A stretch of 64,000 nucleotides of DNA. Origin: Escherichia coli (lineage in GTDB: Bacteria > Pseudomonadota > Gammaproteobacteria > Enterobacterales > Enterobacteriaceae). This document shows, piece by piece, positions 1 to 64,000 of this stretch. The translations under genes and the position numbers were made by a program. The notes below the pieces were generated by a model. That model did not search any database and had not been told where the DNA came from. It saw nothing but the letters and a program-made list of their open reading frames with translations. Location: the NCBI RefSeq assembly GCF_003334405.1, contig NZ_QOWM01000005.1. One strand, written 5' to 3'. Each line of letters opens with the position of its first letter. Positions within the stretch are counted from its first letter, which is position 1.

Positions 1-1155
1 TAATTTTAAAATTAATTCACCGGCATCAGGCGAATGTATCAGCGTAGCTAAATGTGAACCACACTTGCAAGAATTGAAGTTGCTGTCCACTTTAAATTTA
101 AAGCGTCCGTTAGCAACCTCAGCATATCGGTAATTTTCATTCTCACTTTTCTCTTTTAGTTCGATCCTGAATTCATTATTGATATTTTCTAAGCAATATA
201 AGAATTTTTCTATCTCATATTCGTTAGTTTCAATCCAAAGAGCAATTGCAAAACCCTTTAAGGTAGATAAATGCTTATCCGATAAGATTTTAGACAGCTC
301 AATGAAAAAATCATGATGATCACAAGTCATAGCATCGAACTCGCCCTCAAGATAATCGGCATCCACGCCTAATTTTGCAGCATAAGCCTGAATGTTATTT
401 TTTATACACTCTATAACTTCTGCTTCTGGTGGTAAATTATTTTCTGAGGGTAGGAAAACATTTTTAATACAATCTGAATTTATTCCTCTGCTTTTAACTT
501 GATCGGCATCGTAAACAGATACTATGTTCAGGCCAGAGCTATCTTTATAATGCTCAGATACTTTTTGTATATTAGATTCACCTTGTAGATTATGTAAGTA
601 ACATGTAGAGTAAAGATGTGTGTTTTTTATTTTTAAGATATATTCAAGTACAAGTTTTGCAAAGTCATCCTCTATCAGGAAAATATTTTTCCTTTCAGGA
701 GCTAAACCCAGTGCATTGAAATATCTATAATTATATCCACAATTTGATATGGTATATTTTTTGCCTTTTTTAGCTAAGACTAATACTGAGTTTAAGCCTT
801 GAGGGCTGAGTATGTGTTCAGAGTGAGTAGCCATCAAAACATTTAATTTTTTAGTATCGATTGTGTAGGCTAAAAAATCCATGAAATTTTTCTGGCTTAC
901 CGGGCAAATAAAACTCTCTGGCTCTTCAATGAAGAGGATTGAATTTTTTTCCGTATAAATAAGTTTCCAGATTGCTATAAGTAACTTATGTTCTCCTTGC
1001 CCCATACTCTCTGACGTATAAACTATATTACTGTTAACCTCTTTAACCTCAAAGTATGGGAAAGTTAAATCATCAATAATTCCTTCTACCTCATTAACTT
1101 TTACATACTCATATTTCTTGCCTGTGATTTTCTGAACAAAAAAAAAGATTTTCAT
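1..1155 (-). CDS. Distal part of an OLD/ABC-type ATPase-nuclease (Walker B, H-loop, Toprim-like motifs); 3' end lies beyond the window start
   Basis: Minus-strand frame from ATG at 1155..1153 stays open to position 1 (absent from the ORF track, translated by hand: MKIFFFVQKITGKKYEYV...). Walker B-like ILFIEEPE (~917..940), H-loop-like LMATHSEH, then NIFLIEDDF (~663..690) and VYDAD (~500..517) resembling Toprim E and DxD motifs. Confidence 0.5.
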   Translation of the reverse strand, partial: MKIFFFVQKITGKKYEYVKVNEVEGIIDDLTFPYFEVKEVNSNIVYTSESMGQGEHKLLIAIWKLIYTEKNSILFIEEPESFICPVSQKNFMDFLAYTIDTKKLNVLMATHSEHILSPQGLNSVLVLAKKGKKYTISNCGYNYRYFNALGLAPERKNIFLIEDDFAKLVLEYILKIKNTHLYSTCYLHNLQGESNIQKVSEHYKDSSGLNIVSVYDADQVKSRGINSDCIKNVFLPSENNLPPEAEVIECIKNNIQAYAAKLGVDADYLEGEFDAMTCDHHDFFIELSKILSDKHLSTLKGFAIALWIETNEYEIEKFLYCLENINNEFRIELKEKSENENYRYAEVANGRFKFKVDSNFNSCKCGSHLATLIHSPDAGELILKL

Positions 1156-1603
1156 TTAGCAAATGATAAGAATTTGATGTATTGAACCATCCATTTTTGT
1201 TTGGCGATGTGTTTATTTCGTTTATGATTTTTAATGCCATTGATGAAGCATCAAAATATTCAACATTTCTTAGTCCATCACCCAAAGACGAAGTGAAAGT
1301 TTGTTTCTCTCCATTAATTATTATATCAATGGAGATATTATCAATATCAGAAGAGCTAAAAATCCCAACATTACATATATCTTTCGACAGTATACCATAG
1401 ATAAGTTTCAATAACGACGTTTTACCAATGCCATTTCTTCCACATATAGAGGTTAAAGCTGAGTTTATCGTAATATCAGCATCTTCAAAGAGTGGTACAT
1501 TCTTAATGGATAAACTACATATTTTAATATTAAACTTTTTCCTGTTTGCCACATGATTCCAATAATCAGCTAATTTTGCCATTTTAATTGTTTCTATTGA
1601 CAT
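1109..1603 (-). CDS. N-terminal fragment of the same P-loop ATPase (Walker A), in a different frame from the downstream part
   Basis: 164-aa ORF with Walker A ICGRNGIGKTSLL (~1418..1444); stop at 1111..1109 lies 47 nt inside the 1..1155 frame; the overlap contains an A9/T9 run at 1138..1146. Confidence 0.55.
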   Translation of the reverse strand: MSIETIKMAKLADYWNHVANRKKFNIKICSLSIKNVPLFEDADITINSALTSICGRNGIGKTSLLKLIYGILSKDICNVGIFSSSDIDNISIDIIINGEKQTFTSSLGDGLRNVEYFDASSMALKIINEINTSPNKNGWFNTSNSYHLLNENLFFCSENHRQEI

Positions 1604-2799
1604 GTAGTTACCCCCGCTAAAACAGAATCTGCATAATTGTTGACGACGCTTATCAGATTCTTTTCATTTTCATGATAAAGTGCTCTATGCGCAGTTTTTA
1701 GATTATTTTTTTTCATCGTATTGAACACATCTGCTTTACTGGGGTCACTCTTCAAGAAAAATAGAGATATTATAAAGTCTCTGATGAGTAAGGAAGTACC
1801 AGTCATTACTCTTGATACAGCCCTAAAATTAAATTCTTCCAATAACTCCTTTACTTCATCTTTATTTTCACAATAAAACAATCCATCCAACACTCCCTCT
1901 TCTCTGAAAACGAATCTACCACTTTCAAAGCGGTAAAAGAAATCACTAAGGCTATCGTCTAAATTATAATTCGATTTTAAAATGGTTGAAAAAAAATAAA
2001 GCCATGAAGTTAAAGTGGCTTTTGTTATATGAACCTTACTTTCTTCACTATCAATCTTTTTCTTTGCCTTACTTAATATTAAAATGGATTTTTTTACTAG
2101 TTCTATGATTGAATTATCAAAAGGCTCATCTTCACGAGCCCTGTCGTTTAATTGCTTTTCTGTATAAGAAGCAATCAATGAATCCTTCTCAAGCATGTAG
2201 CAAAGTTTAATGAAAAGATCATGGTATGCCATCCTTTGATTACTAAAGCCTAGAAAGTGCTTGTCAAGCCCACAATCCGACATATAATCTACGAGAGATT
2301 TTATCTGGTTTCTTAAATCGCCAACATAAGCATTTCTCTTTTCTGCTGAAGTTAATTTAAGAGATTCATTCAATCTGTTGAATAGTTCACCGGGCTCTCC
2401 CTGATTGTATTCAACAATCTCAAATACTCGAATGGCATACCGTTCAAATCTGTTTTTTATTCTTTGAGGTAATTTATCAAAAGTTAATCCATCTAATTCT
2501 TTGATATCATCATCAATAGGTTCAATTAATCCATTTATTTTGAATTTATTATACATGAAATCTCTTATGGCACTTAATCGTTGCTGTCCATCGAGAACTT
2601 CTTGAATATAGGAATCTTCATTTAAAATAACATGGACAGGTGGAACCTGCCACCCTCTTAGAATAGTATCGATTAAAAGTTTTTTCTTCGGAAGTTGCCA
2701 GACTTCCGCCCTCTGGAAATCGGGTTGGAGATCTAGACTTCCTTCATGAATCCTAGAAAATATAGTCCTCAAATCTGGATCTGTAGTATTTATTTTCAT
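1594..2799 (-). CDS. DUF262 (ParB/Srx-like, GmrS N-terminal type) domain protein; no DUF1524/HNH partner domain apparent
   Basis: 401-aa ORF with LQPDFQR...VW and LDGQQRLSAI motifs (~2580..2603) near the N-terminus; start overlaps the upstream gene stop (ATGA at 2796..2799); AT-rich. Confidence 0.7.
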   Translation of the reverse strand: MKINTTDPDLRTIFSRIHEGSLDLQPDFQRAEVWQLPKKKLLIDTILRGWQVPPVHVILNEDSYIQEVLDGQQRLSAIRDFMYNKFKINGLIEPIDDDIKELDGLTFDKLPQRIKNRFERYAIRVFEIVEYNQGEPGELFNRLNESLKLTSAEKRNAYVGDLRNQIKSLVDYMSDCGLDKHFLGFSNQRMAYHDLFIKLCYMLEKDSLIASYTEKQLNDRAREDEPFDNSIIELVKKSILILSKAKKKIDSEESKVHITKATLTSWLYFFSTILKSNYNLDDSLSDFFYRFESGRFVFREEGVLDGLFYCENKDEVKELLEEFNFRAVSRVMTGTSLLIRDFIISLFFLKSDPSKADVFNTMKKNNLKTAHRALYHENEKNLISVVNNYADSVLAGVTTCQ

Positions 2800-5700
2800 T
2801 TCATTAACTCCCAGAATGCTTTATCACGCATTTTCCTAACTTTTTTATTTCCATCTATATACAGGCTAAAATGCTTCTCAAGTTGTCGTATCTGGCCCAT
2901 TAAAGACTCCTGCTCACTTTTATCGTCAATGTTAAATACCGCCTTAATGTCCGAATTCCTAATCTCAGAAACTCGATGAATTACCCAAGTGAGAATATAA
3001 GAAGCATAATTATTCTCGCCTGTTTTAAAGTGAGTAATTTCTTGTGTTGATAGAATCGCCCCTACACCATATTCACGGCCTTCTTTAAGGATTTTACGCA
3101 AGCTGGCAAAATCCTGGCGCATAAAGTTATCGGCTTCATCAACCAGAATCATTTTGGTTAACTGGCGATAATCACCTCGCACCGTCGGTTTCCCACGCTT
3201 TTGCATCTGCGCATAAAAAAGATCCAGTGTCAGTGCAACTACCAGGTTTTGAATCTCTGATGGATAACCAGCGAGTTCGATAACTGTGACTCCATCAACC
3301 AGATCGTACAAACTGGTCATCTTCTCTGGATCCGTTTCAAAAATCTGGAAACCAGCCAGATTATAAAGTGCAGCATATAATGAATCTTCGTCGACCTTCT
3401 CTTGTGCCAGGTACTGCTGCCACACATCTTCAATAGTCGGTGCTACACGATTCCATGTTGATCGATCATGAGGCACTATTCCTGCTAAGTCATAGCACTC
3501 CATTATTAACGTAACCAGCTTCATGCGTTGTTTTACGCCAAGGTTATACGCTTTGCCCATCGTTTCAGCGAATGCCATGGCCGTATGCCTCGGTAACATG
3601 GGCATATCACCAAATAACGATAACGGATTGTAAGGTAACAACGATAGCTGATACCTCTTAGCTCCCGTAGCTTCAAGAAACGCATCATCCACATAGTCGG
3701 ATTTATAGTCGAAGATCAACAAGCCAATCGGTTTACCGTCAACGTTGTAGGACTGATTGCGCATCAGTTGCGTAACCAGCGATTTAGTAAACTGGGTTTT
3801 CCCGGTGCCCATTGTTCCAATAATGCCGGTATTAGTATTCATGAACTTAGCGGTGTTGGTTGGTTCCCAGTACAATGGATTCTGACGCACAGCATCATGA
3901 CCAAACAAGATCTGTAATGGTGTATTGCGGACATTACTGGGGGTTAGTGCCGATGCTTCAGGTTGTGGAAGCTCCAGCGCAGAAATGGGCGGCGGCTCAG
4001 TTGTTGTTGCTACCTGTACTGGGTGTGAAGAATTGACATCACACTCTGGTTTGAGCAGATATTTTTCCGGCACCCGATAGCGTTCAGCTAGTGGAGGTTG
4101 ATCACCTTGTGCTGCAATTAACGATGGAAGCAATGAATAGGGGATTTCGATCTGTAGAATATTCTCTGCCGTTTCTTTATAAGAGAGATCAAAACAGGTT
4201 CCGCTGTCTACATGAGCTACCACAAAGCCTTCTGCATAATCAGCAAGCTCACCTAACTGATAGTCGCCAGTGAGCCACCATTCACGTCGTTCCAGCAGAG
4301 GGGATAGCTTGTCGTTATCCAGTACACCATACAGACGCAACTTCTCTACCTGCATTAATACTTGGCGGATAAAAAGTGCCCGGTATAGTTGTGATGCTAG
4401 AGTTTTCGGCCCAAGAATATCTTGCTGTAAATAGCGTTTTAGCTCGCGGGCCTGCTGCCCCGCATGGTTGTAATCGGGGCGAGCTCCTGTTTTTACTTCA
4501 AGTGGTAACAGATACAGGTTGTTATCTTTGAAACCGACAAAGAGCACATCGTCAGAGATCGCTCCTTTCTGATAACCCTGTAAATGGCGCGATAAATCGC
4601 TTTCTTTCATTCTCAGCCCGACGTTGCCGGACACGCGGATCATCTCAGCTACTGACAGTGGAATCCAGCAAATATCTGACTGGAGCAGCATAGACTGTAC
4701 GAATTTGTATGCACCGATAATGCCGTGTTTTTCTTTGCGCTCCTTTTCATTTGAACGCAACATTTTTAACAGCCACTCACCGTTAAAGGCATTAAATTCA
4801 GCAAGTAGTTGCTGGCTATCAACGGTGGATTGTCCTGTTTGAAGGAGACGCAGGAACAACTCAACCTGTTTTGTGACAGTTACGGCGTCATAACCAGCAC
4901 AACTGGTGTACTGGTCAGAGTAATGAATTAGTACGACATCTTTTTGACTAGTAAAGAAATCGAGTGTGACCTTAGGGTCGATAATTGTGGTCCAGAGAGA
5001 GCTATCATAAGAGCGATTCAGCAGTTGCTTAAAGTTACCGCTCACAGCCAGACTAATTCCCTGACCGTGATACTGGCTGTTGCTCTGCCGTGCCGGTTGC
5101 CACAGACAGCCTAACAAGCGGGCGAGACGCAGGGCGCAAGACGATTCAGTATCGACATTACGCAGACCAAACGCGGTAAAGTAAGCATCGCCTTGTGTTT
5201 CAGCCCCTTCGCCTGCAATCAAGCCATGACATAAAACCCCGCTGGCAGCATCCTCAATGCGAATTTGGCGGCAATCAACCGGTGCGGTGTTGGTGAAAAA
5301 TGCGAGATGGGCGTAAGCCAGTTGATCGCTTTCCGGTGGCAGGATAAATTTGCTGAATGTTAAGCGACTGCGAAGCAGATCGATCAACATATCGGCTTCA
5401 GAACGCCACGCACCGCTGTTCAGACCAAGATCATTTTTAAGTTGTTCATAGCTGCCGCTTTCGGCAAAGCGGTCAAAGGCATTGGGTAGCAGACGTTCGT
5501 CATAGCAGTTTACGTGTATCGAAATTGCGTTATCTTTTTCCTGCTTAAAATAATCTACCAGTCCCAGGAATAGCTCTCTGGCTTCTCCCATATTAATAGC
5601 ATTAATAACCAGGGCATTATTTCCTGCACTCTGGAACAGCCGAGAATAGGCATCTGTAAATTCGTTTAGCTTGTCTTTCACCAGACGCTTAACATATTCG

Positions 5701-7880
5701 TGGCTCATCTGGCGCTGGGGAACAATATCTATCCAGAAGCGGTTTTCTACCATCGGTTGTAACTGTGCGTATTCATGTTCGCTATGATACACAAATGGCA
5801 TTAGGCCAGAGACGACCAGACGATCTAGAGTAATCTCTGGTAATGAAGCGAAGGAAGCTGATGTGGGGTATCCGGGCTCGGCGATAATAGTTTCAGCTAG
5901 CTGTAAATGATAAGCCATTACCAATGGGTGCAGAGGCGAGAGACGTTCATAATCGTCGCCGCGGCAAATCCCCAGATGTAACAGACGTTTTTCCTGGATG
6001 GTTAATGCTCTGCTTAGACTGATTTGCTGTAATGCCTGTTCAAAAGTAGCGATCATGTGACTGACTAATACACGATATTCTGCTGACCATGACACCAGAC
6101 TCGGCAGGGTATTTCGACGTTGATAGTAAACGAACAATTGGTGGTACGCATTATGGAGGTCGGGATAGCTCGCCAGAAGCTCATCCAGTGCAAACTCACT
6201 ACCATTACTGCCAGTGCTGAGCAGATTACGCTCGATCAGGGCGTACTCTTGCATAAGCAACTGCTGGCGAACACCAACCACATTATGTTCGATATTGTCC
6301 AGGATGACGCGACCTTTCAACTTGTTCCAGGTTGCATTCCCTTCTTCTTTAAAGAGTTTATTGAAACGACCCTGATCAAAAAGCAGAGGCAGTGTTAATC
6401 CTTCCTCTGCTCCTGGACCTTCGATGTTAAACAGTAAACGGGAGTCACCTGAAATCAAGGTAAATTTGATCAGCTCACTTTGATTCGCCAGCGTTTCAAA
6501 ATTAACGAGTGCATAATGGCGGCAATCAACATCATCACTTTCTTCATCAAGTAAACAGGTCTTGTCGCCGAACTCTGCAATACGTAACTCATTATCTTCC
6601 AGTTGCAGAGTTAATTGACCTTTACCAGGTTCAATACGATAACAATGCTGGATTTCATTAAGCCAGAATTGCCCTTGTTCAACTAACAGCAGGCGAAACT
6701 TGTACTCTTCTGCTGAGTTATTGCGGTTAATGATTTCGAGGCTAAAGAAGCAGGGCCGACCATCAAAAGGCACTGATGCCAGTATCTTAGAGTTTCTCCC
6801 CCCGAGCCGGCTAGTACGCCAGAATCGTTCTTTCTGTAACGGACGATGATGAGCAATTTTTACCTGATTGTCCTGAAGGTCGTTACCCTGGAAGATAAAC
6901 TCCAGCTCAACTTGTGACTGCCCCGGTAGAACCTGAACCAGGACACTGATATCTCGTTTACCTGCTTTACTGGTGCTTTTGGCTCTTTGCCAGACCTCAC
7001 CGTTTTCAGCAGTAATGTTTTCCAACACCAGTTTCTGTTCACTGTTTTGTGCTTTTTCATTCAGGTAGACGGAGAAATCAAGCTCACGCCAATCGTCATT
7101 GTCAACGAAATGCTCCTGAATGAATTTTGCACTAAATTCAGTTAGTACATTCTCCAGTTGCCCGCTGTAGCGTTCAACACTGTCCTCTATCTGGCGATAT
7201 AACTTTTGGTTTTCATTGAGCCGGGCGCGCAACTGCTTATCACTAAAATTCAGCAGGTTATTATCGTTGAATAACTTTAGCTCTGAGAAATCCAGATTGC
7301 CGTCGTCCAGCAGACGGTATAACGATGAAAATCCAAAAACCGTAGCGCCTTCATCCAATATTGTTGTCAACTGATCGCCCAGCAAACAGCGGGATACTTG
7401 AGAACGGGCGCTGTCCGTTGTGATTAACTTTTCGAGCTGGTGACGGAAGGTTTCTGGATGCCAGATAGCATCCGGTGCAGCGACATCTTTGGTACTATTG
7501 AGTAAGGTATCCAGCATGCTGTTGTGGATAATCAACAACGCTGTCTGGGCAAAAATGCCATTGCGGCCAGAAACCTGATCGCGTAAATGAGAAATATAGT
7601 TTTCTGTGAATGCAGGGGTAGTGGTGCCGTGCAGTACCGGAATAAGCTGGATATTATTACATTGGACGTAGGTAAGAAATTGCTCCGGTGCAATTTCTAG
7701 TTTATTTCCATTTGCTAAAGAGTCGAAAGCCTTCCAGAGCTTTAAGGCGTTATCCGGATCGGGAGATTTAAACTGGTAGCGCTCACCAGGCTGGATGATG
7801 CTGCTAACCCATTCAATGAAGGTTTCTGCCAGATAGGTTTCATACTGTTTTACGGACATATACGGCGTCTCCACTGTCAC
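2796..7880 (-). CDS. Large (1694 aa) island protein with C-terminal HerA/FtsK-type P-loop ATPase; possibly DptH/DndH-like
   Basis: Walker A GTMGTGKT (~3795..3818), Walker B ILVDEAD (~3129..3143), then REYGVGAILSTQ (~3028..3080) resembling the HerA/FtsK arginine-finger and TQ motif. Candidate PD-(D/E)xK motif VLFVGFKD...LPLEVK (~4491..4540). Start could instead be the Met at 7859. Confidence 0.65.
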   Translation of the reverse strand: MTVETPYMSVKQYETYLAETFIEWVSSIIQPGERYQFKSPDPDNALKLWKAFDSLANGNKLEIAPEQFLTYVQCNNIQLIPVLHGTTTPAFTENYISHLRDQVSGRNGIFAQTALLIIHNSMLDTLLNSTKDVAAPDAIWHPETFRHQLEKLITTDSARSQVSRCLLGDQLTTILDEGATVFGFSSLYRLLDDGNLDFSELKLFNDNNLLNFSDKQLRARLNENQKLYRQIEDSVERYSGQLENVLTEFSAKFIQEHFVDNDDWRELDFSVYLNEKAQNSEQKLVLENITAENGEVWQRAKSTSKAGKRDISVLVQVLPGQSQVELEFIFQGNDLQDNQVKIAHHRPLQKERFWRTSRLGGRNSKILASVPFDGRPCFFSLEIINRNNSAEEYKFRLLLVEQGQFWLNEIQHCYRIEPGKGQLTLQLEDNELRIAEFGDKTCLLDEESDDVDCRHYALVNFETLANQSELIKFTLISGDSRLLFNIEGPGAEEGLTLPLLFDQGRFNKLFKEEGNATWNKLKGRVILDNIEHNVVGVRQQLLMQEYALIERNLLSTGSNGSEFALDELLASYPDLHNAYHQLFVYYQRRNTLPSLVSWSAEYRVLVSHMIATFEQALQQISLSRALTIQEKRLLHLGICRGDDYERLSPLHPLVMAYHLQLAETIIAEPGYPTSASFASLPEITLDRLVVSGLMPFVYHSEHEYAQLQPMVENRFWIDIVPQRQMSHEYVKRLVKDKLNEFTDAYSRLFQSAGNNALVINAINMGEARELFLGLVDYFKQEKDNAISIHVNCYDERLLPNAFDRFAESGSYEQLKNDLGLNSGAWRSEADMLIDLLRSRLTFSKFILPPESDQLAYAHLAFFTNTAPVDCRQIRIEDAASGVLCHGLIAGEGAETQGDAYFTAFGLRNVDTESSCALRLARLLGCLWQPARQSNSQYHGQGISLAVSGNFKQLLNRSYDSSLWTTIIDPKVTLDFFTSQKDVVLIHYSDQYTSCAGYDAVTVTKQVELFLRLLQTGQSTVDSQQLLAEFNAFNGEWLLKMLRSNEKERKEKHGIIGAYKFVQSMLLQSDICWIPLSVAEMIRVSGNVGLRMKESDLSRHLQGYQKGAISDDVLFVGFKDNNLYLLPLEVKTGARPDYNHAGQQARELKRYLQQDILGPKTLASQLYRALFIRQVLMQVEKLRLYGVLDNDKLSPLLERREWWLTGDYQLGELADYAEGFVVAHVDSGTCFDLSYKETAENILQIEIPYSLLPSLIAAQGDQPPLAERYRVPEKYLLKPECDVNSSHPVQVATTTEPPPISALELPQPEASALTPSNVRNTPLQILFGHDAVRQNPLYWEPTNTAKFMNTNTGIIGTMGTGKTQFTKSLVTQLMRNQSYNVDGKPIGLLIFDYKSDYVDDAFLEATGAKRYQLSLLPYNPLSLFGDMPMLPRHTAMAFAETMGKAYNLGVKQRMKLVTLIMECYDLAGIVPHDRSTWNRVAPTIEDVWQQYLAQEKVDEDSLYAALYNLAGFQIFETDPEKMTSLYDLVDGVTVIELAGYPSEIQNLVVALTLDLFYAQMQKRGKPTVRGDYRQLTKMILVDEADNFMRQDFASLRKILKEGREYGVGAILSTQEITHFKTGENNYASYILTWVIHRVSEIRNSDIKAVFNIDDKSEQESLMGQIRQLEKHFSLYIDGNKKVRKMRDKAFWELMK

Positions 7881-9165
7881 TCATTCTCTCCACATTTCCC
7901 ATGCGTTCATAAAACGCAACCAGCATTTGTGTAGACTGGTTATCCAGATAAAATCCGCGTTGCTCAAAACCACGTAGCAGCTCATGCAGACGGAGTTTTT
8001 TGTTTTTACCCACGGTAAGGTTAGTTAGTAGCAGTAGTCGATCCTGGTTCAGTACCAGCACTTTCCCCGCTCGGCCACGAACCTGAATGAAGTCAGTGCA
8101 AATCTGGCTTTCCAGCTCGTTGATGTATTTGCGATTTACCGCTGCTCGCTCGGTTTTCTTACCCTGAAACTGTTCAACGGCAACAGATAACAGCTGTTTA
8201 AAGGCATCTTCCAGGTTTGTAGCACGATCGCGTTCAGGAAGGTCTCGCTCCTCCTTACTAATGAACTTCTGTATATAATTATTGAGTTCATTTAGTACTC
8301 GATTCGATGTATCTGAATAACCTAAGCAATCTTGATATACCTGCCAAAGAGGGCGCTTTTCCTCACCTTTTACTTGTAATACCTCTAATGCAGAGAGTAC
8401 GGGGAATAATTTTTCACTTTGGCGGGCAAACCACTTATAGCCGAAGAGCTTTATTTTATCTCGTTCGGAGCTAGCTTTTTCAGTATCGAGGATAAAGAAC
8501 AATGATTTACTCTGCGGCTCGCCGTCTTGCCAGTTGTCCAGATTGAGCGCCAGTTGTGCGCACCAACTAAAGGCATACAAACGTAGAGTATTGGTCAGCT
8601 CCTGCAAAAGATATTGTGGGTGCTCTGCCAGAAACGCCAAATCAGACTGAAAACACGTTACCAGATAGGGTAAATAAGGTTGTTCTTTTGCAAATGGCCC
8701 CTCACCCAGTCGGATTAATTTTTTATTGAGCTTATTCAGCATCTCTTTTTCAATAAAATTCAACTTATCTTGTATCGGGTTATTAAGGCTAAAATCTCTC
8801 ATCAAATTGGCAAACAGTGTTCCAAGGCGTTTGTCGGCAGTCGAGCCTGCACTTATCTTTTCACCATCAAACTGAGCGTGGAACAGCAAGAACAGCGGGG
8901 AGACACGAAAAATATCCTGACTGGAAAAATACATCCGTTCCAGCACGGACAAGAACGCAGGTTCATCGATCAATATTTGCAGATGAGTTTTACAATCCTC
9001 GCGAAACTGCTCGAGACTGTATGTATCGATTTTATACTTCACGGCATAGCTCAGTACTAAACCTGTGACGATTTGCCAGTCAATATTGTTATTCTTATTA
9101 CGTATTGGAAGGTAGCTATCCAGCTGGTTATTACTAACTTTTAAATTTGTTGCAATGGGATACAT
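7840..9165 (-). CDS. 441-aa island protein with no recognisable motif; possibly DptG/DndG-like
   Basis: ORF sits 4 nt downstream of the 549-aa gene and overlaps the 1694-aa gene start by 41 nt; AT-rich codon usage. Confidence 0.6.
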   Translation of the reverse strand: MYPIATNLKVSNNQLDSYLPIRNKNNNIDWQIVTGLVLSYAVKYKIDTYSLEQFREDCKTHLQILIDEPAFLSVLERMYFSSQDIFRVSPLFLLFHAQFDGEKISAGSTADKRLGTLFANLMRDFSLNNPIQDKLNFIEKEMLNKLNKKLIRLGEGPFAKEQPYLPYLVTCFQSDLAFLAEHPQYLLQELTNTLRLYAFSWCAQLALNLDNWQDGEPQSKSLFFILDTEKASSERDKIKLFGYKWFARQSEKLFPVLSALEVLQVKGEEKRPLWQVYQDCLGYSDTSNRVLNELNNYIQKFISKEERDLPERDRATNLEDAFKQLLSVAVEQFQGKKTERAAVNRKYINELESQICTDFIQVRGRAGKVLVLNQDRLLLLTNLTVGKNKKLRLHELLRGFEQRGFYLDNQSTQMLVAFYERMGNVERMSDSGDAVYVRKTV

Positions 9166-9169
9166 GATG

Positions 9170-10819
9170 TTATCCCTCCATGCCGCTGATAGTAATCATG
9201 TCATCGTCCGCTCTTGCACTATAGACCCGCTTTAGGCCATCATAAAACTTGATTTCGCTGCTGGATTTTGCCTTTTCTGCGATTAGTTCAACGATTTCGT
9301 CCAGTAAGACAATCGCACTTTTATCATACTTATTAGGGCGATAGCCATTATTTAGTTTGCTCAATAGCTCAAATAAATTAAGACCGATCCGAATCGGATC
9401 TAGCGGATCTTGTCCTACTTTTAAATAGATATCGAAACAAGTTGTATGGGCTGTATTTTTCTTGAGAATTGAATCCCAGTCCGGTTTCAGCGCAACAGGT
9501 GCTGTGATTTTAATCCCACCAAATTCGCCTAAAAAGAACTCTTCTTTTTGGGTACTCAGTTCAGGTGCTTTACGGTTTGCGTAACGCTGAATACCAGCGA
9601 TAAGCTCGAAAGAGTAAAAGCGGTTTAGTGTTCTTTTTTGTTCCGGATCTGCGGTATAGTTTTTATGCAGATGCCAAATCTCTGAATAACGCTCAAAGAG
9701 CGCTTCTTTAAAGAATACAGAGAACCTTTTGTGATAGTTATTCCCTAAAGATTCATGTTGTAGTAGCCAGAAAAGTCTAATTAATGAAGCTGCGTCACCA
9801 GGCTTAACACATTGACGATCAAACGTAAGATGTAATTTCGCAAGTGTACTCAGAAAATCATCCAGTTCGGGATCAACTAATCCAAGCTCATAGCGCAAAA
9901 TAAATTGATCAATCTCGTATGTATGCAATCTGGCAGGATCAAAATCAGAAACCTTTTTAATTAGATCATTCTCTGCACCATTAAACAGATTATCAAACAG
10001 GTACCCAGGCCCTGTCAGCAGGTGGTGTAAAAAATCCAATAAGGTTCTTGTGGTAACAAATTGATCTTTTATTAATCGGGCTTTAAATAGCTGTGTTATT
10101 AAAACATTCTGAACACCGGGCATGCACAGTAGTTTAAAGTTAGCAACGGTTTTTAAATCATGTCCTATTGATTCATCACGTTGATAAATTGTGTAAAACA
10201 GGTTTTTGTCGTCATTCCCCGTTAATTGATTCATTAATTTTTTGATAAAAGGGGAGTATTCCCGCTCTTCGTCAAACTCGAACTTTGGATAATGTTCGAA
10301 ATCAAAAAATATACAATTTTCGTTGCGGTAAGGACGCTGGCCTTCCTGTTGCGCTGACAAGAATGAGTCAATAGCAGCACGGATAGCCATATGGGACTCA
10401 GAACCTTCTCTGGCAAAATTGGCTAGCATCCCGGTGTTGATACCGATGAGGAGCGGGTATGATTGCGAATGATGATTTTCAAATAAATCATTCAGTGCAT
10501 CGATAGCCGATTGTTGAGGCGCAAAGCTATGTGTCGCATCCAGATGGAAACTAAACTTCTGTTGATATTGTGGATCTGACTTACAGCGGGTTAAAATTTC
10601 GGATTTCCCGTCTCCACTACTTCCGCATAGAAAAATGATCTCACCGGGAGTAGCTGTATCCAGATAACGCTGTAACTCTTCTTCAATCTCTTGTTTAACA
10701 AAGAGTTGTTCTTTTAGCTCATCGAACACATCCTTTTGCCGATGAGTTTCTGTGGTTACGGAAAACGAAGATGACTTCGCAAGTACACCTAACGCTTTAC
10801 GTAATGTGATCGCGCTCAT
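9170..10819 (-). CDS. 549-aa P-loop NTPase, first gene of the island operon; possibly DptF/DndF-like
   Basis: N-terminal P-loop FLCGSSGDGKSE (~10597..10630); first ORF downstream of the 209-bp gap after the integrase. Confidence 0.6.
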   Translation of the reverse strand: MSAITLRKALGVLAKSSSFSVTTETHRQKDVFDELKEQLFVKQEIEEELQRYLDTATPGEIIFLCGSSGDGKSEILTRCKSDPQYQQKFSFHLDATHSFAPQQSAIDALNDLFENHHSQSYPLLIGINTGMLANFAREGSESHMAIRAAIDSFLSAQQEGQRPYRNENCIFFDFEHYPKFEFDEEREYSPFIKKLMNQLTGNDDKNLFYTIYQRDESIGHDLKTVANFKLLCMPGVQNVLITQLFKARLIKDQFVTTRTLLDFLHHLLTGPGYLFDNLFNGAENDLIKKVSDFDPARLHTYEIDQFILRYELGLVDPELDDFLSTLAKLHLTFDRQCVKPGDAASLIRLFWLLQHESLGNNYHKRFSVFFKEALFERYSEIWHLHKNYTADPEQKRTLNRFYSFELIAGIQRYANRKAPELSTQKEEFFLGEFGGIKITAPVALKPDWDSILKKNTAHTTCFDIYLKVGQDPLDPIRIGLNLFELLSKLNNGYRPNKYDKSAIVLLDEIVELIAEKAKSSSEIKFYDGLKRVYSARADDDMITISGMEG

Positions 10820-11028
10820 AACTTCATGTTCTCTAAAGAAAGAATATCCTTATTCTATACAAGCTAACAATTGAGCACCATATGCCTTTTTCTCCAGGTA
10901 CGTTCAATACTCTGCAGAACTACCTGAAACCAATGCGCGGACAGCTACCATCATGAAATTGTTGCAACTTTGACCAACGAGCCTACTTAACAAAGTGTGA
11001 CGGTAGGCTCTATTTTTGTTACACAGCT
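10820..11028 (-). promoter_or_regulatory. Intergenic region between integrase 3' end and first operon gene; likely holds the operon promoter
   Basis: 209-bp non-coding AT-rich gap; I did not identify a convincing -35/-10 pair or a terminator hairpin. Confidence 0.3.
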
Positions 11029-12297
11029 TTAGCGCTTTAACGACGCAAAAATTTTGGCAAAATCAAACGGGCTAATCACTTTCTCGCGATTTACATCTAG
11101 AAAATCCGCCCACCACTGCAACATCAATCTTCTCTCATCCAAATGTTCTGCCTTATGGATATAAGCCGCTCGAACGGAGTTACGTTCCATATGGCTCATC
11201 TGACGCTCTACCGCATCCCTCGACCACAGCCCTGACTCAATCAGCGAGCTACATGCCATAGTCCTGAAACCATGCCCACAAACCTCTACCCTAGTGTCAT
11301 AACCCATAACGCGCAGCGCCTTGTTCACCGTGTTTTCACTCATCGGTTTACGCGGATCATGATCGCCAATGAAAACAAAATCGCGCTCGCCACTAAGCTT
11401 GTGAACCTGTTTGAGGATTGCCAGAGCCTGATGAGACAATGGCACCAGATGAGGTGTGCGCATTTTAGAACCACGTTGAGAGTGCTTCACTCCTTCGATA
11501 GCTTCTCGTTCTGCCGGTATCGTCCACATTGCCGTATCGAAATCGATCTCAGACCAGCGGGCAAAGCGCAATTCACTGGAACGAATGAAGATTAATAAGG
11601 TTAGCTCAACAGCCAGGCGGGTCAAAGGGCGTCCCGTGTAACCGTCAATTCGGTGGAGCAGTTCAGGTAGACGTTTCAGCTCAAGTGCAGGGCGATGGAC
11701 ACGGTTACTGGAAGCAACTGCGCCAGCCATCTCTTGAGCCGGGTTGTAATCAATCAGCCCACTTTGTACCGCATAGCGCATGATTGCTGTGGTTCTCTGC
11801 TGAAGGCGAGAAGCAACTTCAAAGCGGCCTGTCGCTTCCACGATTTTTATGGGTGCAAGCAGGTCACGAGTTTTTAGCTCTTCGATACTTCGTCTGCCAA
11901 TTGCCGAGAACAAATTGTCCTCTAAGCTCTTCAATACCCTTCGGCTGTGTTCTTCGGACCATTTCTTATTAGTAGCGTGCCATTCTCTGGCAACTGACTC
12001 GAAGGTAATAGCCTCTTTCGCCTGTTCTTCTTTCACAGCACGTTTATGCTCGCGAGGGTCGATTCCAGCAGCAACAAGTCTCCTAGCCTCTTCTCTTTTT
12101 TGACGGGCATCAGCCAGTGAAGTTTCAGGGTAAACACCGAAAGCCATCAGGTGTTGCTTGCCACCGAAGCGAAAGCGGAACCGCCAGTATTTTGAGCCGT
12201 TGGGATGAATCAGCAAAAACATGCCATCCCCATCGACTAGGGTGTACTCCTTTTCCTGCGGTTTCGCAGAACGTACTTTAGTATCTGTCAGAGCCAT
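11029..12297 (-). CDS. intB: P4-type tyrosine integrase (IntB-like), apparently intact
   Basis: 422-aa ORF next to a tRNA 3' end; the C-terminal region (around ...EVCGHGFRTMACSSLIESGLWSRDAVERQMSHMERNSVRAAYIHKAEH) has tyrosine-recombinase-like R/H..R/Y spacing; position matches P4-like tRNA-associated integrases. Confidence 0.85.
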   Translation of the reverse strand: MALTDTKVRSAKPQEKEYTLVDGDGMFLLIHPNGSKYWRFRFRFGGKQHLMAFGVYPETSLADARQKREEARRLVAAGIDPREHKRAVKEEQAKEAITFESVAREWHATNKKWSEEHSRRVLKSLEDNLFSAIGRRSIEELKTRDLLAPIKIVEATGRFEVASRLQQRTTAIMRYAVQSGLIDYNPAQEMAGAVASSNRVHRPALELKRLPELLHRIDGYTGRPLTRLAVELTLLIFIRSSELRFARWSEIDFDTAMWTIPAEREAIEGVKHSQRGSKMRTPHLVPLSHQALAILKQVHKLSGERDFVFIGDHDPRKPMSENTVNKALRVMGYDTRVEVCGHGFRTMACSSLIESGLWSRDAVERQMSHMERNSVRAAYIHKAEHLDERRLMLQWWADFLDVNREKVISPFDFAKIFASLKR

Positions 12298-12496
12298 AAA
12301 AGTTCTCCTTCCATGTGCCGCTGTGAGTATACAACCATTATCGAACCAGCATATATACTCGGTTCTATACTCACAAGCGACTTGATGTGGGTTGACTCAG
12401 ATTGACTTCTGTTGAAAGGAAAATCGCGGAAGGCCTTGTATGACGGGGATTTCAGGCATAAAAAAAGACCTCAGTTGAGGTCCATTTACATGCTTT

Positions 12497-12581
12497 TGGT
12501 GCCGAAGGCCGGACTCGAACCGGCACGTATTTCTACGGTTGATTTTGAATCAACTGCGTCTACCGATTTCGCCACTTCGGC
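12497..12581 (-). tRNA. leuX: tRNA-Leu (leuX)
   Basis: Plus strand reads TGGTGCCGAAGGCCGGACTCGAACCGGCACG...GCCACTTCGGC, the reverse complement of an 85-nt tRNA-Leu with CCA end at the low coordinate facing the integrase. Confidence 0.9.
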
Positions 12582-12776
12582 ACTGAAGAGGTATGCGGAA
12601 AACGTTGTGAATTATACCTGTCACGCACCACCATGCAAGCGCCAGCTTGCTCGCACCTCGCTAAGTGCTGAAATTTTCAGCATTGCATACCGCGATGTGT
12701 AACCTTTGTCACACTCCAGGCACCCCGCCCTGCCATGCTCTACACTTCCCAGACAACACCAGAGAAGGACCAAAAA

Positions 12777-13796
12777 ATGTCGATGATAAAAAGCTATGCC
12801 GCAAAAGAAGCGGGCGGCGAACTGGAAGTTTATGAGTACGATCCCGGTGAGCTGAAGCCACAAGATATTGAAGTGCAGGTGGATTACTGCGGGATCTGCC
12901 ATTCCGATCTGTCGATGATCGATAACGAATGGGGATTTTCACAGTATCCGCTGGTTGCCGGGCATGAGGTGATTGGGCGCGTGGTGGCACTCGGGAGCGC
13001 CGCGCAGGATAAAGGTTTGCAGGTCGGTCAGCGTGTCGGGATTGGCTGGACGGCGCGTAGCTGTGGTCACTGCGACGCCTGTATTAGCGGTAATCAGATC
13101 AACTGCGAGCAAGGTGCGGTGCCGACGATTATGAATCGCGGTGGCTTTGCCGAGAAGTTGCGTGCGGACTGGCAATGGGTGATTCCACTGCCAGAAAATA
13201 TTGATATCGAGTCCGCCGGGCCGCTGTTGTGCGGCGGTATCACGGTCTTTAAACCACTATTGATGCACCATATCACTGCTACCAGCCGCGTTGGGGTAAT
13301 TGGTATTGGCGGGCTGGGGCATATCGCTATAAAACTTCTGCACGCAATGGGATGCGAGGTGACAGCCTTTAGTTCAAATCCGGCGAAAGAGCAGGAAGTA
13401 CTGGCGATGGGTGCCGATAAAGTGGTGAATAGCCGCGATCCGCAGGCACTGAAAACTCTGGCGGGGCAGTTTGATCTCATTATCAATACTGTGAACGTCA
13501 GCCTCGACTGGCAGCCTTATTTTGAGGCGCTGACGTATGGCGGTAATTTCCATACGGTCGGTGCGGTTCTCACGCCGCTGTCTGTTCCGGCCTTTACGTT
13601 AATTGCGGGCGATCGCAGTGTCTCTGGCTCTGCTACTGGCACGCCTTATGAGTTGCGTAAGCTGATGCGTTTTGCCGCCCGCAGCAAGGTTGCGCCGACT
13701 ACCGAATTGTTCCCGATGTCGAAAATTAACGACGCCATCCAGCATGTGCGCGACGGTAAGGCGCGTTACCGCGTGGTGTTGAAAGCCGATTTTTGA
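12777..13796 (+). CDS. ahr: NADPH-dependent aldehyde reductase (zinc alcohol dehydrogenase family)
   Basis: [19 protein letters not shown]... with CGICHSDL zinc motif; start taken at internal Met of the 353-aa ORF. Confidence 0.9.
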
Positions 13797-13799
13797 AAA

Positions 13800-14363
13800 T
13801 CATTCGCAGCGCTGATCTGAGGCGCTGCCCTCTTTCGCACATATTCTGTTTTGTCGTATCGCCAGCACAGCCTGCCGACATTGTTCAGTGACATTGGCAA
13901 TATCATGGTTGATATCAATGCGCACAATATCCTGTTCATCTTCTTGTGGACGCTCCAGTGCCTCAAACTGACTTTTTAGTAACGCTACCGGCATAAAATG
14001 CCCAGCCCGACGCTGCATTCGCGCGAGAATAGTTTCATAGTCGCCATCTAACCAGAGGAAATGAACATGGGGGCTACCCTTGCGTAAAATATCACGATAC
14101 TGTTTTTTTAATGATGAACAGACAATAAATCCTGTTTCATTCTTTTTATAAAGACTGTATGAAGCATCATTTAAGCGTTCCAGCCAGGGAAGTCGATCTT
14201 CATCAGATAATGGAATACCCTGCGACATTTTATCTATATTTTTGGCTGGATGAAGATCGTCACCATCAATAAATTTAGCAGATAATAACGCGGCAACCTT
14301 GCTACCAATTAATGTTTTACCACTCCCTGAAACGCCCATCAAAATAAAGCTTTCACCCGCCAT
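13800..14363 (-). CDS. idnK: D-gluconate kinase, thermosensitive
   Basis: 187-aa ORF with P-loop GVSGSGKT; sits in the idn gene cluster. Confidence 0.9.
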   Translation of the reverse strand: MAGESFILMGVSGSGKTLIGSKVAALLSAKFIDGDDLHPAKNIDKMSQGIPLSDEDRLPWLERLNDASYSLYKKNETGFIVCSSLKKQYRDILRKGSPHVHFLWLDGDYETILARMQRRAGHFMPVALLKSQFEALERPQEDEQDIVRIDINHDIANVTEQCRQAVLAIRQNRICAKEGSASDQRCE

Positions 14364-14579
14364 TTAAAATCTCCTGAATCATCTTACCTGCTGCGATACT
14401 ACGCCTGGTGGCATAATAATTTCACGTTTTTTTATTTCTGCTGATAAGAATTACAAGGCACATCACGTTATGCGTAACATAGTAATGTAACAATTTTCTG
14501 ACGTGATCTTCATCACAAATAATAACAATTAAAACCGCTTAAATGCTTCCGAGGTGTCTACCTGACCAGTGAGGAATTT
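14364..14579. promoter_or_regulatory. Divergent idnK / idnDOTR promoter region
   Basis: 216-bp AT-rich gap between divergently oriented idnK and idnD; assigned by position only. Confidence 0.4.
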
Positions 14580-15611
14580 ATGCAAGTGAAAACACAGTCC
14601 TGCGTTGTTGCGGGCAAGAAAACTGTTGCCGTTACCGAGCAGACGATAGATTGGAATAATAATGGAACATTAGTACAAATAACCCGAGGTGGAATTTGCG
14701 GTTCCGATTTACATTATTATCAGGAAGGAAAAGTAGGTAATTTCATGATAAAGGCACCGATGGTGTTAGGTCATGAAGTTATCGGTAAAGTTATTCATAG
14801 CGACTCATCAGAATTACATGAAGGGCAAACGGTAGCCATTAATCCGTCTAAACCGTGCGGTCACTGCAAATACTGCATTGAACATAACGAGAATCAGTGT
14901 ACAGATATGCGTTTTTTTGGCAGTGCCATGTATTTCCCTCATGTTGATGGTGGTTTTACCCGTTATAAAATGGTCGAAACGTCGCAATGTGTCCCTTATC
15001 CGGCCAAAGCTGACGAAAAGGTTATGGCTTTTGCCGAACCTTTAGCCGTCGCGATTCATGCCGCACATCAGGCCGGCGAGTTACAGGGCAAGCGAGTATT
15101 TATTTCTGGTGTTGGGCCCATTGGCTGCCTGATTGTCAGTGCTGTGAAAACACTGGGGGCCGCGGAAATTGTCTGTGCCGATGTGAGTCCCCGTTCCCTT
15201 TCGCTGGGTAAAGAGATGGGGGCGGATGTGCTCGTAAACCCACAAAACGACGACATGGATCACTGGAAAGCGGAAAAAGGCTATTTCGATGTCAGCTTTG
15301 AAGTGTCCGGTCATCCTTCATCAGTGAATACCTGTCTGGAGGTCACTCGTGCACGCGGCGTAATGGTGCAGGTAGGTATGGGAGGCGCGATGGCAGAATT
15401 CCCAATGATGACATTGATTGGTAAGGAGATTTCACTCAAAGGCTCTTTCCGTTTTACCAGCGAATTTAATACCGCAGTGTCATGGCTGGCGAATGGCGTT
15501 ATCAATCCACTGCCTTTACTGAGTGCTGAATATCCCTTCACTGACCTGGAAGAGGCGCTACGTTTCGCCGGTGATAAAACCCAGGCAGCAAAAGTCCAGC
15601 TTGTTTTCTAA
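14580..15611 (+). CDS. idnD: L-idonate 5-dehydrogenase
   Basis: 343-aa zinc-type dehydrogenase (GICGSDLHYY) at the idn locus. Confidence 0.9.
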   Translation: MQVKTQSCVVAGKKTVAVTEQTIDWNNNGTLVQITRGGICGSDLHYYQEGKVGNFMIKAPMVLGHEVIGKVIHSDSSELHEGQTVAINPSKPCGHCKYCIEHNENQCTDMRFFGSAMYFPHVDGGFTRYKMVETSQCVPYPAKADEKVMAFAEPLAVAIHAAHQAGELQGKRVFISGVGPIGCLIVSAVKTLGAAEIVCADVSPRSLSLGKEMGADVLVNPQNDDMDHWKAEKGYFDVSFEVSGHPSSVNTCLEVTRARGVMVQVGMGGAMAEFPMMTLIGKEISLKGSFRFTSEFNTAVSWLANGVINPLPLLSAEYPFTDLEEALRFAGDKTQAAKVQLVF

Positions 15612-15634
15612 GAGATAAATAAAGGAATAATACA

Positions 15635-16399
15635 ATGAACGATCTATTTTCACTGGCAGGAAAAAATATCTTGATTACCGGTTCAGCACAGGGCATTGGC
15701 TTTTTACTGGCAACCGGCCTGGGTAAATATGGCGCACAAATAATTATTAATGATATTACTGCCGAACGCGCAGAACTTGCTGTAGAAAAACTCCACCAGG
15801 AGGGTATTCAGGCCGTTGCCGCACCTTTTAATGTTACTCATAAACATGAAATTGATGCCGCCGTTGAACATATCGAAAAGGACATCGGCCCCATTGATGT
15901 GCTGGTGAATAACGCCGGTATCCAGCGCCGTCATCCTTTTACTGAGTTCCCTGAACAAGAGTGGAATGATGTGATCGCAGTAAACCAGACCGCCGTGTTC
16001 CTGGTATCGCAAGCAGTAACTCGTCACATGGTTGAACGCAAGGCAGGTAAAGTTATTAATATTTGCTCGATGCAAAGCGAACTGGGACGTGACACCATCA
16101 CCCCTTATGCCGCATCGAAAGGGGCGGTAAAAATGCTCACCCGCGGCATGTGCGTCGAGCTGGCGCGCCACAATATTCAGGTCAACGGTATTGCGCCGGG
16201 CTATTTCAAAACAGAAATGACTAAAGCACTGGTTGAGGACGAAGCCTTCACCGCCTGGTTGTGCAAACGGACCCCCGCCGCACGCTGGGGAGATCCGCAG
16301 GAACTGATTGGTGCTGCGGTGTTCCTTTCTTCAAAAGCCTCTGATTTCGTAAACGGCCACCTGTTGTTTGTTGATGGCGGCATGTTAGTGGCTGTTTAA
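15635..16399 (+). CDS. idnO: 5-keto-D-gluconate 5-reductase (SDR family)
   Basis: 254-aa ORF with TGSAQGIG Rossmann motif at the idn locus. Confidence 0.9.
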   Translation: MNDLFSLAGKNILITGSAQGIGFLLATGLGKYGAQIIINDITAERAELAVEKLHQEGIQAVAAPFNVTHKHEIDAAVEHIEKDIGPIDVLVNNAGIQRRHPFTEFPEQEWNDVIAVNQTAVFLVSQAVTRHMVERKAGKVINICSMQSELGRDTITPYAASKGAVKMLTRGMCVELARHNIQVNGIAPGYFKTEMTKALVEDEAFTAWLCKRTPAARWGDPQELIGAAVFLSSKASDFVNGHLLFVDGGMLVAV

Positions 16400-16463
16400 C
16401 ACCTACTACCCTACGTGCAGCGCGAAAGCGCTGCTTTTCTGGCACTAATAAGAGATAAAGACT

Positions 16464-17783
16464 ATGCCATTAATCATTATTGCGGCAGGCGTCGCGCTGC
16501 TTCTTATCCTGATGATCGGCTTTAAAGTTAACGGCTTTATTGCCCTCGTTCTGGTAGCTGCCGTCGTCGGATTTGCCGAAGGGATGGATGCACAGGCCGT
16601 CCTGCACTCTATACAAAATGGTATCGGCAGCACGCTCGGTGGGCTGGCAATGATCCTCGGTTTCGGGGCCATGTTAGGCAAGCTGATTTCTGATACGGGT
16701 GCGGCACAACGTATCGCCACTACGCTGATTGCTACTTTTGGTAAAAAACGCGTGCAATGGGCGCTAGTGATCACTGGTCTGGTTGTGGGCCTCGCCATGT
16801 TTTTTGAAGTGGGTTTTGTCCTGCTGTTGCCGTTGGTATTTACCATCGTAGCATCATCAGGATTACCCCTGTTGTATGTTGGCGTACCAATGGTAGCAGC
16901 GCTCTCTGTAACCCACTGTTTTCTGCCGCCACATCCAGGGCCTACTGCCATCGCGACTATCTTTGAGGCTAATCTCGGAACGACTTTACTGTATGGATTT
17001 ATCATTACCATTCCGACAGTTATTGTCGCAGGACCGCTGTTTTCTAAACTGCTAACTCGCTTTGAGAAAGCACCACCGGAAGGCTTATTTAATCCTCATC
17101 TGTTTAGCGAAGAGGAGATGCCCTCCTTCTGGAACAGTATTTTCGCTGCCGTGATCCCGGTCATCCTGATGGCTATCGCCGCCGTTTGTGAAATTACGTT
17201 ACCGAAAACTAACACCGTGCGCCTCTTCTTTGAATTTGTCGGTAACCCTGCCGTTGCGCTGTTTATTGCCATTGTTATTGCGATTTTCACACTGGGCCGA
17301 CGTAATGGACGCACCATCGAGCAAATCATGGATATCATTGGGGATTCTATAGGCGCTATCGCGATGATTGTGTTTATTATCGCTGGCGGCGGCGCGTTTA
17401 AGCAGGTATTAGTAGATAGCGGTGTCGGGCACTATATTTCACACTTAATGACCGGAACTACGCTTTCGCCGTTATTGATGTGCTGGACTGTTGCGGCGCT
17501 GTTGCGTATCGCTCTGGGCTCTGCCACCGTCGCGGCCATTACCACCGCGGGTGTGGTGTTGCCGATTATCAACGTTACCCATGCCGATCCCGCTTTAATG
17601 GTACTGGCAACCGGTGCGGGCAGCGTGATCGCGTCACACGTAAACGACCCTGGCTTCTGGCTATTTAAAGGGTATTTTAATCTGACGGTTGGTGAAACGT
17701 TGCGTACCTGGACGGTGATGGAAACCCTTATTTCTATTATGGGTTTGCTGGGCGTGTTAGCCATTAACGCCGTATTGCACTGA
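16464..17783 (+). CDS. idnT: L-idonate/gluconate transporter (GntP family)
   Basis: 439-aa highly hydrophobic ORF at the idn locus. Confidence 0.9.
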   Translation: MPLIIIAAGVALLLILMIGFKVNGFIALVLVAAVVGFAEGMDAQAVLHSIQNGIGSTLGGLAMILGFGAMLGKLISDTGAAQRIATTLIATFGKKRVQWALVITGLVVGLAMFFEVGFVLLLPLVFTIVASSGLPLLYVGVPMVAALSVTHCFLPPHPGPTAIATIFEANLGTTLLYGFIITIPTVIVAGPLFSKLLTRFEKAPPEGLFNPHLFSEEEMPSFWNSIFAAVIPVILMAIAAVCEITLPKTNTVRLFFEFVGNPAVALFIAIVIAIFTLGRRNGRTIEQIMDIIGDSIGAIAMIVFIIAGGGAFKQVLVDSGVGHYISHLMTGTTLSPLLMCWTVAALLRIALGSATVAAITTAGVVLPIINVTHADPALMVLATGAGSVIASHVNDPGFWLFKGYFNLTVGETLRTWTVMETLISIMGLLGVLAINAVLH

Positions 17784-17849
17784 AAGAATAAAATATTGTG
17801 ATGTAGTTTCGGGGGAAGATTGAAGATTCCCCCGACGTTGGGAGAAGTT

Positions 17850-18848
17850 ATGCGCAATCACAGAATTTCTTTACAGGATATCGCTACGCTGGCTGGCGTA
17901 ACAAAAATGACCGTGAGTCGTTATATCCGCTCGCCGAAAAAGGTGGCAAAGGAAACAGGCGAGCGCATCGCCAAAATTATGGAAGAGATCAATTATATCC
18001 CTAATCGCGCTCCCGGCATGTTGTTGAATGCACAAAGTTATACCCTCGGTATCTTGATTCCGTCATTTCAAAATCAACTCTTCGCTGACATTCTCGCGGG
18101 AATAGAATCCGTCACCTCTGAGCATAATTATCAGACCCTTATTGCTAATTACAATTACGATCGCGATTCCGAAGAAGAGTCGGTGATTAACCTGCTCTCT
18201 TATAACATTGACGGGATTATACTTTCGGAAAAATATCACACCATCAGGACGGTGAAATTTCTGCGTTCAGCCACCATTCCGGTCGTGGAATTGATGGATG
18301 TACAGGGAGAACGGCTGGATATGGAGGTCGGTTTTGATAATCGGCAGGCCGCTTTTGACATGGTGTGTACCATGCTGGAGAAGCGAGTCAGGCACAAAAT
18401 TCTGTATCTCGGTTCCAAAGATGACACCCGCGATGAACAGCGTTATCAGGGGTATTGCGATGCGATGATGCTGCATAATCTTTCCCCATTACGCATGAAT
18501 CCACGCGCCATCTCATCCATTCATTTAGGAATGCAGTTAATGCGTGATGCCCTTAGCGCAAACCCGGATTTAGACGGTGTATTTTGCACCAATGACGATA
18601 TTGCGATGGGTGCGCTTCTGCTGTGCCGCGAGCGAAACCTCGCCGTGCCAGAACAAATTTCCATTGCGGGTTTTCATGGGCTGGAGATTGGCAGGCAAAT
18701 GATCCCAAGCCTCGCCAGCGTAATTACTCCCCGTTTTGATATTGGTCGGATGGCCGCCCAAATGTTGCTGAGCAAAATTAAAAATAACGATCACAACCAC
18801 AACACTGTTGACCTCGGGTATCAGATTTATCACGGCAACACGCTTTAG
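17850..18848 (+). CDS. idnR: LacI-family regulator of idonate catabolism
   Basis: N-terminal [24 protein letters not shown]; start taken at the internal Met (MRNHRISLQ). Confidence 0.88.
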
Positions 18849-18925
18849 GTTATTTTCTCTTCATTACACGTATTCTCTTTGCCGGACGTTGCCTATACTC
18901 CAGGCAGGAAACTGGAGGATATCTC

Positions 18926-20428
18926 ATGAGCGAACCCCTGTTAATTGCCCGCACGCCGGACACAGAACTATTTTTACTGCCGGGAATGGCTAACCGTCAC
19001 GGGCTGATTACTGGCGCAACGGGGACGGGTAAAACTGTCACGCTGCAAAAACTGGCGGAGTCTCTATCGGAAATCGGTGTTCCGGTGTTTATGGCCGATG
19101 TGAAAGGCGATCTGACCGGCATCGCGCAGGCAGGAACGGCGTCGGAAAAACTGCTCGCAAGGCTTAAAAATATCGGCGTAAATGACTGGCAACCGCATGC
19201 TAATCCGGTGGTGGTGTGGGATATCTTTGGCGAGAAGGGCCATCCGGTGCGGGCGACGGTTTCGGATCTGGGGCCGCTGTTGCTGGCGCGGCTGTTGAAT
19301 CTCAACGATGTGCAATCTGGCGTGCTGAATATCATTTTCCGCATTGCTGACGATCAGGGGCTGTTACTGCTCGACTTTAAAGATCTGCGGGCAATTACCC
19401 AGTACATCGGCGATAACGCCAAATCCTTCCAGAATCAGTACGGTAATATCAGTAGCGCATCGGTTGGTGCCATCCAGCGCGGGCTGTTATCGCTGGAACA
19501 GCAAGGCGCAGCACACTTCTTTGGTGAGCCGATGCTGGATATCAAAGACTGGATGCGTACCGATGCCAACGGTAAAGGCGTTATCAATATCCTCAGCGCC
19601 GAGAAGCTTTATCAGATGCCGAAACTGTACGCCGCCAGCCTGCTGTGGATGCTTTCAGAGTTGTATGAACAATTGCCTGAAGCGGGCGATCTGGAGAAAC
19701 CAAAACTGGTGTTTTTCTTCGACGAAGCACATCTGCTGTTTAACGATGCGCCACAGGTACTGCTGGATAAGATTGAGCAGGTGATAAGGCTTATTCGCTC
19801 AAAAGGCGTGGGCGTCTGGTTCGTTTCGCAAAACCCGTCAGATATTCCGGATAATGTGCTCGGGCAGCTAGGTAATCGCGTTCAACACGCTTTGCGGGCT
19901 TTTACGCCCAAAGATCAGAAAGCAGTAAAAGCTGCGGCGCAAACCATGCGGGCCAATCCGGCGTTTGATACCGAAAAGGCAATCCAGGAACTGGGGACCG
20001 GTGAGGCGTTAATCTCGTTTCTCGATGCGAAAGGAAGTCCTTCAGTGGTGGAACGGGCGATGGTTATCGCGCCTTGTTCGCGAATGGGGCCGGTGACGGA
20101 AGATGAGCGTAATGGCTTGATTAATCACTCTCCGGTGTATGGCAAATATGAGGATGAGGTGGACCGGGAATCCGCCTATGAGATGTTGCAAAAAGGCTTT
20201 CAGGCCAGTACCGAGCAGCAAAATAATCCCCCCGCGAAAGGGAAAGAGGTAGCGGTGGATGACGGCATTCTTGGTGGATTGAAGGATATTTTGTTTGGCA
20301 CTACTGGACCACGCGGCGGGAAGAAAGATGGTGTGGTGCAAACAATGGCAAAAAGCGCCGCCCGCCAGGTGACGAATCAGATTGTGCGCGGGATGTTGGG
20401 GAGTTTGCTGGGGGGGAGAAGAAGGTAA
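18926..20428 (+). CDS. yjgR: DUF853-family P-loop NTPase
   Basis: 500-aa ORF with Walker A GATGTGKT; core gene in K-12 gene order. Confidence 0.9.
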
Positions 20429-20544
20429 GCCAGGTGCGATTTGTCTTTGCCTGATGCGACGCTGGCGCGCCTTATCATGCCCACACCACTGCAATATATT
20501 GAATTTTCATGATTTTTCAGGCATGAACGAAGCACACTTTGCTA

Positions 20545-20580
20545 ACAATAATAAAGGGAGCTTTCGCTCCCTTTATTCGT
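20545..20580. terminator. Bidirectional rho-independent terminator between yjgR and lptG
   Basis: Hairpin AAAGGGAGC-TTT-CGCTCCCTTT (~20553..20575) flanked by A-rich and T-rich runs. Confidence 0.5.
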
Positions 20581-20588
20581 TCATCAGG

Positions 20589-21671
20589 TTACGATTTTCT
20601 CATTAACAGCCACAGGCTGATTAAGAAGAAGCTGGCACTTGGCAAAAGTGCGCCGATGATCGGCGGGATGCCGTAAACCAACGTCAGCGGGCCGAAGATC
20701 TGGTCCAGTACGTAGAAGACAAAACCGAAGCTAATACCAGTGACCACACGCACGCCCATCGGTACGCTACGCAGTGGGCCAAAGATGAACGACAGCGCCA
20801 TCAGCATCATCACCGCCACGGATAGCGGCTGGAAGATTTTGCTCCACATGTTGAGCTGATAACGTCCGGCATCCTGACCGCTCGACTTCAGATACTTCAC
20901 ATAGTTGTGCAAACCGCTGATAGAGAGTGCATCCGGGTCCAGCGCCACCACGCCCAGTTTGTCTGGCGTGAGGTTGGTTTTCCAGGTGCCGCTCACCGTC
21001 TGCGAACCGGTGATCTGTTTCGGATTGGTCAAATCAGATTCATCAACCTGCGACAGACGCCAGACTTTATGTTCAGGGTCAAACTTCGCGGTAGCGGCAT
21101 AGCGTACGGATTGCAGACGACGATTCTCGTTAAAGGCATAGATACTGATGCCACCTAACTCTTCGTCACCTTTAACCCGCTCAATGTAGACGAAGTTGTT
21201 GCCATCTTTCGCCCATAAACCTTGCTGGGTAGAGAGCAACGAGCCGCCGTACATCGCCTGCGCACGGTAGTTACGCGCCATCTGCTCGCCCTGCGGCGCG
21301 ACCCATTCACCAATCGCCATCGTCAGCAAGACCAGCGGAATGGCGGTTTTCATCACCGACAGCGCCACCTGCATACGAGTAAAACCAGAAGCCTGCATGA
21401 CTACCAGTTCGCTGCGCTGCGCCAGCATCCCAAGACCAAGCAACGCCCCAAGCAGAGCCGCCATCGGGAAGAAGATTTGCACATCTTTCGGCACGCTCAG
21501 CAAGGTATACATTCCTGCGCCTAACGCGTCGTAACTCCCCTGCCCGGCTTTTTTCAGCTGATCGACAAACTTGATAATGCCCGACAGCGACACCAGCATG
21601 AACAGCGTCATCATGATGGTGGTGAAAATAGTTTTACCGATATAGCGGTCAAGTACGCCAAAAGGTTGCAT
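20589..21671 (-). CDS. lptG: LPS export ABC transporter permease
   Basis: MQPFGVLDRYIGKT...; start at second Met, overlapping the lptF stop. Confidence 0.92.
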   Translation of the reverse strand: MQPFGVLDRYIGKTIFTTIMMTLFMLVSLSGIIKFVDQLKKAGQGSYDALGAGMYTLLSVPKDVQIFFPMAALLGALLGLGMLAQRSELVVMQASGFTRMQVALSVMKTAIPLVLLTMAIGEWVAPQGEQMARNYRAQAMYGGSLLSTQQGLWAKDGNNFVYIERVKGDEELGGISIYAFNENRRLQSVRYAATAKFDPEHKVWRLSQVDESDLTNPKQITGSQTVSGTWKTNLTPDKLGVVALDPDALSISGLHNYVKYLKSSGQDAGRYQLNMWSKIFQPLSVAVMMLMALSFIFGPLRSVPMGVRVVTGISFGFVFYVLDQIFGPLTLVYGIPPIIGALLPSASFFLISLWLLMRKS

Positions 21672-22771
21672 CACACCGCTCCTTTACGCGAAAAACTGGC
21701 GCGCAGGCGGCGGACCGGCACGGTGTCCCAAAGGTTGAGAACAATCGCCAAAGCCAGATAAATCAGGTTAACGGTCCACATCCACAGCGTCGGGTCCAGC
21801 TTACCTTTACCGCCGTTCGATTTCAGGGAGGTCTGGATCAGGAAGAACAACAGATACAGCAGCATGGCTGGCAGCATCGATAGTACGCGCCCCTGACGCG
21901 GGTTAACCACGCTCAGCGGTACGACCATAAGTGCCATCATAAACACGGTGAACACCAACGTGATACGCCAGTTCAGTTCTGCGCGAGCACGATCGGTGTC
22001 AGTGTTCCACAATGTGCGCATGTCCATCTGGTCGGTATCGTTCGGGTCGAGCGCCACCGCCTGGTGACCAATGATCGCCTGATAATCCTGGAAATCCGTA
22101 ATGCGGAAATCACGTAACAGTGCAGTGCCTTCGAAGCGCGTTCCCTGGTTGAGAGTGACGACCTGGGAGCCGTCGCGCAGCTGGGTTAAATGTCCGGAAT
22201 CGGCCACCACCACAGAAGGACGTGCATTACCTTTTGGTCGAATTTGCGCGAGGAACACATCTTTGAAATCGCTGCCGTCAACGCTTTCGATGAACAGCAC
22301 CGAACTGCCATTAGTCGCTTGCTGGAATTGCCCTTGCGCCAGCGCCGCCATGCCAGGGTTCGCTTTCGCTTCTGCTAACACTTCATCCTGATGACGCGAT
22401 GACCACGGTCCCGCCCACATCACGTTAACCGCCGCGACGATTGCCGTGAATACCGCAAGGATCATTGCCGCTTTCACCAGAACCGCTTTGCTCAGGCCGC
22501 AGGCATGCATTACCGTAATTTCACTTTCGGTATACAGTTTGCCCAGCGTCATCAGCAGCCCGAGGAACAGGCTTAATGGCAGGATAAGCTGCGCCATTTC
22601 CGGCACGCCCAACCCGAGAAGGGAGAGCACCAGATTCGCCGGAATATCGCCGTCAACCGCTGCGCCGAGGATCCTCACTAACTTTTGACAGAAGAAGATC
22701 AAAAGCAAGATGAAGAGTATCGCCAGCTGGCTTTTGAGCGTCTCCCGCACCAGATATCTTATGATTATCAC
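21671..22771 (-). CDS. lptF: LPS export ABC transporter permease
   Basis: 366-aa ORF MIIIRYLVRETLKSQ... Confidence 0.92.
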   Translation of the reverse strand: MIIIRYLVRETLKSQLAILFILLLIFFCQKLVRILGAAVDGDIPANLVLSLLGLGVPEMAQLILPLSLFLGLLMTLGKLYTESEITVMHACGLSKAVLVKAAMILAVFTAIVAAVNVMWAGPWSSRHQDEVLAEAKANPGMAALAQGQFQQATNGSSVLFIESVDGSDFKDVFLAQIRPKGNARPSVVVADSGHLTQLRDGSQVVTLNQGTRFEGTALLRDFRITDFQDYQAIIGHQAVALDPNDTDQMDMRTLWNTDTDRARAELNWRITLVFTVFMMALMVVPLSVVNPRQGRVLSMLPAMLLYLLFFLIQTSLKSNGGKGKLDPTLWMWTVNLIYLALAIVLNLWDTVPVRRLRASFSRKGAV

Positions 22772-23034
22772 TTTAAATACGCCCGTAAAAACTCGTCTTT
22801 TGCAGGATTTTAGCTTGTTTCATGGCTTAAACGTCATTTATTCTCTTGAGTCGTCGAAATCGTCGCTAAGATAATTATACTCAACGGATTCACCTCTCAG
22901 ATTTTGTTCTGACGTGCCAATGCCGTAATAACGTTAAGATTAACACGAAGTCATCGCAACAGCGGACATGAGTTACGAAAGCTTGCAATTCTATCTGTAG
23001 CCACCGCCGTTGTCTTTAAGATTCAGGAGCGTAG

Positions 23035-24549
<1,515 letters not shown>

Positions 24550-24552
24550 TTG

Positions 24553-24872
<320 letters not shown>

Positions 24873-24902
24873 TATTTAAATCCACCACAAGAAGCCCCAT
24901 AT

Positions 24903-25346
24903 ATGAAAAACGCGACGTTCTACCTTCTGGACAATGACACCACCGTCGATGGCTTAAGCGCCGTTGAGCAACTGGTGTGTGAAATTGCCGCAGAACGTTG
25001 GCGCAGCGGTAAGCGCGTGCTCATCGCCTGTGAAGATGAAAAGCAGGCTTACCGGCTGGATGAAGCCCTGTGGGCGCGTCCGGCAGAATGCTTTGTTCCG
25101 CATAATTTAGCGGGAGAAGGACCGCGTGGCGGTGCGCCGGTGGAGATCGCCTGGCCGCAAAAACGCAGCAGCAGCCCGCGCGATATATTGATTAGTCTGC
25201 GAACAAGCTTTGCAGATTTTGCCACCGCTTTCACAGAAGTGGTAGACTTCGTTCCTTATGAAGATTCTCTGAAACAACTGGCGCGCGAACGCTATAAAGC
25301 CTACCGCGTGGCTGGTTTCAACCTGAATACGGCAACCTGGAAATAA
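24903..25346 (+). CDS. holC: DNA polymerase III chi subunit
   Basis: 147-aa [36 protein letters not shown]... Confidence 0.93.
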
Positions 25347-28201
25347 TGGAAAAGACATATAACCCACAAGATATCGAACAGCCGCTTTACGAGCACTGGG
25401 AAAAGCAGGGCTACTTTAAGCCTAATGGCGATGAAAGCCAGGAAAGTTTCTGCATCATGATCCCGCCGCCGAACGTCACCGGCAGTTTGCATATGGGTCA
25501 CGCCTTCCAGCAAACCATCATGGATACCATGATCCGCTATCAGCGCATGCAGGGCAAAAACACCCTGTGGCAGGTCGGTACTGACCACGCCGGGATCGCT
25601 ACCCAGATGGTCGTTGAGCGCAAGATTGCCGCAGAAGAAGGTAAAACCCGTCACGACTACGGCCGCGAAGCTTTCATCGACAAAATCTGGGAATGGAAAG
25701 CGGAATCCGGCGGCACGATTACCCGTCAGATGCGCCGTCTCGGCAACTCCGTCGACTGGGAGCGTGAACGCTTCACGATGGACGAAGGCCTGTCCAATGC
25801 GGTGAAAGAAGTTTTCGTTCGTCTGTATAAAGAAGACCTGATTTACCGTGGCAAACGCCTGGTAAACTGGGATCCGAAACTGCGCACCGCTATCTCTGAC
25901 CTGGAAGTGGAAAACCGCGAATCGAAAGGTTCGATGTGGCACATCCGCTATCCGCTGGCTGACGGCGCGAAAACCGCAGACGGTAAAGATTATCTGGTGG
26001 TTGCGACTACCCGTCCGGAAACCCTGTTGGGCGATACCGGCGTGGCCGTTAACCCGGAAGATCCGCGTTACAAAGACCTGATTGGCAAATATGTCATTCT
26101 ACCGCTGGTTAACCGTCGTATTCCGATCGTTGGCGACGAACACGCCGACATGGAAAAAGGCACCGGCTGCGTGAAAATCACTCCGGCGCACGACTTTAAC
26201 GACTATGAAGTGGGTAAACGTCACGCGCTGCCGATGATCAACATCCTGACCTTTGACGGCGATATCCGTGAAAGCGCCCAGGTGTTCGATACCAAAGGTA
26301 ACGAATCTGACGTTTATTCCAGCGAAATCCCGGCAGAGTTCCAGAAACTCGAGCGTTTTGCTGCACGTAAAGCAGTCGTTGCTGCGGTTGATGCACTCGG
26401 CCTGCTGGAAGAAATTAAACCGCACGACCTGACCGTTCCTTACGGCGACCGTGGCGGCGTGGTTATCGAACCGATGCTGACCGACCAGTGGTACGTGCGT
26501 GCCGATGTACTGGCGAAACCGGCAGTTGAAGCGGTTGAGAACGGCGACATTCAGTTCGTACCGAAGCAGTACGAAAACATGTACTTCTCCTGGATGCGCG
26601 ATATTCAGGACTGGTGTATCTCTCGTCAGCTGTGGTGGGGTCACCGTATCCCGGCATGGTATGACGAAGCGGGTAACGTTTACGTTGGCCGCAACGAAGA
26701 CGAAGTGCGCAAGGAAAATAACCTCGGTGCCGACGTTGCCCTGCGTCAGGACGAAGACGTTCTAGACACCTGGTTCTCTTCTGCGCTGTGGACCTTCTCT
26801 ACCCTTGGCTGGCCGGAAAATACCGACGCCCTGCGTCAGTTCCACCCAACCAGCGTGATGGTATCTGGTTTCGACATCATCTTCTTCTGGATTGCCCGCA
26901 TGATCATGATGACCATGCACTTCATCAAAGATGAAAATGGCAAACCGCAGGTGCCGTTCCACACTGTTTACATGACCGGTCTGATTCGTGACGACGAAGG
27001 CCAGAAGATGTCCAAATCCAAGGGTAACGTTATCGACCCGCTGGATATGGTTGACGGTATTTCGCTGCCAGAACTGCTGGAAAAACGTACCGGCAATATG
27101 ATGCAGCCGCAGCTGGCGGACAAAATCCGTAAGCGCACCGAGAAACAGTTCCCGAACGGCATTGAGCCGCACGGCACCGATGCCCTGCGCTTCACCCTGG
27201 CGGCGCTGGCGTCTACCGGTCGTGACATCAACTGGGATATGAAGCGCCTGGAAGGTTACCGTAACTTCTGTAACAAGCTGTGGAACGCCAGCCGCTTTGT
27301 GCTGATGAACACGGAAGGTCAGGATTGCGGCTTCAACGGTGGTGAAATGACGCTGTCGCTGGCGGACCGCTGGATTCTGGCAGAGTTCAACCAGACCATC
27401 AAAGCGTACCGCGAAGCGCTGGACAGCTTCCGCTTCGATATCGCTGCAGGCATTCTGTATGAGTTCACCTGGAACCAGTTCTGCGACTGGTATCTGGAGC
27501 TGACCAAGCCGGTAATGAACGGTGGAACCGAAGCCGAACTGCGCGGTACTCGCCATACGCTGGTGACTGTACTGGAAGGTCTGCTGCGCCTCGCGCATCC
27601 GATCATTCCGTTCATCACCGAAACCATCTGGCAGCGTGTGAAAGTACTTTGCGGTATCACTGCCGACACCATCATGCTGCAGCCGTTCCCGCAGTACGAT
27701 GCATCTCAGGTTGATGAAGCGGCGCTGGCCGACACCGAGTGGCTGAAACAGGCGATCGTTGCGGTACGTAACATCCGTGCAGAAATGAACATCGCGCCGG
27801 GCAAACCGCTGGAGCTGCTGCTGCGTGGTTGCAGCGCGGATGCAGAACGTCGCGTAAATGAAAACCGTGGCTTCCTGCAAACGCTGGCGCGTCTGGAAAG
27901 TATCACCGTGCTGCCTGCCGATGACAAAGGTCCGGTTTCCGTTACAAAGATCATCGACGGTGCAGAGCTGCTGATCCCGATGGCTGGCCTCATCAACAAA
28001 GAAGATGAGCTGGCGCGTCTGGCGAAAGAAGTGGCGAAGATTGAAGGTGAAATCAGCCGTATCGAGAACAAACTGGCGAATGAAGGCTTTGTCGCCCGCG
28101 CACCGGAAGCGGTCATCGCGAAAGAGCGTGAGAAGCTGGAAGGCTATGCGGAAGCGAAAGCGAAGCTGATTGAACAGCAGGCTGTTATCGCCGCGCTGTA
28201 A
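25346..28201 (+). CDS. valS: Valyl-tRNA synthetase
   Basis: 951-aa ORF with class I HMGH ([15 protein letters not shown]) and KMSKS motifs. Confidence 0.97.
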
Positions 28202-28220
28202 TCAACACCGTGATGAAAAC

Positions 28221-28250
28221 GAAGGCCGGAGCATGCTCCGGCCTTTTTTA
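28221..28250. terminator. Bidirectional rho-independent terminator between valS and yjgN
   Basis: Hairpin AAGGCCGGAGC-ATG-CTCCGGCCTT followed by a T-run. Confidence 0.7.
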
Positions 28251-28254
28251 TCTC

Positions 28255-29451
28255 TTACAGAAATGGTAAAGAAGACATAACTCCCCGTGAAATACTGGCT
28301 AAGAAGCCTTTATCTGGTTGTTCTTCTTTATTGATTAAAGGAAGGTCATCCAAATCGCCCAGCAAATACGTATTTTTTGCCTGCCAGTCAATCATCCATA
28401 TTTTCAGCAGTGGGTAAGCCAGACCACCCGTAATCCCGGATATCACCACCAACGCACACATGCGATAAAGCATACCGTGGTACGTTAAAGTTGAGCGAAA
28501 ACGAATACGCCCATCATTCAGTGACAGGTTGCTCATAAAATGATTTCGCAACGACACCGTTAAATAACTGGTGCTAACAGCAATCCCAAAATAATAGATT
28601 AACTGCGCGATTATCATTTTACGCTGCATTTCCATAAATTGCTGTAAATTCTCAATGTCATCATTTGCATATACAGAACTATCATACGCATTTAATATTT
28701 GATCGAAGATAATATAACCAGCAACAGCGAGAAAAGGCAATAAAGCTAAAAATGCGAGAATGGCATATTTTATACAATACGTAGTATCTAAATTCACCTT
28801 GAAACGATGTATACCGAAACTGGTATTGCTCCAGAGAAAACTCATTACCAGACTATATAAAGTACCATTAAAAATACCAATGGAAACAATACCAACTATT
28901 GCCATCAGAACCATGGATATAATAACACTACTTGAACTATTGGCAGGTAGCATCTTTGTCGAGATAAAGAAAACAGTCCCCATCCCAATGGCCATTAAAA
29001 TCGGCAAGAAAAAGGTCACCCACCAGAACCCTTTCATAGAGCAATTAAAACTAAATCTTACGCCGTTGAGACTGGTCATTAAGGCCTGATGACGCAGTCC
29101 TTTTGCTGCCATAAATATAAGCAAAACCAACAGTAACAAAGTCAAAACACAACCAACAAGCGGCATATCTGCTGACACTGTCATTAAGATTGCGAAATAG
29201 AAAAAAACAAAAAAAAGACAACTAACAAAAACATTCCCACCGGTAATTCCATAAGAAAATCGTTGTCCGTTAACTTCCATATTAGCATAAAGATAACGCT
29301 TACATTTCATTAATGCCCATGGTAAATAGATACCTAGCGTTATAATCGTTAACAACACATTCACCACGCAAATAAGAAAATATCTCTCACCTGTACCATG
29401 AAAAACAAACGAATGGGACGGAACATCCATTTCATTAATAACTTGAGCCAT
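28255..29451 (-). CDS. yjgN: DUF898-family inner membrane protein
   Basis: Hydrophobic ORF; start taken at MAQVINEMDV; AT-rich. Confidence 0.85.
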   Translation of the reverse strand: MAQVINEMDVPSHSFVFHGTGERYFLICVVNVLLTIITLGIYLPWALMKCKRYLYANMEVNGQRFSYGITGGNVFVSCLFFVFFYFAILMTVSADMPLVGCVLTLLLLVLLIFMAAKGLRHQALMTSLNGVRFSFNCSMKGFWWVTFFLPILMAIGMGTVFFISTKMLPANSSSSVIISMVLMAIVGIVSIGIFNGTLYSLVMSFLWSNTSFGIHRFKVNLDTTYCIKYAILAFLALLPFLAVAGYIIFDQILNAYDSSVYANDDIENLQQFMEMQRKMIIAQLIYYFGIAVSTSYLTVSLRNHFMSNLSLNDGRIRFRSTLTYHGMLYRMCALVVISGITGGLAYPLLKIWMIDWQAKNTYLLGDLDDLPLINKEEQPDKGFLASISRGVMSSLPFL

Positions 29452-29643
29452 AAAAGTTCCCTGAATTAAAAAATCCATTGATATAACTTATATATACAGA
29501 CAGTAAAATGTTCTGCCACGTTACAATACTCTTATCAGTAATAGGCTGGCAAAAACTTTATTACTTTATAAGTCGCTTGCGTACGTAAGAAGAGAGTGGT
29601 ATTAAACAAATGTATAATTACTTTATTTTTATTGGGTTAAACT

Positions 29644-30147
29644 ATGAATAACATTGCGCCGCAATCACCTGTAATGCGTCGCCTGACGCTGCAGGATAAT
29701 CCTGCTATCGCCCGCGTCATTCGTCAGGTATCCGCCGAATACGGTCTTACCGCTGATAAAGGCTACACCGTCGCCGATCCGAATCTTGACGAGCTGTATC
29801 AAGTGTATAGTCAGCCTGGCCATGCATATTGGGTCGTTGAGTACGAGGGTGAAGTGGTCGGCGGCGGTGGGATAGCGCCATTAACCGGGAGTGAGTCGGA
29901 TATTTGCGAACTGCAAAAGATGTATTTTCTTCCAGCTATCCGCGGCAAAGGGCTGGCAAAAAAACTGGCCTTAATGGCGATGGAGCAGGCGCGAGAGATG
30001 GGTTTCAAACGCTGCTATCTGGAAACGACCGCTTTTTTAAAGGAAGCCATTGCGCTTTATGAGCATTTGGGCTTTGAGCATATCGACTATGCGCTTGGCT
30101 GCACGGGCCATGTCGATTGTGAAGTGCGGATGTTGCGCGAACTCTAA
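29644..30147 (+). CDS. yjgM: GNAT-family acetyltransferase
   Basis: 167-aa ORF at the conserved K-12 position between yjgN and rraB. Confidence 0.85.
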
Positions 30148-30204
30148 AAAAATGCCCGCGTGTTCACACTCGCGGGCATTCGAACATTAACAACGTACGT
30201 TTTG

Positions 30205-30290
30205 TTTATGCCGGATGTGACATGAATGCCTTATCCGGGCTACAAATTCACCAGGTTGCAGGAACTACCTGGGCCTGATGCGCTACGCTT
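30205..30290. repeat. REP element
   Basis: GCCGGATGTGACATGAATGCCTTATCCGGGCTACA and CCTGGGCCTGATGCGCTACGCTTA palindromic units. Confidence 0.7.
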
Positions 30291-30292
30291 AA

Positions 30293-30709
30293 TTAGTGGC
30301 GAACTCCGTCATCGTCTTCATCGACAAAATCTTCATCGTCGCCATCTTCGCCGTTAGGATCTTCAAAGTAAGTGCCCCAACCGTCGTACTCAACGTCAAA
30401 TTTCTCTGCCAGCGTCATCAGTTGTTCAACCTGGGCATCGATCAGATCGGCATTCAATGCGCACTCGCTGAGGATGTCGCAGCAAATCACGATGTCACCA
30501 TCTTCAACTTCCAGCTCTTCTGGATCGGTCACTTCGTAACCGAGTTTAAACGCTTCAACTGCTGCTTTTTCCAGTGTTTCCAGATCGTCTGCGGAAAGAT
30601 GGTGTTCGATGGTGTACAGCGCGTCCGGATCGCTGCCATCTTCCAGTAATTCTTCAATAATCAAACGTGTTTCTTCACGCTGTTCTTCCAGTTGTTCCGG
30701 GTTTGCCAT
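30293..30709 (-). CDS. rraB: Ribonuclease E inhibitor RraB
   Basis: 138-aa very acidic ORF ending ...[14 protein letters not shown]. Confidence 0.9.
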
Positions 30710-30806
30710 GGCTCATTCCTCTTAATGTCCTGCCGATACTCTTATTGTCACACACCACTGACATTGCCTCCACCTTTGTGACAAAGATTTATGCTTTAGA
30801 CTTGCA

Positions 30807-30845
30807 AATGAATAATCATCCATATAGATTGAATTTTAATTCATT
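30807..30845 (+). promoter_or_regulatory. Paired ARG boxes (ArgR operator) upstream of argI
   Basis: Two 18-bp boxes, AATGAATAATCATCCATA and ATTGAATTTTAATTCATT, separated by 3 bp; both fit the TGAAT-AT-rich-ATTCA pattern. Confidence 0.75.
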
Positions 30846-30870
30846 GAGGCGTTAGCCACAGGAGGGATCT

Positions 30871-31875
30871 ATGTCCGGGTTTTATCATAAGCATTTCCTG
30901 AAATTACTCGATTTCACGCCAGCTGAACTTAACAGCCTGCTGCAGTTAGCCGCGAAGCTGAAAGCCGATAAGAAAAGCGGTAAAGAAGAAGCCAAACTCA
31001 CTGGTAAAAACATCGCGCTCATCTTCGAAAAAGACTCGACTCGTACCCGATGCTCTTTCGAAGTTGCCGCATATGACCAGGGTGCTCGCGTTACTTATCT
31101 CGGCCCAAGCGGCAGCCAGATTGGTCATAAAGAGTCGATTAAAGACACTGCCCGCGTGCTTGGTCGCATGTATGACGGTATTCAGTATCGCGGCTATGGT
31201 CAGGAGATTGTCGAAACACTGGCGGAATACGCTGGCGTGCCGGTATGGAACGGCCTGACCAATGAGTTTCACCCCACGCAGCTTCTGGCGGATCTCCTCA
31301 CCATGCAGGAGCATTTGCCCGGCAAAGCGTTCAACGAAATGACGCTGGTTTATGCAGGTGACGCGCGTAACAATATGGGCAATTCGATGCTCGAAGCTGC
31401 GGCGCTTACCGGTCTGGATTTGCGTCTGGTCGCGCCGCAGGCATGCTGGCCGGAAGCTGCGCTGGTTACGGAATGCCGCGCCCTGGCACAGCAAAATGGT
31501 GGGAATATTACGCTGACAGAAGATGTCGCGAAGGGAGTTGAAGGTGCTGACTTTATCTATACCGATGTGTGGGTGTCGATGGGGGAAGCAAAAGAGAAAT
31601 GGGCGGAACGGATTGCATTGCTGCGTGAATATCAGGTGAACAGCAAGATGATGCAGTTGACCGGTAACCCGGAGGTCAAATTCCTCCACTGCCTGCCCGC
31701 GTTTCATGACGACCAAACGACGCTTGGTAAGAAAATGGCGGAAGAGTTTGGCCTACATGGCGGAATGGAAGTTACTGATGAGGTCTTCGAATCTGCCGCC
31801 AGCATTGTTTTTGATCAGGCGGAAAACCGCATGCATACCATCAAAGCGGTGATGGTCGCGACGCTCAGTGAATAA
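30871..31875 (+). CDS. argI: Ornithine carbamoyltransferase
   Basis: 334-aa ORF with STRTR and HCLP motifs. Confidence 0.95.
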
Positions 31876-31889
31876 TTGATATTGCTATA

Positions 31890-31930
31890 AAGATGCCGGG
31901 AAATACAAACCATCCCGGCATCACATTATT
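31890..31930. terminator. Bidirectional terminator between argI and yjgL
   Basis: Hairpin GATGCCGGG...CCCGGCATC followed by a T-rich run. Confidence 0.5.
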
Positions 31931-42995: not shown

Positions 42996-44417
42996 ATGAT
43001 GAGCAAAATAAACCAAACGGATATCGATCGGTTGATTGAACTGGTCGGCGGGCGCGGCAATATTGCGACGGTGAGCCACTGTATTACTCGCCTGCGCTTT
43101 GTCCTCAACCAACCGGCCAATGCCAGACCGAAAGAAATTGAGCAACTCCCCATGGTGAAAGGCTGTTTCACCAATGCCGGGCAATTTCAGGTGGTGATTG
43201 GCACCAATGTGGGTGATTACTATCAAGCACTGATTGCGTCAACCGGACAGGCGCAGGTTGATAAAGAGCAGGTAAAAAAAGCTGCCCGGCAGAATATGAA
43301 ATGGCATGAGCAGTTGATCTCTCATTTCGCGGAGATCTTCTTCCCGTTGCTGCCCGCGTTGATTAGCGGCGGTTTGATCCTCGGTTTTCGCAATGTGATC
43401 GGCGATTTGCCCATGAGCAACGGTCAAACGCTGGCGCAAATGTACCCTTCCCTGCAAACGATCTACGATTTTCTGTGGTTGATCGGTGAAGCGATCTTCT
43501 TCTACCTGCCGGTCGGGATTTGCTGGTCAGCGGTGAAAAAAATGGGCGGCACGCCGATCCTCGGTATCGTGCTTGGCGTGACACTGGTTTCTCCACAGCT
43601 GATGAACGCTTATCTGCTCGGGCAGCAGCTGCCGGAAGTGTGGGACTTTGGCATGTTCAGCATCGCCAAAGTAGGCTATCAGGCGCAGGTGATCCCGGCA
43701 CTGTTAGCCGGACTGGCGCTGGGCGTTATTGAAACTCGCCTTAAACGCATCGTGCCGGATTACCTCTATCTGGTGGTGGTACCCGTCTGTTCGCTGATCC
43801 TCGCGGTGTTCCTCGCCCATGCGCTGATTGGTCCGTTTGGTCGCATGATTGGCGATGGCGTTGCCTTTGCGGTACGTCACCTGATGACCGGCAGCTTTGC
43901 TCCGATTGGTGCGGCATTGTTTGGCTTCCTGTACGCGCCGCTGGTGATCACCGGCGTACACCAGACCACCCTTGCTATTGATTTGCAGATGATTCAAAGC
44001 ATGGGTGGCACGCCAGTGTGGCCGCTGATTGCGCTGTCGAATATCGCTCAGGGCTCCGCCGTGATAGGCATTATCATTTCCAGCCGCAAGCACAATGAAC
44101 GCGAGATCTCCGTGCCTGCCGCTATCTCCGCCTGGCTTGGGGTCACTGAGCCTGCAATGTACGGCATCAACCTGAAATATCGCTTCCCGATGCTGTGCGC
44201 GATGATTGGTTCTGGTCTGGCAGGATTGCTATGCGGCCTGAACGGCGTTATGGCGAATGGCATCGGCGTAGGCGGCCTGCCGGGAATTCTCTCGATTCAA
44301 CCGAGCTACTGGCAGGTATTTGCGCTGGCAATGGCTATCGCCATCATCATCCCGATTGTACTCACCTCGTTTATCTATCAGCGGAAATACCGCCTGGGCA
44401 CGCTGGACATTGTTTAA
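42996..44417 (+). CDS. treB: PTS trehalose-specific EIIBC component
   Basis: 473-aa ORF with EIIB cysteine motif ATVSHCITRLRF and a hydrophobic EIIC domain. Confidence 0.95.
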   Translation: MMSKINQTDIDRLIELVGGRGNIATVSHCITRLRFVLNQPANARPKEIEQLPMVKGCFTNAGQFQVVIGTNVGDYYQALIASTGQAQVDKEQVKKAARQNMKWHEQLISHFAEIFFPLLPALISGGLILGFRNVIGDLPMSNGQTLAQMYPSLQTIYDFLWLIGEAIFFYLPVGICWSAVKKMGGTPILGIVLGVTLVSPQLMNAYLLGQQLPEVWDFGMFSIAKVGYQAQVIPALLAGLALGVIETRLKRIVPDYLYLVVVPVCSLILAVFLAHALIGPFGRMIGDGVAFAVRHLMTGSFAPIGAALFGFLYAPLVITGVHQTTLAIDLQMIQSMGGTPVWPLIALSNIAQGSAVIGIIISSRKHNEREISVPAAISAWLGVTEPAMYGINLKYRFPMLCAMIGSGLAGLLCGLNGVMANGIGVGGLPGILSIQPSYWQVFALAMAIAIIIPIVLTSFIYQRKYRLGTLDIV

Positions 44418-44466
44418 TTTTCTTCGGGGCGCAATTGCGCCCCCTCGCATTTGCAGGAATAACGTA

Positions 44467-46122
44467 ATGACTAATCTTCCCCACTGGTGGCAAAACGGCG
44501 TTATCTACCAGATTTATCCAAAGAGTTTTCAGGACACCACGGGTAGCGGCACCGGCGATTTACGTGGCGTTATCCAACGCCTGGACTATCTGCATAAACT
44601 GGGCGTTGATGCCATCTGGCTAACCCCCTTTTATGTCTCTCCCCAGGTCGATAACGGTTACGATGTAGCGAACTATACGGCGATTGATCCCACCTACGGC
44701 ACGCTGGACGATTTTGACGAACTGGTGACGCAGGCAAAATCGCGCGGGATTCGTATCATTCTCGATATGGTGTTTAACCATACCTCTACCCAACATGCCT
44801 GGTTTCGCGAGGCGCTGAACAAAGAAAGCCCTTACCGCCAGTTTTATATCTGGCGCGATGGCGAACCAGAAACGCCACCGAACAACTGGCGTTCAAAATT
44901 TGGCGGTAGTGCGTGGCGCTGGCATGCGGAAAGCGAACAGTACTATTTGCATCTCTTTGCACCAGAACAGGCGGATCTCAACTGGGAGAATCCAGCGGTA
45001 CGCGCAGAGCTGAAAAAAGTCTGTGAATTCTGGGCCGATCGTGGGGTCGACGGGTTGCGCCTGGATGTGGTGAATCTGATCTCCAAAGACCCGCGTTTCC
45101 CTGAAGACCTGGATGGCGACGGGCGTCGCTTCTACACCGACGGGCCACGAGCACACGAGTTTTTGCACGAGATGAACCGCGATGTGTTTACGCCACGCGG
45201 GTTAATGACCGTAGGTGAAATGTCCTCCACCAGCCTTGAGCATTGCCAGCGATACGCGGCACTGACAGGCAGTGAATTGTCGATGACCTTTAATTTTCAT
45301 CACCTGAAGGTCGATTATCCCGGTGGTGAAAAATGGACGCTGGCTAAACCTGACTTTGTGGCGTTGAAAACATTGTTCCGCCACTGGCAACAAGGAATGC
45401 ACAACGTGGCATGGAATGCCTTGTTCTGGTGTAACCACGATCAGCCGCGCATTGTTTCTCGCTTTGGTGATGAAGGTGAATACCGCGTGCCTGCGGCAAA
45501 AATGCTGGCGATGGTGCTGCATGGCATGCAGGGAACGCCGTATATCTACCAGGGCGAAGAGATTGGCATGACCAACCCGCATTTCACGCGCATTACTGAC
45601 TATCGCGACGTGGAGAGCCTCAATATGTTTGCCGAGCTGCGCAACGATGGGCGTGATGCCGACGAGTTATTGGCAATCCTCGCCAGTAAATCCCGTGACA
45701 ACAGTCGCACGCCCATGCAATGGAGCAACGGCGATAATGCCGGGTTTACGGCTGGCGAACCGTGGATTGGCCTGGGCGATAACTATCAACAAATCAACGT
45801 AGAAGCCGCGCTGGCCGATGATTCCTCGGTGTTTTACACCTACCAAAAGTTAATCGCACTGCGTAAGCAGGAAGCCATCCTGACATGGGGCAATTACCAG
45901 GATCTGCTGCCAAACAGCCCTGTATTGTGGTGCTATCGCCGTGAATGGAAGGGGCAAACCTTGCTGGTCATTGCCAACCTTAGCCGTGAGATCCAACCCT
46001 GGCAGCCAGGGCAAATGCGCGGCAACTGGCAGCTTGTGATGCATAACTACGAAGAAGCCTCACCACAACCCTGTGCCATGAATTTACGGCCTTTTGAGGC
46101 TGTCTGGTGGTTACAGAAGTAA
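44467..46122 (+). CDS. treC: Trehalose-6-phosphate hydrolase
   Basis: MTNLPHWWQNGVIYQIYPKSF..., GH13 motifs; start at the internal Met (ATG 44467). Confidence 0.95.
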   Translation: MTNLPHWWQNGVIYQIYPKSFQDTTGSGTGDLRGVIQRLDYLHKLGVDAIWLTPFYVSPQVDNGYDVANYTAIDPTYGTLDDFDELVTQAKSRGIRIILDMVFNHTSTQHAWFREALNKESPYRQFYIWRDGEPETPPNNWRSKFGGSAWRWHAESEQYYLHLFAPEQADLNWENPAVRAELKKVCEFWADRGVDGLRLDVVNLISKDPRFPEDLDGDGRRFYTDGPRAHEFLHEMNRDVFTPRGLMTVGEMSSTSLEHCQRYAALTGSELSMTFNFHHLKVDYPGGEKWTLAKPDFVALKTLFRHWQQGMHNVAWNALFWCNHDQPRIVSRFGDEGEYRVPAAKMLAMVLHGMQGTPYIYQGEEIGMTNPHFTRITDYRDVESLNMFAELRNDGRDADELLAILASKSRDNSRTPMQWSNGDNAGFTAGEPWIGLGDNYQQINVEAALADDSSVFYTYQKLIALRKQEAILTWGNYQDLLPNSPVLWCYRREWKGQTLLVIANLSREIQPWQPGQMRGNWQLVMHNYEEASPQPCAMNLRPFEAVWWLQK

Positions 46123-46515
46123 ATCTTCCCTAAGCCCCGGTAATGCCGGTCATTCCGGGGTTTTGTCTGTCAGCATGTTGTTTTTGTTGATTTTTCAACC
46201 AGCAAATTCATTAAAAAATTTACATAACGCTGTAGCGCCCGTCATCCGTACGCTCTGCTTTTTACTTTGAGCTACATCAAAAAAAGTTCAAACATCCTTG
46301 ATGCAAAGCACTATATATAGACTTTAAAATGCGTCCCAACCCAATATGTTGTATTAATCGACTATAATTGCTACTACAGCTCCCCACGAAAAAGGTGCGG
46401 CGTTGTGGATAAGCGGATGGCGATTGCGGAAAGCACCGGAAAACGAAACGAAAAAACCGGAAAACGCCTTTCCCAATTTCTGTGGATAACCTGTTCTTAA
46501 AAATATGGAGCGATC

Positions 46516-48654
46516 ATGACACCGCATGTGATGAAACGAGACGGCTGCAAAGTGCCGTTTAAATCAGAGCGCATCAAAGAAGCGATTCTGCGTGCAGCTA
46601 AAGCAGCGGAAGTCGATGATGCCGATTATTGCGCCACTGTTGCCGCGGTTGTCAGCGAGCAGATGCAGGGCCGCAACCAGGTGGATATCAATGAGATCCA
46701 GACCGCAGTTGAAAACCAGCTGATGTCGGGTCCATACAAACAACTGGCTCGTGCTTACATCGAGTACCGTCACGATCGCGACATTGAACGTGAAAAACGC
46801 GGTCGCCTGAACCAGGAGATCCGTGGTCTGGTCGAGCAGACCAACGCCTCGTTACTCAACGAAAACGCCAACAAAGACAGCAAGGTGATTCCAACCCAGC
46901 GCGACCTGCTGGCCGGGATCGTGGCTAAACACTATGCACGTCAGCACCTGCTGCCGCGTGACGTGGTGCAGGCACATGAGCGTGGCGATATTCACTATCA
47001 CGATCTCGATTACTCACCGTTTTTCCCGATGTTCAACTGCATGTTGATCGACCTGAAAGGCATGCTGACCCAGGGCTTTAAAATGGGGAACGCCGAGATT
47101 GAACCGCCGAAGTCGATCTCAACGGCAACCGCGGTAACTGCGCAGATTATTGCTCAGGTTGCCAGCCATATTTATGGCGGCACCACCATTAACCGTATCG
47201 ATGAAGTGCTGGCACCGTTTGTCACCGCCAGCTACAACAAACATCGCAAGACCGCAGAAGAGTGGAGCATCCCGGACGCAGAAGGCTACGCTAACTCTCG
47301 TACCATTAAAGAGTGCTACGATGCCTTCCAGTCGCTGGAGTACGAAGTAAACACCCTGCATACCGCCAACGGTCAAACGCCGTTTGTAACTTTTGGTTTT
47401 GGTCTGGGCACCAGCTGGGAATCGCGCCTGATTCAGGAATCTATCCTGCGTAACCGTATCGCAGGTCTCGGTAAAAACCGTAAAACTGCGGTGTTCCCGA
47501 AACTGGTGTTTGCGATTCGCGATGGTCTGAACCATAAAAAAGGCGATCCGAACTACGACATCAAACAGCTGGCGCTGGAGTGCGCAAGCAAGCGCATGTA
47601 TCCGGATATCCTGAACTACGATCAGGTAGTGAAAGTCACCGGTTCGTTTAAAACCCCGATGGGCTGCCGCAGCTTCCTCGGCGTGTGGGAAAATGAAAAC
47701 GGCGAGCAGATCCACGATGGTCGTAACAACCTCGGCGTGATCAGCCTGAACCTGCCGCGTATTGCTCTGGAAGCAAAAGGCGATGAAGCCACCTTCTGGA
47801 AGCTGCTGGATGAACGTCTGGTGCTGGCACGTAAGGCGCTGATGACCCGTATCGCTCGTCTCGAAGGCGTGAAAGCGCGCGTGGCCCCGATCCTCTATAT
47901 GGAAGGTGCTTGTGGCGTGCGTCTCAATGCTGACGATGATGTTTCTGAAATCTTCAAAAACGGTCGTGCGTCTATTTCGCTGGGTTACATCGGCATCCAC
48001 GAAACCATTAACGCGCTGTTCGGCGGCGAGCATGTTTACGACAACGAGCAGCTTCGCGCGAAAGGTATCGCCATTGTTGAACGTCTGCGTCAGGCAGTGG
48101 ATCAGTGGAAAGAAGAAACGGGTTATGGTTTCAGTCTCTACAGCACGCCGAGTGAAAACCTGTGCGACCGCTTCTGCCGTCTCGATACTGCTGAGTTTGG
48201 CGTGGTGCCGGGCGTGACCGATAAAGGTTACTACACCAACAGTTTCCACCTCGATGTGGAGAAGAAGGTGAACCCGTACGACAAGATCGACTTTGAAGCG
48301 CCTTACCCGCCGCTGGCGAACGGTGGTTTCATTTGCTACGGCGAGTATCCAAACATTCAGCACAACCTGAAGGCGCTGGAAGATGTCTGGGATTACAGCT
48401 ATCAGCATGTACCGTATTACGGCACCAATACACCGATTGATGAGTGCTACGAGTGTGGCTTTACCGGTGAGTTCGAGTGCACCAGCAAAGGCTTCACTTG
48501 CCCGAAATGTGGTAACCATGACGCCTCCCGTGTGTCGGTAACTCGCCGCGTGTGCGGATATTTAGGTAGCCCGGATGCACGTCCATTTAACGCCGGTAAG
48601 CAGGAAGAAGTTAAGCGCCGCGTTAAACATTTGGGAAATGGGCAGATAGGTTAA
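46516..48654 (+). CDS. nrdD: Anaerobic ribonucleoside-triphosphate reductase
   Basis: 712-aa ORF with C-terminal glycyl-radical region and zinc-ribbon cysteines. Confidence 0.96.
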   Translation: MTPHVMKRDGCKVPFKSERIKEAILRAAKAAEVDDADYCATVAAVVSEQMQGRNQVDINEIQTAVENQLMSGPYKQLARAYIEYRHDRDIEREKRGRLNQEIRGLVEQTNASLLNENANKDSKVIPTQRDLLAGIVAKHYARQHLLPRDVVQAHERGDIHYHDLDYSPFFPMFNCMLIDLKGMLTQGFKMGNAEIEPPKSISTATAVTAQIIAQVASHIYGGTTINRIDEVLAPFVTASYNKHRKTAEEWSIPDAEGYANSRTIKECYDAFQSLEYEVNTLHTANGQTPFVTFGFGLGTSWESRLIQESILRNRIAGLGKNRKTAVFPKLVFAIRDGLNHKKGDPNYDIKQLALECASKRMYPDILNYDQVVKVTGSFKTPMGCRSFLGVWENENGEQIHDGRNNLGVISLNLPRIALEAKGDEATFWKLLDERLVLARKALMTRIARLEGVKARVAPILYMEGACGVRLNADDDVSEIFKNGRASISLGYIGIHETINALFGGEHVYDNEQLRAKGIAIVERLRQAVDQWKEETGYGFSLYSTPSENLCDRFCRLDTAEFGVVPGVTDKGYYTNSFHLDVEKKVNPYDKIDFEAPYPPLANGGFICYGEYPNIQHNLKALEDVWDYSYQHVPYYGTNTPIDECYECGFTGEFECTSKGFTCPKCGNHDASRVSVTRRVCGYLGSPDARPFNAGKQEEVKRRVKHLGNGQIG

Positions 48655-48667
48655 TCTTCACTCTACG

Positions 48668-48790
<123 letters not shown>

Positions 48791-48811
48791 ACTGATAAGC
48801 CAGGCGAAATA

Positions 48812-49276
48812 ATGAATTATCATCAGTACTATCCTGTCGACATCGTCAACGGCCCCGGCACTCGCTGCACCCTGTTTGTCTCCGGGTGTGTTCATGAATG
48901 CCCCGGTTGCTATAACAAAAGCACATGGCGGGTAAATTCTGGTCAGCCATTTACCAAAGCAATGGAAGACCAGATCATTAACGATCTGAATGACACTCGT
49001 ATCAAACGCCAGGGGATTTCCCTCTCCGGCGGCGATCCGCTGCATCCGCAAAACGTGCCGGATATTCTGAAACTGGTAAAACGCATCCGCGCCGAGTGTC
49101 CGGATAAAGACATCTGGGTGTGGACAGGCTATAAACTCGACGATCTCAACGCTGCGCAAATGCAGGTTGTTGATTTGATTAACGTACTGGTCGACGGCAA
49201 ATTTGTGCAGGATTTAAAAGACCCTTCCCTGATCTGGCGCGGCAGCAGCAATCAGGTGGTGCATCATTTGCGATGA
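48812..49276 (+). CDS. nrdG: Anaerobic RNR activating enzyme (radical SAM)
   Basis: 154-aa ORF with cysteine motif CVHECPGC. Confidence 0.95.
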   Translation: MNYHQYYPVDIVNGPGTRCTLFVSGCVHECPGCYNKSTWRVNSGQPFTKAMEDQIINDLNDTRIKRQGISLSGGDPLHPQNVPDILKLVKRIRAECPDKDIWVWTGYKLDDLNAAQMQVVDLINVLVDGKFVQDLKDPSLIWRGSSNQVVHHLR

Positions 49277-49320
49277 TAAGTTCCCTGTTACCTGAGTGCA
49301 GGCAACAGGGAAATGAGGAA

Positions 49321-49710
<390 letters not shown>

Positions 49711-49889
49711 TCACTTCCTTTTTTATTTACACTTCATCCTTCACACTGCCTCATCGACGGCTACGCTCATTCGCCCGGGTCACGTACTGCGAGTACGCTC
49801 CCCGGCCCTCATTCACTTTCCGTCTCGATGCAGTGCGAATGATTTTGTGTAATTTTTTAGTTTATAGCGCGGCAGGTCGCGCCAGTTTT

Positions 49890-51242
49890 TTACTGCCCGG
49901 CGATTTTCATCTCCGGCAACAGCACAGAACCACACTGTATATTACTGCGTGTTTCAATATCGTTACCGACGGTGACAATATTGCGCCACATATCTTTTAA
50001 ATTACCTGCGATGGTGATTTCGCTAACCGGATACTGAATTTCGCCATTCTCTACCCAGAAGCCCGCTGCACCACGGGAATAATCACCGGTAATGGCACTC
50101 ACGCCCTGGCCCATCAGCTCCGTCACCACCAGCCCGGTACCCATCTCTTTGAGCATTTGTTCGAAGCTTAGCCCTTGTCCGGCAATCCGCCAGTTGTGAA
50201 TACCGCCCGCATGTCCGGTGCTTTTCAGCCCCAGTTTCCGCGCCGAGTAGCTGGTCAGCAGCCACTGAGTCAGGATGCCATCTTTAATAATATCGCGACG
50301 CTCGGTGCGCACACCTTCGCTGTCAAATGGCGTCGATGCCAGCCCTTTCAGCAGATGCGGATGCTCTTCAATGGTCAGCCAGTCCGGCAGAATTTGTTTA
50401 CCCAGCGAATCCAGCAGGAAGGTGGATTTACGGTAAACCGATCCACCCGCTATCGCCCCCACCAGATGGCCAAAAAGCCCGGTTGCCACTTCATTGGCAA
50501 AAATGACCGGCGCTTTCATGGTGGAGAGTTTACGCGGTGACAGGCGCGATAAAGTACGGCGAGCACAGTCGGCCCCAACCCACTCTGGCGTTTGCAGATC
50601 GCTCATCGCACGACCAATGGTGTAGGCGTAATCACGCTCCATATCGCCATTTTCTTCGGCAATTACACAGCTGGAGAGCGAATGACGCGTTGAGCAGTAA
50701 CCCTGCAACATGCCGTGGCTGTTGCCAAAAACTTTGACACCGTAGTGGCTGTTAAAGCTGCCACCTTCGGTATTGGTGATGCGTTTGTCCGCCTGCAATG
50801 CCGCCTGTTCTGCGCGGGCCGCCAGTTCAATGGCTTCATCCGGGGAAACTTCCGCAGGGTGGAACAAGTCGAGATCTGGTGCGTCAAAGGCCAGCAGCTC
50901 TTTGTCTGCCACGCCGGCACAGGGATCTGGCGAGGTATAACGGGCAATATCCAGCGCCGCCTGTACAGTACGGGCAATGGCCTGCGGGCTTAAATCGGTG
51001 GATGATGCGCTACCTTTGCGGTTCTGGTGATAAACAGTGATCCCCAGCGCGCCATCGCTATTGAATTCAACATTCTCCACTTCACCATAACGCGTGCTTA
51101 CGCTAATGCCGGTGGTCTTGCTGACGGCAACTTCCGCACCGTCCGATTTGCCTGAGGCCAACTCCAGCGCAGTGGAAACTGCTTCTTCCAGAATCTTGCG
51201 CTGCGCTTCAACTTGAGAGATTACTTTCATTGCAAGTGCCAT
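49890..51242 (-). CDS. pmbA: Metalloprotease PmbA (TldE)
   Basis: 450-aa ORF at the conserved K-12 position. Confidence 0.93.
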
Positions 51243-51336
51243 AATGTAGAGAGTTTCTCTGAAGTCTAACAGAGAACCGTTTTTCAGTGCGCATCTTAAC
51301 TGGTAACATTAGCCTCTTTTTTTTAAGGAGCCTGAG

Positions 51337-51888
51337 ATGACTAAGCAGCCCGAAGACTGGCTCGACGACGTTCCCGGTGATGACATCGAAGACGAAGACG
51401 ATGAAATTATCTGGGTCAGTAAAAGTGAAATTAAACGTGATGCCGAGGAGCTAAAACGCCTTGGCGCGGAAATTGTTGATCTGGGGAAAAACGCGCTGGA
51501 TAAGATCCCGTTAGATGCGGATCTGCGCGCGGCTATTGAGCTCGCCCAGCGTATTAAGATGGAAGGTCGCCGCCGCCAGTTGCAGCTCATCGGTAAGATG
51601 CTGCGCCAGCGCGACGTAGAGCCTATTCGTCAGGCGCTGGATAAGCTGAAAAACCGTCACAACCAGCAGGTGGTGCTGTTCCATAAACTGGAAAACCTGC
51701 GCGATCGTCTGATCGATCAAGGTGATGACGCCATCGCTGAGGTATTAAATCTGTGGCCCGATGCCGATCGTCAGCAACTGCGTACTCTGATCCGCAACGC
51801 GAAGAAAGAGAAAGAAGGGAATAAGCCGCCGAAATCCGCACGCCAGATTTTCCAGTATCTGCGCGAACTGGCGGAGAATGAAGGGTAA
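51337..51888 (+). CDS. yjgA: Ribosome-associated protein YjgA (DUF615)
   Basis: 183-aa ORF. Confidence 0.9.
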
Positions 51889-51904
51889 TTTTCGTTGTTG
51901 ATGT

Positions 51905-52020
51905 GAGTATGGTTTGCCGGATGCGGTGCACCTGTAGGCCTGATAAGACGCATCAAGCGTCGCATCAGGCACTATGCTCAAATGCCGGATGCGGCGTGAA
52001 CGCCTTATCCGGCCTACGCA
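51905..52020. repeat. REP/BIME element
   Basis: GCCGGATGCGGTG...GCCTGATAAGACGCATCAAGCGTCGCATCAGGC...GCCGGATGCGGCGTGAACGCCTTATCCGGCCTACG. Confidence 0.8.
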
Positions 52021-52043
52021 CACTATATCAGGCTAAGGCCGAA

Positions 52044-53417
52044 TTACTGCGCGGCTTCCGCCTTCTTCGCCAGACCATCCAGCAGTTTCTGATGGATCCC
52101 ACCAAAACCGCCGTTGCTCATCACCAGAATATGGTCGCCAGGCTGAGCGGTTTTCACCACCATATCTGCCAGCGTATCCACATCGCCACTCCAGTGTGCA
52201 GGCTGAACGCAGGCTTCTGCCACTTCTGCCACCTGCCACGGAATATGCGCCGGTTGCAGCAGGAAGACTTCATCGGCACGACCTAATGAAGGTGCCAGAT
52301 CGTCTTTGCAGATCCCCATTTTCATGGTATTCGAGCGCGGTTCCAGCACGGCAATAATGCGCGCCGTACCGCCAACTTTGCCACGCAGCGCCGCAAGCGT
52401 TGCCAGAATCGCCGTTGGGTGATGGGCAAAATCGTCATATACCGTGACGCCATTCGCTTCACCACGCAACTCCAGACGGCGACGAGCGTTAATAAACGAA
52501 CCCAGCGCGTTAGCGGCATCTGCCGGCGCTACACCAACATGGCGAGCCGCCGCAATCGCCATCAGGCCATTGTGCATATTATGTTCGCCTACCAGCGACC
52601 ATTTCACTTCGCCCACTTTTTCGCCATCCAGCAAAACTTCCCATTCGGAAGCATCGGTGGTCAGCTTTTTCGCCTGCCAGTGCCCCTGCTCACCCACCAG
52701 CTCCTGCTCGCTCCAGCAGCCCATCGCCATGGTCTGTTTCAGGTTGATGTCGTTTTCTGGCCAGATAATACGGCCCTGCCCCGGAACGATACGCACCAGA
52801 TGGTGGAACTGTTTCTGGATCGCTTTCAGGTCGTCAAAGATATCGGCGTGATCGAACTCAAGGTTGTTGAGGATCAGCGTACGTGGGCAGTAATGGACAA
52901 ATTTAGAGCGTTTGTCGAAGAAGGCGCAGTCATACTCATCCGCTTCGATAACAAAGAAGTCGCTTTCGCCCAGACGCGCCGAAACCTCAAAGTTCCCCGG
53001 CACACCGCCGATCACAAATCCCGGTTTGTAACCGCACTGTTCCAGAATCCAGGTTGCCATTCCCGCGGTGGTGGTTTTGCCATGTGTACCGGCAACGGCC
53101 AGCACCCAGCGGTCGCGCAGCACAAAATCGTGCAGCCACTGTGGACCTGACATATAAGGGATGTTTTTTTCCAGTACCGCTTCCACACACGGATTTCCAC
53201 GGGTCATGGCGTTGCCAATAATCACCAGATCCGGCTGCGGATCGAGCTGGCTGGCATCGTAACCCTGAATCAGTTCAATGCCTTGCTTCTCAAGTAAGGT
53301 GCTCATCGGCGGATACACATTGGCGTCCGAACCCGTTACTTCATGGCCTAACTGGCGCGCCAGCATCGCCAGACCGCCCATAAACGTGCCACAAATTCCT
53401 AAAATATGAATGCGCAT
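52044..53417 (-). CDS. mpl: UDP-N-acetylmuramate:L-alanyl-gamma-D-glutamyl-meso-DAP ligase
   Basis: 457-aa Mur-ligase-family ORF (GTHGKTTT). Confidence 0.95.
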
Positions 53418-53592
53418 ACGTCACTATCCTTTTTTAATCTGCCGCTCATTTTACGCATATGTCGGGCAAGTGAGAAACGCATTTCAGGATAATCCGCAAT
53501 TTGCTGGCGCGATTCACCTGAGCGCAACATTGAGATTATTTGTTAAGATTGTTGCGGTCGCTTTACTCCATAAACATTGCAGGGAAAGTTTT

Positions 53593-54591
53593 ATGAAAAC
53601 GTTAGGTGAATTTATTGTCGAAAAGCAGCACGAGTTTTCTCATGCTACCGGTGAGCTCACTGCTTTGCTGTCGGCAATAAAACTGGGCGCCAAGATTATC
53701 CATCGCGATATCAACAAAGCAGGACTGGTTGATATCCTGGGTGCCAGCGGTGCTGAGAACGTGCAGGGCGAGGTTCAGCAGAAACTCGACTTGTTCGCTA
53801 ATGAAAAACTGAAAGCCGCACTGAAAGCACGCGATATCGTTGCGGGCATTGCCTCTGAAGAAGAAGATGAGATTGTCGTCTTTGAAGGCTGTGAACACGC
53901 AAAATACGTGGTGCTGATGGACCCACTGGATGGCTCGTCCAACATCGATGTTAACGTCTCTGTCGGTACCATTTTCTCCATCTACCGCCGCGTTACGCCT
54001 GTTGGCACGCCGGTAACGGAAGAAGATTTCCTCCAGCCTGGTAACAAACAGGTTGCGGCAGGTTACGTGGTATACGGCTCCTCTACCATGCTGGTTTACA
54101 CCACCGGATGCGGTGTTCACGCCTTTACTTACGATCCTTCGCTGGGCGTTTTCTGTCTGTGCCAGGAACGGATGCGCTTCCCGGAGAAAGGCAAAACCTA
54201 CTCCATCAACGAAGGAAACTACATTAAGTTTCCGAACGGGGTGAAGAAGTACATTAAATTCTGCCAGGAAGAAGATAAGTCCACCAACCGCCCTTATACC
54301 TCACGTTATATCGGTTCACTGGTCGCGGATTTCCACCGTAACCTGCTGAAAGGCGGTATTTATCTCTACCCAAGCACCGCCAGCCACCCGGACGGCAAAC
54401 TGCGTTTGCTGTATGAGTGCAACCCGATGGCATTCCTGGCGGAACAAGCGGGCGGTAAAGCGAGCGATGGCAAAGAGCGTATTCTGGATATCATCCCGGA
54501 AACTCTGCACCAGCGCCGTTCGTTCTTTGTCGGCAACGACCATATGGTTGAAGATGTCGAACGCTTTATCCGTGAGTTCCCGGACGCGTAA
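53593..54591 (+). CDS. fbp: Fructose-1,6-bisphosphatase class 1
   Basis: [23 protein letters not shown]...; start at the internal Met (ATG 53593). Confidence 0.95.
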
Positions 54592-54597
54592 TCTCCT

Positions 54598-54626
54598 GCG
54601 CCTCTCCACACGGAGAGGCGTTTTTA
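54598..54626 (+). terminator. fbp terminator
   Basis: Hairpin GCGCCTCTCC-ACAC-GGAGAGGCG followed by TTTTT. Confidence 0.7.
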
Positions 54627-55619
54627 TCGCTGCGCAATGTTGACTCTTGTCACAGGCGAACTCTGACGATTCTCCCACAGCACCGTTAATCCACGCTGTA
54701 ATGCTATAAAAATAAATAACAAAATACCGATGGCGATTTTCGTCCACCATGAGCTCAGCGTGCCATCAAAGTTGATATAAGTCTGTATTAGCCCCTGAAT
54801 CGCCACGCCAAAAAGCGTCCCTAATACCGTTCCAACGCCACCGCTCAGAAGCGTACCGCCAATTACCACTGAGGCGATAGCATCCAGTTCCACACCTACG
54901 CCCGCCAGCGCATATCCGGCCTGGGTATAAATCGAGAAGACAATCCCCGCCAGCGTTGCCAGTCCGGTGGAGAGCATATAAATGCGAATAGTGGTGCTGC
55001 GAGTGGAAATCCCCATCAGGTTCGCCGACGTTGCGTTGCCGCCAATGGCGTATACCTGATTACCAAAACGGGTACGATGCGCGAGGAAAATACCGATAAC
55101 CACCACCGCCAACATCAGCAGTCCCATCGCACTTAAGCGACCGCCGCCAGGGATTTTCCACGCAAGGCTTGAGAGCGTGTCATAAATGGGATGGTTTATC
55201 GGAATCGACTCTTCCGAAACGAGATAGCTGACACCGCGCAAAAAGAACATCCCCGCCAGGGTAATGATAAATGCCGGGATCTTCAGGGCGTCGATCAAAA
55301 GCCCCATAAATGCGCCGAAGGCACAGCCCATCACCAGCACTAGCGGAAACGCCAGTAGCGGCGAGAGGCCGAAATCGCCAATCACTTTTGCCAGAAACAC
55401 GCCAGTAAAGGCGATCACCGAACCGACGGAGAGATCGATCCCACCGGAGAGGATCACAAAGGTCATGCCAACGGCAATGATCCCAAGAAAGGCGTTATCG
55501 GTCAGGATATTGCAGATCACTCTTGTGGAAGCAAAACCGGGAAACTGGGTCAGGCAGTAAAGATAACCCAACACAAAGACGCCGATGGTGATCATCAGTG
55601 GCAAATTACGTTTTATCAC
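54624..55619 (-). CDS. yjfF: Sugar ABC transporter permease
   Basis: 331-aa hydrophobic ORF. Confidence 0.9.
   Translation of the reverse strand: MIKRNLPLMITIGVFVLGYLYCLTQFPGFASTRVICNILTDNAFLGIIAVGMTFVILSGGIDLSVGSVIAFTGVFLAKVIGDFGLSPLLAFPLVLVMGCAFGAFMGLLIDALKIPAFIITLAGMFFLRGVSYLVSEESIPINHPIYDTLSSLAWKIPGGGRLSAMGLLMLAVVVIGIFLAHRTRFGNQVYAIGGNATSANLMGISTRSTTIRIYMLSTGLATLAGIVFSIYTQAGYALAGVGVELDAIASVVIGGTLLSGGVGTVLGTLFGVAIQGLIQTYINFDGTLSSWWTKIAIGILLFIFIALQRGLTVLWENRQSSPVTRVNIAQR

Positions 55620-64000: not shown

Follow-up and report, generated by a model that had tools for sequence, protein, structure and literature searches.

Genes and boundaries of the leuX island

The window, i.e. the entire 64,000-nt stretch of Escherichia coli DNA that was analyzed, opens inside a genomic island inserted at the tRNA gene leuX, with five minus-strand genes followed by a tyrosine integrase and by leuX itself (Table 1), in agreement with the leuX-integrase setting described in an earlier note made from the DNA sequence. 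The first two genes are separated by a gap of 4 nt (9166-9169), while the overlap between the second and the third depends on the start chosen for the latter, being 41 nt (7840-7880) for the longest ORF, which begins with GTG at 7880 and codes for 1694 aa, and 20 nt for the RefSeq start at 7859, which yields 1687 aa. The dptH stop and the start of the DUF262 gene have in common the ATGA at 2796-2799, with a GGGAG Shine-Dalgarno sequence upstream of the latter, and the DUF262 gene overlaps gene 5 by 10 nt (1594-1603). All four junctions had been listed in the earlier note, and all were reproduced from the ORFs. Its view of a co-transcribed anti-phage operon on a leuX-integrase island also holds, with co-transcription being probable, and the five-gene order is kept in Yersinia, Aeromonas, Vibrio, Shewanella and Pseudoalteromonas, or in at least six genera in all. 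A promoter/terminator scan revealed no convincing internal terminator in the operon, and gave fewer promoter-like sites than in shuffled sequence, which says nothing on operon structure. A repeat search of positions 1-14000 returned only short chance matches and no att repeat; the left end of the island lies outside the window.

Table 1. Features of the island and its right boundary within the window
Feature	Position	Strand	Remarks
dptF (dndF)	9170..10819	-	operon gene 1; 549 aa; P-loop protein, belongs to the PT-dependent restriction complex
dptG (dndG)	7840..9165	-	operon gene 2; 441 aa
dptH (dndH)	2796..7880	-	operon gene 3; C-terminal domain is a HerA/FtsK-type ATPase
DUF262-only gene (gene 4)	1594..2799	-	401 aa
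Gene 5, 5' part	1109..1603	-	OLD-like ABC-ATPase-Toprim nuclease, residues 1-155, then 9 out-of-frame codons and a stop
Gene 5, 3' part	1..1146	-	shifted frame, residues 153-534
A9 homopolymer in gene 5	1138..1146		T9 on the coding strand; cause of the frameshift
Tyrosine integrase of the leuX island	11029..12297	-	ORF; NCBIfam PRK09692 integrase domain, E=2e-83; RefSeq annotation
tRNA-Leu(CAA), leuX	12497..12581	-	ARAGORN and Rfam tRNA; insertion site and right boundary of the island

The Dnd restriction genes and the slot behind them

Genes 1-3 are, with near certainty, dptFGH, which serve restriction in the Dnd phosphorothioate (PT) system, for which E. coli B7A is the model strain, with the structures of DptG and DptH solved. 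DptF matches PADLOC DndF (E=3e-235) and NCBIfam TIGR03238 (439 bits, cut-off 50), DptG matches DndG (E=8e-193) and TIGR03236 (301 bits, cut-off 20), and DptH matches DndH (2832 bits) and TIGR03237 (1211 bits, cut-off 621); in the PDB, DptG is near-identical to 7EXX (DptG; E=1e-296, residues 1-441) and DptH to 7ES4 (DptH C-terminal domain; E=4e-253, residues 1320-1694). The gene 1 orthologue in B7A is named dptF in RefSeq, and the island as a whole is 99.98% identical to that of B7A, with 3 differing positions in 12.6 kb. The modification genes dndBCDE lie outside the window, the left edge of which cuts the island; in B7A they are convergent, with dndE coming first, 82 nt past gene 5, and the same arrangement is seen in ZYS9073 and EC416 (island identity at least 99.9% in all three). 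With these matches, the undescribed five-component system that had been proposed in the earlier note does not hold; its domain guesses were right for gene 1 (P-loop), gene 3 (HerA/FtsK), gene 4 (DUF262) and gene 5 (ABC ATPase and Toprim).

Genes 1-3 do not differ from DptFGH/DndFGH of E. coli B7A and Salmonella Cerro 87 in proteins, gene order or coupling. The DndF, DndG and DndH proteins are reported to form a 2:2:1 complex (PMC10470545, PMC11662687), which ranks among the PT restriction complexes that have been studied best and, as described, does not include the products of genes 4-5. PT-dependent restriction was shown for the B7A locus with a clone that also carries genes 4-5 (PMC10470545): the published "dndBCDE-FGH" plasmid, pWHU4387, contains both of them.

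The five genes appear to constitute two modules rather than one machine, because genes 4-5 are present in only 13 of the 209 genomes, out of 5426 complete E. coli genomes, that carry dptH, and because the pair also occurs without dptFGH. Homology with FORC_041-type islands stops exactly at the dptH stop, after which FORC_041 has a hypothetical gene and a DGQHR gene; in SE11 a restriction endonuclease gene overlaps the dptH stop, and in Salmonella Cerro 87 the position is taken by dndI. As judged from these comparisons, genes 4-5 fill a slot of variable, exchangeable content that is bounded by dptH and by the convergent dndE, and the DUF262 and ABC-Toprim genes are very probably a separable accessory module. 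The view that all five proteins form a single obligate multi-component machine, and thus a new system, could draw on the translational coupling at all four junctions and on the gene order retained across genera; it is, however, largely refuted by the comparative data, and we regard it as highly improbable. It is at odds with the composition of the DndFGH complex, with the 196 dptH-carrying E. coli genomes that lack the pair, with the occurrence of the pair in the absence of dptFGH, with the SBD-HNH gene that parts dptH from the pair in Shewanella and Pseudoalteromonas, and with the GC content, which is 31-34% across genes 4-5 versus 40-48% across dptFGH, or 32-33% versus 40-45% in one of the counts.

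A DUF262 protein paired with an ABC-ATPase-Toprim nuclease

The product of gene 4 begins with a ParB/GmrSD_N NTPase domain (Pfam GmrSD_N, E=5e-20) harboring a DGQQR motif at residues 70-74, which is invariant across the DUF262 family alignment. There is no Pfam match past residue 159, and no DUF1524/HNH nuclease domain; the AF2 model shows only helices in the C-terminal half. Its fold matches are to BrxU and SspE, while in the PDB no sequence-level match to DndI, SspE or BrxU was found, nor to the solved GmrSD-family chains. The PT-sensing tyrosine patch of DndI and SspE could not be mapped onto this protein, and no alignment to DndI was obtained. In PADLOC, it matches NsnA (E=3e-33), with residues 2-279 corresponding to profile positions 45-331 of 385.

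Gene 5 is intact in B7A, where the orthologue WP_000021429 (536 aa) is annotated as "ATP-dependent nuclease". In the window it is not an uninterrupted ORF, the one point of the gene layout on which the earlier note was not borne out, since the A9 run breaks the frame; translation of the shifted part matches the B7A protein from residue 153/154 on, and the final 9 nt of the gene (two codons and the stop) lie to the left of position 1. The motifs G55xNGxGK61 (Walker A), E227/E229 (Walker B), H260, and the Toprim residues E311 and D365xD367 do not vary among the 19 sequences of the family alignment, and are split here between the two frames, with Walker A in the 5' part and the rest in the 3' part. 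The AF2 model of the protein (pLDDT 88) has as its top Foldseek matches the OLD nuclease 6p74 (E=7e-11) and GajA (~1e-10). PADLOC HEC-04 matches with E=2e-27, while the NsnB match (E=3e-14) covers only residues 188-266; a Pfam scan detected no DUF3696, and the C-terminus is a Toprim domain, to which the Dnd-linked family members add a beta-rich extension of about 55 aa. Defense by HEC-04, the nearest family in PADLOC, depends on both its Walker A and its Toprim residues (bioRxiv 10.1101/2024.01.29.577857).

If the sequence is accurate, a 1-nt homopolymer insertion interrupts the nuclease gene and module 2 would be inactive in this strain. Among the 13 complete E. coli genomes with the island, the tract is A8 in 12 (B7A and 11 others) and A7 in EC416, in which both genes of the pair are split, and is A9 in none. 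Phase variation at this site was considered and rejected, as the orthologues do not keep the T8 tract at a fixed position and these genes, with a GC content of 30-33%, contain many homopolymer runs anyway. The A9 of the window and the A7 of EC416 are either random slippage or sequencing errors. Taken together, the frameshift in gene 5 and the two split genes in EC416 could mean that the pair is dispensable or costly, or else that AT-rich homopolymers were misread.

Genes for DUF262 and ABC-Toprim proteins lie side by side or overlap in more than 25 loci, which come from Firmicutes, Alpha-, Beta- and Gammaproteobacteria, Bacteroidota, and an archaeal metagenome-assembled genome. The gene 5 family member directly follows a DUF262 gene in about 30 of 35 loci, most of the others being contigs or ORFs that end at this point, and in all loci examined the unit consists of two genes only. 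These arrangements point to a widespread two-gene family. A literature search by accession, or with phosphorothioate, yielded no description of a DUF262 plus OLD/Toprim pair. The pair, a putative sensor and a putative nuclease, carries no name and accompanies the sulfur-marking genes in numerous bacteria.

A single gammaproteobacterial clade unites the Dnd-associated DUF262 proteins, and dndBCDE adjoins the pair in all 12 lineages sampled from it. Seven of these lineages also have dptFGH; in the other five (two Salmonella ICE variants, two Pseudomonas and one Serratia) it is absent within the sequence inspected, which extended up to 10 kb per side and 3.5 kb on one side of locus L098. On the Salmonella ICEs, no candidate nuclease other than that of the pair lies beside dndBCDE. 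The association holds across differing orientations and mobile elements, and where dptFGH is lacking. These co-occurrence figures describe about 35 loci and are not a census; a genome-wide pattern scan gave at least 600 matches, and those listed were mostly generic DUF262 proteins, with no close gammaproteobacterial relatives among them. The outcome that the earlier note had named as refuting its proposal, a described system accompanied by passenger genes, applies to genes 1-3; genes 4-5, however, are not random passengers, as they track dndBCDE phylogenetically.

DndBCDE alone confers no phage resistance; dndI is co-transcribed with dndFGH, and the DUF262 domain of DndI senses PT (PMC11662687), as does that of SspE (PMC9646914). 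From the genomic context, the pair is probably tied in function to Dnd PT modification. Relatives outside the clade stand alone, with no dnd genes within 10 kb in 13 loci, and the family therefore does not seem to need PT intrinsically. It should also be kept in mind that defense islands cluster unrelated systems, and that the Dnd clade could partly reflect co-transfer on shared mobile elements.

Among the known systems that resemble the pair, DndI (Salmonella enterica Cerro 87; IscS-DndBCDE-DndI, PMC11662687) occupies the same slot, directly downstream of dndH and beside dndBCDE, is co-transcribed, shares with the gene 4 protein an N-terminal DUF262 NTPase and the DGQQR motif, and, like the pair, occurs with dndBCD, with or without dndFGH. 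However, DndI is one polypeptide that ends in a DUF1524 HNH nickase, whereas here the nuclease is a separate ABC-ATPase-Toprim protein. Fused HNH nucleases are likewise found in the DUF262-DUF1524 proteins SspE, GmrSD and BrxU, which resemble gene 4 in sequence only at the level of Pfam GmrSD_N. Menshen (NsnABC; Millman 2022; PMC12065111) is a three-gene system in which, as in the pair, a DUF262 gene precedes one for an AAA_15/OLD-type ABC ATPase; the match of the gene 4 protein to NsnA (DUF262 plus ParBDB) spans DUF262 and extends partway into the helical C-terminal domain, and Toprim nucleases are among the NsnC effectors. The pair, in contrast, has two genes and no NsnC or inPIN protein, its next neighbor being the convergent dndE; its ATPase has no DUF3696 and shares a polypeptide with the Toprim domain, and a PT link is not described for Menshen. 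The architecture of gene 5, an ABC ATPase followed by Toprim with E...DxD, is that of HEC-04, class 1 OLD-family proteins and Gabija GajA; yet HEC-04 and P2 Old work alone, and the partner of GajA is a UvrD-like helicase, while the gene 5 family is nearly always paired with DUF262. Membership in PD-T4-2 was rejected, as in that system DUF262 is paired with a HEPN protein (PMC10952713).

A possible PT-linked second restriction layer

The reading that we favor, and consider fairly probable, is that the locus represents the restriction arm of a B7A-type Dnd PT island, in which two modules are run as one operon and the second is linked to PT. Module 1 is dptF-dptG-dptH, coding for the known DndFGH complex, which according to the literature translocates on DNA and nicks DNA without PT at GAAC/GTTC, its ATPase being restrained by host PT. 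Module 2 is a cassette of two genes, coupled in translation to the dptH stop, in which the DUF262 protein, having a helical C-terminal half of the DNA-binding type, would scan DNA with an NTPase cycle that answers to PT, and would then gate the ABC-Toprim nuclease, with the result that incoming DNA lacking PT is nicked or cut and PT-marked host DNA is spared. Control of the nuclease by a DUF262 PT read-out is proposed tentatively, and we are inclined to doubt it somewhat. The pair would thus be a split functional analogue of DndI and SspE, acting as a second restriction layer beside DptFGH, or as the sole layer in elements without dptFGH. In our estimation, it is slightly short of an even chance that the pair constitutes a previously unrecognized PT-coupled effector with sensing and cleavage on separate proteins, a further type of DndBCDE partner after DndFGH, DndI and SBD-HNH, which is able to be the sole arm on Salmonella ICEs and in Pseudomonas and Serratia, and which contributed, without being noticed, to the published phage resistance of the B7A clone.

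The pair could instead be a PT-independent abortive-infection or nuclease system, similar to Menshen or HEC-04, which is lodged in the Dnd island, shares its transcription and mobility, and is triggered by a phage cue; such a cue could be features of phage DNA, or anti-restriction proteins attacking DndFGH, in which case the pair would be a guard. The 13 stand-alone loci, such as a Bacillus defense island with an MmeI-type restriction-modification system and a STAND NTPase, speak for this possibility, as does the PT-independence of the systems to which the closest PADLOC families, NsnA (Menshen) and HEC-04, belong. Embedding of defense genes within other systems is established (bioRxiv 10.1101/2024.01.29.577857), and a backup would be useful because phage counter-defense against DndFGH exists (PMC12345140). 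Nevertheless, clade-wide persistence beside dndBCDE, even without dptFGH, exceeds what island clustering alone would predict, and dndBCDE of the Salmonella ICEs would otherwise be left with no restriction partner in the neighborhood, and we therefore find PT-independence rather unlikely. Considerably less probable still is a type IV module like GmrSD or BrxU, in which DUF262 would recognize foreign modified DNA (for example hmC, glucosyl-hmC or the PT pattern of another strain) and bring the Toprim nuclease to it, complementing DptFGH, which attacks unmodified DNA. Dnd neighborhoods often contain modification-dependent nucleases, such as the SBD-HNH of Shewanella and Pseudoalteromonas (PMC10853773); however, the pair would then be redundant where an SBD-HNH gene is already present, and recognition of foreign marks offers no specific reason for the clade-wide dndBCDE link.

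For the window itself, the outcome is mostly a correction, as three genes belong to a known system and the fifth is interrupted. In practical terms, pWHU4387 carries both genes of the pair, and the protection credited to B7A DndBCDE-FGH with this clone may therefore include their contribution. The Dnd/PT defense is a model of discrimination between self and non-self DNA by an epigenetic mark that is both sparse and partial, and its restriction partners DndFGH, SspE and DndI have each revealed a different read-out logic. If the pair does read PT, it would provide a naturally split form of DndI/SspE, the sensing and cutting steps of which can be separated biochemically, and would show a generic stand-alone sensor-nuclease cassette of many phyla being re-tuned to an epigenetic mark through capture into a modification island.

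An operon of dptFGH and two additional genes

The earlier note had described five tightly packed minus-strand genes next to leuX as a candidate five-gene defence operon not known to have been described. When the coordinates were re-derived, its junctions were all recovered: a gap of 4 nt at 9166-9169 between the first two genes, a 41-nt overlap at 7840-7880 between dptG and dptH (reduced to 20 nt if the RefSeq start at 7859 is taken), an ATGA at 2796-2799 shared by dptH and the DUF262-only gene, and a 10-nt overlap at 1594-1603 between the latter and gene 5. That observation is largely confirmed, except that a frameshift in an A9 run at 1138-1146 breaks the fifth ORF, which is also truncated at the left end of the window. 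The data do not support a new system of five genes; the locus is the known DptFGH operon accompanied by an accessory two-gene cassette. The GC content is 40-48% in genes 1-3 and 31-34% in genes 4-5, against approximately 50% in the flanking core genome.

Features of the window
Feature	Position	Strand	Type
dptF (gene 1)	9170-10819	-	ORF
dptG (gene 2)	7840-9165	-	ORF
dptH (gene 3)	2796-7880	-	ORF
DUF262-only gene (gene 4)	1594-2799	-	ORF
ABC-Toprim gene (gene 5), 5' ORF	1109-1603	-	ORF
Tyrosine integrase	11029-12297		
leuX, tRNA-Leu(CAA)	12497-12581		
Ysr276 antisense RNA, four naRNA4 (REP-derived), Mg2+ riboswitch (Magnesium-II)	23596-23790, 24624-24795, 41645-41760, 51937-52014, 58177-58255		Rfam elements

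Genes 1-3 code for DptF, DptG and DptH: they match the PADLOC DndF, DndG and DndH profiles end to end, score far above the cut-offs of the NCBIfam equivalog models TIGR03238, TIGR03236 and TIGR03237, and, for DptG (PDB 7EXX) and the DptH C-terminal domain (7ES4), are essentially identical to proteins of solved structure. DndF, DndG and DndH are reported to form a 2:2:1 complex (PMC10470545, PMC11662687). Two PADLOC profiles of the methylation-associated defence system MADS are matched as well, mad7 by DptG (E=3e-171) and mad8 by the ATPase domain of DptH (E=4e-15), which indicates that DndFGH and MADS have components in common.

Compared with E. coli B7A, the model strain for the Dnd system, the island differs at 3 positions over 12.6 kb, while the core genome to its right diverges by about 1%, suggesting that the island was shared horizontally, with local recombination in yjgR. 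The window thus derives from a strain other than B7A. SNPs relative to B7A lie at window positions 14500-30700, the island side being to the left of ~14.5 kb, and are densest at 18950-20600, in yjgR, a core gene annotated with a HerA-like helicase C-terminal domain. The Rfam elements outside the island are ordinary E. coli core features. In B7A, the PT (phosphorothioate) modification genes dndBCDE are convergent with the operon and begin just outside the left edge of the window, 82 nt past gene 5, and strains ZYS9073 and EC416 have the same arrangement.

The intact gene 5 codes for a 536-aa protein in which an AAA_15/OLD-type ABC ATPase is fused to a Toprim domain. Its catalytic residues do not vary among 19 members of the family: Walker A G55xNGxGK61, Walker B E227/E229, H260, and Toprim E311 and D365xD367. 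The AF2 model (pLDDT 88) has structural matches in the Thermus OLD nuclease 6p74 (E=7e-11), GajA and PtuA, and among PADLOC families the protein scores best against HEC-04 (E=2e-27), an ABC-Toprim defence validated as a single-gene system (bioRxiv 10.1101/2024.01.29.577857). In the window, the A9 run represents a 1-nt homopolymer insertion relative to A8 and splits the gene: the product of the 5' ORF comprises 155 native residues followed by 9 that are not native, the coding sequence for residues 153-534 continues in a different frame over window 1-1146, and the gene's final two codons with the stop fall outside the window, to the left of position 1. An A8 run with an intact 536-aa gene is found in 12 of the 13 complete E. 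coli genomes carrying the island; the remaining one, EC416, has A7 and also a split DUF262 gene, and A9 occurs in none. The A9 of the window could reflect either a real inactivation or a long-read homopolymer error.

At the C-terminus, the ABC-Toprim proteins linked to Dnd have an additional beta-rich extension of ~55 aa (residues ~478-534 in gene 5, window 1-176), which most stand-alone relatives lack; it may be a nucleic-acid-binding add-on. A Marinobacter relative has a different extension containing FDRGFGFV, presumably a likeness to the cold-shock-domain motif.

The pair as a module separate from dptFGH

The DUF262 and ABC-Toprim genes form a module separate from dptFGH, rather than part of one machine. 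While dptH occurs in 209 of 5426 complete E. coli genomes, the pair is found in only 13. In the 95% identical island of FORC_041, homology ends exactly at the dptH stop codon, and the slot between dptH and dndE is filled by a hypothetical gene and a DGQHR (DndB-like) gene (L096 7305-8998). The slot in SE11 holds a restriction endonuclease, the start of which overlaps the dptH stop (L097 8183-9004), and at two loci an SBD-HNH (ScoMcrA-type) nuclease lies downstream of dptH (L099 8909-9778, L100 8968-9840). In Salmonella Cerro 87 this position is taken by dndI, co-transcribed with dndFGH and coding for a PT-sensing restriction factor that acts with DndBCDE (PMC11662687). The cargo thus differs by strain and often overlaps the dptH stop codon, and the slot just downstream of dptH therefore looks like a recombination hotspot, at which accessory nuclease modules may be exchanged while keeping their translational coupling to dptH.

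A DUF262-only gene followed by an ABC-Toprim gene, usually overlapping, is a syntenic unit conserved at more than 25 loci, which belong to Firmicutes, Alpha-, Beta- and Gammaproteobacteria, Bacteroidota and one archaeal MAG. In a neighbour-joining tree, the dnd-adjacent members form one clade, and the link to dnd genes is specific to it: dndBCDE is adjacent in 12/12 sampled lineages, and no dnd gene was found within 10 kb at 13 pair loci outside the clade. In seven of the 12 lineages dptFGH is present (E. coli, Yersinia similis, Aeromonas hydrophila, Vibrio parahaemolyticus, a JGI metagenome contig, and Shewanella violacea and Pseudoalteromonas ruthenica, in both of which dptH and the pair are separated by an SBD-HNH gene). 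In the other five (two Salmonella ICE variants, two Pseudomonas and Serratia fonticola), no dptFGH was found in the flanking DNA, which extended for up to 10 kb in each direction (3.5 kb on one flank of locus L098). The orientation of the pair relative to dndBCDE may be convergent or co-directional, and its mobile context a leuX island or an ICE. Its GC content is 29-33% in E. coli, Yersinia, Aeromonas, Vibrio, Salmonella, Shewanella and Pseudoalteromonas, and 41% in Pseudomonas sp. 8209. The S. fonticola locus represents a further arrangement of ParB-superfamily proteins around the pair, with a second DndB-like (PF14072) gene directly upstream of the DUF262 gene (L103 8783-9991) and a PIN-domain gene between the pair and dndE.

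Known systems and a possible role in PT-linked restriction

The pair could not be assigned to any system with which it was compared. DndI has a fused HNH domain, which the DUF262 protein of the pair lacks; Menshen consists of three genes, whereas the pair has two, with neither DUF3696 nor NsnC; and OLD and HEC-04 are single-gene systems, in contrast to the nuclease gene of the pair, which is nearly always found beside a DUF262 gene. PD-T4-2 was rejected as well, since it couples DUF262 with a HEPN protein (PMC10952713). Neither PADLOC v2 nor NCBIfam has a family for gene 4, and gene 5 falls far below all of their cut-offs; no description of the pair was found in the Aravind-lab survey of nucleases from Dnd neighbourhoods (PMC10853773), the Menshen survey, the EcoSal review or full-text literature searches. 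As far as could be established, the cassette is an undescribed variant of the known DUF262-plus-nuclease defence logic.

The cassette is probably tied to PT modification. Most economically, a generic sensor-nuclease cassette would have entered a dnd island in a single capture and would since have evolved together with dndBCDE as a restriction arm linked to PT. By analogy, the DUF262 protein may sense PT as it scans DNA and, by interacting physically with the ABC-Toprim nuclease, may gate it, so that PT-free DNA would be nicked or cut. This proposal is based on three precedents: the DUF262 NTPase of DndI and SspE responds to PT and controls the attached nuclease (PMC11662687, PMC9646914), ATP binding by the ABC domain controls the Toprim nuclease in OLD, GajA and HEC-04 (PMC12065111; bioRxiv 10.1101/2024.01.29.577857), and in the Menshen model NsnA signals to NsnB and then to the effector (PMC12065111). 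The main rival, suggested by the stand-alone family members outside the clade, is that the pair is an embedded system independent of PT, such as a guard that responds when phages counteract DndFGH; we regard this as less likely, and favor the PT-linked restriction arm.

The cassette is already present in a published construct. Plasmid pWHU4387, which an mBio paper of 2023 presents as a clone of the complete B7A dndBCDEFGH cluster (PMC10470545), was built from two PCR products with primers mapping to 12532, 20766-20811 and 29080 in the B7A sequence (L001), the inner primers spanning the dptH/DUF262 junction. It follows that the insert (L001 12532-29080, corresponding to window 1-11081 plus DNA left of the window) is contiguous and includes the DUF262 and ABC-Toprim genes in intact form, neither of which the paper mentions (PMC10470545). 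Phenotypes reported with pWHU4387 hence stem from a nine-gene insert.

What the first reader, a model, noticed from the sequence alone, without database searches (positions are those of the whole stretch)
1..2799. DUF262 protein plus OLD/ABC ATPase-Toprim as a possible appended two-gene module
OLD-family ATPase-nucleases are known as solitary genes or paired with a UvrD-like helicase (Gabija), a DUF4435 protein (PARIS) or retrons. I do not recall a pairing with a DUF262 protein. Here the two genes overlap by 10 nt and sit at the 3' end of the operon, suggesting either a distinct two-gene system stacked onto the upstream trio or effector and sensor parts of one five-gene system.
Basis: inference. 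Interest (0 to 1): 0.7.

Follow-up and report, generated by a model that had tools for sequence, protein, structure and literature searches.

The report
DUF262 sensor plus OLD-type nuclease pair
The two genes are a real, conserved two-gene unit (a DUF262 protein plus an OLD-type ATPase-nuclease) that resembles the Menshen anti-phage system with two of its parts fused, and this copy belongs to a branch found only next to DNA-phosphorothioation (dnd) genes.

Summary
Window 1594-2799(-) encodes a 401-aa DUF262/GmrSD_N protein. Window 1-1603(-) encodes an OLD-like ABC-ATPase-Toprim protein, 536 aa when intact. The genes overlap by 10 nt, and the first is coupled to dptH by an ATGA overlap. The ATPase is frameshifted by an A9 tract that is A8 in E. 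coli B7A.

The window is the B7A-type dnd island at tRNA-Leu: integrase, dptFGH, the pair, then convergent dndBCDE just beyond position 1.

The pairing is conserved. In 24 of 25 distinct loci with a close DUF262 relative, an ATPase of this family lies directly downstream. Hosts include Enterobacterales, Vibrionaceae, Pseudomonas, Bacillus, Hymenobacter and P2-like prophages. The two proteins give congruent trees.

The closest named relatives are Menshen (NsnA plus an OLD-type ATPase plus a separate effector), HEC-04 and class 1 OLD. There is no third gene here; the ATPase carries its own intact Toprim domain.

All dnd-linked copies form one clade with a longer ATPase. One Salmonella locus has dndBCDE but no dptFGH nearby. 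The pair occupies the slot that holds dndI, a phosphorothioate-sensing DUF262-HNH nuclease, in Salmonella.

A functional link to phosphorothioation is therefore plausible but untested. I rate it a new variant of a known kind.

The parts
1594..2799 (-). DUF262 (ParB-like NTPase) protein, 401 aa, NsnA-like. The N-terminal alpha/beta DUF262 domain is followed by an all-helical C-terminal half.
2323..2769 (-). DUF262/GmrSD_N domain (residues 11-159). It carries the PDFQR motif (residues 26-30) and the DGQQR NTPase motif (residues 70-74, window 2578-2592).
   Evidence: Pfam boundaries. Both motifs are invariant in 37 family members. Coordinates verified by translation.
1..1603 (-). OLD-like ABC ATPase-Toprim gene (536 aa in the intact B7A allele WP_000021429.1). 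It is frameshifted here, and its last three codons and stop lie beyond window position 1.
   Evidence: Three-frame translations. Intact B7A allele. Pfam AAA_15/AAA_21/AAA_23. PADLOC HEC-04, ATPase-Toprim_I-B and NsnB. AF2 pLDDT 89.2 and Foldseek best hit 6P74 OLD nuclease.
733..1531 (-). ABC ATPase head (about residues 25-290): Walker A GRNGIGKT (K61), MGQGE signature-like motif (200-204), Walker B/D-loop EEPE (226-229), H-loop THS (259-261).
   Evidence: Invariant columns in the 17- and 34-sequence alignments. Translations at these coordinates.
403..705 (-). Toprim nuclease domain (about residues 300-400), with catalytic-type E311/D312 (window 667-672) and D365-A-D367 (window 502-510).
   Evidence: Invariant E311, D312, D365 and D367. 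The C-terminal fragment hits the TOPRIM part of HEC-04 (profile positions 312-487) at E 1.2e-11. The HEC-04 catalytic residues E319/D375/D377 are essential for defence (bioRxiv 10.1101/2024.01.29.577857). Coordinates verified.
1..177 (-). C-terminal beta-rich tail of the ATPase (residues about 476-536). It is present only in the dnd-linked clade, and its role is unknown.
   Evidence: DSSP shows five strands at pLDDT about 90. ATPases are 517-564 aa in dnd-linked loci and 434-490 aa elsewhere. The tail is poorly conserved in sequence.
1138..1146 (.). Homopolymer A9 (T9 on the coding strand) that frameshifts the ATPase after about residue 153. The tract is A8 in B7A and A7 in strain EC416.
   Evidence: Alignments. 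Annotation of EC416. The tract is not conserved in orthologues.
1594..1603 (-). 10-nt overlap of the DUF262 stop (TAG) with the ATPase start (ATG), preceded by a GGGGG Shine-Dalgarno-like run.
   Evidence: Sequence read.
2796..2799 (-). ATGA overlap of the dptH stop with the DUF262 start, the kind of overlap associated with translational coupling.
   Evidence: Sequence read.
2796..10819 (-). dptH (2796-7880), dptG (7840-9165) and dptF (9170-10819): the phosphorothioation-dependent restriction trio, upstream in the same operon.
   Evidence: NCBIfam TIGR03237/03236/03238 above their curated cut-offs, and PADLOC DndH/G/F. RefSeq annotation of B7A.
11029..12581 (-). P4-type tyrosine integrase (11029-12297) and tRNA-Leu(CAA) (12497-12581), marking the island boundary.
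   Evidence: ORF. B7A annotation. ARAGORN.

Best explanation
The pair is a self-contained two-gene nuclease module, a fused-effector relative of the Menshen anti-phage system.

**Proposed mechanism (all steps inferred).**
- Gene 1 encodes a ParB-like DUF262 NTPase with a helical DNA-binding half. By analogy with NsnA, SspE and DndI, it reads the state of DNA.
- Gene 2 encodes an OLD-family ABC ATPase with its own catalytically intact Toprim nuclease.
- The DUF262 protein would gate ATP-dependent activation of the Toprim nuclease, which then cuts nucleic acid. The target could be DNA, as for GajA, or tRNA, as recently shown for P2 Old and PARIS AriB.

**Context of this copy.**
- It belongs to a single clade found only beside dndBCDE.
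- It is co-transcribed with dptFGH and occupies the slot that holds dndI in Salmonella.
- The most likely specialisation is that phosphorothioate marks on host DNA serve as its self-signal. That would make it a back-up or parallel restriction arm of the Dnd system.
- In this window the ATPase is disabled by a one-base homopolymer expansion, if that base is real.

**Shown:** gene structure, domains, conserved motifs, conserved pairing, co-evolution of the two proteins, and a dnd-specific clade.
**Inferred:** defence function, sensor/effector roles, and phosphorothioate dependence.

**Confidence by step:** conserved two-gene OLD/Menshen-like defence module about 0.85; functional coupling to phosphorothioation about 0.4.
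For: **Pairing.**
- 8 of 8 ATPase homologues (72% down to 25% identity) have a GmrSD_N gene directly upstream, overlapping it or a few nt away.
- Searching from the DUF262 side, loci in Salmonella, Bacillus, Hymenobacter, Shewanella, three viral contigs and 10 of 11 metagenome contigs with a close relative show the same.
- In all, 24 of 25 distinct loci have the partner. The one exception is a degraded DUF262 gene.
- No third gene is conserved.
- NJ trees of the two proteins are congruent.

**Family size.**
- 905 clusters at 50% identity match the ATPase profile at E<=1e-30, and the 150 listed are nearly all full-length matches.
- 1978 DUF262 clusters match at E<=1e-5.

**Domains.**

**Menshen model.** Sensor NsnA, ATPase NsnB, effector NsnC, with some effectors being Toprim-fold (PMC12065111). 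The HEC-04 ATPase-TOPRIM fusion defends as a single gene and needs its Walker A and Toprim residues.

**Link to dnd.**
- All 11 dnd-adjacent pairs placed in the trees form one clade in both trees, and all have a longer ATPase.
- Divergence of the pair tracks that of the dnd and dpt genes across genera.
- The link to dndBCDE survives rearrangement. In Pseudomonas the pair sits on the other side of dndB. In Shewanella an SBD-HNH gene lies between dptH and the pair. In a Salmonella ICE dndBCDE is present but dptFGH is not within 8 kb.
- The same slot holds dndI (DUF262-HNH) in Salmonella Cerro 87. DndI senses phosphorothioate and works with DndBCDE alone (PMC11662687).
- Other cargo in the slot is also dnd-linked: the DGQHR protein TIGR04172 and a phosphorothioated-DNA-binding endonuclease.
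Against: - No experiment addresses this pair.
- Relatives at 37-45% identity sit in P2-like prophages, in Bacillus and in Hymenobacter with no dnd genes nearby. The family as a whole therefore does not need phosphorothioation.
- The motif that carries the phosphorothioate-sensing tyrosine in DndI and SspE is PDFQR here, with an invariant Phe in both dnd-linked and dnd-free members. No dnd-specific adaptation is visible there.
- The pair's GC content (29-33%) is far below that of the dnd and dpt genes (43-49%) in every host, which suggests a separate origin.
- The slot also holds an ordinary Mrr-type enzyme in strain SE11.
- Cassette exchange through the conserved flanks could keep a clade confined to this niche without any functional tie.
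- The sample of dnd-linked loci is small (11 in the trees).
Confidence: 0.6

Rival explanations
1. The pair is an autonomous defence system that merely sits inside the dnd island ('embedded' cargo). It would sense phage DNA or a phage protein as Menshen, PARIS or HEC-04 do, independently of phosphorothioation. Its restriction to dnd islands would come from co-inheritance and from cassette exchange through the conserved dptH and dndE flanks.
For: - dnd-free relatives occur in P2-like prophages next to the integrase, in Bacillus and in Hymenobacter.
- The slot is variable among E. coli islands whose dptH genes are 96% identical.
- The pair is far more AT-rich than the rest of the island.
- Embedding of unrelated defence genes inside multi-gene systems is documented, and HEC-04 was discovered that way.
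- No dnd-specific change is seen in the PDFQR motif.
Against: - The dnd-linked copies form one clade in both trees and carry a clade-specific C-terminal tail.
- Adjacency to dndBCDE persists when the flanks change, in the Pseudomonas, Salmonella ICE and Shewanella loci.
- The slot is enriched for proteins tied to phosphorothioate: DndI, DGQHR_dnd_1 and SBD-HNH.
Confidence: 0.33
2. The two proteins are integral subunits of one five-protein DptFGH machine: an extra sensor and nuclease that work only within that complex.
For: - The five genes form one operon with overlapping stops and starts and a single shared terminator.
- The gene order dptFGH-DUF262-ATPase is conserved in Yersinia, Pectobacterium, Aliivibrio and Vibrio vulnificus.
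Against: - 33 of the 46 E. coli genomes with dptH lack the pair; the three such islands examined carry other cargo.
- The pair occurs beside dndBCDE without dptFGH, and in loci with no dnd genes at all.
- The DndFGH complex is reported as F:G:H 2:2:1 and active on its own (citing the B7A structural work).
Confidence: 0.05
3. In the strain that supplied this window the module is dead. The ATPase is a pseudogene through homopolymer slippage, so the locus has no current function there. Alternatively the extra A is a sequencing error and the gene is intact.
For: - The tract is A9 here, A8 in B7A (and by match length in 11 other complete genomes), and A7 in EC416. EC416 also has a second A8-to-A7 change inside the DUF262 gene.
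- Degraded copies exist in metagenome loci L127 and L130.
- The pair has five homopolymer runs of 7 or more bases in 2.8 kb, whereas dptFGH has none in 8 kb.
Against: - Apart from this one base the window is 99.9-100% identical to the intact alleles.
- Errors in homopolymer length are typical of long-read assemblies.
- The tract is not conserved in orthologues, so it is not a programmed switch.
Confidence: 0.3

Closest known systems
Menshen (NsnA-NsnB-NsnC)
   Same: A DUF262 protein with a helical DNA-binding half is encoded directly upstream of an AAA_15 OLD-type ABC ATPase. PADLOC gives NsnA E 3e-33 and NsnB E 1.9e-14. Some Menshen effectors are Toprim-fold. The proposed logic is sensor, then ATPase, then nuclease.
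   Different: There are two genes, not three. No NsnC (inPIN plus effector) is present in any of the loci inspected. The ATPase is 470-560 aa and carries its own Toprim domain with intact E and DxD residues, in place of the short DUF3696 helix. The Menshen survey does not describe such a fusion.
OLD-family nucleases (class 1 P2 Old and TsOLD; PADLOC HEC-04)
   Same: An N-terminal ABC ATPase is fused to a C-terminal Toprim domain with a conserved Glu and DxD. The best sequence and structure match in the PDB is TsOLD 6P74. The best PADLOC profile is HEC-04.
   Different: Class 1 OLD and HEC-04 are single genes. Here a DUF262 partner is present at every locus with intact genes. The published OLD classes 1-4 (solitary, UvrD, retron, PARIS) include no DUF262 class. 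The HEC-04 score is only about 96 bits, so this is a related family rather than a member.
DndI and SspE (GmrSD-family phosphorothioate-sensing nucleases)
   Different: There is no DUF1524 HNH domain. The nuclease is a Toprim domain on a separate ATPase polypeptide. No sequence-level similarity is detectable. Phosphorothioate sensing is untested, and the position of the sensing Tyr is occupied by Phe.
PARIS (AriA/AriB) and Gabija (GajA/GajB)
   Same: An OLD-type ABC ATPase works with a Toprim nuclease. Fused AriAB forms exist. Partial profile hits occur to AriA, AriAB and GajA, and GajA structures are among the top fold matches.
   Different: No DUF4435 AriB and no UvrD-like GajB is present. 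The partner is a DUF262 protein instead.

Membership tests
OLD-family ATPase-nuclease | N-terminal ABC-type ATPase with Walker A, signature-like motif, Walker B and H-loop | tested here: met
   Pfam AAA_15/AAA_21/AAA_23. Invariant G55-K61, MGxGE 200-204, EEPE 226-229 and H260.
OLD-family ATPase-nuclease | C-terminal Toprim domain with a conserved Glu and a DxD motif | tested here: met
   Invariant E311/D312 and D365xD367. The C-terminal fragment hits the TOPRIM part of HEC-04 at E 1.2e-11. No Pfam Toprim model matched.
OLD-family ATPase-nuclease | Overall fold like a solved OLD nuclease | tested here: met
   Foldseek best hit is 6P74 (TsOLD), E 3.6e-11 over 564 columns, with GajA also matching. 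TM-scores are low (about 0.25), which I attribute to differences in domain arrangement.
OLD-family ATPase-nuclease | ATP-dependent nuclease activity | not testable with these tools
   Needs biochemistry.
Menshen | NsnA: DUF262 plus a helical ParBDB domain | tested here: met
   PADLOC NsnA E 3e-33 spans residues 2-279, beyond the DUF262 domain. The model has a helical C-terminal half.
Menshen | NsnB: ABC ATPase ending in a short DUF3696 helix | tested here: not met
   Only the ATPase core (residues 149-267) matches NsnB. No DUF3696 was found by Pfam. The C-terminus is a Toprim domain plus helices and a beta tail.
Menshen | NsnC: a third gene with an inactive PIN-like domain and an effector domain | tested here: not met
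   No conserved third gene. The ATPase is followed by a terminator and dndE, or by unrelated or opposite-strand genes.
GmrSD / SspE / DndI | DUF262 N-terminal NTPase domain with DGQQR | tested here: met
GmrSD / SspE / DndI | C-terminal DUF1524 His-Me (HNH) nuclease in the same protein | tested here: not met
   Pfam finds only GmrSD_N. Residues 135-400 are all-helical.
GmrSD / SspE / DndI | NTPase or DNA binding modulated by phosphorothioate | not testable with these tools
   Needs biochemistry. The position equivalent to the sensing Tyr is an invariant Phe.
Gabija | Adjacent UvrD-like helicase GajB | tested here: not met
   No helicase gene lies next to the pair in any locus.
PARIS | DUF4435 Toprim protein AriB, or a fused AriAB | tested here: not met
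   No DUF4435 Pfam hit. The AriA and AriAB profiles match only ATPase segments.
PD-T4-2 | DUF262 protein with a HEPN partner | tested here: not met
   PD-T4-2_A hit at E 5.5e-18, but the partner here is an ATPase-Toprim. The HEPN association of PD-T4-2 is taken from PMC10952713.
DptFGH (upstream trio) | Matches to the curated DptF, DptG and DptH models | tested here: met
   TIGR03238, TIGR03236 and TIGR03237 all score above their cut-offs.

The most novel reading that the evidence does not exclude
The dnd-clade DUF262-OLD pair is a further, undescribed kind of phosphorothioate-dependent restriction effector, alongside DndFGH, SspE/DndI, SspFGH and PbeABCD. In this reading a ParB-like DUF262 protein reads phosphorothioate marks and licenses, or restrains, a separate OLD-type ATPase-Toprim nuclease. 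It would also mean that published phage-resistance phenotypes of the cloned E. coli B7A 'dndBCDE-FGH' cluster partly reflect this unacknowledged pair. More broadly, the ~900-cluster family would be the simplest form of Menshen, with the effector fused to the ATPase.
Probability: 0.35. Interest if true: 0.75.

Novelty: new variant of a known kind. Interest (0 to 1): 0.6.

Why it matters
- **OLD classification.** OLD-family nucleases are currently sorted into four classes by genomic partner. A widespread fifth context, with an obligate DUF262 partner, would extend that scheme. It would also tie OLD nucleases directly to Menshen, whose mechanism is unknown.
- **Phosphorothioate defence.** E. coli B7A is a reference strain for this field. 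The pair sits between its dndBCDE and dptFGH genes. From the cloned fragment sizes (8,286 + 8,321 bp against a 15,969-bp cluster), it was almost certainly included in the 'whole dndBCDEFGH' plasmid used to measure the Dnd anti-phage spectrum. Its contribution has not been separated out.
- **Precedent in the same slot.** DndI in Salmonella occupies this slot and works with DndBCDE without DndFGH. That makes phosphorothioate dependence of the pair a concrete, cheap hypothesis to test.
- **The slot as a search handle.** The variable dptH-dndE slot itself could be used to look for more phosphorothioate-linked effectors.

Tried and rejected
1. **Genome-collection scan with the full-length ATPase alignment.** The back-translated patterns were Walker A and Walker B motifs.
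3. **tblastn of both proteins against PLSDB plasmids and INPHARED phages.** No matches. In these collections the family is chromosomal (islands, ICEs, prophages).
4. **Programmed phase variation at the A8 tract.** Rejected, because the tract is not conserved in orthologues.
5. **Membership in PD-T4-2, GrwAB or WonAB.** Rejected on partner domains: HEPN; DUF262-DUF1524 plus a second DUF262 protein; ATPase plus a PD-(D/E)xK nuclease.
6. **Identity of the dnd-clade C-terminal beta tail.** Not resolved.
7. **Krishnan et al. 2020 (ABC ATPase classification).** This paper may describe ParB-OLD operons, but it is not held in the library. Prior description there cannot be excluded.
8. **Word-index homologue search for the ATPase.** It found only 58 clusters. 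The exhaustive profile search shows this was a sensitivity limit.


Full report
**What is in the window.**
- On the minus strand, window 1594-2799 encodes a 401-aa protein. Window 1603 down to position 1 encodes an ATPase that changes reading frame near 1138.
- Megablast places the DNA in 13 complete E. coli genomes at 99.8-100% identity, including the phosphorothioation reference strain B7A.
- The B7A annotation gives the full layout: tRNA-Leu, P4-type integrase, dptF, dptG, dptH, 'DUF262 domain-containing protein', 'ATP-dependent nuclease' (536 aa, intact), then convergent dndE-D-C-B.
- The window starts 9 nt inside the ATPase stop, so dndBCDE lies just out of view.
- The upstream trio matches the curated DptF, DptG and DptH models.
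- The DUF262 start overlaps the dptH stop (ATGA), and the ATPase ATG overlaps the DUF262 stop by 10 nt.
- One bidirectional hairpin terminator separates the ATPase from dndE.
- The frameshift is A9 here against A8 in B7A. Strain EC416 has A7 at the same tract, plus a second one-base loss inside the DUF262 gene.
- The tract is not conserved in orthologues. It is therefore either slippage or a sequencing error in a very AT-rich gene, not a programmed switch.

**What the proteins are: the DUF262 protein.**
- Pfam GmrSD_N matches at E 5e-20.
- The PDFQR and DGQQR motifs are invariant across 37 family members.
- The confident AF2 model (pLDDT 90) has a ParB-like alpha/beta domain followed by an all-helical half.
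- There is no DUF1524 HNH domain.
- In PADLOC the best profile is Menshen NsnA (E 3e-33), and the alignment extends into the helical half.

**What the proteins are: the ATPase.**
- Pfam AAA_15 matches in two pieces.
- The Walker A, signature-like, Walker B and H-loop residues are invariant. In the C-terminal half, E311/D312 and D365xD367 are invariant.
- Its best PADLOC profile is HEC-04, an ATPase-TOPRIM fusion shown to defend as a single gene and to need its Walker A and Toprim acidic residues.
- The C-terminal 244 aa alone hit only the TOPRIM part of HEC-04.
- The AF2 model (pLDDT 89) matches the class 1 OLD nuclease of Thermus scotoductus best, over its whole length, followed by retron PtuA and GajA.

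**Is the pairing conserved?** Yes.
- Eight ATPase homologues spanning 72% to 25% identity all have a GmrSD_N gene immediately upstream.
- Starting from the DUF262 protein, Salmonella, Bacillus inaquosorum, Hymenobacter and Shewanella violacea show the same. So do three viral contigs and 10 of 11 metagenome contigs with a close relative.
- Of 25 distinct loci with a strong DUF262 match, 24 have the ATPase directly downstream. The exception is a broken DUF262 gene.
- No third gene is conserved.
- NJ trees of the two proteins are congruent.
- The family is large. 905 clusters at 50% identity match the ATPase profile at E<=1e-30, and the 150 listed are mostly full-length proteins of about 470-490 aa. 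There are 1978 DUF262 clusters at E<=1e-5.

**Relation to dnd.**
- In Yersinia, Pectobacterium, Aliivibrio and Vibrio vulnificus the pair lies exactly as it does here, between dptH and dndE.
- In Pseudomonas it lies on the far side of dndB.
- In Shewanella a phosphorothioated-DNA-binding HNH endonuclease sits between dptH and the pair.
- In a Salmonella ICE the pair abuts dndBCDE and no dptFGH lies within 8 kb.
- Divergence of the pair tracks that of the dnd and dpt genes. Its GC content stays at 29-33% against 43-49% for the dnd and dpt genes in most hosts.
- All 11 dnd-adjacent pairs placed in the trees form a single clade in both trees. Their ATPases are 517-564 aa, against 434-490 aa elsewhere. 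The difference is a beta-rich C-terminal tail of unknown role.
- Members outside that clade sit in P2-like prophages next to the integrase, in a Bacillus defence island and in Hymenobacter, none with dnd genes in the available flanks.

**The slot.**
- Among the 46 E. coli genomes with dptH, only 13 carry the pair.
- Islands whose dptH is 96% or 77% identical carry other cargo at the same position, also overlapping the dptH stop. These are a 179-aa protein plus 'DNA phosphorothioation-associated DGQHR protein 1', or an Mrr-type enzyme plus a hypothetical protein.
- In Salmonella Cerro 87 the slot holds dndI, a DUF262-DUF1524 nuclease co-transcribed with dndFGH. DndI senses GpsAAC/GpsTTC through its DUF262 domain and forms a defence system with IscS-DndBCDE alone (PMC11662687).
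- The B7A pair therefore looks like an alternative occupant of a site that repeatedly recruits a ParB-like NTPase plus a nuclease.

**Comparison with what is known.**
- Menshen is NsnA (DUF262 plus a helical DNA-binding domain), NsnB (OLD-type ABC ATPase plus a DUF3696 helix) and NsnC (inactive PIN-like domain plus a variable nuclease, sometimes Toprim-fold). [quoted passage not shown]
- That survey states that a third gene almost always follows NsnB, and it does not mention fusions.
- The OLD classification (solitary, Gabija, retron, PARIS) has no DUF262 class.
- PADLOC-DB 2.0.0 has no dedicated model; the best scores are about 96-114 bits.
- I found no paper that names this pair or discusses it in B7A.
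- Krishnan et al. 2020 could not be read, so prior description there cannot be excluded.
- The pairing of DUF262 with an OLD-type ATPase is thus known in principle. The two-gene form with a fused, intact Toprim domain, and its dnd-dedicated clade, appear to be undescribed.

**Mechanism and confidence.**
- I consider it well supported (about 0.85) that this is a conserved two-gene, Menshen-like OLD nuclease module with a defence role.
- The steps 'DUF262 senses DNA state' and 'the ATPase gates the Toprim nuclease' are inferred from NsnA, SspE, DndI and OLD, PARIS, HEC-04.
- The substrate is open. It could be DNA as for GajA, or tRNA as for P2 Old and AriB (titles and abstracts).
- Coupling to phosphorothioate is plausible (about 0.4). 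The evidence for it is the monophyletic dnd clade, adjacency that survives rearrangement, the locus without dptFGH, and the DndI precedent.
- Against it are the dnd-free relatives, the unchanged PDFQR motif, the deviant GC content, and the possibility that flank-mediated cassette exchange keeps the clade confined to this niche.

**A practical consequence.**
- The published 'whole dndBCDEFGH' clone of B7A was built from fragments of 8,286 and 8,321 bp.
- The span from the dndB start to the dptF end is 15,969 bp with the pair, and about 13.1 kb of genes without it.
- That plasmid therefore almost certainly carried the pair.

Noticed in passing
window 2796-2799 and the equivalent position in L030, L031, L032, L200: The site between the dptH stop and dndE is a variable cargo slot. 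B7A-type islands hold the DUF262-OLD pair. FORC_041 and Ecol_316 hold a 179-aa protein plus a dnd-associated DGQHR protein (TIGR04172). SE11 holds an Mrr-type type IV enzyme plus a hypothetical protein. Shewanella holds a phosphorothioated-DNA-binding HNH endonuclease ahead of the pair. In the three E. coli variants the first cargo gene overlaps the dptH stop.
   Followed up: partly
window 1138-1146 and 1989-1996: Homopolymer length differs among near-identical strains. The ATPase tract is A9 (window), A8 (B7A and most genomes) or A7 (EC416). EC416 also has A7 instead of A8 in the DUF262 gene, which splits it. The pair has five runs of 7 or more bases in 2.8 kb, whereas dptFGH has none in 8 kb.
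   Followed up: yes
window 1-3000 versus 3000-10800: There is a sharp GC step: 31-35% in the pair against 43-47% in dptFGH. The pair is markedly more AT-rich than the neighbouring dnd and dpt genes in most hosts examined, and less so in the AT-rich Aliivibrio (29-30% vs 33-39%).
   Followed up: yes
L001 9850-25818 (B7A); literature PMC10470545: The plasmid described as the whole B7A dndBCDEFGH cluster (8,286 + 8,321 bp) must include the two unmentioned genes, so reported DndB7A phage-resistance data may include their contribution.
   Followed up: partly
L033-L035 (Salmonella enterica contigs): A dndBCDE cluster with the DUF262-ATPase pair but no dptFGH within 8 kb. It is flanked by TraG/TraU conjugation genes and an ArdC-like gene, so it sits on an integrative conjugative element.
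   Followed up: partly
L010 and L011 (Moellerella, Aliivibrio fischeri): Short-form pairs (ATPase about 480 aa) sit beside the integrase of P2-like prophages (Cox, Ogr, GpA and portal genes nearby). P2-type hotspots are already known to carry old and other defence genes.
   Followed up: no
window 1-177 (ATPase residues about 476-536): A confidently predicted five-strand beta tail is present only in dnd-linked ATPases. It is poorly conserved in sequence and has no identified relative.
   Followed up: partly
L127 and L130 (metagenome contigs): These are decayed copies. L127 has a frameshifted DUF262 gene with the ATPase retained inside a dnd island. L130 has a broken DUF262 gene with no ATPase.
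   Followed up: partly
L003 18946-21575 (Yersinia-like contig): A second set of GmrSD_N and GmrSD_C genes, split into three ORFs, lies a few kb beyond dndB in one Yersinia-related assembly. This is another DUF262 nuclease in the same island.
   Followed up: no

Follow-up and report, generated by a model that had tools for sequence, protein, structure and literature searches.

Escherichia coli B7A is a reference strain for DNA phosphorothioation (PT). Two DUF262 proteins, DndI (Salmonella enterica Cerro 87; PDB 9JFL) and SspE, are PT-sensing nickases in which DUF262 is joined to a DUF1524/HNH domain. The Salmonella dndI gene (DUF262 plus HNH) is described as adjoining dndBCDE and as cotranscribed with dndFGH, and its product works with DndBCDE alone and has an ATPase activity that PT stimulates (PMC11662687). 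Roughly 45% of dndBCDE clusters have been labelled 'solitary'. A survey by the Aravind group recorded HKD, HNH, REase, URI, HEPN and PIN nucleases near Dnd. Here we describe a gene pair in a dnd island that is absent from that survey. In the papers searched we found no name or role for either gene, no DndJ or DndK, and no DUF262 plus ATPase pair beside dnd. We propose, with confidence slightly above even, that the two genes form a split, DndI-like defence cassette that would depend on PT, in which the DUF262 protein is the sensor/NTPase subunit and has no nuclease of its own.

The window, a stretch of 64,000 nucleotides of E. coli DNA, contains a dnd island (DNA-sulfur-modification island) of the B7A type, whose protein-coding genes described here all lie on the minus strand. 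The island integrase, a tyrosine recombinase (11029..12297), adjoins tRNA-Leu(CAA) at 12497-12581. It is followed by dptF/dndF (9170..10819), dptG/dndG (7840..9165) and dptH/dndH (2796..7880), the last a 1694-aa ORF that scores 2832 bits in PADLOC and 1210 bits against TIGR03237. In the same operon, immediately downstream of dptH, lies the gene for the 401-aa DUF262-only protein (1594..2799), supported by its ORF, Pfam, PADLOC and AF2; its ATG overlaps the dptH stop by 4 nt (ATGA, 2796-2799). The next gene (1..1603) encodes an ABC-ATPase-Toprim nuclease of the HEC-04/OLD type, overlaps the 3' end of the DUF262 gene by 10 nt and has its last 9 nt beyond the window edge. Intact in B7A, it encodes 536 aa and is followed by a hairpin and then by dndE in convergent orientation. 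The GC content of the two genes is 31-34%, compared with about 45% for dptH.

The 401-aa protein has a single Pfam domain, GmrSD_N/DUF262 (PF03235; residues 11-159, E 5e-20), and no second one even at E<=10. An earlier note on this DNA had recognized DUF262 at the N-terminus from its motifs, and both are present: PDFQRAEVW at residues 26-34 and DGQQRL at residues 70-75 (DGQQR at nt 2578-2592). The ParB-like DUF262 NTPase domain occupies residues 1-160 (2320..2799, minus strand). Its motifs QR..W (29-34), DGQQR (70-74) and F140..N144, the third DUF262 motif, are invariant among 51 aligned homologues. The C-terminal half, residues 161-401 (1597..2319, minus strand), was delimited by secondary structure, NsnA HMM coverage and conserved columns. 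In the AF2 model (pLDDT 90.9), residues 161-400 are predicted to be all helical. The PADLOC model NsnA matches residues 2-279 (3e-33; profile positions 45-331 of 385), and PD-T4-2_A matches residues 17-279 (5.5e-18). Residues ~161-279 fall within NsnA coverage and, judging by this coverage and the predicted helices, are ParBDB-like. Residues 280-401 are family-specific, with R326, S329, R330, R340 and D341 conserved. The helical domain is probably DNA-binding.

The earlier note had also judged 401 aa too short for a C-terminal nuclease, and our searches agree. HMMs, the predicted structure and a fold search detect no DUF1524/HNH in the protein, its helical half has no nuclease fold match, and the 51-homologue alignment has no invariant His outside DUF262. 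No NCBIfam family matches, and neither does any DndB or DGQHR model. Sequence searches of the PDB with the single protein and with the 51-sequence profile returned nothing significant (best BrxU, E 0.31), so the patches with which DndI and SspE sense PT could not be traced residue by residue onto the protein. That no PT-binding residue is mappable counts against PT dependence. Relatives form ~150 clusters at 50% identity within a narrow length range of 390-410 aa. We rejected a truncated DndI, given the lack of sequence similarity, a fold closer to BrxU and this uniform length.

The downstream gene encodes an ABC ATPase with Walker A (nt 1418-1441), signature, Walker B and H-loop motifs, of which Walker A and B are invariant. 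The Toprim residues E311 (nt 670-672) and D365xD367 (nt 502-510) are invariant in 43 partner sequences, and the beta-alpha pattern at residues 306-383 is consistent with a Toprim domain. The closest model match is HEC-04 (2e-27), which is also the only match of the C-terminal half alone (1.2e-11; HMM profile positions 312-487). NsnB matches partially (2.8e-14, residues 188-266), and PD-T4-2_B is not among the matches listed for this protein. Pfam finds no DUF3696; the C-terminus consists instead of Toprim and helical (plus beta) domains. The extra C-terminal beta domain, residues 478-534, is found in partner proteins of the dnd-linked clade described below.

In the window, the nuclease gene is frameshifted (+1) at a homopolymer (1138..1146, minus strand; A9 on the plus strand, T9 in the coding sense), which leaves a 164-aa ORF at 1109-1603 and the remainder in another frame. 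The homopolymer is 9 nt long here, 8 nt in B7A and 7 nt in strain EC416; it is also 8 nt in the other 11 cassette-bearing genomes, as judged from matching alignment lengths. Because the effector gene is frameshifted, the module may be inactive in the window. Copies in three E. coli genomes, the window included, have disruptions in one or both cassette genes, and we count such copies against the reading proposed above.

The DUF262 and nuclease genes are a discrete, low-GC two-gene cassette in a variable slot between dptH and dndE. B7A and FORC_041 are 97.8% identical across dndBCDE and 94.9% identical across dptHGF. Between these blocks, B7A L001 13885-16798 is swapped in FORC_041 for an unrelated cassette consisting of a DGQHR protein, which matches TIGR04172 at 9.5e-118, and a hypothetical protein. 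Relatives of the DGQHR cassette were found in 141 E. coli genomes, and in 55989, as in FORC_041, the DGQHR protein lies at this same position. Regardless of any role for PT, the slot after dptH is thus a place where cassettes centred on ParB-superfamily proteins are exchanged.

We compared gene neighborhoods across the family. A profile scan of genome contigs listed 80 loci, of which ~20 were true family members with no close relatives among them; close relatives were gathered by a separate search for contigs encoding the protein. In 24 of 27 loci checked at the DNA level, a homologous ATPase gene lies directly downstream of the DUF262 gene, in most cases abutting or overlapping its stop; the other three end at a contig edge or show no match. 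Conversely, the ATPase-Toprim gene is preceded by a DUF262 gene at every locus where it was found, and no consistent third gene appears across the relatives' loci examined. At least 19 of the 24 paired loci are without dptFGH. Based on this pairing and the frequent lack of dptFGH, the real partner of the DUF262 protein is probably the next gene downstream and not DptH. The earlier note had coupled the protein to the large ATPase gene and suggested that it may sense modified DNA and leave the cutting to a partner. The overlap with dptH stands and the sensor idea fits the evidence best, but the ATPase in question is likely the downstream ABC-ATPase-Toprim protein.

The same comparison bears on whether DptFGH restriction uses the DUF262 protein as an accessory subunit that senses DNA status and signals to DptH. 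The 4-nt start/stop overlap puts the gene in one operon with dptH, and Yersinia, Aeromonas, Vibrio, Shewanella and Pseudoalteromonas all retain the gene order dptFGH-DUF262-ATPase. However, five dnd-linked lineages and 14 other members have the pair but no visible dptFGH, the near-identical dptFGH of FORC_041 sits alongside a different cassette, and DndF, DndG and DndH reportedly assemble at 2:2:1 into a complex that binds DNA, translocates and nicks (PMC10470545). We therefore regard a DptFGH subunit as very unlikely.

The relatives differ in whether they lie near dnd genes. Twelve dnd-linked lineages form one clade relative to 14 non-dnd members in 199/200 bootstraps, a split that allows one member of unknown context. 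Every dnd-linked locus contains dndB, and the pair is arranged convergently in some lineages and in tandem in others. No dptFGH lies within 10 kb of the pair in Salmonella, P. fluorescens and Pseudomonas sp. 1079, and none is present in the DNA available at the Serratia and Pseudomonas sp. 8209 loci. Taken together, the 12-lineage clade and these five lineages suggest that the linkage is to dndBCDE rather than to dptFGH. Genomic linkage to dndBCDE is a property that the pair shares with the PT-dependent restriction partners DndFGH, DndI and PbeABCD. Immediately upstream of the DUF262 gene, Shewanella, Pseudoalteromonas and Photobacterium encode a ScoMcrA-type sulfur-binding-domain protein; in Photobacterium it has 158 aa and matches the sulfur-binding domain only, with no HNH match on record. 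Nine positions separate dnd-linked from other members (for example E127 vs R/K and T259 vs N), none of which could be tied to PT sensing.

Around the 14 remaining members, a 10-kb span on either side is free of dnd genes. Several of them adjoin Gabija, type I and MmeI restriction genes, RosmerTA, AbiE or AbiH, which speaks for a defence role of the wider family. These relatives would work, if at all, without dnd genes nearby, which is a point against PT dependence.

Such members raise the alternative that the pair defends on its own, independently of PT, and only happens to reside in the dnd island, sensing a phage cue such as a phage protein, DNA ends or, as GmrSD does, hypermodified DNA. Several of them lie in ordinary defence islands, the closest models (NsnA, PD-T4-2_A and HEC-04) are PT-independent, defence genes frequently lie nested within other systems (bioRxiv 2024.01.29.577857), and different strains hold different cassettes in the slot. 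Set against this are the grouping of all 12 dnd-linked lineages in one well-supported clade, a dnd linkage that persists through rearrangement and loss of dptFGH, the sulfur-binding-domain gene directly upstream in three lineages, and the other occupants of the slot (DndI and the DGQHR protein TIGR04172), which are themselves PT-associated. On balance, we consider a stand-alone module rather unlikely. Co-location with dndBCDE could nonetheless arise because the genes travel together on mobile islands and not because they work together, which would weigh against PT dependence.

The earlier note had further raised a DndB-like regulator. Such a regulator would be a ParB-fold protein with ATP-modulated DNA binding that controls dnd/dpt transcription or the PT level. 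DndB likewise has the ParB fold, its C-terminal helical domain is related (PMC12065111), and in Serratia the pair is directly preceded by an additional gene of the DndB family. This idea is not supported by the protein, whose motif is DGQQR and not DGQHR and which no DndB or DGQHR model matches. In addition, each dnd-linked locus already has a genuine dndB, and the DUF262 gene is always accompanied by one for a nuclease with intact catalytic motifs. A regulatory role is thus highly improbable, the least probable of the readings considered.

Under the split-cassette reading that we favour, and by analogy to DndI and SspE, the DUF262 subunit would bind DNA and use its NTPase cycle to read the PT status that DndBCDE writes. 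It would then license or withhold the Toprim nuclease of its partner, with which it presumably interacts. PT-free invading DNA would be nicked or cut, and PT-marked self DNA would be spared.

If the pair reads PT, it would represent a new architecture among PT restriction partners, in which one protein is the sensor and another the ATP-driven Toprim nuclease. It could also be the restriction partner so far missing from some of the 'solitary' dndBCDE clusters (PMC6435447), such as those of Pseudomonas and Salmonella. The cloned B7A fragments (8,286 and 8,321 bp) together exceed the 15,969 bp that dndB through dptF occupy, and therefore most likely include both cassette genes. The module would then have been carried unnoticed in the B7A 'dndBCDE-FGH' constructs of published phage assays, and phage-protection data from the whole B7A cluster would need re-reading if the pair reads PT.

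We compared the pair with known systems. One is Menshen (NsnA-NsnB-NsnC): the 401-aa protein matches NsnA over DUF262 and part of the ParBDB-forming helical region, and, as in Menshen, the next gene encodes an ABC ATPase of the OLD type. However, no gene for NsnC (inactive PIN plus effector) lies downstream here, the partner ends in Toprim and helical domains instead of the DUF3696 of NsnB, and the 401-aa protein has an extra conserved helical region (280-401) compared with NsnA. Membership in Menshen was rejected on the missing NsnC gene and DUF3696. For the partner, the E319/D375/D377 spacing of HEC-04 (Hma-embedded ABC-ATPase-TOPRIM; bioRxiv 2024.01.29.577857) is mirrored by E311...D365xD367. 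HEC-04 is a validated single-gene system, in contrast to the partner gene, which follows a DUF262 gene wherever it is found; that this closest relative defends as a single gene counts against a two-gene cassette.

PD-T4-2 (E. coli ECOR65) is, according to the literature, a DUF262 system without DUF1524, a domain that the 401-aa protein also lacks. GmrSD and BrxU, as type IV enzymes, differ in having DUF1524, and nothing suggests that the pair targets modified cytosine. DGQHR protein 1 (TIGR04172), a DNA phosphorothioation-associated member of the ParB superfamily, occupies the identical dptH-dndE slot. Unlike the 401-aa protein, it belongs to the DGQHR family and is accompanied by a small hypothetical partner with no ATPase-nuclease.

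GmrSD, SspE and DndI carry a C-terminal DUF1524 His-Me (HNH) nuclease domain that the 401-aa protein lacks. A DGQQR-type DUF262 NTPase domain is shared with DndI and SspE, and the position of dndI matches the slot of the 401-aa gene; like DndI, the pair occurs with dndBCDE, with or without dndFGH. At somewhat less than an even chance, the pair would amount to a DndI divided between two proteins, a PT-dependent restriction partner of DndBCDE that had gone unrecognised.

The protein encoded at window 1594-2799 (minus strand) is 401 aa long and has GmrSD_N/DUF262 as its sole Pfam domain (residues 11-159, E = 5e-20). Three DUF262 motifs, Q29-R30..W34, D70-G-Q-Q-R74 and F140..N144, are invariant in an alignment of 51 homologues, bearing out the earlier note's description of a DUF262-only ORF. 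The search for a hidden DUF1524/HNH nuclease domain, which would count against that description, was negative: no further Pfam domain was matched even at E ≤ 10, the AF2 model (pLDDT 90.9, pTM 0.83) is purely helical (residues 161-400) beyond its alpha/beta ParB-like domain, and H56, the sole invariant histidine, falls within DUF262. Residues conserved in the helical half in the same alignment are R155, N156, G184, F185, R189, D194, K260, W266, E292, R326, S336 and R340.

Among defence-system models, the protein is best matched by Menshen NsnA (3e-33, residues 2-279), followed by PD-T4-2_A (5.5e-18). The NsnA match spans DUF262 and part of the helical region, called the ParBDB DNA-binding domain by Li et al. 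(PMC12065111). No NCBIfam model matched, DndB and DGQHR models included. No relation to the solved DUF262 proteins was detectable by sequence; therefore, we reject a truncated DndI, SspE or BrxU. The family comprises about 157 clusters at 50% identity (E ≤ 1e-30) from Gammaproteobacteria, Bacillota, Bacteroidota, Alphaproteobacteria and others, and its full-length members are nearly all 380-415 aa.

The window is matched at ≥99.8% identity in 13 of 5,426 complete E. coli genomes, among them the phosphorothioation (PT) model strain B7A. The order on the minus strand is tRNA-Leu(CAA) (12497-12581), where the island is inserted, the adjoining integrase (11029-12297), dptF (9170-10819; PADLOC DndF, TIGR03238), dptG (7840-9165; DndG, TIGR03236), dptH (2796-7880; DndH, TIGR03237), the 401-aa ORF, and an ATPase gene extending up to position 1, where the window ends. 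In B7A, dndBCDE lies convergently just past that position. The integrases of strains FORC_041 and 55989 are frameshifted or partial. The earlier note had coupled the ORF to a large neighbouring ATPase gene. Because the sequence-based dpt identifications are unambiguous, that large ATPase is DptH; it does adjoin the ORF, but we read the downstream gene as the nuclease partner.

This partner gene and the DUF262 gene share 10 nt. The B7A product of the partner gene (536 aa) is annotated 'ATP-dependent nuclease'. It matches Pfam AAA_15, AAA_21 and AAA_23, and its best PADLOC model is HEC-04 (2e-27), an experimentally validated ABC-ATPase-TOPRIM defence gene in which K62, E319, D375 and D377 are essential (bioRxiv 2024.01.29.577857). 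The C-terminal half alone matches only HEC-04 (1.2e-11), in the profile region that holds the Toprim site. Across 43 homologues, Walker A (G55-K61), the signature (M200/G203/E204), Walker B (E227-E229, with E226 nearly invariant), the H-loop (H260) and the Toprim residues E311, D312 and D365xD367 are invariant. In the AF2 model (pLDDT 89.3), the protein consists of an ABC head, a four-strand Toprim-like unit (306-383), a helical domain (392-473) and a small beta domain (478-534; window 1-170, minus strand).

In 24 of the 27 relatives' loci whose DNA was checked, the DUF262 gene is immediately followed by a homologous ATPase gene, which in most of the 24 abuts or overlaps the DUF262 stop; the other three were at a contig edge or yielded no ORF. 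No consistent third gene was found by the pair in these 27 loci. The two genes very probably form one module that joins a sensor to a nuclease. The earlier note's alternative of a DndB-like regulator is opposed by this obligatory nuclease partner, the DGQQR motif and the HMM results, and we consider it highly improbable.

The boundaries of the module are visible when B7A is compared with FORC_041. Their dndBCDE genes are 97.8% identical and their dptHGF-integrase segments 94.9% identical, and the DNA between, from the last 25 nt of the dndE 3' end to the dptH stop codon (B7A locus 13885-16798), is exchanged in FORC_041 for an unrelated 1.8-kb segment (FORC_041 locus 17954-19734). It codes for a 179-aa hypothetical protein and 'DNA phosphorothioation-associated DGQHR protein 1' (TIGR04172, 9.5e-118); strain 55989 likewise carries a hypothetical protein and a TIGR04172 protein there. 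GC content is 31-34% in the B7A-type cassette versus about 45% in dptH. The DUF262 cassette is present in 13 of the 207 E. coli genomes that have dndC, and 141 of them match the DGQHR type. In Salmonella Cerro 87, DndI (DUF262 + HNH) is described as adjoining dndBCDE and being cotranscribed with dndFGH (PMC11662687), a position that appears to correspond to the slot after dptH, and the SBD-HNH gene and pair of Shewanella and Pseudoalteromonas appear to occupy the same place. Given the FORC_041 exchange and the corresponding position of DndI, the slot is a swap site for cassettes built round ParB-superfamily proteins. In B7A, just beyond the window, the convergent dndE and nuclease genes are separated by a perfect hairpin (CCACCTCCTAGGGAGGTGG) with a T run after it (B7A locus ~13955-13975), probably a bidirectional terminator for both operons.

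We found dndBCDE beside every relative looked up at ≥50% identity and beside several at 43-47%. The pair occurs with both dndBCDE and dptFGH in E. coli, Yersinia, Aeromonas, Vibrio, Shewanella and Pseudoalteromonas, and probably in Photobacterium, whose contig ends within the upstream gene. In Salmonella, P. fluorescens and Pseudomonas sp. 1079, dptFGH is absent within 10 kb, and none was found in the DNA available for Pseudomonas sp. 8209 and Serratia fonticola. These dptFGH-free loci, together with the FORC_041 swap, make it improbable that the protein is an accessory subunit of DptFGH. The pair is convergent with dndBCDE in enterics and in tandem with it in Pseudomonas. The Salmonella pair and dndBCDE are surrounded by TraC, TraU, TraG, TraI and ArdC genes, so they probably lie on an integrative conjugative element. 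In S. fonticola, the DUF262 gene is preceded at a distance of 10 nt by a second DndB-family gene (locus 8783-9991), and a PIN-domain gene (12930-14048) separates the nuclease gene from dndE.

No dnd gene occurs within 10 kb of fourteen other members (38-45% identity), several of which lie in defence islands with Gabija, RosmerTA, AbiE, AbiH, type I HsdR or MmeI-type restriction neighbours. Neighbour-joining separates the 12 dnd-linked proteins from these 14 in 199 of 200 bootstrap replicates, a count that includes splits both containing and lacking one member whose context is unknown. Two features accompany the dnd-linked clade. First, the nucleases are ~50-60 residues longer, matching the C-terminal beta domain, which is missing from the non-dnd relatives (473-487 aa). 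Second, a ScoMcrA-type sulfur-binding-domain gene lies directly upstream of the DUF262 gene in three marine lineages, Shewanella, Pseudoalteromonas and Photobacterium (L093 8909-9778, L101 8968-9840 and, in Photobacterium, L102 2312-2788). The Photobacterium protein (158 aa) has only that domain, and no HNH match, on record. The extension of the Marinobacter nuclease is of another kind and resembles a cold-shock domain.

These data suggest a split enzyme, a mechanism that we modestly favour overall. The 401-aa protein would be its sensor/NTPase, with the ParB-like domain binding and hydrolysing NTP and the helical domain binding DNA, and its partner, presumably contacted directly, would be an ATP-gated nuclease that cleaves DNA. 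In the dnd-linked clade, the sensor may read PT status; we regard PT dependence as evenly balanced. By analogy with DndI, PT-stimulated hydrolysis would free the sensor from self DNA, or, by analogy with SspE, PT would instead activate it; under either sign, the sensor would control the nuclease. A PT-independent module that simply happens to sit in the dnd island would agree with the 14 dnd-free relatives and the PT independence of the nearest models, but it fits less well with the clade structure and the sulfur-binding-domain neighbours, and we think it rather unlikely.

The nuclease gene is out of frame in the window, leaving a 164-aa N-terminal ORF. A coding-strand T run (1138-1146) has 9 nt in this copy, against 8 nt in B7A, 7 nt in EC416 and, judged from matching alignment lengths, apparently 8 nt in the other 11 cassette genomes. 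The DUF262 gene of EC416 is affected too, by a -1 change in its A8 run (window 1989-1996), and in HUM3355, with a C to T change at window-equivalent position 2001, that gene is annotated as two ORFs. These differences may be homopolymer errors of long reads, real decay or slippage-prone tracts. Transcriptional slippage has been reported for Shigella mxiE; the T9 run could in principle allow it, and sequencing error is equally possible.

Fragments of 8,286 bp and 8,321 bp were joined to make the published B7A 'dndBCDEFGH' clone pWHU4387 (PMC10470545). Because the B7A stretch between the start of dndB and the end of dptF measures 15,969 bp, this clone most likely carries both the DUF262 and nuclease genes. 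We found no published description of the DUF262 and ABC-Toprim combination in the searchable literature, where the dnd-specific clade and the occurrence of the combination in the B7A cluster and at dndBCDE loci that lack dptFGH are likewise undescribed. The elements themselves are known: DUF262-only sensors from Menshen, PD-T4-2 and Dazbog, ABC-Toprim nucleases from OLD, Gabija and HEC-04, and a DUF262-based PT partner from DndI.

What the first reader, a model, noticed from the sequence alone, without database searches (positions are those of the whole stretch)
2796..10819. First three genes resemble DptF/DptG/DptH (DndFGH), but no modification genes are visible
The sizes (549, 441 and 1694 aa), the order, and an N-terminal P-loop in the first protein match my recollection of the phosphorothioate-dependent restriction module DptFGH. 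That module is usually found with dndBCDE, whose products (PAPS-reductase-like DndC, SMC-like DndD, DndE) are not in the 12.5 kb seen here. The module is therefore either an orphan restriction unit or its partners lie beyond the window start.
Basis: inference. Interest (0 to 1): 0.75.

Follow-up and report, generated by a model that had tools for sequence, protein, structure and literature searches.

The report
Known E. coli B7A-type DptFGH restriction genes
The three genes are the well-studied DptF/DptG/DptH restriction proteins of the E. coli B7A phosphorothioate defence system, and their dndBCDE modification partners almost certainly start about 90 bases before the window, so the module is ordinary rather than orphan.

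Summary
Three co-oriented minus-strand ORFs lie at 9170-10819 (549 aa), 7840-9165 (441 aa) and 2796-7880 (1694 aa; the annotated start gives 1687 aa). They score far above the curated cut-offs of the DptF, DptG and DptH equivalog models. They are 100% identical to the E. coli B7A proteins, two of which have solved structures (7EXX, 7ES4).

No dnd modification gene lies anywhere in the 64 kb window. However, all 13 complete E. coli genomes that share window 1-13000 carry dndBCDE. In B7A and WEM25, where I read the annotation, dndE ends 92 nt before window position 1. The "orphan" reading is therefore not supported, and this is the published B7A-type leuX island.

One thing is less ordinary. Two further genes sit between dptH and dndE: a 401-aa DUF262 protein (1594-2799) and an OLD-type ABC-ATPase/Toprim nuclease (window 1-1603). 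The nuclease gene is frameshifted here by an A9 tract where 12 of those 13 genomes have A8. Relatives of this pair sit next to dndBCDE in 10 sampled gammaproteobacterial species, four of them without dptFGH. The pair occupies the position that DndI holds in Salmonella. I found no open-access paper describing it as Dnd-linked.

The parts
9170..10819 (-). dptF (dndF), 549 aa, a P-loop protein with Walker A GSSGDGKS at residues 66-73
   Evidence: TIGR03238 scores 439.4 bits against a cut-off of 50. PADLOC DndF gives 3.4e-235. The protein is 100% identical to B7A WP_001274541. No Pfam family matches below E 0.001.
7840..9165 (-). dptG (dndG), 441 aa
   Evidence: TIGR03236 scores 301.3 bits against a cut-off of 20. 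PADLOC DndG gives 8.1e-193. PDB 7EXX 'DptG' matches over residues 1-441 with E 1.1e-296. The protein is 100% identical to B7A.
2796..7859 (-). dptH (dndH), 1687 aa from the annotated ATG (the open frame extends to a GTG at 7880, giving 1694 aa). The C-terminal HerA/FtsK-type ATPase has Walker A GTMGTGKT at 1348-1355 and Walker B MILVDE at 1570.
   Evidence: TIGR03237 scores 1210.7 bits against a cut-off of 620.65. PADLOC DndH scores 2832 bits. PDB 7ES4 'DptH' matches residues 1313-1687 with E 3.6e-253.
1594..2799 (-). A 401-aa ParB-like DUF262 (GmrSD_N) protein with no DUF1524/HNH domain. It overlaps the dptH stop codon by 4 nt.
   Evidence: Pfam GmrSD_N gives 5e-20. PADLOC gives NsnA 3.1e-33 and PD-T4-2_A 5.5e-18. 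The motifs QRxxVW, DGQQR and FxRLN are invariant across 13 homologues. The AF2 model has pLDDT 85.7, and its best fold match is BrxU/GmrSD 7p9k (E 3e-3, probability 0.99).
1..1603 (-). OLD-family ABC-ATPase/Toprim nuclease gene (536 aa in B7A). Here one extra base splits it into a 164-aa N-terminal ORF (1109-1603) and an otherwise open remainder (1-1146). The last 3 codons and the stop lie before window position 1.
   Evidence: The window fragments are 98-99.7% identical to B7A WP_000021429 'ATP-dependent nuclease'. Conserved features are Walker A, MGxGE, EPE, THS, Toprim E311/D312 and D365xD367. The best profile and fold matches are OLD nuclease 6p74, then GajA and the retron Eco8 effector.
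1138..1146 (.). Homopolymer tract: A9 in the window, A8 (in frame) in 12 complete genomes by matched length (sequence read in B7A and WEM25), and A7 in strain EC416
   Evidence: Alignments. Matched lengths are 2798 bases in 12 genomes and 2796 in EC416, against 2799 in the window.
11029..12297 (-). Tyrosine integrase of the genomic island
   Evidence: The NCBIfam integrase domain model NF007246 gives 1.7e-83, although its 280.6 bits fall below that model's 434-bit cut-off. RefSeq annotates it as 'tyrosine-type recombinase/integrase'.
12497..12581 (-). tRNA-Leu(CAA), the island's insertion site and its boundary inside the window
   Evidence: ARAGORN. GC is 0.32-0.47 to its left and about 0.50 or higher across most of the core genes to its right. 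Ho et al. 2015 (PMC4373003) describe dnd islands at this Leu tRNA.

Best explanation
Window 2796-10819 encodes DptF, DptG and DptH (= DndF, DndG, DndH), the restriction half of the phosphorothioate (PT) defence system of E. coli B7A-type strains. It sits in a horizontally acquired island inserted at tRNA-Leu(CAA). The modification half, dndBCDE, lies just outside the window and converges on this operon. The cysteine desulfurase role of DndA is supplied by chromosomal IscS.

The mechanism comes from experiments published on these same B7A proteins. DndBCDE with IscS writes PT at a fraction of GAAC/GTTC sites. DndF, DndG and DndH assemble 2:2:1 into a machine that binds DNA, translocates on ATP using the HerA/FtsK-type motor at the DptH C-terminus, and nicks DNA. 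PT sites repress its ATPase and so stop translocation on self DNA, whereas unmodified phage DNA is shredded.

What is shown here is gene identity, integrity, order, island context and the position of dndBCDE in every identical locus. What is taken from the literature is the complex stoichiometry and the PT-controlled translocation and nicking. What is inferred is that this particular genome carries dndBCDE and PT-modified DNA.
For: All three proteins pass their equivalog models: 439, 301 and 1211 bits against cut-offs of 50, 20 and 621. The PADLOC DndF, DndG and DndH models match full length. Window 1147-10916 has no mismatch to B7A, and the proteins are 100% identical. PDB 7EXX and 7ES4 are these proteins, and PMC10470545 says those crystals are from B7A. 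All 13 complete E. coli genomes containing window 1-13000 have dndBCDE at >= 99.6% identity contiguous with the window start, and dndE ends 92 nt before window position 1 in the two annotated records read. In E. coli, dndCD occurs in 207 genomes and dptFG in 212 of 5426, so pairing is the rule. The mechanism is stated in PMC11662687 and PMC10470545. B7A PT sites and their 12% occupancy are given in PMC4507180.
Against: The DNA before window position 1 was not available for the source genome itself. The window is not the B7A RefSeq record: it differs at positions 709, 1146 and 10917 and further on. Presence of dndBCDE is therefore an inference from 13 of 13 identical loci. The downstream OLD-type gene is frameshifted in the window, which could indicate some decay of the locus. 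A comparative-genomics study argues that DndFGH is often functionally decoupled from Dnd modification across prokaryotes (PMC10853773).
Confidence: 0.93

Rival explanations
1. Orphan DptFGH: the source genome has lost, or never had, dndBCDE. The module then either acts without a modification partner or is silenced.
For: No dnd modification gene lies in the 64 kb window. Solitary dndFGH clusters exist: 82 strains are cited in the review PMC6435447. In E. coli, dptFG is found in 212 genomes and dndCD in 207, so a handful of unpaired loci may exist.
Against: The window begins 9 nt inside the 3' end of the gene that abuts dndE in every one of the 13 complete genomes sharing this sequence. No E. 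coli genome has the DUF262/OLD pair without dndBCDE. Unrestrained DndFGH damages the host's own DNA (PMC11662687), so an intact, 100% conserved dptFGH without PT is unlikely to persist.
Confidence: 0.03
2. DptFGH acts here as a free-standing counter-invader system triggered by invader nucleotides or proteins (the Rakesh/Aravind/Krishnan model). Its position next to dndBCDE would then be defence-island co-location rather than a restriction-modification coupling.
For: PMC10853773 reports that only 806 of the 3416 modification-carrying taxa that encode at least one Dnd-linked endonuclease also have DndFGH. It also reports that DndF is a P-loop kinase-like nucleotide sensor and that DptH carries an inactive methylase plus TRDs. 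The DptF Walker A motif is intact here.
Against: For the B7A and Cerro 87 systems specifically, loss of PT makes DndFGH toxic, and PT represses the DndFGH ATPase (PMC11662687). The cloned B7A cluster gives PT and phage resistance (PMC10470545). In E. coli the two modules co-occur almost one to one.
Confidence: 0.04

Closest known systems
DndBCDE-DndFGH of Escherichia coli B7A (PT at GpsAAC/GpsTTC; structures 7EXX DndG and 7ES4 DndH C-terminal domain)
   Same: DptF, DptG, DptH and the DUF262 protein are 100% identical. The gene order, integrase, tRNA-Leu site and flanking core genes are the same.
   Different: The window differs from the B7A RefSeq record by a few SNPs (positions 709 and 10917, and others after 14.5 kb). 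It also has one extra A in the 1138-1146 tract, which frameshifts the OLD-type gene. The source is therefore a close relative or another assembly, not that record.
DptFGH/DndFGHI of Salmonella enterica serovar Cerro 87
   Same: It has the same three-gene restriction operon convergent with dndBCDE and the same GAAC/GTTC PT motif. It also has a further ParB/DUF262-family gene co-transcribed downstream of dndH (PMC11662687).
   Different: In Cerro 87 the fourth gene is dndI, a single 656-aa DUF262+DUF1524(HNH) protein. Here the position holds a 401-aa DUF262-only protein plus a separate OLD-type ABC-ATPase/Toprim nuclease. A profile of the DUF262 protein matches no solved DUF262 structure at E <= 1.
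Menshen (NsnABC) and other DUF262 systems lacking DUF1524 (PD-T4-2, Dazbog)
   Same: The 401-aa protein hits PADLOC NsnA (3.1e-33) and PD-T4-2_A (5.5e-18). It is followed by an OLD-type ABC ATPase that hits NsnB over 79 residues (2.8e-14). The sensor-plus-ATPase-plus-nuclease logic is as proposed in PMC12065111.
   Different: There are two genes, not three. There is no separate NsnC, and the Toprim nuclease is fused to the ATPase as in OLD and GajA. One clade of the pair is physically tied to dndBCDE.
Class 2 OLD nucleases / Gabija GajA
   Same: An ABC ATPase is fused to a Toprim domain with the conserved E and DxD residues. The best fold matches are 6p74 (4.9e-12) and GajA (8x5i and others).
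   Different: The partner is a DUF262 protein rather than the GajB helicase, and the gene is frameshifted in this window.

Membership tests
DptF / DndF (TIGR03238) | Scores above the curated equivalog cut-off over the full length | tested here: met
   439.4 bits against a cut-off of 50, residues 32-544 on profile positions 1-501 of 504. PADLOC DndF gives 3.4e-235.
DptF / DndF (TIGR03238) | N-terminal P-loop (kinase-like) domain with a canonical Walker A motif | tested here: met
   GSSGDGKS at residues 66-73. The feature is described in PMC10853773.
DptG / DndG (TIGR03236) | Scores above the curated equivalog cut-off, and is identical to the crystallised DndG | tested here: met
   301.3 bits against a cut-off of 20. 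PDB 7EXX matches residues 1-441 with E 1.1e-296.
DptH / DndH (TIGR03237) | Scores above the curated equivalog cut-off, is about 1700 aa long, and has a C-terminal HerA/FtsK-type ATPase with Walker A and B motifs | tested here: met
   1210.7 bits against a cut-off of 620.65. Walker A is at 1348-1355 and Walker B at 1570. PDB 7ES4 covers 1313-1687.
Dnd PT restriction-modification system (DndBCDE-DndFGH) | dptF-dptG-dptH form one co-oriented, tightly packed operon | tested here: met
   A 4-nt gap and a 20-nt overlap separate the three genes.
Dnd PT restriction-modification system (DndBCDE-DndFGH) | dndBCDE modification genes lie in the same locus | tested here: inconclusive
   They are absent from the window. 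They are present and contiguous in 13 of 13 complete E. coli genomes sharing window 1-13000, and the two annotated records read place the end of dndE 92 nt before window position 1. The source genome's own upstream DNA could not be read.
Dnd PT restriction-modification system (DndBCDE-DndFGH) | Genomic DNA carries PT at GAAC/GTTC, and restriction depends on it | not testable with these tools
   This is shown experimentally for B7A in the literature (PMC4507180, PMC10470545). It needs LC-MS/MS or iodine cleavage for this strain.
DndI (PT-sensing DUF262+DUF1524 nuclease) | N-terminal DUF262 domain, encoded directly downstream of dndH in the same orientation | tested here: met
   GmrSD_N gives 5e-20. 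There is a 4-nt overlap with the dptH stop.
DndI (PT-sensing DUF262+DUF1524 nuclease) | C-terminal DUF1524 HNH nuclease domain in the same polypeptide (about 656 aa) | tested here: not met
   The protein is 401 aa and only GmrSD_N is found. The C-terminal half is all-helical in the AF2 model. A family profile matches no solved structure at E <= 1.
Menshen (NsnABC) | A three-gene operon: NsnA (DUF262+ParBDB), NsnB (ABC ATPase+DUF3696) and a separate NsnC effector | tested here: not met
   The NsnA model hits at 3.1e-33. The NsnB model hits only 79 residues. There is no third gene: dndE follows convergently after 83 nt. The nuclease is fused to the ATPase.
OLD-family nuclease (ABC ATPase + Toprim) | ABC ATPase motifs plus a Toprim domain with the conserved Glu and DxD | tested here: met
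   This holds for the intact B7A copy. Walker A, MGxGE, EPE, THS, E311/D312 and D365xD367 are invariant in 10 homologues. The best fold match is OLD nuclease 6p74 at 4.9e-12. The window's own copy is frameshifted.

The most novel reading that the evidence does not exclude
The DUF262 protein plus OLD-type ABC-ATPase/Toprim nuclease encoded between dptH and dndE (window 1-2799) may be a third, undescribed PT-coupled restriction module. It would be a two-gene analogue of DndI that shares the dndBCDE-written mark with DptFGH. If so, phage-resistance phenotypes published for the cloned B7A 'dndBCDE-FGH' cluster may include its contribution, because that roughly 16.6 kb insert must contain these genes by size. 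The A7/A8/A9 tract could then switch it on and off.
Probability: 0.3. Interest if true: 0.6.

Novelty: already known. Interest (0 to 1): 0.18.

Why it matters
For the finding as given, it matters little. This is the textbook B7A-type Dnd system, and the apparent lack of modification genes is an effect of where the window was cut.

The useful by-product is the DUF262/OLD-nuclease pair inside the cluster. Published B7A work calls the cluster 'dndBCDE-FGH', and Ho et al. 2015 list the intervening genes only as hypothetical proteins. Yet a clade of this pair has stayed next to dndBCDE across Escherichia, Yersinia, Aeromonas, Vibrio, Shewanella, Salmonella and Pseudomonas, sometimes as the only nuclease candidate seen beside the modification genes. 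If it reads PT, it would add a new effector type (OLD/Toprim) to PT-based immunity, and B7A phenotypes would need re-attribution.

Tried and rejected
- **Pfam on DptF and DptG.** Nothing scored below E 0.001. These families are covered by TIGRFAM and PADLOC models, so this does not count against membership.
- **PDB sequence searches with the DUF262 protein.** Neither the single sequence nor a 13-sequence profile gave a meaningful hit, not even DndI, SspE or BrxU. I therefore could not test the DndI Y25 PT-sensing patch. Foldseek gave only a weak BrxU/ParB match.
- **The genome-contig scan.** It missed the close gammaproteobacterial relatives, so the Dnd-linkage sample rests on 11 encoding-contig look-ups plus that partial set, not on a census.
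- **Promoter scan upstream of dptF (10700-11100).** It found no minus-strand sigma-70-like site, so the operon's promoter is not located.
- **Orphan reading.** Rejected on the 13/13 locus comparison.
- **Filing the 401-aa protein as DndI.** Rejected, because it has no DUF1524/HNH domain.
- **Filing the pair as Menshen.** Rejected, because there is no third gene and the nuclease is fused to the ATPase.
- **Treating the frameshift as proof of gene decay.** Rejected, because the same homopolymer is A7 in another assembly. Sequencing error and slippage are equally possible.
Full report
**Observation**

The minus strand of window 2796-10819 carries three consecutive ORFs of 549, 441 and 1694 aa at exactly the stated coordinates. 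The third is the longest possible frame from a GTG. RefSeq annotates the ATG seven codons downstream (window 7859, 1687 aa). That start fits the DndH profile, which aligns from residue 8, and the numbering of the crystallised fragment, 1313-1687. The first protein has an N-terminal Walker A motif, GSSGDGKS, at residues 66-73. The genes are tightly packed, with a 4-nt gap and then a 20-nt overlap.

**Identity**

All three proteins pass NCBIfam equivalog models by wide margins:
- DptF, TIGR03238: 439.4 bits against a cut-off of 50.
- DptG, TIGR03236: 301.3 bits against a cut-off of 20.
- DptH, TIGR03237: 1210.7 bits against a cut-off of 620.65.

PADLOC DndF, DndG and DndH models match end to end. 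Megablast shows that window 1-13000 is essentially identical to 13 complete E. coli chromosomes, including strain B7A. Between window 1147 and 10916 there is not one mismatch to B7A, and DptF, DptG and DptH are 100% identical to the B7A proteins. PDB 7EXX (DptG, residues 1-441) and 7ES4 (DptH, residues 1313-1687) are these same proteins. PMC10470545 states that those crystals came from B7A. DptH has Walker A at 1348-1355 and Walker B at 1570 in its HerA/FtsK-type C-terminal ATPase.

**Where the modification genes are**

In B7A and in WEM25, however, dndB-dndC-dndD-dndE lie on the opposite strand just beyond the window. dndE ends at locus position 17909 and window position 1 is locus position 18001, a distance of 92 nt.

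A query spanning dndBCDE plus the first 100 window bases matches all 13 of those genomes over its full length at >= 99.6% identity. No E. coli genome carries the window's first 2.8 kb without dndBCDE. Across 5426 complete E. coli genomes, dndCD is present in 207 and dptFG (at >= 80% coverage) in 212. Pairing is therefore the rule in this species.

A 9-bp-stem hairpin lies between the convergent operons at L001 17953-17973, just outside the window. The orphan reading is thus very unlikely. It cannot be excluded absolutely, because the window is not the B7A RefSeq record itself. It differs from that record at 709, 1146, 10917 and further positions, and its own upstream DNA could not be read.

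**Context**

- A tyrosine integrase lies at 11029-12297 and tRNA-Leu(CAA) at 12497-12581.
- GC is 0.32-0.47 to the left of the tRNA. It is about 0.50 or higher across most of the core genes to the right.
- From 12.7 kb to the end of the window the genes are ordinary E. coli core genes, from ahr, the idn genes, yjgR and lptFG through pepA and valS to tamB.
- This is the dnd-encoding genomic island at the Leu tRNA described by Ho et al. 2015 (PMC4373003).

**Mechanism**

This part is taken from the literature on these same proteins and was not tested here.
- DndBCDE with IscS writes PT at GpsAAC/GpsTTC. Only about 12% of sites are modified in B7A (PMC4507180).
- PT represses its ATPase and so halts translocation on self DNA, while unmodified DNA is nicked during translocation (PMC11662687).
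- Without PT, DndFGH damages the host.

A comparative study proposes instead that DndFGH is often a free-standing invader sensor. In that model DndF is a nucleotide-binding P-loop kinase, and DptH carries an inactive methylase, TRDs, an REase domain and a HerA/FtsK motor (PMC10853773). For this locus the experimental coupling to PT outweighs that general argument.

The operon continues past dptH with two more genes.

The first is a 401-aa protein at 1594-2799, which overlaps the dptH stop by 4 nt. It has only a GmrSD_N/DUF262 domain (Pfam 5e-20). Its QRxxVW, DGQQR and FxRLN motifs are intact.

The second overlaps the first by 10 nt. It is a 536-aa 'ATP-dependent nuclease' in B7A. It carries ABC-ATPase motifs and a Toprim E311/D312 ... 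D365xD367 signature that is invariant in 10 homologues. Its AF2 model (pLDDT 87) best matches the Thermus OLD nuclease 6p74, Gabija GajA and the retron Eco8 effector.

In the window this second gene is frameshifted by an A9 tract at 1138-1146. The tract is A8 in B7A and WEM25, where I read it. Ten further complete genomes match with the A8-consistent length of 2798 bases. It is A7 in strain EC416. The rest of the frame is open. This could be an assembly error, a recent mutation or a slippage switch.

**Is the pair tied to Dnd?**

In Salmonella Cerro 87 the same position holds dndI. DndI is a DUF262+DUF1524(HNH) protein, co-transcribed with dndFGH, that forms its own PT-sensing defence with IscS-DndBCDE (PMC11662687). 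The protein here lacks DUF1524 and matches no solved DUF262 structure by sequence. It is therefore not DndI.

Homologues of the 401-aa protein are always followed by the OLD-type gene wherever flanking DNA is available. In 10 gammaproteobacterial species the pair lies beside dndBCDE:
- With dptFGH (6): E. coli, Yersinia similis, Aeromonas hydrophila, Vibrio parahaemolyticus, V. vulnificus, Shewanella violacea.
- Without dptFGH in the DNA held (4): Salmonella enterica next to conjugative-transfer genes, and three Pseudomonas.

The other 19 sampled loci show no dnd gene. They come from Firmicutes, Bacteroidota, Alpha- and Betaproteobacteria, other Gammaproteobacteria, an actinomycete and an archaeon. 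Eighteen of them hold a few to 10 kb of flanking DNA, and one sits on a contig too short to judge. In a neighbour-joining tree the 10 Dnd-linked proteins fall in one clade. The only other member of that clade is the too-short Sphingobacterium contig. The sample is small and the tree is crude, so this is suggestive and not a census.

Other E. coli dnd islands fill the same position with different genes:
- FORC_041: a DGQHR protein plus a hypothetical protein.
- SE11: a 'restriction endonuclease' plus a hypothetical protein.
- 55989: AgrB-like, DndB-like and DGQHR genes.

I found no open-access paper linking a DUF262/OLD or Toprim pair to dndBCDE. [quoted passage not shown] The B7A clone used for phage assays was built from fragments of 8,286 and 8,321 bp. 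dndB to dptF spans 15,969 bp in B7A. By inference the clone contained the pair.

**Verdict**

The finding is a correct identification of a thoroughly characterised system. Its interesting reading, an orphan module, is an artefact of the window boundary. Novelty: already known. The DUF262/OLD pair is the only element that may deserve follow-up. I rate at about 0.3 the chance that it is a PT-coupled module rather than an independent two-gene system that travels with Dnd islands.

Noticed in passing
window 1-2799 (minus strand); related loci L006-L013, L098-L100: A DUF262-only protein plus an OLD-type ABC-ATPase/Toprim nuclease lie between dptH and dndE, in the position DndI holds in Salmonella Cerro 87. 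A clade of this pair is adjacent to dndBCDE in 10 gammaproteobacterial species, 4 of them without dptFGH in the DNA held. More distant pairs stand alone in other phyla.
   Followed up: yes
window 1138-1146: A homopolymer inside the OLD-type gene is A9 here (frameshift) and A7 in EC416 (frameshift). It is A8 (in frame) in B7A and WEM25, and 10 further complete genomes match with the A8-consistent length. It could be an assembly error, a mutation or a slippage switch.
   Followed up: partly
L003 6325-8018, L004 7528-9004, L005 6064-7743: The position between dndE and dptH varies among E. coli dnd islands at the same tRNA-Leu site. FORC_041 has a DGQHR protein plus a hypothetical protein. SE11 has a 'restriction endonuclease' plus a hypothetical protein. 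55989 has AgrB-like, DndB-like and DGQHR genes. ParB-superfamily proteins recur there.
   Followed up: partly
L001 17953-17973 (47 to 27 nt before window position 1): A 9-bp-stem GC-rich hairpin sits between the convergent dndE and OLD-type genes. It reads as terminator-like on both strands.
   Followed up: no
L098 8909-9778 (Shewanella violacea): A ScoMcrA-type sulfur-binding-domain HNH gene sits between dptH and the DUF262/OLD pair. That one Dnd locus therefore carries three candidate nucleases.
   Followed up: no
window 31931-33649 (minus strand): A low-GC ORF of 572 aa (about 0.34 GC) lies between argF and tabA. It is annotated as a hypothetical protein in B7A and has no NCBIfam or PADLOC match.
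   Followed up: partly
PMC10470545 methods; B7A NZ_CP035812 492190-508158: The plasmid pWHU4387, described as carrying B7A 'dndBCDEFGH', was built from fragments of 8,286 and 8,321 bp. By size it must include the DUF262 and OLD-type genes, so their contribution to the reported phage resistance was not separated.
   Followed up: partly

Follow-up and report, generated by a model that had tools for sequence, protein, structure and literature searches.

The 64-kb window, by which we mean the whole stretch of 64,000 nucleotides analysed, holds a single tRNA gene, tRNA-Leu(CAA), as identified by ARAGORN. The non-island flank of this gene, leuX, consists of core E. coli genes such as ahr, idnK and idnD, and on its other side lies an integrase gene, int, beyond which the GC content of the cargo is 31-48%, versus ~50% in the core. 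From the core side to the window start, the features of the locus are as follows:

12777..13796, plus strand: ahr (yjgB), the core gene nearest to leuX on the side away from the island (annotation of identical DNA; ORF)
12497..12581, minus strand: leuX, tRNA-Leu(CAA), intact (ARAGORN; Rfam tRNA, 59.4 bits; tRNA-Leu annotation in identical genomes)
12497..12516, minus strand: 20-nt att core GAGTCCGGCCTTCGGCACCA, the final 20 nt of leuX (equal to the annotated P4 attP core, NC_001609 4078-4097)
12459..12483, minus strand: intrinsic terminator of leuX, hairpin GGACCTCAACTGAGGTCT plus a T7 run (terminator scan; inverted repeat I2)
12322..12375, minus strand: candidate Int arm-type/operator sites of the P' arm (TGTGAGTATA at 12366-12375 on the minus strand and inverted at 12322-12331 on the plus strand; GAGTATATAT at 12351-12360 on the minus strand)
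11029..12297, minus strand: int, an intact gene for a 422-aa tyrosine integrase of the P4 family (Pfam domains; identity to P4 Int; catalytic residues)
9170..10819, minus strand: dptF, phosphorothioate (PT)-dependent restriction (NCBIfam TIGR03238 equivalog, 439 bits, cut-off 50; PADLOC DndF)
7840..9165, minus strand: dptG (TIGR03236, 301 bits, cut-off 20; PADLOC DndG)
2796..7880, minus strand (2796-7859 with the RefSeq start): dptH (TIGR03237, 1210 bits, cut-off 620; PADLOC DndH)
1594..2799, minus strand: DUF262/GmrSD_N protein gene between the dpt and dnd genes (PADLOC NsnA 3e-33, PD-T4-2_A; Pfam GmrSD_N)
1..1603, minus strand: AAA_15 ATPase/'ATP-dependent nuclease' gene that runs off the window start (frameshift A8->A9 at 1138)

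The int gene lies directly 3' of intact leuX and on the same strand, with the 3' end of the tRNA forming the att core, and a spacer of 199 nt separates the CCA end of the tRNA (12497) from the int ATG (12297). An island junction with the tRNA end facing the integrase start had been proposed in the preliminary description and is borne out by this arrangement, the junction being of the attL type. leuX is the bacterial half of attL, and an Rfam scan of the junction matched the tRNA alone. The leuX terminator, on the other hand, comes from the island-side (P') arm; it is kept in the attL of ES1, 536 and HCP6S3_I1 and is degenerate in the distal copies. Within the whole 64-kb window, a further copy of the 20-nt core is absent, even when up to 3 mismatches are allowed.

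P4-type tyrosine integrases are composed of an N-terminal arm-binding domain, a central core-binding domain and a C-terminal catalytic domain. The int ORF runs from 12297 to 11029 without internal stops, and its product has the same architecture, comprising Arm-DNA-bind_3 (PF13356, 4.9e-29), Phage_int_M (PF22022, 4.9e-28) and Phage_integrase (PF00589, 4.8e-19) in Pfam, with its N-terminal and central domains matching the CP4-like integrase domains 3ju0, 2kkv and 3jtz in the PDB. It shares 57.7% identity with P4 Int at 97% coverage (tblastn, E = 1e-158), and with NCBIfam PRK09692 it scores 280 bits, under the 434-bit cut-off of that model. When aligned with P4 Int, the protein has R239, K278, H342, R345, H369 and Y379 unchanged, which completes the R-K-HxxR-H-Y set; these six positions are assigned as catalytic in accordance with what is established for tyrosine recombinases. 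Judged from its sequence, Int is catalytically intact, in line with the full-length, P4-family protein described beforehand, and the loss of catalytic residues that had been named there as a counter-argument is not seen in the comparison with P4 Int. In the RefSeq annotation of identical DNA from many E. coli genomes, the protein appears as 'tyrosine-type recombinase/integrase' (WP_001219052.1) beside tRNA-Leu, and in the contexts shown the exact Int protein occurs at ahr-leuX only. The int allele is present in ~400 complete genomes, and Salmonella houtenae has an Int homologue with 72.7% identity. PADLOC gave no match for the integrase, as expected.

No recombination directionality factor (Vis/AlpA/Xis) is encoded in the island part of the window. 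An AlpA-like protein of 68 aa is encoded ~38 kb from int in relatives, namely B7A, EC416, HUM3355 and OkiPb01677, and matches the PHROG 'excisionase and transcriptional regulator' at 4.5e-9. Most relatives thus have a candidate excisionase of the AlpA type within their composite island.

In the P' arm, the candidate sites all lie 25-78 nt upstream of the int ATG, and the arm holds a 15-nt inverted pair that is 93% complementary. The 10-mer TGTGAGTATA is found twice against 0.05 expected and nowhere else in the 64 kb. This layout agrees with that of P4, in which two direct repeats and one inverted repeat make up the P' arm, and ES1, an element with an Int of 84% identity, has the TGTGAGTATA motif in each of its two arms. 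The TGTGAGTATA/GAGTATATAT repeats are consequently regarded here as putative Int-binding sites.

The cargo is a module of ~18 kb, low in GC and headed by the integrase, for phosphorothioate DNA modification and PT-dependent restriction. It would comprise dptFGH, the DUF262/ATPase pair and, just outside the window, dndEDCB. dptF, dptG and dptH are all present and full-length in the window, and dndBCDE adjoin in B7A and eight other genomes; the dnd genes, which would lie beyond the window start, are present in every relative that keeps the cargo. The ATPase ORF is reduced to 164 aa in the window (1109-1603), versus 536 aa in B7A; the split gene is common to the window and L023, and in EC416 the AAA-ATPase gene starts inside the B7A reading frame. 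The feature is an ordinary one that has already been described: it is the E. coli island of the B7A type, with a DNA-sulfur (Dnd/Dpt) anti-phage system for phosphorothioate restriction-modification (Ho et al. 2015, PMC4373003). This identity was absent from the preliminary description.

As the window ends at position 1, the distal end of the island in its own genome is deduced from relatives with 99.8-100% identity. When the window and 90 kb of B7A were searched with 23-, 18-, 16- and 12-mers from the end of the tRNA, allowing mismatches but no gaps, nothing significant emerged; these searches overlooked the true distal copy because this copy holds a 15-nt insertion. It was detected by short-word blastn with the whole spacer as the query. 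A match of 11/12 at L003:36307 was dismissed as chance, with an expectation of 0.29 and flanks without similarity. In addition, no internal att copy was found at the dnd/IS3 boundary, the possible end of an 18-kb minimal island.

The distal copy reads TTTGAGTCCGGCCTTCG(CACCTTCG)2CACCA and is in direct orientation relative to leuX, at a distance of 52.0 kb in B7A, 50.7 kb in EC416 and 32.8 kb in SW071610. JNEC-KY180 and OkiPb01677 have the copy as well, giving a total of five among the nine examined genomes with the int allele, at distances of ~33-53 kb. The second att copy had been expected beyond the window start, as a direct repeat of the tRNA 3' end. Its position agrees with that expectation, but its form does not, because an array of 8-nt units, CCTTCGCA x3, stands in place of the terminal CCTTCGGCACCA, and only 14 nt of exact identity are left. 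Searched for in relatives, the repeat is found as a degenerate copy in the same five genomes, and in the other four it has been deleted. Compared with the 18-nt repeat of the PAI II536 type, the distal copy matches at 17/18 nt. The copy number of CCTTCGCA is three in B7A-type genomes and five in ES1, and B7A-type and ES1-type elements part exactly at the distal copy. GAGTCCGGCCTTCG may be the stretch in which the core exchange falls. It is a long shot that the array represents the scar of out-of-register, integrase-catalysed strand exchanges in the overlap region rather than simple replication slippage; if this were true, the array would mark the crossover site of the P4-like leuX integrase family, and array expansion together with arm swapping would be a general route by which leuX islands are locked into the chromosome.

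The two arms of the B7A-type island do not carry the same arm-type repeats, the putative Int-binding motifs. The repeats in the distal P arm are GTGTTGGTAT x2, of the PAI II536 type, and those in the P' arm are TGTGAGTATA. Elsewhere, the arm motif follows the integrase type, being GGGGGCA in P4, TGTTGGTA in UPEC 536 and TGTGAGTATA in ES1, in each case in both arms. Moreover, the distal arms of the B7A-type island and of 536 share 94% identity, whereas the P' spacer of the window is just 65% identical to the P' spacer of 536. TGTGAGTATA and GTGTTGGTAT are related motifs. Cross-recognition of the two by Int is possible.

In the four examined genomes from which the distal copy has been deleted, the deletion abuts IS66 (WEM25) or IS1 (HUM3355, 210221272 and HCP6S3_I2), and additional IS1 truncations are seen as well. 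When a synthetic empty junction was used as the query and a contiguous match was called for, leuX without an integrase-bearing island was found in one of 5,426 complete genomes. This sole integrase-free junction is chimeric, its sequence type switching inside the spacer and not at the core, and by this pattern it looks like the product of homologous rather than core-site recombination. No precise presence/absence polymorphism, that is, no clean empty attB, was found among the 5,426 genomes. HCP6S3_I1, with an island-free leuX, and HCP6S3_I2, which carries int, were considered as a sibling excision pair and rejected, as they belong to different lineages: HCP6S3_I1 is without the idn operon and has different alleles, and HCP6S3_I2 has an IS1 deletion from int to fimC. 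The pathogenicity islands of strain 536 reportedly excise at frequencies of 10^-5 to 10^-6. Excision at such a frequency would stay invisible in assembled genomes.

We hold, with a probability of roughly 0.7, that the region 11029-12600 represents attL of the genomic island already known at leuX from E. coli B7A-type strains, that the composite is anchored, and that its history is as follows. The module would have arrived as a P4-like integrative element, the attP core of which would have recombined with the 3' end of leuX, regenerating the tRNA and supplying a new terminator. This insertion would have placed it in front of a resident PAI II536/KpLE2-like island, after which the distal att of the module itself and the resident integrase would have been lost; an IS3 fragment marks the module boundary now. 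The present composite of 33-53 kb accordingly has the TGTGAGTATA P' arm at attL and the GTGTTGGTAT P arm and array-disrupted core at the distal end, and it decays via IS1- and IS66-associated deletions instead of precise excision. The sequence of tandem integration and deletion is an interpretation; the present island is probably anchored and not mobile. Replacement through homologous recombination in flanking DNA would yield the same composite as tandem integration and deletion.

Two other readings of the locus have been considered. If the composite were still functional, Int and the AlpA-like factor ~38 kb off would excise a circle of 33-53 kb via the core and the degenerate copy. The intact Int with its complete catalytic set would allow this, as would the direct orientation of the distal copy, whose 14 exact (17/18) nt come near the length of the 18-bp repeat that suffices in PAI II536, the tandem repeat pair of the distal arm, whose distance from the core is similar to that in P4, and the AlpA/excisionase-like protein in the four genomes named above. 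Furthermore, PAI II536, with an Int 77% identical and a near-identical distal arm, excises from and reintegrates at leuX (PMC3202238). However, the 3' part of the core, CCTTCGGCACCA, has been swapped for the array in the distal copy, and GTGTTGGTAT at the far end faces TGTGAGTATA beside int, although cognate systems share one motif across both arms. Clean empty sites number zero in the genomes surveyed, every examined loss is a deletion abutting IS1 or IS66, and the far end is missing in 4/9 of the examined genomes with the int allele. A functional composite is thus considered unlikely. The statement in the preliminary description that the island may still be excisable finds no comparative support, owing to the degenerate distal core, the PAI II536-type arm repeats and these four losses, and the single island-free leuX has a chimeric junction.

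It is also conceivable, albeit quite improbable, that the int-dpt-dnd segment was acquired and spread purely by RecA-dependent homologous recombination, with int as an unselected and as yet undecayed passenger. Homology would be supplied by the ahr-side core and by the fec/IS-side island DNA, the latter belonging to an interior (fec, IS66, Ag43 and yee genes) that is common to dnd-negative genomes (PMC4373003). The segment shows 3 differences in 12.6 kb, while the adjacent core differs by ~0.7-1% between strains, and a near-invariant segment beside diverged core fits recent transfer between lineages; the chromosomal location of the exact Int protein never varies, and the lone integrase-free leuX junction is chimeric within spacer homology. 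Nevertheless, attL is as precise as expected for site-specific integration, with a regenerated tRNA, the P4 core, and a terminator and arm-type repeats before int. At leuX in SE11 and 55989, there are diverged dpt/dnd modules (77% DNA identity) that bring P4-like integrases of their own, and islands have been reported at thr and phe tRNAs too (PMC4373003), which together point to repeated integrase-mediated captures. Homologous recombination accounts for spread within the species and not for the original insertion.

The left 12.5 kb of the window is identified as the published leuX dnd/dpt defence island with an intact integrase, and little beyond a correct annotation is gained. The modest gain is a worked example of the fixation of a tRNA island through core erosion, mixed arm types and IS-associated deletion of the far end, and it cautions that an intact integrase beside a tRNA should count only as weak evidence of an island being mobile today.

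Among known systems, the closest is the B7A island itself, from which window positions 1-12600 differ at 3 positions and which has the same gene order (leuX, int, dptFGH, DUF262, ATPase, dndEDCB). It has been described as a mosaic leu-tRNA dnd island of 53.3 kb whose integrase is confined to dnd-positive genomes (PMC4373003), a size in agreement with the 52.0 kb by which leuX and the distal copy are separated in our measurement; dndDB (PMC2663466) is a further reference for this island. The window strain is not B7A, as the flanking core is ~99% identical and the ATPase homopolymer frameshift is present in the window. In the searched text of PMC4373003, neither direct repeats nor leuX nor excision is mentioned, and the degenerate, mismatched att structure was worked out in the present analysis.

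Satellite phage P4 integrates at leuX too, and the likeness to it extends from Int, whose three domains and catalytic residues are shared, to the identical 20-bp core and to the order of core, ~150-200-nt P' arm with direct and inverted arm repeats, and int start. The arm repeat differs, being GGGGGCA in P4 and TGTGAGTATA here; no vis gene adjoins int, and in place of the replication, immunity and capsid-size genes alpha, cI, sid, psu and delta, the island carries defence cargo.

The composite island of the relatives is similar to the CP4-type cryptic elements of E. coli K-12, with their CP4-44 and CP4-57 modules, in having an alpA-like gene, yfjI, a GTPase gene, Ag43, yeeS/T and cbeA/cbtA, along with the fec operon and flanking IS remnants. 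We take it to resemble KpLE2 of K-12, with intB at leuX. In contrast to KpLE2 and CP4 elements, only dnd-positive strains have the integrase allele and the 18-kb dpt/dnd module that adjoins it (PMC4373003).

PAI II536, a leuX island of UPEC 536 that has been shown experimentally to excise and integrate (PMC3202238), shares the attachment tRNA, a P4-like Int (77% identical) and the distal arm (94% identical, tandem GTGTTGGTAT repeats included). Its TGTTGGTA-type repeats match in both arms, whereas the int side of the B7A-type island has another motif, and its 18-bp repeat GTTCGAGTCCGGCCTTCG is uninterrupted, whereas the B7A-type distal core is broken by the 8-nt array. The cargo of PAI II536 consists of virulence genes, and that of the B7A-type island of defence genes.

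The only tRNA gene that ARAGORN detects in the window, in agreement with Rfam, is tRNA-Leu(CAA) (leuX), whose CCA end faces the start of a 422-codon ORF exactly as the preliminary description had stated. The ORF lies on the same strand, and the 199-nt spacer separating the CCA end from its ATG carries an AGGAG motif 8 nt upstream of the ATG. The high-coordinate side of leuX consists of the core genes ahr, idnK, idnDOTR, yjgR, lptGF and pepA, and the other side of low-GC dpt cargo (31–48% vs ~50% in the core), which bears out an island junction at the leuX 3' end.

Features of the junction and of the island within the window
12497-12581, minus strand: tRNA-Leu(CAA), leuX
12466-12483: leuX terminator hairpin, plus T run, in the leuX-int spacer
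11029-12297, minus strand: integrase ORF (int)
9170-10819: dptF (NCBIfam equivalog; PADLOC DndF)
7840-9165: dptG (NCBIfam equivalog; PADLOC DndG)
2796-7880: dptH (NCBIfam equivalog; PADLOC DndH)
1594-2799: DUF262/GmrSD_N protein, cargo of the low-coordinate side
1-1603, minus strand: AAA_15 ATPase ("ATP-dependent nuclease"), running past the window start

All three Dpt proteins exceed their NCBIfam equivalog cut-offs by wide margins. Many complete E. coli genomes match positions 10800-12700 with 100% identity and carry annotations there for tRNA-Leu, the tyrosine recombinase WP_001219052.1 and dptF. Moreover, positions 1-12600 differ from E. coli B7A at only 3 positions, and dndEDCB follows directly past the window-start position in B7A and eight other genomes. 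The dnd island of B7A at the leu tRNA site is a 53.3-kb mosaic that begins with the integrase gene, and this integrase allele is confined to dnd-positive genomes (Ho et al. 2015, PMC4373003). The window locus is this island, an already known and ordinary feature.

The integrase had been described as full-length, P4-type and free of internal stops, and this description holds. It has the P4/CP4 architecture (Arm-DNA-bind_3, Phage_int_M, Phage_integrase), P4 Int matches it at 57.7% identity across 97% of the protein length (tblastn against phage records, E = 1e-158), and solved structures of CP4-like integrase domains match its N-terminal and central domains. No catalytic residue is lost in pairwise alignment with P4 Int, as R239, K278, H342, R345, H369 and Y379, which make up the R-K-HxxR-H-Y set of tyrosine recombinases, are all conserved. 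Domain architecture, identity, residues and structure matches together support, at the sequence level, an intact P4-type integrase. Public assemblies contain the exact protein in 3,476 indexed blocks, with an ahr-leuX location in all ten contexts listed, several of which carry further IS1 truncations.

The annotated 20-bp attP core of P4, GAGTCCGGCCTTCGGCACCA, matches the last 20 nt of leuX exactly. An inverted pair of 15 nt that includes TGTGAGTATA lies, together with a third GAGTATATAT, 25–78 nt before the int ATG, and the 10-mer TGTGAGTATA occurs only at the two sites of this pair in the 64-kb window (0.05 expected). This layout mirrors that of the P4 P' arm, with its two direct arm repeats and an inverted one at the int start, and the repeats in the window are candidate arm-type or autoregulatory sites of Int.

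A second att copy is absent from the 64-kb window, and simple mismatch searches across 90 kb of B7A recovered none; short-word blastn with the whole spacer as query found a collinear match ~52 kb away in B7A. The other island end does lie beyond the window start. The aligned distal copy reads TTTGAGTCCGGCCTTCG-CACCTTCG-CACCTTCG-CACCA and shares with the leuX 3' end 14 exact nt, or 17/18 nt of the PAI II536-type repeat, its terminal CCTTCGGCACCA being replaced by three copies of the 8-nt unit CCTTCGCA. The ~200 nt beyond it are 75–85% identical to the leuX-int spacer and no integrase comes next; hence, the distal copy is simultaneously attR of the present island and an attL relic of an older element. 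Homology between ES1 and B7A breaks off exactly at this point, which in ES1 adjoins a different CP4-like element, and the relic spacer type is the live leuX-int spacer in many genomes, both of which argue for a real recombination boundary.

The CCTTCGCA array that replaces CCTTCGGCACCA varies in number, with 3 units in B7A-type genomes (L003 17775-17809 in B7A) and 5 in ES1 (L004 7477-7519), and is also seen in loci L005, L007, L009, L027 and L028; it may have arisen by slippage or by aberrant recombination. Beyond the distal copy come a gene fragment of a phosphorothioate (PT)-DNA-binding (SBD-type) restriction endonuclease, just outside the copy, then a gene for an HNH endonuclease and a nanS that is truncated. 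The PT-DNA-binding gene is full-length in dnd-negative UPEC 536 (L016 12762-13634) and a 150-nt fragment in dnd-positive B7A-type strains (L003 17146-17295), as well as in ES1 and HCP6S3_I1. An island that modifies DNA with PT would clash with a PT-dependent nuclease.

Far end in nine genomes with the window integrase allele
B7A: distal copy present, 52.0 kb from leuX
EC416: present, 50.7 kb from leuX
SW071610: present, 32.8 kb from leuX, shortened by IS66
JNEC-KY180: present
OkiPb01677: present
WEM25: absent; the deletion borders IS66 and extends into fimA
HUM3355: absent; the deletion borders IS1 and extends to nanS
210221272: absent; IS1 lies inside dptG and the deletion extends to fim
HCP6S3_I2: absent; IS1 immediately follows int and the deletion extends to fimC

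Among the four nearest relatives of the window (99.8%, island and core), three have the distal copy and one lacks it. The anticipated direct repeat of the tRNA 3' end stands only in part: some relatives do carry a copy, which is degenerate, interrupted and non-cognate, and others have none.

Precise excision would remove everything between the two copies and leave intact leuX and ahr joined to the distal copy's B' side. This junction was searched in 5,426 complete E. coli genomes and was found contiguous in one, HCP6S3_I1 (L011, NZ_CM149868.1 3949307-3949391), the sole genome whose leuX has no integrase-bearing island next to it; thus, leuX is almost always occupied in E. coli. HCP6S3_I1 belongs to a different lineage and lacks the idn operon beside ahr. 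Its junction is chimeric, in that the first ~55 nt past CCA, terminator included, are of the window attL type, and the switch to the B' type falls within a T-run/TGAAATCC stretch common to both, a pattern that marks homologous exchange inside the spacer and not a crossover at the core. Nothing in the 5,426 genomes shows precise excision of the window-type island, and the suggestion that the island may still be excisable is unsupported; low-frequency excision would be compatible with these computational data. The window's share of the island encodes no excision factor. A 68-aa AlpA-like protein matching the PHROG "excisionase and transcriptional regulator" (4.5e-9) lies ~38 kb from int in B7A, EC416, HUM3355 and OkiPb01677.

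The DUF262/GmrSD_N and ATPase genes (1-2799) sit between dptH and dndE. They match the PADLOC NsnA/PD-T4-2_A and HEC-04/NsnB/GajA-like models, are missing from a 95%-identical island variant (FORC_041, JNE082640), and may constitute a two-gene defence system of their own inside the dnd/dpt island. At position 1138, the window has A9 vs A8 in B7A, and the resulting frameshift leaves the ATPase gene with a 5' ORF of just 164 aa (1109-1603). The frameshift is probably real rather than a sequencing error, because the same split gene occurs in GCA_024592625.1 (L023) and the EC416 AAA-ATPase gene starts inside the B7A reading frame. Outside the junction, gathering-level Rfam matches fall at 23596-23790, 24624-24795, 41645-41760, 51937-52014 and 58177-58255, and represent Ysr276, a family of antisense sRNAs; four elements of the naRNA4/REP type, including a tandem pair between pepA and holC; and the mgtA leader Mg2+ riboswitch.

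The B7A-type island carries TGTGAGTATA in its int-proximal arm and two copies of GTGTTGGTAT, of PAI II536 type, in its distal arm, which is 94% identical to that of PAI II536; judged by these motifs, the composite island has hybrid arms. An IS3 fragment marks the dnd boundary, and the dnd-positive-specific part comprises int, dpt and dnd alone (PMC4373003). Together with the hybrid arms, these features suggest that an ~18-kb int-dpt-dnd element may have entered leuX in front of a PAI II536/KpLE2-like island already resident there, and would then have lost its own attR. In ES1 (L014 12893-16287), the leuX-proximal integrase is separated from the rest of a >70-kb island by another integrase gene, which is degraded, and by the P4-like genes "beta" and "sce7726 (cII-like)"; this arrangement indicates that several P4-like elements accreted in tandem at leuX.

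In the comparison systems, each element has the same repeat in both arms. P4 carries GGGGGCA in both, and ES1, whose Int is 84% identical to that of the window, has TGTGAGTATA in both. PAI II536 of UPEC 536, which excises and re-integrates at leuX experimentally (PMC3202238), has TGTTGGTA-type repeats in int-proximal and distal arms alike and an uninterrupted 18-bp repeat, GTTCGAGTCCGGCCTTCG; its spacer and integrase are 65% and 77% identical, respectively, to those of the window.
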